In this document: positions 1-64,000 of the stretch, piece by piece | Numbering within the stretch: the first letter of the stretch is position 1 | Layout of the letters: the number at the start of each line of letters is the position of its first letter | Assembly: GCF_006345805.1 (NCBI RefSeq) | Contig: NC_043000.1 | Span: 74,338,001-74,402,000, forward strand | From: Octopus sinensis | Taxonomy: Eukaryota | Length of the DNA: 64,000 nt | Direction of reading: 5' to 3' | Notes under the pieces: generated by a model | Told to the model about the DNA's origin: nothing | Database searches by the model: none | Seen by the model: the letters and a program-made list of their open reading frames with translations, nothing else | Program-made: the position numbers and the translations under genes

Positions 1-384
1 TAGTGATAATAACTAGATTTTGCAAATTTATAACATATATTCCTGTTCCATTATCAAAACTTATCAATAATAATAAAATAAAATAAGTAATAAGAAAAAG
101 CAACTGAACAAGATGCTGGTGAGGCTTAATGGCTAAACTCAGAGATGCATTTAAAATGTTAATACTACTGTTGAGATTGTCAATACATATGTAAATTAAG
201 AGAGTGATGTAATGATGTAAATCAATTAAAACTAATAAAAAAATAACTCAGTTATCACTACACAACTTCATCTCATTCTCAGTTAGCAAAAATGTGGGAA
301 AATTTACTATATATTACACACACACACTCTCTCTCTCTCTCTTTGAAGGACACCAACAATTTTTTATTTTATTTTAAAATCATT

Positions 385-606
385 GCAAGCATGACTGTGT
401 AGTAAGAAGCTTGCTTCCCAAACACATGGTTCAGGGTTCAATCTCATTATGTGACATCTTGGGCAAGTGTCTTTTACTATAGTGTTGGAGATGTCCGGTT
501 TACTTCCACTGCCTAGTATCTTAGGAAAATGTCTTTGAAGGTTCACCAAAGCTTTGTGGGTGGATTTGGTAGATGGAAATTGAAAGAAGCTTGTTGTGTG
601 TGTGTG
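385..606 (+). mobile_element. tRNA-derived SINE-like repeat (degenerate)
   Basis: Head 'tgtgtagtaagaagcttgcttcc...gggttcaatc...cttgggcaagtg' with A/B-box-like segments, ending in a (TG)n tail; a related copy lies at ~6950-7290. Confidence 0.5.
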
Positions 607-1345
607 TAATGCCATAGACTGAGCTGAACATCACCATAAAACATTTTGTGTAAATGACAAATGCTCAAAAGCATCAAAATTCTATATTGCTTGACTAGAT
701 TTAGTCAGCACTGGCAGATGGCACTACTGTGTCATGAGATTACACTGCAGTCATGAGCAGCAGAATGCCAAATGGAAAATTAGCTAATATATACACAGCC
801 TGCTAGCTTTTCACAACACTAGCTGTTGGCCAGTATTAGTCAATATAAGTTTAACTGATTTTCTGTCTGGTATTCAGTGCTCGAAATCACACGAAACAGA
901 TGTGTGTGCATGCATGTGTTTCTGCACCTCCTCATTTTGATATTGTGTAACACTTGTGAATAAGTGACACTGTCATACAAGTGGTATCATTTATTTCCAT
1001 TCTTCCATGAAGACATATCCAGTCATGGGAAAATATTACCTTGCTTAGAAACAAGTGAGGTTTGGTGACAGGAAGGACATCTGGCCAAAGAAAATTTGTC
1101 TCAATGAATTCTGTTTGATCTATACAAGTAAGCAAGTAGTTGCTAGAAATGATGCTTGTGCTAGTGGTGACAATGATGACATCCTCTCCTCCTTCTCCTC
1201 CTCAATTTCTCTCTTAGGGTACATACCACTTTTATATATTTTTCTTTATTTTAAATAATTGGAATTGAACCTGAAACTGTGTAGTTGCCAAACAATGTTC
1301 TTAGCTATACTGCTCCTTTTATGTCTAAATTTTTTTATTATTATT

Positions 1346-1938
1346 TAAAGTAATGACTTTTTGCCAACATAATGTGGCAGTCCCAGGATGGGACAAATGT
1401 TACTGTTTAGTCTCAGGAAACATCATTTTCAGCTGGTTTTACAACACAAAAAATTCTGTATCCTTATATTTTCAGCACAACTTTGTAACCCTGAACCAGT
1501 TTCTGGGCTATTGCCCTTTATCAGCTTGGTTGACTAGGTGTCACTACTGAACTGCTGTCGAAAATATATAGATTTCAAAGTGATACACAGTCACTGATCT
1601 ACAAAATAGAAATATTATTTCTAAATCTCTCAAAGAGAGATATACAGTAACAGCACCATAAAGTAATGACTTTTTGCCAACACAATGCAGCTATCCCAGG
1701 ATGGAATGAATGTTACTGTTATTTAGCCCCAGGAAACACCTCCACCCACCACAACCTCATATCCACAGACCGGTTTCTGGGTTTTGCCCTTTGTCAGCAT
1801 GAAGTAGCTTGGTTGGCTGGATGTCACTACTGAACTACTGTAAAAAAAAATAGAGAGATTTCAAAGTGATACACTGTTACTGATCTACACAATAGAAATA
1901 TTATTATTTCTAAATCTCTCACAGAAAGATATACAATA
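1346..1938 (-). repeat. Tandem ~313 bp duplication; each unit carries a degenerate hammerhead-like motif on the minus strand
   Basis: 'taaagtaatgactttttgccaac...tctaaatctctca' starts at 1346 and again at 1659. Minus strand reads ctgataa-a-gggc-aata-gccc-a-gaaac (1494-1525) and ctgacaa-a-gggcaaaaccc-a-gaaaccggtc (1768-1798). Confidence 0.75.
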
Positions 1939-4284
1939 AATTACAAAGCTTCACTCTTGAGTTCTTTTAGTCTAGCTCTTGCAGAGAGCTTGACTAAAAT
2001 TTTAGGCCAATAGCCCAAAATAAGAACGTGAAATTGAAGAACTTATAAAAAGTAAATTTTCCATAACATCAATAATTTTATGTTTGTATGAATAAAATTT
2101 ATCTTGTAAAATATTTACTCAATTTTCTGATCCAACAATTTTCAGTGATTTGTCTAGTTTAAAACTCCACTCTGTCATGTCACATCAAAACTTCACTGGA
2201 ACTTTTCTCATCTTTTTTAATTATGGCCTTTTTTTTTTTAGATATTAATATAATTTAACCTTCCTTCTGATTATGTTTTTGCTAACTTCCTATCTTGATA
2301 TTGATATGTACAACATTATTTTAGTGAAAATGAATATAATTTTTACCATTTGTTAAATCTAATTTAAATTATAAATACTGTCTGAATGGGAAATTAAATT
2401 AGCTCATGATCTAAAAACCTTTTCTTCTTAAAAAATGGACTCAATACAAGGAAATTGACTATCATTTGGTGTTCCATGAACTTCATCTGAATGGAAAAGA
2501 TTTGATCAATAATAAAATTGCTGTTCAGAGCATATGTAAAAATTAAAGTAATTCCTAAAACACTAATTATTCCACTGCTTATCTTCCAGTTTCTGAATAG
2601 GTTAAATATAATTCTCCAACCTATATCCAACTTATTTGCTCTCTATTTCTACTTCCGTTGGTACTCCTCTTAGTTTGCCGTTTACTGATTGTAAGAATTA
2701 AATGTTTCATAAGTCCAAATTTGCATTACAGGTTGATCCAAAGTAGCATAAAATCACAAACACAGGTCTGTGTGTGTATTTGTGTTTCCTTGTACTGACA
2801 TAGTATGATAGTTGTAAATGTTTTCATTGTCATAGAAACAGTGTCAGTCATTTTTAATATACTGTGAGAACATGTCTTGGCATAGGAAAATATTGTCTTG
2901 CTTGGAAACCGGTGAAGATTGGCAACAGAAAGGACATCCTACTATAAAAAATCTGTCTCAATAACCTCTGTCTATGCAAGCTTGGAAAATGAATGATAAA
3001 ATGATGATAGTGATATATGCATGTCACCGTAATCATTTAATATCTGCCTTCCATGCTGGCATGGGTTGTATGGTTTGACAGAAGCTGGCTAGGTAGAAGA
3101 CTGCGCCAGGCTTCGATGTCTTTTCTTGGCATGGTTTTTATAGCTGGATGTCCTTCCTAACAGCAGTAACTCCACAGAGTGGAGTGAGTACTTTTTATGT
3201 GGCACCAGCACAGGAGAGGTCAGTTTTGGTATGGTTTTTTTACAGCTTGATGCCCTTTCAAACAATTTACAGTGTAGATTGGGTGCTTTTTACATGGCAC
3301 CAGCACTGGTAGGGTCACCGAGTAACTTAAAAGACAAAGATCCTTTGAGAGGGGATGTGGTATTGGAGGTGATCTTGTGTTAGATGAAGACAGAAGCAGG
3401 TGTTATGCTGTAGAGGAAATACATGATTACCTGGTCAGAGAGAGAAAGAGAAAGGAGAGACCAAGATTGAGGCAAGTAACAGGTGTGTTGCTGTAGAGAA
3501 CATACATGGTTAACCAGTCCAAGAGATGGAGCAAATGGAAGAGAGCAGGAGAGAGATGGTGGCATGTTCACAAGAAACAGGGATCAGAATATAAATGGGA
3601 TGGTAGAGAAGAGCCAGGGGAAGGTATGTGGTGGCAAAGTAGGACATACTCTCAAGATACGGGGTCAGATTATAAATGGTATGGTATTGCCAAGGTGCAT
3701 GAGTAGGGAGTACAGACTTCACATGAATGCAAGGAGTGTGTGGGTGGGGTATGCAGTGACTAGTAAAACCTGGGTATATAGAGGGAGTGGGGGACAACAG
3801 GATAGCAGTGATACAGTGTGCAGGGCAGTGAGGACAAGATTGGGGAGTAAGAGATAAGCATAATGCATGAAAAGAGGAAGCGGAGAGATGTAGTTTGGTT
3901 TGTTGAAGTAGTGTATGGAAAAAATTTTATTGTTGTTACATTGGGGTGGAAATCACAGAGCATCTAGAACTCAGTGTCGCTGAAGTGGGCAGGTGTTTTC
4001 AAGAACTTCATATCGCCAGGCATCTTGGTCCACTGTCATCTCCTTCGTGAGGCCCAACACCCTGTGAGTGGTCCTCACATCATCCTATGTCTTCCTAGGT
4101 TCCCCTCTTCCACAGGTGCCATCCACTCTCAGTGATTGGCACTTCATTATACAGCTGTCATCATTCATTTGCATCACATGTCCAAACCAGCATAGTCTTC
4201 TTTCTTGCATGCTGCATACTATCATCATCATTTTGTGTGTGCATGAAATTGGCGGCCTCATGCTAAATTTTGAAACCAATATAG

Positions 4285-5180
4285 CATTATCATCATCATC
4301 GCTTAACGTCCATTTTTCATGCTGGCATAGGTTGGATGGTTTGACTGAGGTTTGGAGAGCCAGCGGCTGCACTAGGCTCCAATCGGATCTGGTAATGTTT
4401 CTACAACTGGATGCCAACCACTCTGAGAGTGTAATGGATGCTTTTTACATGCCACCGGTACAGGAACCAGTCAGGCAGGCCTGACATTGATCACGTTTGG
4501 ATAATGCTTTTTACATGCCACCAGCACAGGAGCCAGTCAGGGGACATTGGCCACAGCTATGATTTTGGTTTTACTTGACTCAACAGGTCTTCTCAAGCAT
4601 ATCATATCACCTGATGCATCAAGGGTACTCTTGAATGGGCTGGAAATGCAACACTGGCATTGACCATGGCTGCGATTTCACTTTACTTGCCAGGCCTTTG
4701 GTCTCCTGTCATTGCCTCTGTGAGGCCCAACATTCAAAGGTCATGCTTCACCACCTCATTCCATGTCTTCCTGGGTCTACACAGGTTCCTTCCACAATTA
4801 GAATGTGGCACTTTCTTACACGGCTGTCCTCATCCACACGTAACACATGACCATACCAGCACAGTTGTCTCTCTTGCACACCATATTTGATGCTTCTTTT
4901 GCCCAACTTTTCTCTCAGGGTGCTCACACTCTGTCGTGTATGCACACTGACATTAAACATCCAGTGGATCATACTACCTTCATTTCCTTCAAGCCTATGC
5001 ATGTCCTCAGCAGTCATGGCCCAGGTTTCACTGCTGTGTAGCATGACAGTTTGCACACATGCATCATGCAGTCTACCTTTTATCCTGAGCGAGAAGCCTT
5101 TAGTTGCCAGCAGAGGTAGGAGCTCTCTGAACTTTGCCCAGCCTATTCTTATTCTAGCTGCTACACTCTCAGAGCAACCA
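4285..5180 (-). mobile_element. RTE-clade LINE, 5'-truncated 3' fragment with (ATG)n tail
   Basis: ORF 4748-5212(-) has ARIRIGWAKFRELLPLL..KGRLHDACVQTVMLHSSETWA..RQLCWYGHV (RTE C-terminal domain); the UTR ends in catcatcatc and matches copies at 10.7 kb and 38.8 kb. Confidence 0.85.
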
Positions 5181-5219
5181 CACACACACACACATATGAT
5201 ACACACGCACATACATTGG

Positions 5220-5390
5220 TTTTAAATTTATGAAGAAGGCCAGCAATTTTGAAGGTTGGGGCAAGTTGATTACATTGACCCCAGTGCTCAGCTGGTACTT
5301 ATTTTATCAATCCTAAAAGGATGAAAGGCAAAGTCAACCTTAGAAGAATTTGGACTCATAACATAAAAATAGATAAAATGCTGTTAAGCA
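5220..5390 (-). mobile_element. SINE 3' part (same family as 32428-32540)
   Basis: Reverse complement of 'gactttgcctttcatcctttt...ataagtaccag...cactggggtc' matches the + strand copy at 32428. Confidence 0.55.
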
Positions 5391-5715
5391 TGGTTGTGCC
5401 ACCCTATATATGTATACATATTAGAATAGAAGCTGTGTGCTTAGGAATTTTAAGAGATTGGGAGGTCATGGTTTCCATTCCTGGACTGGCATTGTGTTGT
5501 AACCATGTTTATATTTGATGTGTTGTATCTCATGCAGCCATACTGGCAATGTTGCTTTGATGAAGAGAGTGGTCTAATCTACAGCACAGATATTTGATCA
5601 TTATAAATGAATCTATGGGTAGGACTATCATCTGTTGTCTACAGTAGGAGAGTCCACAATGCATGAATATATATTCCTATATCATATATGTATAACAATA
5701 TCATTTATATGCCAT

Positions 5716-5717
5716 AC

Positions 5718-5778
<61 letters not shown>

Positions 5779-5812
5779 CATACATATACACACACACATA
5801 CATACATACATA
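5716..5812. repeat. (TA)n/(CA)n/(TACA)n microsatellite
   Basis: Directly visible dinucleotide and tetranucleotide run. Confidence 0.95.
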
Positions 5813-5974
5813 CAAAATCTGTAAAACATTCTATAAGTTTATCATTTAAGCATATATGAGCATGTCTAGATATGCAAGTATATATGCACGTATACATACA
5901 TACAAAAGTACCCAGTTGATGTTGAAATAAAATTGAATAAAGACTGGCATACATACATATGCATATATGAGCAG

Positions 5975-6930
5975 AAAACCATGCATGGATATGTTAGTAG
6001 AAAGTTTAGAGATGATAGTAACATTGATAATCAGAGTAGTCTATCATGGACCAACAACTGGATTACTACCTCCCACTTTGAAGGGTATGCGTTTGCAATC
6101 CAGGAACAGGAAATATCAACCAAATACCTGATGCACAAAAGGGACAGAGATGCAGGAAAAGCTGTAAAATGGGATAACTGATGCAGACTTAGTGGAGTTA
6201 ACACTGAAGATATCACCCACATCATAAGCAGTTGTCTGAAAGTGTTATCCTGGTATCATCTACTGATGAGACATAATGTTGTAGCTAGGAAAAATGTAAT
6301 GAAATCTGTCGGAAGGACAAAAGAACCCACAGTATGATAGAAACCATAGCTACTCATAATAAAAAGGAGTACTGGCAGAATGTTCCAGTGAAAACCTCAA
6401 TGTGAACACTATAGATACTGATTTCGGATAGAGAAGAGAAACTGAGTACAATTGTGGAAATCAGCTGTCCTGTGAATATCAAAGCTGAAGATCACTGAAA
6501 AAAAGAGTACCTATGCTGAACTATTGAGAAATCTACAGTTATTCTTTCCAGATTACAAGTTCAGGTAATTTTGGCACTGGAATATGTAACACAACTGCTT
6601 AACTACTAATCTTGTGAAATTAGGCTTCTCAAAATCAGAAAGGTGAAAGCTGATTTGAAGACTACAGATCCAATCCATCACTGGAACTGTAAAAAACCTG
6701 TAAAACTTTCCAGAAGTTTATCATTTAAGTATGTATGTGCATGCAACTATAGGCATGAGAATACATACATAAAACAAAACATACAATATGCATGTATATA
6801 CACATACAAAAATACCTTATTGCTGATGTTGAAATTCTAATGAAGGAGCCTTGGATCTAGGTTAGAAACTGGCTCTTTCTCTATTGGTTAGAAATCTTGA
6901 AATAAAACTGAATAATGACATACATACATA
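5975..6930 (+). mobile_element. Restriction-like-endonuclease non-LTR retrotransposon (Dong/R4-like), 3' fragment, decayed
   Basis: Translated pieces MHG..HFEGYAFAIQEQEISTKYL, CRL.G...EDITHIISSC..L....RHNVVA (CCHC finger region), ..IVEISCP..EKKSTYAEL (RLE); ends in (CATA)n. Confidence 0.7.
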
Positions 6931-7300
6931 TATACATCCATCCATGCATGTGTGTGTGTGGTTAAGCTTGCTTTGCAACCACATGGTTGAACATCACTTT
7001 GTGTAATTATCTTCTACCACAGCCTTGGGCTAATTGATGCTGTGTGAGTGAATTTGGTTGACAAATTGTGTGGAACCTTGTTATGCAATAGGTATAAGTT
7101 TGTTCCTCACTCCCTCAACATATTTGATGATTTTTTAACATTTCTGTGACTTTGTGGTTTGGTAAAAAGAGGCCAATAGAATAAAATACCAAACTTTAAA
7201 ACTTACTAGCTAGAGGTGTTTGTCTGAACTCCTCAGGGCAGTGCCCCAGCCTGGCTGCAGCAGTATGACTGAAACAAGAAAAAGTAATATGTATATATAG

Positions 7301-7335
<35 letters not shown>

Positions 7336-7479
7336 TAAGTTTCTTTATTGGCCACACAGGGCTGCACACAGATTGGACAAATTACAAGGTAGAGCTTTTC
7401 TTTTGGGGGATGAAAAAAACAAAAAAAAAGGCGTAGGTTTTCGATCAAAAGGGATCGTAAAAGGGGGGGGCAATCAATA

Positions 7480-8358
7480 GGGATCGTGTATCACAGTGTC
7501 ATGATGTACGGTGTAAAGGGGGAAGCAGATAAGGTTTATCTGTGGGAAGAAAAGCCTACGAAAAAGACCACGGCAACCTCAGTCAATATTGTTATATGTT
7601 ACCACATTTGTTTGCAAGTGGGTAACCCTCTGTTTTCAATTTCTGGGTTCATAGGATTATGCTCAAGGTGGCTTCGTCATTCATACATGCCATTCTTGCT
7701 ACATTCACCCATCTTTTTTTAAAACATTCGCTAGACAAAACTTGCCTCTCTACTCTCACTTTCCTTTTCAAGTGGTACTTGAAGAAGTTGATGAGAGATT
7801 GACCAGAGAGGAAAGTGTTTGTCTCCAATCCTTTCAGACGCGTCCACCAGATACATTCTTTCGCCATAGCCACAAGGATGATGAAAATAGCTCTTCCTTC
7901 CCGTTTGAAGGAAGGAGGCGTGACAATATTGACGATAGACTCAGCTGATAAACCGACTCATCCCACACGTGACAGCAGTTGTTCGACATAAGCCCACAGG
8001 TCGGAAATTGTTGGACACTGCACGAGTGCGTGCAGAACGGTTTCGGCGCTCTGACCGCATCTCGGGCAGGTCGGCCCCGTGTCTGTAGAGCTTATCCCGA
8101 ACGGGTAGCACTTCTCGGTAGCACTGCCAGGCCAGGGATCTCTGGAAGTTGTCCATGGGCCCTGGCCCGAAAGTCGTCCCGAACAGGCGGGTCAGGTATT
8201 CCTCGTCGATGTCCAGGTTCGCCCCAAGATCATCGTCGTACCTCCCCTCCACTGATCCCCTATAGAATGCTTTGGTTGTGATAGAGTCACTCAAGGTCGA
8301 CCCGGGACGGCAGAGTTGCTTGAGAGCAACACGACACTCGCGGTGCCATTCGCCCTTT
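7480..8358 (-). mobile_element. L1/Tx1-like LINE 3' fragment
   Basis: ORF 7941-8384(-) NFQRSLAWQCYREVLPVRDKLYRHG (zf-RVT-like), then AMAKECIWWTRLKG...FFKYHLK; GC-richer than its flanks. Confidence 0.65.
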
Positions 8359-8441
8359 AGATAGATAAATAGACAGACAGACACTGCTGTACCATGTAGA
8401 AAATTTATATTGATAATTTTGACCTATGAGGAATATGTTAA

Positions 8442-8649
8442 CCCTTTAGCATTCAAACCACCATGTCCTGCCTAAATATTCTGTGTGTTTTATGTTCAAA
8501 CCAATCAGATGCAGCCTCTCACACCTATCCTGCAATGTCCTAAAATTAAGCAATTACATCATGAAAATCTCAAAGCTAGAAGATAATGCATGTTTAATTC
8601 AAAACAATATGAACATTACATTTGATAAAATAATCTGAATGCTAAAGGG
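8442..8649. mobile_element. piggyBac-like MITE (208 bp)
   Basis: TTAA|CCCTTTAGCATTCA ... TGAATGCTAAAGGG|TTAA: 14 bp perfect TIRs flanked by TTAA target duplications. Confidence 0.85.
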
Positions 8650-8798
8650 TTAATCAGATATGACTGTCATCAAACATAAATGTCTTTTATTAAATGAAAC
8701 TTCACTTTTTTTTTGTCAGAGGAATGAAATTTCTTCAATATAAGGAAATAAAATATTATTTAACTGATGTTTGTTCTTTTAATTTGTTTTTATTACAG

Positions 8799-8942
8799 AT
8801 TTTGAATTCTTCAAGGTTACACATGTCAAATCTTCTATCAACAATCTATGAATTTTCTACTCACAGAGGAACAATGTTAAGTTGCTTCTTTCAGACTATT
8901 TTAACTGCAATTCTTTCAGAACTTTCTTTTGCTAGTGAGCAG
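8799..8942 (+). CDS. NCAPG2: Internal exon A of a spliced gene, probably condensin-2 complex subunit G2 (C-terminal region)
   Basis: Pyrimidine tract+CAG acceptor, GT donor, 144 nt phase 0/0: ILNSSRLHMSNLLSTIYEFSTHRGTMLSCFFQTILTAILSELSFASEQ. Exon structure is strong; the gene name rests on remembered similarity to vertebrate NCAPG2 (VLSTLIAGPVVEISH). Confidence 0.7.
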
Positions 8943-9585
8943 GTATTGTAATGTTCTTGTGTAGTTTGAATTTTATTTATTTTTTAATATTATTTCAAGA
9001 ATGTTGTTGTAGTCTTGTATAGTTAAGATGTTTTTAAAAATATATATGCAATTATGGAACATAAAGTCAAACATTTCTACAGTTTGCCCTTGAATTTGTT
9101 TTAAATTTGAAGCTCTTTAATAATGTAGTTACTTTGCCAAATAAGATTATTTATGCATAATGTTGAACAATGAAAGTAGATAGAAACTGAAATTCTATGT
9201 ATACAGCTCCAATCACTCCATTTTACTGTTTCACATAGTCTCATTTGTGAAAACTTTGAAAAAGTAACATTTGCATTTAATATTTGTTTAATTTAAAGTA
9301 TTAAGTTTTAGAACCAAATGTATTTCATATATGTTCAGAAAGAGTTATATGTTTATTAGACACATATTATGAAGAGGCTTAGATTTTTATATTGTATAAG
9401 CACTAAATTATATTTTTAATGGCTTAAATATTTTTATCTAGCAACCAGAATAAAATTAAATGGAATTTATGCAATATTGATGATTCATATTGTATTTTAC
9501 AGACTAATTCATTTTTGAATCACTCAGTTATATAGTCAAAATTGTGCTAATCCCTTTACTAATCAATTTTTATTGTTATCTGCAG

Positions 9586-9680
9586 AATGACATCAATGAA
9601 GTGCCTTCAAATTTCCAGAATATAAAGCTTGTATCACTATGGCTACTGAATATTATTTTTAAAAAACCGTTTTTAATAAG
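9586..9680 (+). CDS. NCAPG2: Exon B of the same gene
   Basis: tgcag acceptor, ag|gt donor, 95 nt phase 0/2: NDINEVPSNFQNIKLVSLWLLNIIFKKPFLIR; continues the frame from exon A; resembles NCAPG2 PEHLSDLPPFSRCLIGIIIKSSNVVR as remembered. Confidence 0.72.
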
Positions 9681-10675
9681 GTCTGTCTCTTGTACCCTTT
9701 ATGATACTGCAAAGTGTTGTTAGTTATTTTTTGTTTTGTGTGTGTGGATGATAAATCTTGAATTGAAAAAAACTAAAAATCTATAGATACAGAATACATT
9801 AAAAAAAGGGGAAATCTACCACAAAATACTCGAATAAACTGTTATGCCCTATATTATTTTTGATTGGCATTTGTAGAATAATTTCATAAAATAATATTTA
9901 CTATAATGAGACATTTCTTCCCATAGTTCCAACCATGCCAACTTGTTTGTTTGCCATGTTGAGGGCTAAAGCTTCACAAAGCTCACTGGACTTCTCTCCC
10001 AAGCTATACAGGTGATGATTTGTTACTACCACTTCACTTATCAGTGAACAGCTCATATTCATCACATTTGTCAACTCCTATTGTGCATTAGATTTTACAT
10101 CCCCCATTGACACAACTTCTTGAACATCTCTATTTCTATTGATTAACCCAGCCTCTCTACCTCTGTCTTTTACAAACTCCCTGATTCCCACTCCAACTTT
10201 GCTGTCACTTCTTCCTACTTGACTCACATCAAATATGTTATTTTTTACTTGCAATCCCTTCACCCCTGCCACCTGTATGGTTATGACTGCACCAAATGAT
10301 CTGTTACCTCACAACATAGTTATCCCCAACCTGCTGTTGACATCAGTTTCCATGCATTACTGACCATACTTCTACCTTCATGTCTCATAACAACCTTCCC
10401 TTCCCCTCACCTTCATCTTAACACCTTATCTTTACGGCACATCATCCTCCAGTACATCTGTCTTTTTTCAATCTGACTCTACCACTTCCCACTTCTCTGA
10501 AGTTCCTTTCTTAAAATACAACTGTAGTCTGTGTAACTTTTTGGTTAGATCCAACCTGAATTTTTTTTTTCCTGCTTTTGCTACAGGGTCCATCCCTTCA
10601 TTTAAAGCAGTGGTTCTTAACTGTTTTTTGCCTATGGATTCCTTTGATTCCTATTTTACTCTACTTGATCCCCAT

Positions 10676-13600
10676 CGTCATCATCATTGTTGTTCAACGT
10701 CCACGTTCCATGCTGGATTGGGTTTGACGGTTTGACTGAGGACTGGCAACTCAGAAGGCTGTATCAGGCTCCAATCTGATCAGGCAGTTTTCTACAGCTG
10801 GATGCCCTTCCTAATGCCAACCTCTCCAGAGTGTAGTGGGTGCTTTTATGTGCCACTGGCACAAGGACCAGTCAGGCAGTACTGGCATTCACCATGCTTG
10901 AATGATGCTTTTTACATGCCATTGGCACAGAAGCCAGTCAGACAGCACTACCAACAACAATGCTTGAATGTTGCTTTTTATGTGCCACCGGCACAGGACC
11001 AGTCTGGCAGCACTGGCATTGACCACGCTCAAATAGGGCTTTTTATGTACCACCAGCATGGGTGCCAGTCAGGTGTTACTGGCATCAGCCACAACAATGA
11101 CTTCACTTGACTCAACAGGTCTTCGCAAGCACAGTTTATTGCCTAATAATTGAAGGACGCTCTTAAATGGGCCAGTTATGCTGCATTGGCATAGGCCATG
11201 GTTACAGTCTCACTTGGCTTGCCGGGTCTTCTCAAGCACAGCATATCTCCAAATGTCTTCATCACTTGTCATCGCCTCTGTGAGGCCCAACATTCAATGG
11301 TCATACTTCACAGGTCTTTCTGGGTCTACCTCTTCCACAGGTTCCCTCTACTGCTAGGGTGTGACACTTTTTCACACAGCTGTCCTCATCCATATCAGTG
11401 CAGTCGTCTCTCACACCACATCTGATGCTTCTGATGTCCAACTTTTCTCACAGGGTGCTTACACTCTGTCATGTATGCACACTGACGTTACACATCCAGT
11501 GGAGCATGCAAGCTTACGCATGTCCTCAGCACTCATGGCCCATGTTTCACTGTTATGTAGCTGTTCACCACACATGCGTCATACAGTCTACCTTTTACTC
11601 TGAGTGAGAGGCCCTTTGTCACCAGCAGAGGTAGGAGCTCTCTGAACTTTGCCCAGGCTATTCTTATTCTAGCAGCCACAATCTCAAAACATCCACCCCT
11701 GCTACTGACTTGGTCACCTAGGTAATGGAAGCTATCAACTACTTCTAGTTTTTCCCTCTGGCATGTAACGGAAGCTGTTTTCTGCATATTTTCAGTGTTT
11801 ATTGCCCCTGAGCATTTGCCACACACAAAAACTATCTTCCCAGTTAGCCTTCCTTTGATATTGCTGCACCTCTTATGTATCCATAGCTTACACTGGGTAC
11901 ATCTTATAGAGTTTCTCCCTACGCCTTTTCTACAGGTCAAGCAGGGCCATCTACCTGAAGGGATTTGTGATTTGTCTGCCTTCCTACTTATTAAGATATT
12001 GGTTTTTGCTAGATTGACTCCAAGGCCCTTCAATTCTAGACCTTGTTTCCACACCTGAAACTTCTCCTTTAGTTCTGATAGTGACTCAGCTGTTAGAGCA
12101 TGGTCATCAGCATAGAGAAGCTCCCAGGAGTATTCTGTCTTGAATTCTTCTGTAATTGCCTGGAAGACTATGATGAATAAGAGGGGTCGGAGGACTGATC
12201 CTTGGTGGATCCCTACCCCTACCCAGAATTCTTCACTCATTGTCAACCCTCACCTTCATGGCTTGTACAGCTCTCACTATCCACTCATCTATCCCTCGTT
12301 TCCGCATTGACCACCAGATAAGGGATTGGGGACCCTGACAAAGGCTTTCTCTATGTCAACAAAGGCCAACCAAGTAAAGAGGTTTATCTTTGGCTGGGTA
12401 TTTCTCCTGCAGCTGTCTTACTAGAAATATAGCATCAGTGGTACTTTTCCCTGGCACAAACCCAAACTGCATCTCACTTAAACTACCTCTCTCCCTAATT
12501 AGTTGGACTTAGACCCTCTCTCTGAATTTCATTACCTAATCCAACAACTTGATACCTCTGTAATTATTCATATCTAATGCATCACCTTTACCTTTGTAGC
12601 AGTTAACTATGGTGCTGCTACAGAAGTCATTGTGTATGACTCCTTCATGTATCACCTGATTGACTATATGGGTAACTGGACTATAGCTGACACCGCCAGA
12701 TATTTCAAGCATCTCTGTGGTTATATGGGTAACTAGACTATAGCCGACACCGTCAGATATTTTAAGCATCTCTGTAGTTATATGGGTAACTAGACTATCG
12801 CTGACACCGCCAGATATTTTAAGCCTCCCTGCAGTGATTCCTGATGGACTGGGGGTTTCCCTGTCTTCATACCCTTAATTGCTTTATCCACCAAGGTACT
12901 GTTAATTTGGATAGCTGATCTCTTAGTTGAGTCCGCATTTGGCAGGCTCTCTTTCTCCCATTCATTCTCTTCATTTAGCAACCTTTCACAGTGGCATCTC
13001 CAAGTCTCTTTCTTTGCAGCCTCATTAAATGCAAGTGAGCCATCATCCATGCAGACACATTTCTCTCTTATGACATCACAATTCTCTCTGACACACTGTC
13101 TTGCAACATGAAACACTTCAAGCCTTTGGTTCTCATGATGCAGAACATTGGCAAATATTTTCCCTCTGCCTAAGTAAACCTTTCTCCTAGCTTCCCTTCT
13201 GGCAATCTGATACAATTTCCTGCTACCACCATTCTTTCAGTCCTTCCATGCCTGTTTCTTTTCCTTAATGGCCCTGTCAACTACATTGTTCCACCACCAC
13301 ATCACCTTGGGTCAAGAGGGGACTTTGTACCATCCACAGATCTGGTCAGGAGCTCTCAACAGGTTGTCCTGTAAGAACCTCTAGTTGTCTTCCATATTAT
13401 GTGATGCTATATCCTCCACTTTTTCATCAAAAGCTTCGAGTAATACGTCTCTAAATCTCTGTCCATTCACAGGATCCTTGAGTTTCCTGAACCTTCTTTT
13501 TCATGCTGGTCGTCTTCTGGGCATCCATTTAGCCCTGATCCTGAAGTTGCTAACTATTAATCTATGTTGCAGGGTGCATTATTCACCTAGGAAGGTTTTG

Positions 13601-14330
13601 GAATTTATAAGTAACCTTCTTTCCCATTTCCTGGCGAGGATGTAGTCAATTTGACTAGTGTGTCCACCAAACCGGTAGGTGGTAGGTGACTGGCAAGTTT
13701 CCTGGAGTTAGTATTACAAACCATAAGATCATTGCAAATGATCTTATGGTTTGTAAGAACTCCAGCAGCCTGGTTCCTTCCTCATTGTGGGAACCAAAAC
13801 CACAGCCACCATGTATGTCATGGAAACCCCTTGCATGTTGTCCAACATCCTCATTGAAGATGCCAGCCACAAAGAGAAGGTCCCTGTCATTCATCGAAAA
13901 GGTAGTCTGCAAGAGGGTGTCATAATATCAGTCTTTCTGTTCATCAGGTAGCTCTGGCTGAGATAATGGTTGCTAATCCATGTTGCAGCACTAATCTAAG
14001 CTTAAGTATTCTATTACAGACTCTGACTACCTTGATTACCTTATCAACCCATTTTTGTGCAAGAAGTATACCCACATCCCAACCCCGTCAGTGTTCCCTA
14101 CCCAGCCTCTGAGTAACCTTGCAGAACTTCCTCTCCATCTTACTTTTTGGATGCAGCACAAATCTACACTTCTGTTCAAGCATCTTACCTTTCAATGTGC
14201 CAACTCTGAGGCTGTGGAAGGTGTGGTCCTGCAAGGCCCTGGGATGGGGGACAGCAGCATCAAGTACCTGAAAAGAAAGCTCGCATTTGGCAGAACTCAT
14301 AAACATGCAATAGCCTTCAACCTGCATACA
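10676..14330 (-). mobile_element. Near full-length decayed RTE LINE (APE endonuclease + RT)
   Basis: Pieces: VGTLKG, AGIFNEDVG..GFGSHNEEGTRLLEF (EN), NYRGIKLL, VGIHQGSVLRPLLF, LLYADD, FHYLG, PHD-like CLTCRKGVGRNSIRCTQCKLWIHKRC; many frameshifts; (CAT)n tail at ~10676. Confidence 0.9.
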
Positions 14331-14979
14331 CTACACCATCATTTTTTGTACTACATGATCTCTACATTACATAGGAGATAAGCCATAAATAGGGGTGGGG
14401 GAACATTGAGCCTTTGGAGGCGTTCAGGAGAAAGACATCTGATAGAGGTCAGAAGATAAAGACTTCTGGTACGGGGGGGGGGGGGGGGGGCACTGCAAAA
14501 ACGCAGGAACCTCAGGCTACCAGTGTGAAAGAATAGTAGTAATAATAATAATAATAATGAGATAGAATTGGGCATTTGCGTTAACTGTGGCAAAATTAGA
14601 TAAATGAATGAATAAATGAGCATGAAAGAGAGGGAGAAAAAAGTCTTATTGTATGTTCATAACTAAATATTATTAGGAATTGCGTTAAAAAAAAAATGAA
14701 ATATTTTCTGTATTATGAAATATATCCAATTTATTGCGCATACACATTAATGACAAAATCTTATTTGGACTCCCAAGGGTCATATGGACCAAGAACATTA
14801 CTTGCTTTATTCAATGCCGAATGACAAGAGACCAAAACTTCTGGTGATTTTCTGTGCTTGAGAAGACACGTCAAGCTAAGTAAAATTGTAGCTATCCATA
14901 CATACTGGCATATCCTTTATGATCATACCCTCCCTTCCCCTCATACACACCCACACACAGCCTTCACTGAAGCTATAAT

Positions 14980-15889
14980 ATTTTCAAGACGTCTCTCTTT
15001 CAACAATGCACCAAATGTAATAGTCTATGAGATTTAGATCTGGTGAGTTGGAGGACACTAACTTGGCGTTGTATGATCTAACATCCATTCTTGGGTAATG
15101 TGGGCTTTGCAAGGTGCTGAGTTTTATTGAAGCACATATAACCTACCACTGCATATCTCATCCATTCAGGACTCAACAACGGTCTCCAACACCTGAGCAG
15201 CATTAATTTTAAGACCCTGTAGAAAGTTGTGAGGTGGCATGACATAGCCTTCGTTATTCATCACTCCTAAAACCATCAAAGCTGCTTGAAACTTAGTGTC
15301 CATCACTCCAGGGGCATCAAAGTGTTTGCATAGAACTATCTGTCTTTTCTCCTGTTAGACTTTTGGTCTTTGTTGAAGTTTTTCTCATCAGAGAAAAGCC
15401 AAAGCATGCTATGCAGTTACTTGTTAAGTAATGCTTGGGACGATCAAATGGTTTTTTCTGTGTCTTTGCAGATATGAATTGGTCCCCTTCTCAGTATTTA
15501 TGACTTGTATCAAATATCCTTGTGTGTCAGTTTACTCTAGCACCCAAAGTTCTTTGATGATGACTCTATTCATTTTCTAGGATCATCATCAATAATGTTT
15601 GGAATCCATTGGATGAATTGTCATGTCCTTATTGTGTCTAAACATTCAGAATGTTTTTTTCTCTTTGATAGAGTTGAAATATTTCTGCCAGAAGCTTCCA
15701 TTTCCATCCAAAGTTTATGTACAAAAGATCTTGCAACATTTAGAAAGTTGGCACATAGGGCAACAATGATTGCATTTCTTTTCACTTCTTATGTTAGCAT
15801 TTTGTCTAACTTAGGTGATTTGAAACTTCTTAGTTTGTAGAGAGTAATGCACTGAAAATTAGATGTTCTGAAATATCCCTCCCACCCTG
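14980..15889 (-). mobile_element. Tc1/mariner-superfamily transposon remnant (maT/DD37D-like)
   Basis: Minus strand starts TA|CAGGGTG at 15889 and encodes W.FSDEKNF, ..SAPC, PPNSPDL motifs with stops. Confidence 0.65.
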
Positions 15890-15956
15890 TATATTTACAA
15901 TTTTCTTCAGTTTTTCTCTTCTTTTTTTTTTCATGAACATACTTTTTCTATTGTAG

Positions 15957-16063
15957 GTATTTTTTAAAGGAACTTCATACATTTACCCAATCAAAACCAG
16001 ATACATTTAAAAACTACCATCAATTTTACAGTCTTTTATATCTGCTTAATACATTAAATTACA
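15957..16063 (+). CDS. NCAPG2: Exon C of the same gene
   Basis: Long T-rich tract+TAG acceptor, GTAAGT donor, 107 nt phase 2/1: (R)YFLKELHTFTQSKPDTFKNYHQFYSLLYLLNTLNY; RYFLKEL resembles NCAPG2 RSFLDEL. Confidence 0.75.
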
Positions 16064-16349
16064 GTAAGTATTATCAGACATTTCTTCTTATTTTTATCTT
16101 ATATCTTATATTTCAGTATATAAATGATGGTTATTATTACTTTATCTTCAGTGATACGTTCAAGATGAAATGTTAGTCTTCCTTTCTTTATTACATATTT
16201 CATAACAAATGTATGTTTCAGTTCCTTTAGAGGAATTTAACAAAATAACTTTTCATGATTAATTTGGTGTTTGGGACAGAATGAAACAAAATAGTCTAAA
16301 TATGAACACATAAGTGGTTTTGCATCATGGATTTAGAAATGGTCTTCGG

Positions 16350-17230
16350 TATATTTATATCAAAAGGGTAAAGTATATGGTCTTAAGAGAAATTCCAGAT
16401 GTGAAAGCAAAACCTAGAACTGCGAAGACTAAAGTCAAGACCTAAGTTTTAGTAAATAGAAAAGCGAGCAGGACTTTTGTGTTATTAGGGGAATGACTGA
16501 GTTTGATATGCAGAATAGAAGTAGGTTCGGAACTCCTTATAGGATGAACTATGTGAATTAGGAGTGCTGAAAATTTGTGCTGGGATAACAGATAGACTGA
16601 CAATGAAATAAGGCTTTGTTTATGGTAGATGTACAGGAGTGGTTAGCAGTCAGTGCAGAAGTAAAATATATTCCTTTCATTGCTATAGACATAGCTGGTA
16701 GCTTCTGTTACATGGGCAGCCAATCAACTGTAGAGGAGAGTACTCTACAAGCATAATAACCAGAATAAATACAAGGTGGGGAAAAAATTTAAGTTGTTGT
16801 TACTTCTGTTTGCAACAGATGGATTCTCTGTGTGATGAGTAGATTGCATGTTGCTTGTGTACAAAGTGAGATGTGGACACCAAATACAGAAGATAGGCAC
16901 AAGTTCAAGTGAAATGAAGCAATCATGCTCTCCTGAATGGTTAATGTTTAGTATGCATGAGTAGCATAGTATAGATGAGGTGAATGATAACCTGAGTATA
17001 AGAGGAATTAGTTTTTGTGTGCAGCAGCAAAGGGTACATTTTTATGGAAGTAATGTGTATGAAGGATAACAGATATGTAAAAAAGTGCCATGATATCCAA
17101 GTGGAAGGGAACTGTGGAGGACAAAAACCAAGGTCAAAATGGACAGAAGTAGTTAAAGCTGGTCTCAAAATGACAAAAATGCAACAAATAGTTAGATGCT
17201 GCAATGTAAAAGATCCATCCAACAAATATG
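16350..17230 (+). mobile_element. Old, highly decayed RTE LINE fragment
   Basis: Residual similarity to the RTE C-terminus (ORF 17017: YVKKCHDIQVEGNCGGQKPRSKWTEVV). Confidence 0.55.
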
Positions 17231-19455
17231 AAAAAAAGAAAGTTCATAGGCTGTTTGAGTTAAAGAATCTTCTGACTATGCTGCAACCAAAAAAAAAGCT
17301 TTTCTCTCTATAATTGGTGCAAATTTTGTCATTGATTATTTGAATATCTTGAAATGAACTTGCATCTCCTTCTTTATGGAGAAGTCATAGAAAGAAGCAT
17401 TCTTGTTGAGTGACATTTAAAGTATACTTTCTTCTAATGATACTCAAAACTTATCACATTAGCTTTCAGTAGGAGCACCAATTTCATCCTGTCCAATCTA
17501 GTGTTAGAAACATCTATTCTCTGGTGCTCTTCTTAGTCATATTCATCTATTATAATCTTGGATACTGTTTTCCATGCTAGCTGACTTGTTGAGAGCACCA
17601 CAGGAATCCTGAACCAACTGAGTTTTAACAATATTGAAGATCTCTTTCTTCTTGTATGGATCTGAAGCTCTGCAGATATTATTGAAGTAAATCTTATTTG
17701 TAAACCAGATCAAAATGTGTGACAATTCTTTTTTCCATGGCAATTGAGGGAGACATCATTTTTAGCAATGACTGTACATCCATGAAATTTATCTTCCTAT
17801 TGTTATGTCATAATCAGCAACAGTTTAACATTAATTAAGTATTCTGTTAAAACTGTTACATTATTACTAAGTCTCAAGGGAGAAAGAAGGGTATGAGAAT
17901 GGCAGAGAGCTCAAAAAAAATTGTGTGTGTGTTTGACAGAAATAGAGAGTGACAGAGAGATGGGAATAAGAATGATTGGAAATATTAAGCTTTCAGTGAG
18001 GTGCAGGCAGAGAGGGTAGAACTGTGAAACAGATTTATCTGTGCTGGGAGCAGAGAAACAATGATAGTGACAAACAGTAGAAAGTTGGGAAAATGAACAT
18101 GCCTGTGTGCACACACAAACTTTCTCAAATGTATAATAGATGTATATGTAAGTATTTAGTGACTCTTTAGTTACTCCCATACCATGGTTTCATGCTAATA
18201 ACTTACAGTAACACATATAACTTCAATGCACATGCAAAACAGGTTGCAATAAAGCTCTACATACACACAGAGCTAACTGCATAACCAAGAAAATTGCTTG
18301 TATTATGCTAAAAAAAAACAACTTCAAACTCATGCCGATATTTACTCTGATTAACTGATCAAGAGTTAATCCAATTTCACATTATAAGTGTTAACCAATA
18401 TGACATAAAAGGAGCACAAAACTATAGAATATTCTAGACATTCAAATGTTCAAAAAAAGTGGATAAACAAACATTTATATTTTTATTGACAGTTATGACA
18501 AAACATGTGTGAACTTGTAGGTCTATTTTGCCTATGTGAACTAGGACAGATAGACATTAACTTGAGCTGTAAACTGGGAAGGATGCACAGGCAACATGTT
18601 CAGGAAAAATTAATTCGCATTCAAAAATTTAACCTGGAAATAACAGTAAAAACTAACCTGTGATCTGCTGACTTTTCATCTTTCACTGAATGTTATTGAG
18701 CAATTTGCCTATAGCAATAAGTAAATAGATAAGCAGTTTCTCCTTCAGTGAAGCAACTTTTCATAGAATCAGTGATAAATAGAACCTAGAGACTATAGCT
18801 ATGTCAAAACTGCTATAACAAATAACTTACCTATGGCAAACAATAACAACAAAATTTTTAAAAAAACCTACATCACTTAGAATTTATAATGCAATCCACC
18901 CGACAGATTTCCACACAGTGCCTGTCTATCCGCCTTCTCTCACAGGGTTTGTGTCAACTTCAAGTTATGGAAAAGGCCATTTGCCTAAGGTGCCACAGAT
19001 GTGATTGAACATGACACCTTGTGTTTACAAAGTGAACTTCTTATCTATTTATATTTGGGATGGTTGCTGTTTTTACATAAACATCTTTCCTGTGAGTTGT
19101 CTAAGAAGTCATCCACCAATACACTTCAACTTGTAATCCACAAGCACACTGTTCCCTCTTTCTTCCTTTTGGCTTGCATATTGTATACTATCCCCACCAT
19201 TTGACACACTCCACTCTTTTACTCTCTTTACCTTTACTATGATCCTCACTTCTCCAGACTACACCAACAATTTACTCTAATCCTTCTCCAATACATCAAT
19301 TGTCTGGAATTCTTGTTCATGAACATGAACCCTATAAATCTAACTAGTCTCAGTAACTCTGGAACCTGATGAAACCATTAAAAAATGGCTGTCTTGACAT
19401 GTTATAACATTTTCACTGCAACTACAGATTGTATCCCTTTTACCTTTTACTTCAG

Positions 19456-19555
19456 GTCCTAAATGCTTCAAATCTGAAATGAAAGATCTTTGGTTATATA
19501 TCAAGCAATCTGACATTTTCCCTTCTCAGACAGCTCTTGATGCTGAGGATGATAT
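19456..19555 (+). CDS. NCAPG2: Exon D of the same gene
   Basis: ttcag acceptor, GTAAGT donor, 100 nt phase 1/2: (S)PKCFKSEMKDLWLYIKQSDIFPSQTALDAEDD; phase matches exon C. Confidence 0.72.
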
Positions 19556-21830
19556 GTAAGTTATAGTTCTTTTTTTCTTTTTACACGCTGTTTCTGAAAA
19601 TGGGATTTTTGAAAATATGAGCAATTTTATTCATCTTTTTTTCATTTTACTAAGGAATTTTCAATTTAAATTTGAAGTTATTCTGTTATGTTTGTAATCA
19701 AGTTATTTGACATGCTACAGCATGCACTTGCTGATCTTGTGAAAGTCTCATCTTCCTTCTCTCTTGAGACTCTTTCCTTTGGTTTTCTACAATCCTTCTT
19801 GCATTATAGTTGTTTCTGGAGAGATTACATCTTTTCTTTGGTGGCATTTTTCAATATTGTAAACAAAAAATTATGAACATAGAAATAAATTATACATTAA
19901 TCTCTATTTTTGTAAGCAGTTGTATGTATGTGGTATGTCTTTAATTTTGTATGCAGTATAAATTAACCAAATATAAGCAAATTAATCAAATAGAAGCACA
20001 TGTATGAACTGCTAATTTATAATTGTAAATATCTTGCAACTGCTGCAATAATTATTAACTAGTAATTGAATGGTAAGTGTGTGCTTTTATATACCTTGGA
20101 CCTGCCACCTCATTGTTTTTTGTCAAGAGTTTCACCTTAAGCTGTTATGTCAGTAAACACACATACACTGACACATCATTCCGATGTCATGGCTGTAAAG
20201 ATGGAAAGTTGCTGATGCGTAATGTTCATATTAGGATATAAATTATTCATTTATTTCAAATTCAATAGAAATAAGATGATCTTAGTGTTATCACATTAGA
20301 ATGAAAAGGGAAAGAATAAAAGTGAAACAATATTATATCACATTACAATATAGATCTTATTCTTTCACTTTTGACACATAATACTGAATCAGTGCCTATG
20401 TTATATTGTTTTAATCCAAATGAAAAAAAAATTACATGTTGACATTCACAAATTTGATTTGATTTGGTCAAGCCGTTTGAGAATGCATAGGGAACAGACA
20501 GACAGAGAATTTTATATATACAGAGATAATATCTAGTTGTGTCATTCTCTGCATAAAACCTAAATATTTAAGCTCAGCTGATAGGCTGCAACAGTTGTGT
20601 TCTCCATGATCAACAGATAAATATTTAAATTTCTTTTGATATAATACACTTGAACAGGTATTATGTATTCTAAATTAAAGGCATCAGATGAAGTTCTCTG
20701 ATACATCCTTATTATTATCATCATCATCTATTTTTCAATTATATTATGGTTGGGATGTTTTCACAGTAGAACATCTTTCTATATGCCTTAATTTTATATC
20801 ACCTTCTCTTTAAAACTAAGTGCTATTGAGTTTATTTTAATTATGGTTTACAGGTTTTCATTAGCTATTCTCTGTCATGGACATTTTCTGTTATCAACAC
20901 ACAGTATTTTTCACCCAACATATAATGTTCATATGGATGTTGTCTCTCCAGTTGATACCTCAATTTTTTTTTTCCCCTCTCATTTTTTATTGTGTACATT
21001 CAGTCATACTCATATTTCTTCACCCCCACCAAAAAAAAAAGTATCAGGATTTTTACTTGTACATTTACTTTTATGAATAAGAACTGCAAACAATAATGAT
21101 GATGAGCTGCAAATAGCTGAGTATATTGAATAAAGAAGTAAAGGGTTGTTAACAGTGCTTTCTGTACCCAATTCGTAATAAATGAAATAAGAAAAATAGA
21201 ACATGTTTGTATAAAGATAAATTCTTATTCTCAAAATATCGCTAATCCTTATATTAGTGGACCTGCCTAACATCTTATTACCTCACCTAAACCTCCCACT
21301 TACTACAGAACATAATTTAACTTCACAATTTTAAATTAAATACCCCAACTAACTGAACTATCTATTAAAAATCTACATTGTACACAAGGGTATATAATCC
21401 TATATAATATATTGACTTTAAAGCTAGATTACCAACTCACATTACATGTTATAATTTCTATTGATTTTATTGATTCTTATTTATGTACTCGTCAAATCTT
21501 TTTATTATTTCTTTACATGGCCCATATGTATACATTATGTCATACAAACTTTAAATACCGTCCTTAGTTTTTAACAAGGGCATCCTTTGTAATCAGAGGG
21601 ACTAACCTAGAGGTCACAAACAGCGTTATATATTACAAATAACAACACCGGATATTTCCACCAGGTATAATTCCTTAGGCTAACACTGCCAGTCAAATAA
21701 TCATTGTCCCCACTTCCTACCCCATGCATCTAATGGAGGAAACTACAAACATGTGGAACCCAACAAGTCACTAAAATGTAAGCTTAATGAACTTTTTCCC
21801 CTTTTTCTTTTCCTTTCATTACCCTCTAAG

Positions 21831-21913
21831 ATCATTCTAAAGATGTTTGTTAAATGTAACGAGGTAAATGTAAATTTACTCCAATTTGATAAACAGAAAC
21901 AGCTGTAAATGGT
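21831..21913 (+). ncRNA. Type I hammerhead ribozyme-like motif with long stem II, core mutated (G5A)
   Basis: atcatt-CTAAAGA-tgtttgttaaat...atttgataaaca-GAAAC-agct-GTA-aatggt: 6 bp stem I, ~12 bp stem II, palindromic stem III ACAGCUGU. Confidence 0.6.
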
Positions 21914-22034
21914 TCCAAACTACAATTAAATAATGACTTTTTAATTCCAATGATCAACTTCTCATTGATAATTATTGCTCCATTTCTTTTCTTTTCTATG
22001 TATGTGTGTGTATGTATATATATATATATATATA

Positions 22035-23238
22035 CAGGGGTTGGACAAAATACGGAAACACCTAGCACCATTAATTTTGAAATATCTACAAAACCGTCAA
22101 AAGCTCCTTTATTTTGGGTTTTTGATTTATTCTTAGTGTTACTTAATATGTTTTGCTAAAATTGCTGTTTCTTTTCAAATATCATCTGAAAAAGGTAATT
22201 AAAATTCATTAAAATGACATCTATTAGACTTTCTAAGAGGTCAAATTGTTGGTCCTTGCATGGCAGGTGCTAGCGTAATGAAAACGCCCAAAATGTTTGG
22301 TGTATCAAGAAGTAATGACACTCTTTGAGAAAGAGGGGAAAACCTCCTCTCCGAAACAAAACTTCCGAAGAAAACCAAAACTTTCAGATAGGGATCATCA
22401 GACTCTTACATGAATTGTTAGAAAGGATCACAAAAGTACAGCTCCCAAAATTACTACAGAGCTTAATGACCACCTCAAGAACCCAGTCTCCACAAAAACA
22501 GTTCACCAGGAGCTCACACAAAGCCAGATTTCATGGGAGGGCTGTAATAAGAAAACCACTACTTTCAAAATCAAACATTGCAAAGCATTTAGAGTGGAGT
22601 AAAAACCTACAGAATCGACCTTAGAGAAGTGGAAGAATGTTATTTTCTTGGACGAGTCATCCTTTACTTTATTTCCAACCACTGGCCAAGAGACAGCCAA
22701 AAGAAGCATTTGACCCAGACTGCCTTCTTCAAACTATTTAAACATGGAGGAGGAACTGTGATGATCTGGGGGGGGGGGGCTATGTCCTGGAAATCCATCA
22801 GCCCAATAGTTTCCCGTCATGACTAAGCATTTTATCTGATTAAATGCATCCTATGGTTGCGGAACTGTTTCCAGAGGGAAAACAATCTTTCAGGATGATA
22901 ATGCACAGATTCACACAGCTAAAGTTGTTACTGAATGGCATGAGGAACATTCTAGTGAAGTTGAACATCCTATCTGGCCACCACAGTCCTCAGATCTCAA
23001 TATTTTTTAACATTTATGGTGCATTTGACTTGATATCCTTCACCATCATCACTACAAGAAATGGAGACTGTTTTAGCTGAAGAATAGACAAAATTTCCTT
23101 TGGAAACAATTCAAACTTTGTAGGAGTGCATACCTCTTATAATTCAAGGTGTAATTACTGCCAAAGGCGGTCCTAGCCCATATTAAAATAAATTTGTTTG
23201 AAATTTTAAGGTGTTTCCATTATTTTGTCTAACTCCTG
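22035..23238 (+). mobile_element. Full-length decayed Tc1 transposon (~1.2 kb)
   Basis: TA-flanked TIRs caggggttggacaaaatacggaaacacct / aggtgtttccattattttgtctaactcctg; motifs RGQIVG, WKNVIFLDESSF, KHGGGTVMIWG, FQDDNA, WPPQSSDLN split by frameshifts. Confidence 0.92.
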
Positions 23239-23503
23239 TATATATATGTGTGTGTGTATGTGTATATATATATATATATGCATGCATTATTATTATTCAT
23301 TTAGTTATCTATTTAGCCACAAAGTTTTGTTTATTCCATGCTGTAAGTTATAGTAAAGTTAAGAAATCCAATTGTTCAATTCTGTTTACTGTTGCTCGAA
23401 ATCTCGAAAATTCCATCTCCTCATTTCTTTTGTTGCCCACTATCTTAGCCAAATGTTCTATTGTTTCCTCTACTGTAGCCCTAATTCTTGAAAATTTCGT
23501 CCG

Positions 23504-23534
<31 letters not shown>

Positions 23535-23929
23535 TGTTACCCACTATATTTTTGCTTATCCAAACTATCTATCCTTGCTTTCCCATGTTGATTGTTAATT
23601 AGTGGCTTTTGTTTGTGGGTATGTTACATCACCTTTAGCTAGGGAATAGGGCATCCATAGTGTTTCATCATTTGCGGTGTGCCCTCCCAACCCACCCCCA
23701 TCACCTGCACTAAAAGTCTTTCTCTTCTAACCTCTACCAGAAGCCTTTCTCCTAGCACCTCTAATGGTTACCTACACGGAATGCTCTCCCCACCCCTTTC
23801 TTTTCCCTGCAACCTTATCTAGTGTCTATCTCCTGGTAAACATAGTGATTGTGAAGCAAATAAAATGACGGTGAAATGTATGCAGGTTGAAGCCTATTTG
23901 TTTACAATGTGTACCAAACGCACATGCAA

Positions 23930-24270
23930 GCTTTCTTTTCAGATGCAGAATGCTGTCCCTCATCCCTCATCCACCGGCCTACACCCTCAGAGTTGGCACA
24001 CTTAATGTTGGCATATTGAGATACTTGAAAAGAGGCGTATAGATTTCTGTTGCATCCAAGAGGTAAGGTGGAGAAGAGGTTCTGCTAGGTTCCTCACAGG
24101 CCAAGAATAGAGATATAAGATCTTCTGGGTAGGGAACAGTGATGGGGTTGGGATGTGGGTATACTCCTTGCTAAGAAATGGGTTAAGGTAATTGAGGTAG
24201 TCAGAGTCTGTTATAGCTTAGACAATGCTGCAACATTAGTAACCATTATCTTGGCCTATGCCTCTCAGCC
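23930..24270 (+). mobile_element. RTE LINE endonuclease N-terminal fragment
   Basis: LRVGTLNVG..CCIQEVRWRRGSARFLTG..YKIFWVGNSDGVG; abuts the opposite-strand RTE copy. Confidence 0.7.
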
Positions 24271-24279
24271 AGGTCCTTA

Positions 24280-26200
24280 CCAACTACTCGTCTTTCCCTA
24301 GTTTCTGCATTGACCACCAGATTAGGGATCAGAGAACACTGTCAAATCTTTCTCCAAGTCAACAAAAGGCAAGTATGGAGGTTTATCTTTGGCTATGTAT
24401 TTCTCCTGCAGCTGCCTTACCAGAAATATAGCATCAGTGGTGCTTCTACCTGGCACAAAACCAAACTGCATCTCATCTAGATTAACTCTCTCTCTCTCTA
24501 ATTCATTGGACTCTGACTCTCTCCATAACTTCCATCACCTGATCAAACAGTTTGATACCTCTGTAATTATTTCTATCTAAGGTGTCACCTTTAACTTTAT
24601 AGCAGTTGACTATGGTGCCGCTTACACCAGTCATTGGGTATGACTCCTTCATGAACCACCTGATTTACAATATGGCTGACTAGACTATAACCCACACTGC
24701 AAGATATTTTAAGTGTCTTAGCAGTATTTCCTGATAGGCCGAGGCTTTCCCTATCTTCATATTTTTAATTGCTTTATCTACCAGGGTACTGTCAATTCAA
24801 GTAGCTGGTCCCTCAGTTAGGTTAACATTTGGCAGACTCTCCTCCTCCCATTCATTCTCCACATTCAACAGTCTTTCATAATGGCATTTCCAAGCCTCTT
24901 ACTTTGCAGAATCATTAAAAACTAGTGTACCATCATCCATGAGGACACATTTGTCTCCTATGACATCACAATTTTCTCTCACACATTGTCTTGCAATCTG
25001 AAATACTGAAGTTCATTAGTCCTCATGACATTGAACATAGGCAAGCTTCTTTTCTGTTTCTCTCTTGGCTAGATATACTTGTCTCCTATCTTCCCTTTAG
25101 GCTAATTGATACAGTTTCCTGCTCCCCCCTAATAGCCCTGTCTACAGTATTGTTTCTCCACCATGTTACCCTAGGTCTGGAATGGACTTTCCACCAGCCA
25201 CAGATTTGGTCTGTGGCACTCAGCCTGCTGTCTCGTAGGAATTCCCAGCTGCCCTCTATATCACAAGTTTGTAGCTCCTCCTCCCTCTCATCAAATTTCT
25301 CAATTAGGCTGTCCCTAAATCTCTATCATATGAAGGGTTCTTAAGCTTCCAAATCCTTCTTTTCCAGATTACTCTGCTTCTTGGCATCCTTCTGACCTGG
25401 AGTCTAAAGTCACTAATCTATGCTGGGGGGTACATTCTTCACCAGGGAGGGTCTTTGTATTTCAGAGCAACCATGCATCCCACTGTCTGGTGAGAATGAA
25501 AGCCATCTGGCTAGCAGAGTCAACTGATTGGTAGGTTATCAGATGGATGGATGGCTTCCTGAAGTTGGTGTTACAGATCAATAGGTTATTTGCATCACAA
25601 AACTCCAGTAACCTTGTTCCCTCTTCGTTTCAGGAACCAATTCCATGGCCCCCATGTACACCATGGAAAAATACCAGGCTACTGTCTGACATGCTCTTTG
25701 AAATCCTCAACAAAGAAGATGAGATCATTGTCACTAATCTTTGAGGTAGCCTGCAGAATGCCATAAAAGTGTTCTTCTGTTCATTTGGTAGGTTCACTTG
25801 TGGGGTATAGGCAGATATAATAGTTGCTATACTATTCTACAAGACTAGCCCAAGCTTAAGCATTCTATTGCACACTCTAACTACCTCTATGACCTTCTCC
25901 ACCCACAGAAGTATGCCCACACCACCTACTCCATCGCTGTTACCTTCCCAGAAGATTTTATACCTATGTGTCTTGCCTGTGAGGAACCTAGCTGAAGCTC
26001 CTCTCCACCTTACCTCTTGGATGCAACATACATCAAAATGCCTCCATTCAAGCATCTCTACAATCTTGTTAGACCTACATTTCAATGTGCCTACATTGAC
26101 AGTGCCAACTCTGAAAACTGAGAAAGAGACATGGGAGGTAACATTGGAAGGAGAGATGTTATTCAGCACTTGAAAAGAAAGTTTGCATGGTCATTTGGTA
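24280..26200 (-). mobile_element. RTE LINE 5' half (EN and start of RT), decayed
   Basis: ORF 25837-26169(-) VGTVNVGTLK..DVCCIQEVRWRG..GVGILL; collinear with the 10.7-14.3 kb copy. Confidence 0.85.
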
Positions 26201-26589
26201 ACAGACATGTCAGAATACTTGTATTATAAATTGTTACCCCTACTGGGGATGAGAGTAAGGTAACTATTGTAAATATGAGCGTTACTGCTGCTGCAAATAT
26301 AAATATGTCAATGTTAAATTAAGTAAGTAAATGGGCTGCTATTTAGTTTGAGTTGGTTCATTATGTATGTATGTATATATATACTTAAAGAGAGAGAGAG
26401 GGGAGAGAAGGAGGCAGATGCTTTGGAGGGGAAGGGCGGAGGTATGTAGGTCTTCTGGTGCAGAAGTGAGGCAAAGCACTGCAGGATTTTTTTGTATAAC
26501 AGAAAAGATGGTAGGAGGGAACAGATTTTTACCACAAGAAAATCAGAGTAGCAGCAAAGGACGGTAGTAAAGAAAAGAGTGGTAGAAAG

Positions 26590-29500
26590 ATATGAGAATG
26601 GCTAGCTTCACACCAGCAAAAAAATCGAAACAGCATGAAACAAATGGCAAGCCTCGCTACAAGAAAGTTGAAATAGCATCTAAGGACAATAGTGAATGAA
26701 AGAATAATAGAAACACATGAGGATGGCTAGCTTTACAACAAGAAAATCGAAACAGCATCAAAGAAATGGCAAGCTTCGCTGCAAGAAAGTTGAAATAGCA
26801 CCTAAGGGCAATAGTGAATCAAAGAATAATAGAAACACATGAGGATGGCTAGATTCACAAGAAAATCGAAACAGCATGAAACAAATGGCAAGCTTCGCTA
26901 CAAGAAAGTTGAAATAGCACCTAAGGACAATAGTGAATGAAAGAATGATAGAAAGACATAAGGATGGCTAGCTTCACAACAAGAAAGTTGAAATAGCACC
27001 TAAGGACAATAGTGAATGAAAGAATGATAGAAAGACATAAGGATGGCTAGCTTCACAACAAGAAAGTTGCAATAGCACCTAAGGACAATAATGAATCAAA
27101 GAATAATAGAAACACATGTGAATGGCTAGCTTCACAACATGAAAGAAATGGCAAGCTTCGCTACAAGAAAGTTGAAATAGCACCTATGGACAATAGTGAA
27201 TGAAAGAATGATAGAAAGACATAAGGATGGCTAGCTTCACAACAAGAAAGTTGAAATAGCACCTAAGGACAATAGTGAATGAAAGAATGATAGAAAGACA
27301 TAAGGATGGCTAGCTTCACAACAAGAAAGTTGCAATAGCACCTAAGGACAATAATGAATCAAAGAATAATAGAAACACATGTGAATGGCTAGCTTCACAA
27401 CATGAAAGAAATGGCAAGCTTCGCTACAAGAAAGTTGAAATAGCACCTATGGACAATAGTGCATGAAAGAATAATAGAAACAACATGAAAGAAATGGCAA
27501 GCTTTGCTACAAGAAAGTTGAAATAGCACCTAAGGACAATAGTGAATCAAAGAATAATAGAAACACATGAGGATGGCTAGCTTCACAATAAGCAATTCGA
27601 AACTACATGAAAGAAATGACAAGCTTCGCCATAAGAAAGTTGCAATAGCACCTAAGGACAATAATGAATCAAAGAATAATAGAATCACATGAGAATGGCT
27701 AGCTTCACAACAAGAAAATCGAAACAGCATGAAACAAATGGCAAGCTTGGCTACAAAAAAGTTCAAATAGCATTTAAGGACAATAGTGAATGAAAGAATA
27801 ATAGAAACACATGTGAATGGCTAGCTTCACAACAAGAAAATTGAAACAACATGAAAGAAATGGTTAGCTTCCCTACAAGAAAGATGAAATAGCACCTAAG
27901 GACAATAGTGAATCAAAGAATAAAAGAAACACATGATGATGGCTAGCTTTACAATAAGAAAATCGAAACAGTATCAAAGAAATGGCAAGCTTCGCTACAA
28001 GAAGGTTGAAATAGCACCTAAGGACAATAGTGAATCAAAGAATAATATAAACACATGTGAATGGCTAGCTTCACAAGAAAATCGAAACAACATGAAATAA
28101 ATGGCAAACTTCCCTTCAAGAAAGTTTAAATAGCACCTAAGGACAATAGTGAATCAAAGAATAATAGAAACACATGAGAATGGCTAGATTCACAAGAAAA
28201 TCGAAACAGCATGAAAAAATGGCAAGCCTCGCTACAAGAAAGTTGAAATAGCATCTAAGGACAATAGTGAATGAAAGAATAATAGAAACACATGAGGATG
28301 GCTAGCTTCACAACAAGAAATTCGAAACAACATGAAAGAAATGGCAAGCGTCGCTACAAGAAAGTTGAAATAGCACCTAAGGACAATAGTGAATGAAAGA
28401 ATAATAGAAACACATGAGGATGGCTAGCTTCACAACAAGAAATTCGAAACATGAAGGAAATTCAAGCTTCGCCACAAGAAAGTTGAAATAGCAGTTAAGA
28501 ACTGCTATTAAGAACTGCTAGTGAATCAAAGAATAATAGAAACACACGTGAATGGCTAGCTTCACAACAAGAAAATCGAAATAGCTACAAAGGACAATAG
28601 TAAAGCAAAGAATGATAGAAATACATGATAATGGCTAGCTTTGCCACAAAAACGTCAAAATAGCACCTAAGGACAATAAGGAAGGAAAGAATGATACTTT
28701 TGCAACAAGAAAATTGAATCAGCATGGAAGAAATGGCTAGCTTTACCTCAGGAAAATCGAAATAGCAGCAAAGGACAATAGTGAAACAAGGAATGTTAGA
28801 AATATATGGGAATGTCTAGCTTCCCCACTAGAAAATCAAAATAGCTGCGATGAAATGGCTAGCTTTGCAATAAAAAAATCAAAATAGCAGCAAATGACAA
28901 TAGTGGAGCATAAAATGATAGAAATATATGCGAATTGCTAGCTTTGACACAAGAAAGTCAAAATAGCAGCAAAGAAATGCCTGCTTTCACTAAAAGAAAG
29001 TCTAAATAGCTGCAAAGGATATTAGAAAAGCAAAGAATGCTAAAAGGACATGAGAACGAGTAGCTCTGTTGCAAGAAAATCAAAACAGCAGCAAAGAAAT
29101 GGCTAGCTTCAACACAAGAAAGTTTAATAGGACAATAGTGAAGCAAAGAACTATAGTCATACATGAGAATGGCTAGCTTTGCCGCAAGAATATGGAAACG
29201 GCAGCAAAAAAATGGCTAGCATCACCTCAAGAAAATCAAAATAGCAGCAAAGAAGTGACTAGGTTTTCCACAAGAAAATCAAAATAGCTGCAATGCCATG
29301 GCTAGCTTTGCCACAACAAATTCAACATAGCAGGAAAGAGATAGCTAGTTTTGCCACAAGAGAATTGGAATAGCAATGACAAAGTGGCTAGCTTTGCCAC
29401 AAGGAAATTGAAATAGCAGAAAATCAAAATAGCTGCAAAGAACTGGCTAGATTTGCCACAAGAGAATCGAAATAGCAGAAAAGGACAAAAGTAAAGGAAA

Positions 29501-31285
29501 GAATAATAGAAACATATGAGAACGGCTAGTTTTACAAGAAGAAAATCAAAATACCAACAAATAAATGGCTAGCTTCGCTACAAGAAAATTGAAATAGCAG
29601 CAAAGGAGAGTGGTGAAAGAAAGAATGGTAGAATTACATGAGAATTGCTAGCTTTGCCACAAGAAAATTGAAACAGCAGCAAAGAAAAGGCAAGCTTCGT
29701 GAGAAGAAAATTGAAATAGCAGCAAAGGACAATGGTGAATCAAAGAGTGATTGAAACACATGGGAATGGCTAGCTTCACCTCTAGAAAATTGTAATAGTG
29801 ACTAAGAAATGGCAAGCTTCACGATAAGAAAATCAAAATAAAGCAAAAGAAATGGCTAGTTTCGCCACAAGAACATGAAAATAGCAGCAAAGAAATGGCT
29901 ACTTTTGCTACAAGGAAATTGAAATAGCAGCAATGGACAATAGTGAAGCAAAGAATAATAGAAACACATGAGAATAACTGGCTTTGACTCAAGAAAATTG
30001 AAACAGCAGCAAAGTGGCTAGCTTCACCACAAGAAAATCAAAACAGCAGCAATGAAATGGCTAGCTTTGCCACAGGAAAATTGAAACAGCATCAAAGAAA
30101 GGGTAGCTTCACCACCAGAAAATCAAAATAGCAGCAAAGAAATTGCTAGTTGCACCAAAAGAAAATTGAAATAGCTGCAAAAGAGAAGCAAAATAACTAG
30201 AAACACATGTGGATGGCAAGCTCCATTGCAAGAAAATTGAAATAGCAGCAAAGGACAATAGTGAATCAAAGAATAACAGAAACACATGAGAATAGCTAGC
30301 TTCACCCCAAGAAAATCAAAACAGCAGCAAAGAAATGGCTACCTTCGCCACAAGAGAATCGAAATAGCAGCAAAGGAGAATGACTAGCTTTGCTACCAGA
30401 AAATTGAAATAGCAGCAAAGAAATGTCTAGTTTCAAAAATCAAAATTGCAGCAAAGGACAATAGTGAAGCAAAGAATGACAGAAATACATGAGAATGGCT
30501 ATCTTTGCCACAAAAAAATTTAAACAGTAGCAAAGAACTGGCTAGCTTCACCAGAAGAAAATCAAAATAGCAGCAAAAAATGGTTAGCTTTGGCACAAGA
30601 ATATTGAAAGAGCAGCAAAGGACAATAGTGAAGCAAGAAATGATGGAAACACATGAGAAGGGTAGCTTCACAACAAGAAAATTGAAACAGCAGCAAAAAA
30701 ATGGTTAGCTTTGCCACAAGAAAATCAAAAAAGCAGCAAAGGATAATAGTGAAGGTAAAAATGATAGAAACACATGAGAATGGCTAGCGTTGTCAGAAGA
30801 AAATTGAAACAGCAGCAAAGAAATGGCTAACTTTGCTACAAGAAAATTGAAATCACAGCAAAGTACAATAGTGACGCAAAGAATAATAGAAACACATGAA
30901 AATGTCTGGTTAGCTTCACCGCAAGAGAATCAAAATAGCAGCAAAGAAATGACTAGCTTTGTCATAAGATAGTCGAAATAGCTGCAAAGAAATGGCTAGC
31001 TTTGCTACAAGAACATCGAAATAGCAGCAGAGGACAATAGTGAAGCAAAGAATGTCTGAAGCACATGTGAATGGTTAGCCTCACGAGATAATCGAAATAG
31101 CAGCAAATAAATGGCTAGCTTCACCACAAGAAAATCAAAATAACTGCAAAGAAATGGCCAGCTTCGCCACAAGAAAATCTGAATATCAACAAAGGACAAT
31201 AGTGAAACAAAGAAAGATAGAAACACATAAGAATGGCTAGCTTCACAATAAGAAAGTCAAAACAGCAGCAAAGAAATGGCTTACT
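26590..31285. repeat. Intronic tandem satellite built from 43 bp and 79 bp related monomers (122 bp dimer)
   Basis: Core atggctagcttcaccacaagaaaatcaaaatagcagcaaagaa (43 bp) with or without a ~36 bp insert; measured periods 122 (26644-26766), 79 (26964-27043) and 263 (26885/27148/27411). Confidence 0.95.
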
Positions 31286-31458
31286 TAAACTGAATTTTCT
31301 CTTTTTCTAAATAATTTTTATTATATTATTTCTATTTTGCCATTTTTTGTTTTGTTATATTGGTAATCTCTGAATATGGTATACCTATGCAATAAGTGAC
31401 GATGCTCAGTGCATAGTTTCTAACAGGATACAAGTTTAATTTTTTTCTGTTTTTATAG

Positions 31459-31495
31459 ATCAGAGGAGGAGAAAGTAGGAGTCAACCAGGACTAG
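31459..31495 (+). CDS. NCAPG2: Putative terminal coding exon of the same gene
   Basis: Strong T-tract+TAG acceptor; phase-2 join to exon D gives (I)SEEEKVGVNQD*; AATAAA near 31705. An intervening exon or another 3' end cannot be excluded. Confidence 0.45.
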
Positions 31496-32427
31496 CATAA
31501 TCCATGATTATGTTTTTTATACTGATGTTGTGGTGTCTTTATTTTGCTATAGTGAACATTTACAATGTTGCTAGATATCCATTTGCTTTGATTATGATTT
31601 GGTATTATTTGTTATAGTTAACTGAAAGTATCTTTTTAAAATTCAGTATAATTAATATGATGTACGTGCAAGTTAAAATTTAAACCTAGTAATTTTAAAT
31701 ATGAAATAAAATTCACATATTTCTATATCATTTCAAATCATGCATTTTATTTCTTTTCAGAGGTGTAAAATTATCCATCAAAGGGAATATAACTAGTCTA
31801 AATATGAAACTATGTGACCAAGCTGAATGAACATTGAATGGTTTTTATGGTTTTGATTTTGCAATACAAATGAAACAATCTATGTGTAAAACTATGAAAA
31901 GCACAAAAGATGTTAATAATTAATAAATATATTTGGTGGATTTTAATAATTTCATCTTGAAAACCTTCCTCATACATAAAACAGTCATCTCTTGTACACA
32001 CTGTATCCTAATATGTGAGTAAGTTAAGTAATTGGACTAATCTGCATTATGATATTCAGCTTATGGTTGGAAAGATGTTACTCTATGAGAAAAGAATAAT
32101 ATTTAGGTATATTTATCAATAGTCAGATATATTAGCGTATATTCACTATCATAAAATTAGAAATGAATTATTCATATGTACATACATTTATATTGAGATG
32201 ATATATGTAATCTAATTTCTTAAAAGTGATGTAAAACTTTGATTACAACATACAATAATTTTTGAAAATTTCAAACAAAAACAAAATACAAACTTTTGAA
32301 ATCATAATTTGTGTCAAAATAACAAGAGTACTTGATTAATGTTTACAAACTAAAGTTTAATTTTTAATGATATCCAAATATTGGAATATTGAATTGGTTG
32401 ATGAAAATATTAAGAATTGCAACAAAT

Positions 32428-32540
32428 TGCCTTTCATCCTTTCAGTGTCATTAAAATGGATACCAGTTCAGTACTGAGGTTGATGCAATCAACTTACCCC
32501 ATCCCCTCGAAATTGCTGGCTTTATTCCAAAATTTGACCA
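32428..32540 (+). mobile_element. SINE 3' part
   Basis: ttgcctttcatcctttc..taccagtt..tactgaggttgat..aaattgctggc; inverted homolog at 5220-5390. Confidence 0.55.
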
Positions 32541-32918
32541 TACTATTTCACTCACTGCACAAGTAAACAAGGAGTGCTTTCTTCAGTAGGCAGCCTGATT
32601 GAATTGAAATAATACAGTACTGACCACAAGCTTTTAAAATGTAAAAAGGTATTTCAACTCTCAACCTTTAATGTTAAGATCTAGTTGGAATGAACAACAG
32701 GTGCAAGTGCATGCACATGCAAACTCATAAACATAGACACACATATGCACACAGACATGAACACAGAATACATCCATTCATACACACACACACACATAGA
32801 GGTTATTGTAATTCACTTTAAGGTAATTACTGGACCCACTACTCATCCACTGATTTCTTTGATGTGACCATTGGCTTTTCTGACCTAGTTGGCCTATTTC
32901 TTTATTTCCAAATCAAAC

Positions 32919-33360
32919 CTTATTGACTCCTGATATATTTACTAAATTGCTAAAGTTTTTCTCCACAGTTAGTAAATATTATGTCTAACATATTCTTTTA
33001 ATTCGACTCATTAATAAAACAAATCACCATTTACTAGCTAATTATGATTTTATATTAATAGAAATGGATATATATATATATATATATATAGATATGAAAT
33101 AATTGCAAAAAATTCTATATATCTAGAGAAATTACTTGGTTCATCTTGATTATCTCCCTTCCATTACTTTTTAATATATCTTATTGACTCCTGATATATG
33201 TGCTAAATTAATAAAGTTTTTTTTTCCATAGTTAGTAAATGTCGAACATTTTCTTTTAATTCAACTTATTAATAAAATAAATCACCATTTACTAGCTAAT
33301 TATGATTATATATTAATAGAAATGGATATATATTTATATAAATATGAAATGATTTCTATA
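32919..33360. repeat. Local tandem duplication, period ~261 bp
   Basis: 'cttattgactcctgatatat...aaatcaccatttactagctaattatgatt...gaaatggatata' occurs at ~32919 and ~33180. Confidence 0.85.
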
Positions 33361-34879
33361 TTTTCTATCCCTGTATAAGATACTAATATTTATTGAAATC
33401 CTTTAGAAAATTATCTAAAGGATATTTACTTAAATTTCTTAATATAGAATCTGGATGTTGAATGGTAAGGGACATTGAAAACCTCTAGAGTACTAGTAGC
33501 CTATGTTCCCTCTACCCCTCTAACTTCAACCTACTAGCTTTTTGCTATAATACATTCAAATATATCTAAACTGAATTCCTCAAAATGGGAATGGGTTAAT
33601 GGTTTTGACATTTGTACTACCCCTTCCTATATCTATAAATAGAAAAAATTTTGTCTCCATCCAACCAAAAATAAAACCCCCTCCCCACTGACAGATCTAA
33701 ATAACAAAGTGAACTCAATGATAAAATCTACAGTCAGAGAGTGAATATACTACTATCATGTTCTTAAGAATGAAATCAACCTCTCTGTCTATATATCTAC
33801 CCTCTTTATAATGTTGGCAAATGAAATAGGGATAAGAATGTGCATTGTCTGTTTGAGTGGAAAATTCTATAAGTGGCTGAAGATTGCTCAACATTTTAAA
33901 ATTGATGTAATACTTACAGTGTTTAATAAAATGAAGTAGCATGAAACAATTGTACTACTCTACCTTGGATATACTTGTTATGGTCTTACCATTCCTTTGT
34001 TAGTAGTAAGACCATAGCAGATCTTCTTCTACCATAATAGATGTCCACTTACAGTTCATCCCTCTTATATAATAGTTTCACTTTAATAGTTTCAGTATTA
34101 AAGTGAAAGCATCTGACATTACAATAGAGAGATGTTATTCTTTCTCTTTTGACATGTAATACTGAAATAGTGGAGAAGATATGATATTGCTGTGGGCTCG
34201 CACTAGGCAAGAAGTTAAAAGTTTTTTTTGGCCATGACACGACATGGACACTCAGTAAAATTTGAATGAAATTGGTTGTGTAGTTCTCAAGTTTTAGGGA
34301 TTCACACAGACAGACAGACACATATTCTCATCATTTTATATATATAGTTGGAATTTACAAAAAAACAAATGAAACAAGACACTAGTGTGTAAACAACAAA
34401 CAGATGTATTAGTTTTACACTCAGGAAATGAGAAAGTCTTTTACGTTTCGAGCCTATGCTCTTCAACAGAAAAGAACACAGAAATAAACAGAGAGAAATT
34501 ATAAAAATGTATATATATTGAGAAAAAGGAGGCACTCAGAATTTTGGATAATCCTTTATTAGTGCTTTTGTTTGTTTATCGAACTCGTCAAGACAAAATC
34601 AAAAATGGTAAAAACAGAACATTCATTCTTCATTTATATGAATCACTTTTTATTTTCCTACTTTGTTTAGAAGAGGAGAAATTTTTATGGTGGGTGAATG
34701 AAAGAGAGAAAGAAAAGCAAAGATGGGGGAGAAAATAGACAGAAAGAGGTTTCAGGACAATCAAGAAAGAGGTAAAAAATGATAATGGATGGGGAAAGGA
34801 TAGACAGAGAGAAAGAGAGATCTAAACCTTGCCATTTCTATGTTGTACAAATTTTAGAATTGAAATTTGATGTTGATAA

Positions 34880-35500
34880 TATCCTGAAGAAGATACAACA
34901 CAGAGTGACATGGCCGGCTTCAGTTACAAGGAAGATGTACCTAATAAAATTGATACTGATGAGAAAAGTGGGCAGGATGAGGTGGCACAAACTGTAAACC
35001 ATTTAGACAAAGACCTGGCAAAATCATGTGATAGATTTACAATTGTAGAAAGCAAAACTCTCAAAGCTATTTTAGATTACATTCAAAGAGAACACTCAAT
35101 TGGCTTGAATATAGAGAGCTTAGGAGAAGGTTGATTTGGGACAGTTGTCTGGGTTATGATAACAGTGAAATCACATGTCTATATGTTTTATTTTAGAACT
35201 TTGGAGAAGAACATTTTCAGTCTAAGACTGAAAGCCATTTTATATCAGATCTTCTCTACAACAAATATGTGTGATTAGCAAATGTTTTTGATACACAGGT
35301 TGCTGATGTGTTTGTTCAACATATATGACATGGGTGTGGTCATCAAAATACATCAGAACCTGTCTGCTTGTTTATATGGTTACTTGGAACTAAGCACTGA
35401 ATCAAGCGAAACAGATTAAGACAAGACTTTTGGACTCAATATCTACTTTCTGCTTCACTAGCAGACTGTATTCAAGTGTTGTCTACATAGAACTAAGGTA
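34880..35500 (+). pseudogene. EXD1: Intronless decayed copy of an EXD1-like 3'-5' exonuclease gene (probable retrocopy)
   Basis: Pieces IGLNIESLGEG*FGTVVWVMITVKSHVYMF, ISDLLYNKYV*LANVFDTQVADVFVQ (NVFDTQVADV starts at 35281), LSACLYGYLELS, DFWTQ. NVFDTQVAD matches EXD1 as remembered; stops and frameshifts; no introns visible. Confidence 0.65.
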
Positions 35501-38050
35501 TTATGAATACCTGGAAAGAAAAGCAAGTAAAATACAGACAACACAGAAACCATAATATAAATGATCATCACGGTAACTCAAGAAACCCATGATTTACAAC
35601 CAACAATCCAATACATCCTGAATGGCTCAATAAACATAGAAGATGGGAAGAAGACAGAACCTATAGGCAATGGAATATGTGCAAAGAACATGAACCATCC
35701 CCTCACTTATGAAGGAACCAGAACCCTGGACACAGTAATACAATTCCTTTTCTAGGGAGAAAATACCACAACCGGGAATCAGACCTGATGCAACAGAAAA
35801 TTTTAATGAGCACATAGCACAAGTAGACCTGAAGATCATAAATTTGTCAAATAGAAACCTCAACACGAATGAGATGAATCTCCTATTGAGAAGTTTCAAA
35901 TTTATCCTGGCACCCATCCCTAATCTCATTCAGCTGAATGCTGACATTGAGTATTTTAACCACCAACTCTGGCTTATAGAATTCTTTGGCAATAAGGATA
36001 ATAAATCCCACTTCACCCACTACAAGGGGAATAACAAACATTTAGATGCATATATAGACAGTTTTGAAATTTCCCCTAAGTACCCGTAAATGCAAGCAAT
36101 ACCTTCATGAAAAAGAAAAGGAAGCCTTACTAACATTGAAGAATGACAATTCAGTCATCTTAAAAGAAGCCGATAAGGGAGGGGCAATAGTATTCATGGA
36201 CAAGGACTAATATAAAGATTAATTATTGGAAATTCTAACAGACCAAACCTACTACAAGGAAGAACCAAGACACCTGGAAAAATCAAAACAGTAATTAATG
36301 TATACCAAGATTCCTTCACAGACAAGGAGAAAGATTATTGTGACTCTGTAATCAAAGAGAGCAATTTCTACAGATTACCCAAAATCCACAAAAGCTCTGA
36401 AATACAGTGAGCCATAAATGAGCAGAGGAGCCAATACATAAAAGTATTAAGACCTATCTACTAACCTCAAACTGAGACCAATAGTTGCTGAACCTCAAGT
36501 ACCAACACAACAACTGAGTCATCTTTTGGATATACTCCTAAAACCTTTATGCCCATTAATACCCAGCTATATACGGGACTGCATAGATTTCCTCCAGCTC
36601 ATTCTGCCCACTGTCCCAGAAGGTACTATTCTTACAAGGTTTGACGTCATCAATCTTTATATGAATATACCTCAAACTTTGAGCCTGGAAGCAGTCAAAC
36701 ACTAGGTAGAGAAACATAGAAATGGATAAATGAACACTTCATAACTGACTTCATCACCAAGACCACACACCTGGTACTAGAAGAAAACGCCTTTAAATTT
36801 GATAATAAAACACATCAACAGTAAAAGGGCATGGCTATGGGGACGTAGTTTGCACCCTCATATGCTAACCTAGTCATGGGATACATGGAAGAAGAGCTTT
36901 ATGAGGAGGTAGAGAGCTTTTAATCATAATTGCAAGAAGTATGTCATTAAAAAGTGGAAATGCTTCCTTGATGCATGTTTCACCTTTTGGGACAAATCAA
37001 ATGAGGACCTACAAATATTTAATAATATACTCAATACACTTCACCCATCCATCAAATTCATGACAGAAACCAGTTACAATGAATTACCATTCCTAGATAT
37101 TCACATAAAAATACACAACTCCACAGACATTCTACAAAAAATTGGGCATGCAATCATATTTGAATTTATATTCTTGCCATCCCTCACACATCAAAAGGAA
37201 CATACCATACAGCATGGCAAGAAATATCTGTACAATAGTGATTAACCCAAAAATATTTCAAATCCAACTCAATGAGCTCAAAGGCTTACTAACAGAACAG
37301 AATTACCCCTTAGAATTAATAAATGATGGAATTAAAAAGGTGATAATGCTGAGCATCACACAACTAAGGACACCAAAGGTAAAAATTAATGAACACATGC
37401 TTCTATTTATCAATATGTGCAATTCTGGGGTAACCAACATCTTTCACGCCATAAAATCAAACCTACCCATACTTCTACAAATTCCCAAAATGAAAAATCT
37501 TATTGATACAAAGCCCTTACGAAACAGTTGACACCAACCAAAAAATCTCAAAAAAACGCCTCACAAGAGCAAAATTCACATCAGAGAATGAATCAGAATT
37601 CTCTCTAAAAGAATGTGGAACATGCAATAACAACAACTTTAAATATTTAGAAAGTGGTTCCCACATAAAATTCAAGAATGGATTCTCGTTCAGAGTAAAT
37701 GCAGATATGAACTGCAAGGCGCAGAATCTCATATACTACATTACTTGCCCCAACTGCAAGGGAAATTACATTGGCAAAACAAACAATTTCCTCTGCCAAT
37801 GTGGAAGAATCCACAAACAACAGATCCGATAAGCAGAATTGTGCGAGATTCCACTGAGCAAGCATCTAGAAATATGCAGTGAAAGAAAGTTCAAAATCTT
37901 TCCCTTTTGGAAATGTTCAAGAGATGACTCAAAGTTCCGAAAAGCGATGGAGCTACACTTCATCAAAAAATTCTCTCCAAAATCAAATGTTTCAAGGATA
38001 AGCAGAGGAACTACATTTTCTCAAAAAGATTTGAAAGAGAAATAGAGACA
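35500..38050 (+). mobile_element. Penelope-like element (RT + GIY-YIG endonuclease), near full-length, decayed
   Basis: NLSNRNL, LKEADKGGAIV, FYRLPKIHK, RPIVA, FDVINLYMNIP, GMAMGT, YANLVMG, LPFLDI, SCHPSHIKRNIPYS, NCKAQNLIYYITCPNCKGNYIGKT. Confidence 0.92.
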
Positions 38051-38770
38051 ATATGCATGAACACCCCTTCAAATAAATCAAACTATGAACATTACACGGT
38101 TAGCTCATGCAGTCGCTGTGCCCAACTAATGCAACTAGGGAGAAATGATGCAAATACTCCAAAGAACACTATATTGCTGTCTAATATTCACACACCATGT
38201 AAGGTGATATCAATGTATGCTAGATGGTTTTAGTGTCTGTCAAGAAAGCTTCTTCGCGATCATTTTACCACTTTATTATTATTTTCAGAATAGTAATGAT
38301 GATGGAGGAAGAAAACTTTTATATTACAACTGTTACTGTTGTTTCTGAATGTGGCTCCAATGTTAATAACGTGATACTCATCTCTATAAATGATCTGATA
38401 TATAACATTGGAATTTTGATAACTGTTCTCTTATAAAACTTAAATATACCCGAGAAAGCATTTTACCACTGATTAGGGAAGATATCTAATGTAGCTACTT
38501 AAATAATTATGGTGAAGCTAGCCATTTCTTTGCTACTATTTCAATGGTGGCATGTAAACCACTCATTAGGAAGGGCATCAAGCTGGAGAAACCATACCAA
38601 ATCAGACTGGAGTCTGCAGCCTTCCAGCTTGCCAGCCCTGGTCAAACTGTCCAACCCATGGACAACAAACGTTAAATGATAATATATACATATATGTATG
38701 TGTGTATATATATACATATAGTTATATATATATATATATAACTATTTGAACTATATATATATATATATAT

Positions 38771-40388
38771 CATCATCATCGTTTAGTGTCCACTTTCCAT
38801 GCTAGCATAAGTTGGATGGTTCAACTGGGGTCTGGGAAGCCAGAAGGCTGCACCAGACCCATCTGATCTAGCATTGTTTCTACGGCTGGATGCCCTTCCT
38901 AACACCAACCACTCCGTGGGTGCTTTTTACATGCCACCGGCACAGGTGCCGAACGAGGCTGGCAAACGGCCATGATTGGGCGGCGCTGGCAACGGCCACA
39001 TTCGGATGGTTCTCTTACGTGGTATCACAGCTACAATTTCCATTGATGTTGATCAATTTCGATTTTGATTTTGATTCTCACTTGCCTCAACAGGTCTTCA
39101 CAAGTAGAGTTTTGTGTCCCAAGAAGGAAAGGTATGCATAAGTGGACTGGCTACATCCCAGGTAGAGGCCACGGGTTATGGTCTCACTTGTCCTGCCGGG
39201 TTTTCTCACACACAGCATACTTCCAAAGGTCTCGGTCTCTAGTCATTTCCTTGGTGAGACCTAAAGTTCGAAGGTCGTGCTTCACCACCTTGTCCCAGGT
39301 TTTCCTGGGTCTTCCTCTTCCACAGGTTCCCTCAGCCGCTAGGGTGTGGCACTTTTTCACACAACTATCTTCAGCCATTCTCGCCACATGACCATACCAG
39401 CGCAAACGTCTCTCTTGCACACCACAACTGATGCTGCTTAGGTCCAACTTTTCTCTCAAGGTACTTACACTCTGTCGAGTATGAACACTGACATTACACA
39501 TCCTTCGGAGCATACTGGCTTCATTTCTTGCGAGCTTACGCATATCCTCAGCAGTCACGGCCCAAGTTTCACTGCCATGTAACATGGTTGTTCGTACACA
39601 TGCGTCATACAGTCTGCCTTTTACTCTGAGCGAGAGGCCTTTTGTCACTAGCAGAGGTAAGAGCTCTCTGAACTTTGCCCAGGCTATTCTTACTCTAGTA
39701 GTTACACTTTCAGCACACCCGCTACTGACTTGGTCACCTAGGTAACGGAAGCTATCAACTATTTCTAGTTTTTCTCCCTGGAATGTGACGGAAGTTGGTC
39801 TCTGCGCATTTTCAGTGTTTATTGCTCCTGAGCATCTGCTACATACAAAAACTATTTTCCTAGTTAGCCTTCCTTTGACATTGCTGCACCTCTTATGTGT
39901 CCATAGCTTACACTTGTTGCATCTTATAAAGTTTCTACCTACACCTTTTTTACAGATCGAGCAGACCTGAAGGCATTTGTGATTTGTCTACCTTCCTACT
40001 TATTAGGACTTTGGTTTTAACTAGGTTGACTCTAAGGCCCTTTGATTCTAATCCTTGCTTCCACACCTGAAACTTCTCCTCCAGTTCTGATAGTGACTCA
40101 GCAATTAGAGCAAGGTCATCATCATAGAGGAGCTCCCAGGAGCATCCTGTCTTGAATTCCTCCATTATTGCCTGGAGGACTATGATAAATAGGCGGGGGC
40201 TGAGGACTGAACCTTGGTGGACCCCTACCTCTACCCGGAATTCTTCACTCTACTCGTTGCCAACTCTCACCTTACTAGCAGCGTCCCTGAACATGGCTTG
40301 CACAGCTCTCACTAACCATTCATCTATCCCTAGTTTCCTCAGTGACCACCAGATAAGGGATCGGGGGACCCTGTCGAAGGCTTTCTCC
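38771..40388 (-). mobile_element. 5'-truncated, relatively young RTE LINE
   Basis: VGVHQGSVL, LLYDDD, ORF 39184-39648(-) RTE C-terminus; (CAT)n tail; both ends in (TA)n. Confidence 0.92.
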
Positions 40389-51319: not shown

Positions 51320-53698
51320 GTTCTCGGTATTGTGCACGAGTGAGCTAAGTTATGCGGCCGGTTGATTGCCGGGGAGTAAGTCTGAGTACGACGAAGACCA
51401 CGAGTGTGTGTGTCCGTGTGTTATCGACGAGGCACGAAGCGGCGATTTTATGTGCCGAGTTCTCGGTATCGTGCACGAGTGCGCTAAGTTATGCGGCCGG
51501 TTGATTGCCGGGGAGTAAGTCTGAGTACGACGAAGACCACGTGTGTTATCGACGAGGCACGAAGTGGCGATTTTATGTGCCCGATATCGAAAGAACGCAC
51601 CTAAGCTCACGGTATCGCCCACGTACACGTGGACGTACCCGCGACCGATGCCGGAAGGATGTCACGAGATACACGCGGTCGATACAGCGACGTGGTCCGT
51701 CCTGTAAATTCCCGAAAGATGACAACTGCGGCCAGTGCAGGTATTGGTGGGCCTGCGCCAGTCGCGCGGAGCTCCGCCGCGCTACCGTTCCCGATCTAGT
51801 AAGGCTGAAGCGAACCTCACGGTTTCGCCCACGTGAACGTGGACGTAGGCGCGACCGATGCCGTCAGTCGCCGGGAGTGTGTGGCGATATGCAGCGGGTG
51901 AATACAGCGACGTGTTCCGACCCGTAAGCTGACGGATCGGCCTCGGCTGGATAGTCACGGTCTAGGTGACCGTCGCACCCCAAGGGGGTCAAGACTATAT
52001 TGAGGGCTTGCAGTCGGCAGGTGGATGTCTCAGGGATCGTTCGGCAGGATGCCCGAGACGTCAGCCCGGCGGGTGGCCGCCGCCTTCACACCACCCTGCA
52101 TTCTCCGTTCGTCCACGCGTCGCGGAGCCGCCAGCGGCAGGCCTGCTCCGGTCGCCCGTTACTCCGCCGCGCTACCATGCGCGATATTGCCCACATACGC
52201 GAGGACGTAGCCGCAACCGATGCCGGAAGGCGTTCACGAGATACACGCGGTCGATACGGCGACGTGGTCCGTCCCGTAAAATTCCGAAAGATGACAACTG
52301 CGGCTAGCACGAGGTGGAGGCAGGCCTGCGCCGGTCGCCCGTTGCTCCGCCGCGCTACCGTGCCCGAAATCGAAAGAACGAAACTAAGCGCGCGGCTTCG
52401 CCCACGAACGCATGGACGTAGCGAGATGCAGGCGCTTGATACGGCGACGTGGTCCGTCCCGTAAATTCCCGAAAGATGACAAACTGCGGCCAATGTAAGT
52501 AGGGGCTGCCTACGCCAGGCCTTCGACCGCAGCTCCGCCGCGTTACCGTGCCCGTAATCGAAAGAACGAACCTAAGCTCGCGTTATGTGGACGTAGGCGC
52601 GATCGATGCCGTCAGTCTCCGGAAGTGTGTGGAGATACGAACCGAGTAAATAGAGCGACGTGGTCCGACCCGTAAGGTTACGGGTCGGCCCCGGCTGGAT
52701 AGTCACGCTCTAGGTTACCGTCGCTGTAGGTTACCGTCGCACCCCAAGACTATATTGCGGGATCGTTCGGCAGCATGCTCGAGACGTCAGCCTAAGACGC
52801 CGTCAGCCCGGCGGGTGGCCGCCGCCTTCATGCCACCTTGCTTTCTCTGTTCGTCCACGCGCCGCGGGGCAGGCCTGCGCCGGTCGCCCGTTTCTCCGCC
52901 GCGCTACCGTGCCCGAAAACGAAAGAACGAACCTAAGCGTGCGGTATCGCCCACGTACGCGTGGACGTAGCCGCGACCGATGTCGCGAGATGCACGCGCG
53001 CGATACGGCGACGTGGTCCGCACCGTAAATTCCCGAAAGATGACAACTGCGGCCAGTAGAGCGAACCTAAGCTCGCGGTATGGCCCACGTACGCGTGGAT
53101 GTACCCGCGACCGATGACTGGAGTTCACGAGATACACGCGGTCGATACCGCGACGTGGTCCGTCCCGTAAAATCCCGAAAGATGACAACTGCGGCCAGTG
53201 CAGATACCAGCCGATAGCGGCGGGCATGCGCCCGCCTTCGACCGCAGCTCCGCCGCGCTACCATGAGGCTGAAGTGAGGCTGACCGCAGTCCGGACGCAG
53301 TTCGTCACAGCCGTTTCGAAAGGAGGAAGCGACCACCGACGCATAGGGCACCGGGCGAGTCTAAAAGCTGCAGCGGGCCCGCCCATCGCCACTGCCCCTC
53401 TCGTCTACCGCCTTAGTCGCTGGCCCGAAACCGGCCCCAATCGACCCGCACCGGGGCCGCTGCGGACGGAGCACAAACCGTTTTTTACTCCGCGAACGCT
53501 TCTTCGCGCGTTGTCTCGTTTGTTTTCGCCTCCCCAGCGTTGGATGAGGCGCGCATGTATACAAACGGCGGCCGAACTCATGAGCGCTCGCCTCTGTTTT
53601 CTGCCCGCCGATTCCTCTTCTCATTTTTTTCCAATCGGCGGCAGCGGCTGCTTCGCGAGCTTCCACCGCTGCCGCGCTTCGTTTCTAAACGTCGGTGA
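51320..53698 (+). other. rDNA intergenic spacer / 5' ETS with GC-rich subrepeats (copy 1)
   Basis: Lies between the 28S and 18S pieces; recurring 'gcgacgtggtccgtcccgtaaattcccgaaagatgacaactgcggcc' motif and two ~755 bp higher-order units; CpG-rich. Confidence 0.85.
52665..52761 (+). promoter_or_regulatory. Candidate RNA Pol I promoter/start (TATATTGCGGG at 52751), with a duplicate spacer-promoter-like copy (TATATTGAGGG at 51996)
   Basis: A TATA-like word followed by GGG in an otherwise GC-rich spacer, repeated once per long subrepeat, ~950 nt upstream of 18S; preceded by the dyad ccgacccgtaa-gg-ttacgggtcgg. Inferred by analogy to other invertebrate rDNA start sites. Confidence 0.4.
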
Positions 53699-53921
53699 TA
53701 CCTGGTTAATCCTGCCAGTAGTCATATGCTTGTCTCAAAGCTTATGCCATGCCGTAAACAAAGGGTGAAACTGCGAATGGCTCAGAAACCGGACCTAATC
53801 CTCGGGACCGTATTCTTCCACCGTTGTCGGCGCGTTCTCTGATGGCCCGGAGAAGACGACCGAACCCGATCGCTTAGAGGAAGTAAAAGTCGTAACAAGT
53901 TTTCCTGCGGAAGGATCATTA
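53699..53921 (+). pseudogene. Internally deleted 'mini-18S' rRNA, copy 1 (223 nt)
   Basis: TACCTGGTTAATCCTGCCAGTAGTCATATGCTTGTCTCAAAG..GAAACTGCGAATGGCTCA fused to ..TTAGAGGAAGTAAAAGTCGTAACAAG..TGCGGAAGGATCATTA. Confidence 0.92.
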
Positions 53922-55169
53922 GCGCCGTTTCTAAAAAAACGCCAACTTGCAATCCGCCCATTTCTCAAGTTTCAAATTAGTTGTTTAGTACTCATTTGTA
54001 ATATTTTGGCACATTTTGTTTTCTGAAAACTTATTATCAATCAGTGAAACCATAAGCGTTTGTTGCAAGTAAGCATAAAAATGCAGAAAATTACTAATTT
54101 TGAAATTGTTGAATCAAGATATGTACCCAAGAAATCTCTGAAATCACAAAAGCTTTCAGAAAGCAAGATGCACTAAAATATTTGCAAACAAACATGAAAT
54201 TTCTAGTAAATATATTATTCTAGTAAATAAATTATATTTACCCAAGAGATATAGACAAAAACTTATTATTATGCTGTAGACAAAAACTTATTATTAAATC
54301 ATTCTATACACAGTAAAACACGAATTGTGCCAAAAAATGTGCTTATTTGTTGTTAATATTTTTGCACATTTTGTTTTCTGAAAACTTTTGATATTTTAGT
54401 GATACATTTTTCAAACAAACTGTCAGAATATTGCAAATAAGAATAAAAAGTGAACAAAATATTTAATTGAAATTTATATTTTAGCAATTATTTGCAATAT
54501 TTTGACATTTAGTTTTATAAAAACTTTTGATATTTTAGTGGTCTTTTGGATAAAAATATAATATTATAATCAATCAAAATATTGCAAAGATATCAATAAA
54601 GAGATCACTGAAATCACAAAAGTTTTCAAAAAAAAAAAAGGTGCCAAAATATTGCAAATAAGAATAAAAAGTAAACAAAATTAACAATTGCACATAATTG
54701 CTAATTCGAATTTGTTATATTTTAATACTTATTTGACAAATTTGGTTTTCTGAAAACTTTTGTGATTTTAGTAATCGGATAGATATAATCTTTTTATGAA
54801 TCAAGATATTTTCCCAAGAGATCTCTGAAATCGGAATATATTGCAAATGTGCATGAAGAAGTAAAGAAAATGCCATTCATACTGATATATTTCTACAAAA
54901 ACCCAAGAGACAAAAACTTATCAATCAGTTAAACCATTGTATACAGAAAAACTTATTTTCAATGAGTATTATACATTTGTGTCATGACATTTTTTTGATA
55001 AAACTTTCATAACTTCTCAGTAAAAAGTCATGGAGCTCACTGAAACCAAAAAAATTTTCAGAAAACAAATTTTTTTACATTTTACATTTTCGAAATTTTT
55101 TTGACAGACACTTTTCATACTCATTTTTAAAAAACTTTTATACTAATAATCCCATATGCATTGCAAATA

Positions 55170-55910
55170 AAAACAGATATAGTTAGAGCTTTGCATAATA
55201 ATATTTAGGCACTTTGGTAAGAATAAATTTGGTCAATTACTTAACAATGGAACTGTTAGAATAGCATTACACATAATCTAGCCATTATCATCTCATCATT
55301 TAAATAACAGAAAGTTGAATTTAGATAGTAGTAATTTGCCTCTCTATAATCGTAGGAACTTTTGGAGCTAACGCCTTGCAAATCATGATGGTACCTGTAA
55401 GGAAAAATATTAATGTAATAGATGATACCACTACCACCAATACTATTACTATTGATAGGAATATCGCCAATAATGAGAAATCAAATCATTCGTTGAATTT
55501 GGGATTGGATAGTAAAAATAATTGTAACACTATTAATGGGAATAGTATTGCAGAAATTTTAGCCAATATTAGATTAATCCAACCTGTTGATAACTGTAAT
55601 TTCAGAAACAGAAATAAATGTGTGTTTGGTAATCAATGCCTCAAGAAAGAGGTAGTTTATCAATGCACTGGGGATACACAATTTAGCAGTAGGGTATACA
55701 TCAGAGCAACTATGAATACCATGAAACAGAGACTTAAATATCATGGGAACTCAAAAGTAAGAACTTAGATTTTAAATTAAATTGGAAAATAGTAACTTCT
55801 GCTCTCTATGTATTAATGAAATTTTTCATCATCAAAGTTGGTAGGCCTATTATTAATAATGATAATGAAAAAAATTTTTTTTGCATTTACAAACCACCGT
55901 ACACTTTCTC
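55170..55910 (+). mobile_element. Penelope-like GIY-YIG endonuclease relic, copy 1
   Basis: HFGKNKFGQLLNNGTVRI, CNFRNRNKCVFGNQCLKKEVVYQCT, VYIRATMNTMKQRLKYH, NWKIV, KFFII..FFCIYK. Confidence 0.75.
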
Positions 55911-57466
55911 TAGATTTAAATACAACTTAGCATTTCTACAAGTAATATTAGGGTTGCCTATGAAATTGTTATTTTTAGTAAAAGCCTTGTTCCTCCTCCA
56001 TCCCATGTTTACTATCTTGTCATGTTACCATAATGTCATATTATCATAATTATTGCGTATTATCATACCTACCATTAGTTTTGATATTATTGTGGATTTT
56101 AAATATAATTAAAGTATTTGTTAGCGATATTAAAAAATATAATTTTCATAAATTTTTGAGTTTGTTCATAATATCATTTTTCCAATAATAGTAATAACGA
56201 CCAAGTGTCTATTTATTTTACATGTAGAATTATATGTAGATATAATTCTACTTGTAAATTGAAAAAATTATTATAATTTAGATAATATAATAGATGAGAA
56301 GAATTATCGGAAGTTAAATATTAAAACTAAACTCTCTCAACATATGTTGAATAAAAGTTCAGCAGGTCAGCTGAATATTTGTGTGCATAAATATAAATTA
56401 AATTAGGATATTATTTGTAGTGCTAAACTATAGGGAGAAATAATTGACAAATTTAAGTACTTTTATATTAGATTTAAATGATAAATAAATAACTATACTA
56501 TAAATAAATTTCAACATATTTGATTTAATTACAAAATATTTACTTTAAATTTATAGTAACTATTCATTTGAATTCAATAAATTACTATTTTAAATATTTG
56601 TTGATGGTGAGATTAAAACGGGTTGAATGGTAATCTAATTATCAATCAGTTAAACAAAGAGATCACTGATATCACAAAATTTTTCGAGAAGAAAATGTGT
56701 CAAAATATTGCGATAAAACTGAAGAGAACGAAATATGGAATTAAAATTGCAAATAAATACAAATTTATTGTTGTTTAGTACTTATTTGTAATATTTTGGC
56801 ACATTTTAATTTCTTAAAACTTTTGATATTTTATTGATAAATATAATCTTAATATCAATTAATTAAACAAAGAGATCAATAAAATCACAAAACTTTTCAA
56901 AAAAAAAATTGTCGGCTGTGAATAAATTTGCGACCATAGTGTGTGTATGTGTTTGTGTATCTGTGTTTGTCCTCATTATATGTAAATATAATTATATATA
57001 TACCTTCTCAAATCACTAAAAAGTAATAAAATATTGCAAATATTGAAAAGATGTTAACTTATCACTGAAACCACAATAAAGATTTTAGTAATCACTTTGA
57101 TATATATAATCTTATAAATATAAAACTTTTCAGAAAAAAAATTTCAAAATATTGCAAATAAGAATAAAAATTTACAAAATAATTAATTTAAATTTATTTT
57201 TCAGCAATTATTTGCAATAGTTTGACTGAATTAGTTTTATAAAAACTTTTGATATTTGGATAAATATGAACTTATTCAATCAAAATATTGCAAAGATTAC
57301 ATGTTTACGAAAAAGATCACTGAAACCACAGGAGCTTATTGCAAATGAGCACAAAATTGCTAATTCAAAAATAGTTTTGCACATATTGTGTTCTTACTTA
57401 GATTTAATTGATCAATAAATAAATTATATTTTATAGATAAAAACTTGTTAAAACAATAATTATTAA

Positions 57467-58001
57467 AAATTTAAATTAGCAACTTTGTTCACTTTTTATG
57501 CTTATCTGCAATAAACTCATGTAATTTCAGTAAATTTGTAAATATAAGTTAACTAATTGATATCTTACATTTTATCACATTTTAGTTATATTATAAATAT
57601 CCAAAAAATAAATGCGTCAAAATATTGCAAATAAATGATGAATAATAACAACTTTCAAATTTTAATGATCGCTTTCTTTAGCTAATTGATAATAGTTATC
57701 ACTATAATATGAAAGCTTTTAGGAACCAAATTGTGCACAATTTGGTTCCTAAAAGCTTTGATATTATAGTGATAACTATTATCAATTAGCTAAAGAAAGC
57801 GATCATTAAAATTTGAAATTTATTATTCATCATTTATTTGCAATATTTTGACGCATTTATTTTTTGGATATTTATAATATAACTAAAATGTGATAAAATG
57901 TAAGATATCAATTAGTTAACTTATATTTACAAATTTTCTGAAATTACATGAGTTTATTGCAGATAAGCATAAAAAGTGAACAAAATTGCTAATTTAAATT
58001 T
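57467..58001. repeat. Spacer-less palindrome, ~270 bp arms
   Basis: Centre ggaaccaaattgtg|cacaatttggttcc at 57735/57736; arms match with about 3 substitutions and one short indel. Confidence 0.95.
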
Positions 58002-58199
58002 GTTACTATATTATTGTTACATTTTATCACATTTTAGTGATTTAATTGATTAAAATAAGATTATATTTATGTAAAAGACTACTAAAAAAAGTCAATTACA
58101 TATATTGTTTACTTTTTATTCTTATTTGCAATACAATATACAAATTGAAATTTGTTCAGTTTTACGTTTGTTTGCAATATTTTAGAATATCTTATTATT

Positions 58200-58430
58200 T
58201 TTAATATATGTATATAATATATACATATATATATATAAAATATATATATATTATATATATAATAAACACATATAATATATACATATATATAAAATGTATA
58301 TACATACATATATATTTAAAATCTGTATATAAAATTTATATATATCATATATATATATAATTATATATACATATATATACTATATACATATATATATATA
58401 TAATATATACCTATATATACATATACATAA
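58200..58430. repeat. Degenerate (TA)n array
   Basis: Directly visible. Confidence 0.9.
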
Positions 58431-59698
58431 GAGACTTCAATCTACCCAATGTCAGAGGGCCTTTCTCCCCCAGGAATGACAAGATGTGAACGAGGACAGG
58501 CGAGGTACCTCCTGAACCTCATCAACACCCTGTACATGGAGCAAGTAATACTCCAACCAACCAGAGCAGGTAACACACTGGATGTCTGCTTCACAAATAA
58601 AATGGATCTCATCCATAATATGAAAGTGACACCGACACTACTTTCGGATCACAACATGGTAGAGCTGACCATGTACGGGCCAAAAGAGAGCACGGACATG
58701 CAGCCTACAAGAAACCCTCAGAATCTTTCCAGCTTGAACTTCAATAAGGCAAACTGGAAACAAATTGAGAAAGAGATCCTCAAAAAAAACTGGCCTGAAG
58801 TCTCTCCTCGCCGGACATCGACATGATACTTCAACAATTCATGTCTGTAATGCAAGCCATATGCTACAAATGTGTCCCAGAGAGAAAGGCCACTGTACAC
58901 AAGAACAAAATCCCCAGAGAGAGGAAAATTTTAATGAGACAGCGTACAAAAATTTCAAATTGCCTAAACAAACAAATTGAAAGCAGTGAAAAGTCCCGCC
59001 TGAAAATAAAACTGTTGGAAATTGAAAATTGTCTGCAACTCTCCCATGAGAAGGAAAGAGCAGACAAAGAAGCCTGGGCTATAGACAACATAAAAACTAA
59101 CCCCAGAGCTTTCTACAGGTATGCCAAAGAAACAGCTACGGTGCACTGTAGGATAGGGCCACTCCTTGAAAAGGATGGCACACTCACAGGAAAACCAATG
59201 AGGGTAAGTGAAATACTGAATGAACAATTCAAGAGTGTTTTCACTCCACCCCTTGGGCATTTCCAACTCAGCAATCCAACTGACTTCTTTACCACTGCAG
59301 ATATAGAATCAGAGGCGGCGACGATAAATTATATCGATGTAATAAAGGCTATAGATGAAATGAAAATAGACTCAGCTATTGGCCCCGATGGATTCCCGGC
59401 AATCCTCCTAAAAGTATGTAAGAGAGTCTTAGCAAGACCACTGCAGTTCCTCTTTCAGAGCTTCCTTGCAGCTGGCAAACTTCCAAGGAAACTGAAGGAA
59501 GGTAAAATATGCTCTATTGATAAAGGAGGTAGCAGAGCGGAGGCCAAGAACTACAGACCTATCTCTCTGACCTCACATCAGCAAGGTCATGGAACGAATA
59601 GTCAGAAGGAAACTAATCACCTTCCTTGAAGAAAATGACTTGCTGCCTGACACCCAACATGGTTTCCGACCAGGAAGAAGCTGCTTAACTCAGCTCCA
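58431..59698 (+). mobile_element. CR1/L2-clade LINE ORF2 fragment truncated at both ends
   Basis: DFNLP, QPTRAGNTLDVCFTN, LSDHNMV, NFNKANW, IKTNPRAFYRY, SAIGPDGFP, NYRPISLTS, QHGFRPGRSCLTQL, then an abrupt join to IGS. Confidence 0.9.
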
Positions 59699-61568
59699 CA
59701 CGGTTTCGCGTACGTGAACGTGGACGTAGGCGCGACCGATGCCGTCAGTCGCCGGGAGTGTGTGGCGATATGCAGCGGGTGAATACAGCGACGTGTTCCG
59801 ACCCGTAAGCTGACGGATCGGCCCCGGCTGGATAGTCACGGTCTAGGTGACCGTCGCACCCCAAGGGGGTCAAGACTATATTGAGGGCTTGCAGTCGGCA
59901 GGTGGATGTCTCAGGGATCGTTCGGCAGGATGCCCGAGACGTCAGCCCGGTGGGTGGCCGCCGCCTTCACACCACCCTGCATTCTCCGTTCGTCCACGCG
60001 TCGCGGAGCCGCCAGCGGCAGGCCTGCTCCGGTCGCCCGTTACTCCGCCGCGCGCGATAAGGCGTTTACGAGATACACGCGGTCGATACGGCGACGTGGT
60101 CCGTCCCGTAAAATTCCGAAAGATGACAACTGCGGCTAGCACGAGGTGGAGGCAGGCCTGCGCCGGTCGCCCGTTGCTCCGCCGCGCTACCGTGCCCGAA
60201 ATCGAAAGAACGAAACTAAGCGCGCGGCTTCGCCCACGAACGCATGGACGTAGCGAGATGCAGGCGCTTGATACGGCGACGTGGTCCGTCCCGTAAATTC
60301 CCGAAAGATGACAACTGCGGCCAGTGTAAGTAGGGGCTGCCTACGCCAGGCCTTCGACCGCAGCTCCGCCGCGTTACCGTGCCCGTAATCGAAAGAACGA
60401 ACCTAAGCTCGCGTTATGTGGACGTAGGCGCGATCGATGCCGTCAGTCTCCGGAAGTGTGTGGAGATACGAACCGAGTAAATAGAGCGACGTGGTCCGAC
60501 CCGTAAGGTTACGGGTCGGCCCCGGCTGGATAGTCACGCTCTAGGTTACCGTCGCACCCCAAGTATATTGCGGGATCGTTCGGCAGCATGCTCGAGACGT
60601 CAGCCTAAGACGCCGTCAGCCCGGCGGGTGGCCGCCGCCTTCACGCCACCTTGCTTTCTCTGTTCGTCCACGCGCCGCGGGGCAGGCCTGCGCCGGTCGC
60701 CCGTTTCTCCGCCGCGCTACCGTGCCCGAAAACGAAAGAACGAACCTAAGCGTGCGGTATCGCCCACGTACGCGTGGACGTAGCCGCGACCGATGTCGCG
60801 AGATGCACGCGCGCGATACGGCGATGTGGTCCGCACCGTAAATTCCCGAAAGATGACAACTGCGGCCAGTATAAGTAGGGGCTGTCTTCGCCAGCAGCTC
60901 CGCCACGTTACCATGCCCGATATCGAAAGAGCGAACCTAAGCTCGCGGTATGGCCCACGTACGTGTGGATGTACCCGCGACCGATGACTGGAGTTCACGA
61001 GATACACGCGGTCGATACCGCGACGTGGTCCGTCCCGTAAAATCCCGAAAGATGACAACTGCGGCCAGTGCAGATACCAGCCGATAGCGGCGGGCATGCG
61101 CCCGCCTTCGACCGCAGCTCCGCCGCGCTACCATGAGGCTGAAGTGAGGCTGACCGCAGTCCGGACAAAGTTCGTCACAGCCGTTTCGAAAGGAGGAAGC
61201 GACCACCGACGCATAGGGCACCGGGTGAGTCTAAAAGCTGCAGCGGGCCCGCCCATCGCCGCTGCCCCTCTCGTCTGCCGCCTTAGTCGCTGGCCCGAAA
61301 CCGGCCCCAATCGACCCGCACCGGGGCCGCTGCGGACGGAGCACAAACCGTTTTTTACTCCGCGAACGCTTCTTCGCGCGTTGTCTCGTTTGTTTTCGCC
61401 TCCCCAGCGTTGGATGAGGCGCGCATGTATACAAACGGCGGCCGAACTCATGAGCGCTCACCTCTGTTTTCGGCCCGCCGATTCCTCTTCTTATTTTTTT
61501 CCAATCGGCGGCAGCGGCTGCTTCGCGAGCTTCCGCCGCTGCCGCGCTTCGTTTCTACACGTCGGTGA
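59699..61568 (+). other. rDNA IGS/5' ETS, copy 2
   Basis: Near-identical to 51818-53698 (offset ~7881); TATATTGAGGG at 59877, TATATTGCGGG at 60564. Confidence 0.9.
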
Positions 61569-61800
61569 TACCTGGTTAATCCTGCCTTGTCATATGCTTG
61601 TCTCAAAGCTTATGCCATGCCGTAAACAAAGGGTGAAACTGCGAATGGCTCAGAAACCGGACCTTATCCTCGGGACCGTATTCTTCCACCGTTGTCGGCG
61701 CGTTCTCTGATGGCCCGGAGAAGACGACCGAACCCGATCGCTTAGAGGAAGTAAAAGTCGTAACAAGTTTTCCGTAGGTGAACCTGCCGAAGGATCATTA
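61569..61800 (+). pseudogene. Internally deleted 'mini-18S' rRNA, copy 2 (232 nt)
   Basis: Same 5'/3' fusion as copy 1; retains TTTCCGTAGGTGAACCTGC.GAAGGATCATTA. Confidence 0.92.
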
Positions 61801-61849
61801 GCGCCGTTTCTAAAAAAACGCCAACTTGCGATCCGCCCATTTCTCAAGT

Positions 61850-63130
61850 TTCAAATTAGTTGTTGTTTAGTACTTATTTGTAATATTTTGGCACATTTTG
61901 TTTTCTGAAAACTTATTATCAATCAGTGAAACCATAAGCGTTTGTTGCAAGTAAGCATAAAAATGCAGAAAATTACTAATTTTGAAATTGTTGTATCAAG
62001 ATATTTACCCAAGAAATCTCTGAAATCGCAAAAGCTTTCAGAAAGCAAGATGCACTAAAATTTGCAAACAAACATGAAAAAATGAACATTTGCATTTATA
62101 CTGATCTATTTCTAGTAAATATATTATTGTAGTAAATAAATTATATTTACCCAAGAGATATAGACAAAAACTTATTATTATTGTGTAGACAAAAACTTAT
62201 TATTAAATCATTCTATACACAGTAAAACACGAATTGTGCCAAAAAGTGTGCTTATTTGTTGTTAATATTTTTGCACATTTTGTTTTCTGAAAACTTTTGA
62301 TATTTTAGTGATACATATAATTTTACTATCAACTAGTTAAACAAAGAGATCACTAAAATCACAAAAGTTTTCAAACAAACTGTCAGAATATTGCAAATAA
62401 GAATAAAAAGTGAACAATATATTTAATTGAAATTTATATTTTAGCAATTATTTGCAATATTTTGACATTTAGTTTTATAAAAACTTTTGATATTTTAGTG
62501 GTCTTTTGGATAAAAATATAATATTATAATCAATCAAAATATCACAAAGGTTTTCAAAAAACAAAATGTGCCAAAATATTGCAAATAAGTATAAAAAGTA
62601 AACAAAATTAACAATTGCACATAATTGCTAATTCGAATTTATTATATTTTAATACTTATTTGACAAATTTGGTTTTCTGAAAACTTTTGTGATTTTGGTA
62701 ATCGGTTAGATATGATCTTTTTATGAATCAAGATATTTTCCCAAGAGATCTCTGAAATAGGAATATATTGCAAATGTGCATGAAGAAGTAAAGAAAATGC
62801 CATTCATACTGATATATTTCTACAAAAAGTAAGATACAAAAACCCAAGAGACAAAAACTTATGAATCAGTTAAACCATTGTATACAGAAAAACTTATTTT
62901 CAATGAGTATTATACATTTGCGTCATGACATTTTTTTGATAAAACTTTCATAACTAAGTAATGGAGATCACTGAAACCAAAAAAATTTTCAGAAAACAAA
63001 ATGAGCGATGATATTGCTAACAAATAATACATTTTTTTTACATTTTACATTTTTGACATTTTTTTGACAGACACTTTTCATACTCATTTTTAAAAAACTT
63101 TTATACTAATAATCCCATATGCATTGCAAA
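61850..63130. repeat. AT-rich foldback-like modules, copy 2
   Basis: Collinear with 53970-55170 apart from reciprocal indels. Confidence 0.85.
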
Positions 63131-63920
63131 TAAAAACAGATATAGTTAGAGCTTTGCATAATGTAATATTTAGGCACTTTGGTAAGGGTAAGAATAAATT
63201 TGGTCAATTACTTAACAATGGAACTGTTAGAATAGCATTACACATAATCTAGCCATTATCATCTCATCATTTAATAACAGGAAACTGGCTTGCTTCTATA
63301 ATGACAGAAAGTTAAATTTAGATAATAGTAATTTGCCTCTCTATAATCGTAGGAACTTTTGGAGCTAACGCAAACAACCTTCTTGCAAATCATGATAGTA
63401 CCTGTAAGGAAAAATATTAATGTAATAGATGATACCACTACCACCAATACTATCGCCAATAATGACAAATCAAATCATTCGTTGAATTTGGGATTGGATA
63501 GTAAAAATAATTGTAACACTATTAATGGGAATAGTATTGCAGAAATTTTGGCCAATATTAGATTAATCCAACCTGTTGATAACTGTAATTTCAGAAACAG
63601 AAACAAATGTGTGTTTGGTAATCAATGCCTCAAAAAAGAGGGATACACAATTTAGCAGTAGGGTATACATCAGAGCAACTATGAATACCATGAAACAGAG
63701 ACTTAAATATCATAGATATACTTTTAGAAATAAAAATAGGATGTACTCTACGGGGTTAAGTGCGCATATTTGGGAACTCAAAAGTAAGAACTTAAATTGG
63801 AAAATAGTAACTTCTGCTCTCTATGTATTAATGAAATTTTTCATCATCAAAGTTGGTAGGCCTATTATTAATAATAATAATGAAAAAAACTTTTTTTGCA
63901 TTTATAAACTACCGTACACT
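63130..63920 (+). mobile_element. Penelope-like GIY-YIG relic, copy 2
   Basis: Same as copy 1, and retains HRYTFRNKNRMYSTGLSAHIWELKSKN, which copy 1 lacks. Confidence 0.78.
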
Positions 63921-64000
63921 TTCTCTAGATACAACTTAGCTTTTCTACAAGTAATATTAGGGTTGCCTATCAAATTGTTATTTTTAGTAAAAGCCTTGTT

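Follow-up and report, generated by a model that had tools for sequence, protein, structure and literature searches.

What is the 7.9-kb unit that starts to repeat before the end of this 64-kb window, the whole stretch of Octopus sinensis DNA that we analysed? A preliminary description read it as a possible functional cassette, driven by Pol I and producing hairpin and transposon-derived RNA, and named an inert segmental duplication as the case against that reading. The second case is the likelier. It is probable that the locus is an inert octopus rDNA pseudogene fragment amid transposon debris, with a young local head-to-tail duplication of its 7.9-kb spacer-to-LINE part.

The second copy of 51818-55991 lies head-to-tail at 59699-64000, with one junction and an offset of 7881 nt (alignment within the 64-kb window, which contains no Ns). 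The recurrence of 51818-56000 from 59699 to the window end, at an offset of about 7881, had been noted before, and the alignment confirms it. The unit anatomy and tandem arrangement given in the preliminary description were also right, most of the listed parts being confirmed at their coordinates. Over 4003 aligned columns the copies differ by 61 substitutions (1.52%), and there are 26 indels, 14 with the extra sequence in copy 1 and 12 with it in copy 2. The window end cuts copy 2, leaving a visible partner for just 53% of the unit; 3707 of its 7881 nt, with the palindrome, the (TA)n tract and the LINE, are seen once.

At the junction (59698/59699) the reverse transcriptase (RT) of a LINE runs into a spacer subrepeat with no gap and no extended homology, the LINE severed inside its RT and the spacer inside the subrepeat. 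It seems likely that a non-homologous tandem duplication was born at this locus, probably in one local break-and-join. An assembler could instead have set two haplotypes, or contigs ending in repeats, in tandem. The junction has repeats on both sides (LINE and rDNA spacer), where contigs tend to end, and allelic differences in some marine invertebrates reach the 1.5% range seen here. However, there is neither gap nor overlap at the junction, the differences look biological, unlike read error (36 transitions and 25 transversions, with just 2 of the 26 indels 1 nt long), and 19 indels of at least 6 nt in 4 kb are many for alleles. We regard a false duplication as quite improbable.

The rDNA fragment and its left flank

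No rDNA was found in positions 1-50000 of the window, although on its right side the locus may border a nucleolar organiser. The first 28S rRNA fragment (50081-51004, + strand) lies outside the repeated unit, corresponds to about positions 2279-3002 of the 3401 in the Rfam model and lacks the last ~400 model positions. Its homology begins no more than 1 nt from the R2 3' junction, the published downstream junction being at 50082, and by eye its first ~200 nt show 3 differences from the 'Downstream 28S' of O. vulgaris and O. sinensis in the available part of Table S2 of PMC13188248. Of six short motifs sought as signs of an R2 3' UTR or ORF directly upstream, none (0/6) occurs in that table, in the first 400 characters of each cell. 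The nearest coding relic upstream of 50081 is gypsy-like, and no second LTR was found for it.

Between the first 28S fragment and the spacer is a scrambled block (51085-51581, +). It contains a 124-138 nt repeat without an Rfam match, in two near-full copies and a partial one, and a second 28S fragment (51150-51318, model about 2180-2388) that has lost the R2 target site to a deletion. Two lesions of the locus thus fall on the R2 site. The 124-138 nt repeats were considered as the 28S 3' end, an identity that Rfam does not support. The second fragment is the more diverged: by eye it differs by about 10% from published Octopus 28S, and the first fragment by about 1.5%. This higher divergence suggests that part of the locus may stem from an older degenerate rDNA family, which would suit a larger array.

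From these fragments the sequence continues into GC-rich subrepeats of the rDNA intergenic-spacer type (51577-53290, +), in classes of 140-190 nt and about 330 nt, whose position between 28S and 18S points to their identity. The preliminary description had read the parts of the unit correctly, but had missed this left context and taken 51818 as the start of the element; as the subrepeats extend past it to 51577 and into the 28S fragments, 51818 is no element boundary. Next come a non-repetitive GC-rich stretch (53291-53698, +), which by position is the presumed promoter and 5' ETS remnant, an internally deleted 18S (53699-53921, +; 223 nt, 12% of the model length) and a ~40 nt stub (53922-53960, +), by position the presumed start of ITS1. 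Copy 2, aligned to copy 1, has spacer subrepeats and the ETS-like stretch at 59699-61568, an internally deleted 18S of 232 nt with its own private lesions at 61569-61800, and the presumed ITS1 stub, AT-rich modules and GIY-YIG relic from 61801 to the cut at 64000 (all +).

Both copies of this mini-18S, as it had been called, are Rfam SSU matches, and each is far from the full-length model of 1831 positions. The 5' 114 nt correspond to model positions 1-129 and the remainder to the 18S 3' end. An Rfam scan gave no 5.8S or 28S match in 53922-59700 or in copy 2, as the preliminary description had stated for the unit. Conservation of the mini-18S does not exceed that of the debris beside it, and there is no sign of constraint: the mini-18S counts 5 changes over 221 columns and the transposon debris 57 over 1969 (Fisher p = 0.83). 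Its folding is unexceptional (z = 0.42), with 129 of 200 shuffles folding as well. The terminal helix is disrupted in copy 1, where 11 nt are deleted at 53904.

The rRNA-gene pieces keep their native order on the + strand (28S 3' part, spacer, 18S ends). This order, the internal 18S deletion, the private lesions in both copies and the absence of constraint point to an rDNA pseudogene. Because the spacer of unit 1 is continuous with the upstream 28S fragments, what the window shows is a stranded rDNA fragment full of deletions, with its part from spacer to LINE tandemly duplicated, and unit 1 is the continuation of this pseudogene rather than a free-standing cassette. It seems probable that the original piece of rDNA reached from the R2 target site in 28S to ITS1, with spacer, ETS and 18S in between, and was stranded outside the array or at its edge. 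A left end on the R2 site hints at a cut by R2, or at a unit carrying an R2 insertion of which the R2 body has since disappeared. Both copies lack about 1.6 kb of the 18S model, the 28S 3' end and all that would follow the ITS1 stub, and losses common to both must predate the duplication. The mini-18S would then be a product of the same deletion-biased decay that is now seen in each copy.

Transposon relics, AT-rich modules and the palindrome

The AT-rich inverted modules of the preliminary description form two clusters. The left (53986-54776) has seven matches in alternating orientation and the right (56658-58133) has eight, including those within the palindrome; the 15 modules of unit 1 and the eight of copy 2 (61867-63022) mostly alternate. 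There were no matches elsewhere in the window, in the reversed-window control or in metagenome and viral contigs, and an Octopus-type 28S motif had no match in metagenome contigs. 'Foldback' is a label that these modules bear by resemblance; no termini or target-site duplication were defined for them.

The 535-nt palindrome (57467-58001) and the degenerate (TA)n tract (58202-58430) are likewise as first described. The palindrome has no loop, and its arms of 269 and 266 nt differ by 4 mismatches and one 3-nt indel (1.5%; z = -51.6). Matches to miRNA families in Rfam were rejected, as all fall under the gathering score and reflect the hairpin shape. A local foldback event may have formed the palindrome at about the same time as the duplication, the arms being as far apart as the units.

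Every coding relic of the unit is frameshifted. At 55143-55992 (+; copy 2 counterpart 63097-63962) is a putative GIY-YIG endonuclease relic, without RT, whose best match in a profile search is a GIY-YIG domain protein of O. bimaculoides (E 1e-23) and whose Atlas score is 0.90. This match supports the GIY-YIG part of the earlier identification. The Penelope part is a label that we take from the architecture of these elements, with a GIY-YIG endonuclease C-terminal to the RT; RT-like motifs were seen by eye in two long relatives. Pfam found no family on the relic itself, and a word-based homologue search gave no homologue among 3 candidates. Among the matches of the profile search, at least 150, five of the 20 scanned had weak Pfam GIY-YIG matches, all under the curated cut-off.

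The second relic (58431-59698, +) runs from the endonuclease end of a LINE to the start of its RT, where the junction cuts it, and abuts the next spacer at 59699, the fusion that had been reported. It has a weak Exo_endo_phos_2 match (E 0.0013), and RVT_1 is found in its relatives. Its tblastn alignment to P0001 ends at residue 302 of 438, within the RT domain (242-419). The element is CR1-group-like, presumably of the CR1 clade, by resemblance rather than from a tree.

In a maintained Pol I cassette the retained promoter would read through the mini-18S, the AT-rich modules, the relics and the 535-nt hairpin to give endo-siRNA or piRNA. The presumed promoter region, relics and hairpin are indeed collinear on the + strand, the inverted repeat is long and near perfect, and the 28S 3' end is absent from the unit, so there is probably no normal terminator. 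However, the GIY-YIG and LINE relics are both in sense orientation, and the hairpin consists of local AT-rich sequence without a demonstrated target. In Drosophila piRNAs act on aberrant rDNA units, but in the available part of that study the units are targets of silencing, not sources (10.1101/2025.04.30.651568).

Divergence and decay of the two copies

The copies have each lost pieces of their own. Private losses of 6-58 nt affect the spacer, the 18S and the GIY-YIG relic alike; the GIY-YIG frame is broken in copy 1 by a loss of 58 nt and in copy 2 by one of 20 nt, and in the 18S both the 11-nt loss of copy 1 and a 2-nt loss of copy 2 deviate from the Rfam consensus. All indels that could be polarised are deletions, in both copies, and neither copy is an intact master. 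Because both copies independently lose pieces, inert DNA is likelier than a working small-RNA cassette. The 19 indels of at least 6 nt amount to 0.31 per substitution, far above the 0-0.066 of five pairs of RTE LINEs in the window. This excess counts against the inert reading, but the baseline is imperfect, the LINE pairs being of greater age and having diverged in part under selection. Microhomology at the ends of 18 indels averages 2.4 nt against 0.9 in the null, and since most of this comes from two duplication-like events of 14 and 8 nt we claim no repair pathway. As for CpG decay and a possible trace of methylation, CpG columns, by a biased definition, make up 549 of the 2034 columns of the rDNA part, and transitions in them account for 9 of its 22 substitutions.

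Substitutions are unevenly spread, with 11 in 1415 columns of the spacer and 50 in 2588 of the rest, in a post-hoc comparison among five regions (Fisher p = 0.004; p = 0.047 against the ETS alone). The low spacer divergence could reflect constraint or gene conversion. That the spacer is the least substituted part suits a maintained cassette, but the ETS-like stretch, where the promoter is presumed to lie, is as diverged as debris (8/398, 2.0%) and the mini-18S is unconstrained. The functional cassette of the preliminary description thus finds no support in the sequence, given the mini-18S values and the private deletions. We think a maintained cassette very improbable, and very doubtful too that an rDNA pseudogene became, through a captured promoter, an amplified octopus-specific 'mini-rDNA' transcribed by Pol I as a source of endo-siRNA or piRNA. 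In an inert pseudogene, leaky Pol I read-through might occur merely as a by-product. The abundance of mid-size deletions, the pair of lesions at the R2 site and the fewer substitutions in the spacer are odd features of the locus.

Conversion among copies would also fit the spacer if the unit belonged to a larger array. With copy 2 cut by the window end, the head-to-tail copies may be the left edge and birthplace of such an array, a nascent rDNA-derived long-unit satellite growing by unequal exchange and with no function of its own. In real arrays the units at the edge often diverge most, and if there is an array both copies are edge copies. In the available part of the tomato report, seven such variant units lie in one BAC (PMC2679016). 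Against this, the neighbouring copies, with their 61 substitutions and 26 indels, do not look homogenised and include no intact master, and the junction has the look of one event that took place at this locus. We consider a larger array unlikely. In favour of the inert reading, the unit's content occurs in public DNA: of 24 listed runs, four, from two studies, share 0.58-0.60 of the words of 53300-59900, and one of these studies remains once a possible source is left out. Two further runs share 0.34-0.38, 14 share 0.13-0.18 and four 0.03-0.04, and the runs with these small shares (0.18 and below) carry no weight here. None of the runs listed is of RNA, which has no bearing on expression. The rDNA-derived and LINE parts could explain only about 0.31 of these words.

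Relation to known systems

Literature coverage, which lacked most subscription papers, gave no description of octopus rDNA spacers or of a comparable unit. If the inert pseudogene is the true reading, the locus is an ordinary rDNA pseudogene. Its modest use would be as an early view of the birth of an rDNA-derived repeat in a cephalopod, with the parent locus, the first junction and deletion-biased decay all visible, and its two lesions would mark the R2 site as a likely place of breakage. Were the copy number high, plant satellites derived from spacers would have in it an animal counterpart, one whose chimeric unit is unusually long. If Pol I controlled the production of small RNAs from the hairpin, this would be a new way to make silencing RNA.

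The first 28S fragment begins at the 'Downstream 28S' start of R2-1_OVu and R2-1_OSi (PMC13188248, available part of Table S2). Unlike at those loci, a gypsy-like relic and unassigned DNA lie upstream and no R2 sequence was identified there. As far as the available text goes, the rDNA orphons and pseudogenes of human (PMC8954558) and Lepidoptera (PMC10257491) are also diverged, rearranged pieces associated with mobile elements; they lie off the working array, as the octopus fragment probably does. The octopus fragment differs in being tandemly duplicated with flanking debris, and in its two lesions on the R2 site. Potato 2D8, as described in the available part of PMC2679016, is likewise a multi-kb tandem monomer of GC-rich spacer-like sequence and AT-rich subrepeat clusters, but its AT-rich part is spacer-derived and its array is large. 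In the octopus unit the AT-rich block follows the presumed ITS1 stub and the 18S ends are retained.

The SCLR units of Drosophila melanogaster are 60 kb in size. Like the octopus locus, SCLR is a chimera of rDNA fragments and transposon relics: it consists of Stellate, copia-like, LINE and rDNA fragments, is heterochromatic and has been called a nonfunctional variant of Stellate (PMC6325706). It contains a protein gene, and the available part of that report has no spacer-led 7.9-kb unit or long palindrome.

The variant rDNA array of tomato, HBa0007F24, is reported together with an IGS-homologous satellite. Its units keep pieces of 18S, 5.8S and 25S, have a gypsy element inserted in their 18S and give rise to 52-53 nt subrepeats that are amplified (PMC2679016, available part). 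The octopus unit, in contrast, has an internally deleted 18S, no 5.8S or 28S, more than half of its length in non-rDNA and two visible copies. Both loci have diverged, truncated rDNA units with retrotransposon sequence and a segmental duplication, in which the coding parts are lost and the spacer is kept.

Architecture of the repeated unit

A self-comparison of the window showed that 51818-55991 recurs at 59699-64000, at an offset of 7881 nt. Across 4003 columns the two copies show 61 substitutions (1.52%; 36 transitions and 25 transversions) together with 26 indels, in 14 of which the sequence is present in copy 1 alone and in 12 in copy 2 alone. The recurrence bears out the ~7.9 kb tandem unit of the preliminary description. 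Copy 2 runs off the end of the window, which leaves 3707 nt of the 7881-nt unit, among them the palindrome, the (TA)n tract and the LINE relic, visible only once.

Rfam matched an 18S with both ends but no middle in each copy (the mini-18S; 53699-53921 and 61569-61800). The 5' 114 nt correspond to model positions 1-129, and each mini-18S therefore lacks some 1.6 kb of the model. Rfam matched no 5.8S or 28S within the repeated unit, again as first described. The AT-rich inverted modules were also recovered: unit 1 has 15 and copy 2 has 8, mostly with successive modules in opposite orientation, and the rest of the window has none. The palindrome (57467-58001) was recovered as well; its 266 paired columns include 4 mismatches. 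The transposon relics held up in part: the top profile-search match of the GIY-YIG relic is an O. bimaculoides GIY-YIG protein, with Atlas adding support as a lead, and the LINE relic has relatives in octopods. The labels Penelope and CR1, like ETS, ITS1, promoter and foldback, are ones we assume from position or resemblance.

Between 0.58 and 0.60 of the sampled words of 53300-59900 were present in 4 of the 24 listed sequence runs, from two studies. Only about 0.31 of the 31-mers in this interval come from rDNA-derived and LINE sequence, which means that at least one study besides a possible source contains the AT-rich block or close paralogues of it. The matches support the content of the unit, while the junctions lie outside their reach; that the duplication is false seems to us improbable.

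Left flank and other elements

The spacer subrepeats continue leftward to 51577, so 51818 does not stand as the left boundary of the unit. To their left lie two 28S fragments overlooked previously. The first (50081-51004) ends about 400 model positions before the 28S 3' end and, by eye, shows three differences in ~200 nt from the Octopus vulgaris and O. sinensis 28S in Table S2 of PMC13188248, an agreement that assigns the window to an Octopus species. The second (51150-51318) is more diverged, about 10% by eye, and is embedded among 124-138 nt repeats. The first fragment starts at most 1 base from the R2 downstream junction, and the R2 site is missing from the second. The R2 target site thus coincides with two independent rDNA lesions, the start of one fragment and a deletion from the other, older one. 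Table S2 of PMC13188248 lists R2 elements for Octopus species; R2 background was drawn from portions of PMC5035012, PMC13188248 and PMC6530143.

The first 50 kb of the window contain no rDNA, but instead LINE, satellite, Helitron-like and gypsy-like debris. One LINE family is present in several diverged copies, some mutually inverted (3000-5200, 10680-14500, 23690-26060, 38770-40400 and 42930-43190), with a PHD-like finger in Pfam; from its motifs we take it to be RTE-like. A 4.7-kb A-rich satellite (26527-31290) has modules of 43, 79 and 122 nt and higher-order periods of 184, 203, 263 and 481 nt. Broken frames at 35700-37900 resemble, by eye, a second Penelope-like relic with RT-like and C-terminal endonuclease-like pieces, with no clear Pfam match. 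Frameshifted frames at 46300-46950 bear a resemblance to a Helitron PIF1-type helicase. The interval 47280-49990 holds a gypsy-like RNase H relic (E 1e-11), which contains a 51-nt internal duplication, and after it a possibly LTR-like stretch adjoining the first 28S fragment; a search for a second LTR found none.

Divergence between the copies

The spacer subrepeats (51818-53300) are 0.78% substituted against 1.93% in the rest, a rate about 2.5-fold lower (p = 0.004, post hoc). Conversion by active rDNA, conversion by further copies, or constraint would each explain this. Further copies would be expected if the window were the edge of a larger array, and the second 28S fragment hints at an older degenerate family. 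Copies at array edges are often the most diverged, so 1.5% divergence is compatible with an array, although we think one unlikely. Constraint would fit the Pol I-driven source of hairpin and TE-derived small RNA proposed in the preliminary description. However, the ETS-like stretch, where the promoter would be expected, is 2.0% substituted and does not share the low spacer rate. The observation behind that proposal is confirmed and the interpretation placed on it is supported in part, but a functional cassette, judged from sequence, would be very improbable; an inert rDNA pseudogene carrying a young tandem duplication is the reading we favour, with some reserve. As in an rDNA pseudogene, rRNA-gene sequence stands in native order and bears inactivating lesions, and the locus lacks the full-length 18S and the downstream 5.8S and 28S of a working rDNA unit. 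Its head-to-tail repetition and long, near-perfect inverted repeat would also suit a satellite or a hairpin-RNA locus, kinds defined by many copies and by small RNAs, respectively.

With 5 events in 221 columns, the mini-18S changes no less than the debris, which has 57 in 1969 (p = 0.83), and its folding is no better than that of shuffles. Indels of at least 6 nt (6-58 nt; 19 per 61 substitutions) are unusually many, at 0.31 per substitution, compared with 0-0.066 in five RTE pairs of the same window, which are older. Like the low spacer rate, this excess counts against the favoured reading.

Origin of the locus and known systems

The rearrangements themselves are established; we infer their causes, part of their order and the inertness of the locus. 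An rDNA piece running from the R2 site to the ITS1 start was probably stranded and worn down by deletions, with a 7.9-kb stretch subsequently duplicated in tandem. At the junction (59698/59699) similarity to the best LINE relative ends precisely, at residue 302 of 438 within the RT domain, and the spacer is entered mid-subrepeat. As the junction cuts both LINE RT and subrepeat with neither gap nor extended homology, tandem duplication of 7.9 kb is suggested. Each copy has since decayed independently. The GIY-YIG frame is broken in each copy by a deletion where the other stays intact, and each mini-18S has a lesion at a site where the other matches the Rfam consensus. The palindrome arms differ by 1.5%, as do the units, so palindrome and duplication are probably of the same young age.

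We found no account of a comparable chimeric rDNA unit in a cephalopod in the literature searched, of which coverage was incomplete. Parallels elsewhere include scattered, rearranged rDNA fragments in the human genome (PMC8954558), rDNA pseudogenes bearing retrotransposons in Lepidoptera (PMC10257491), and the Drosophila SCLR region, termed nonfunctional, where rDNA fragments are joined to LINE and copia-like relics (PMC6325706). Aberrant rDNA units are silenced by piRNAs in Drosophila (10.1101/2025.04.30.651568). Tomato offers a further case, with seven truncated rDNA units whose 18S contains a retrotransposon; segmental duplication multiplied them, and they lead on to satellites derived from the spacer (PMC2679016, which also covers the potato 2D8 repeat).
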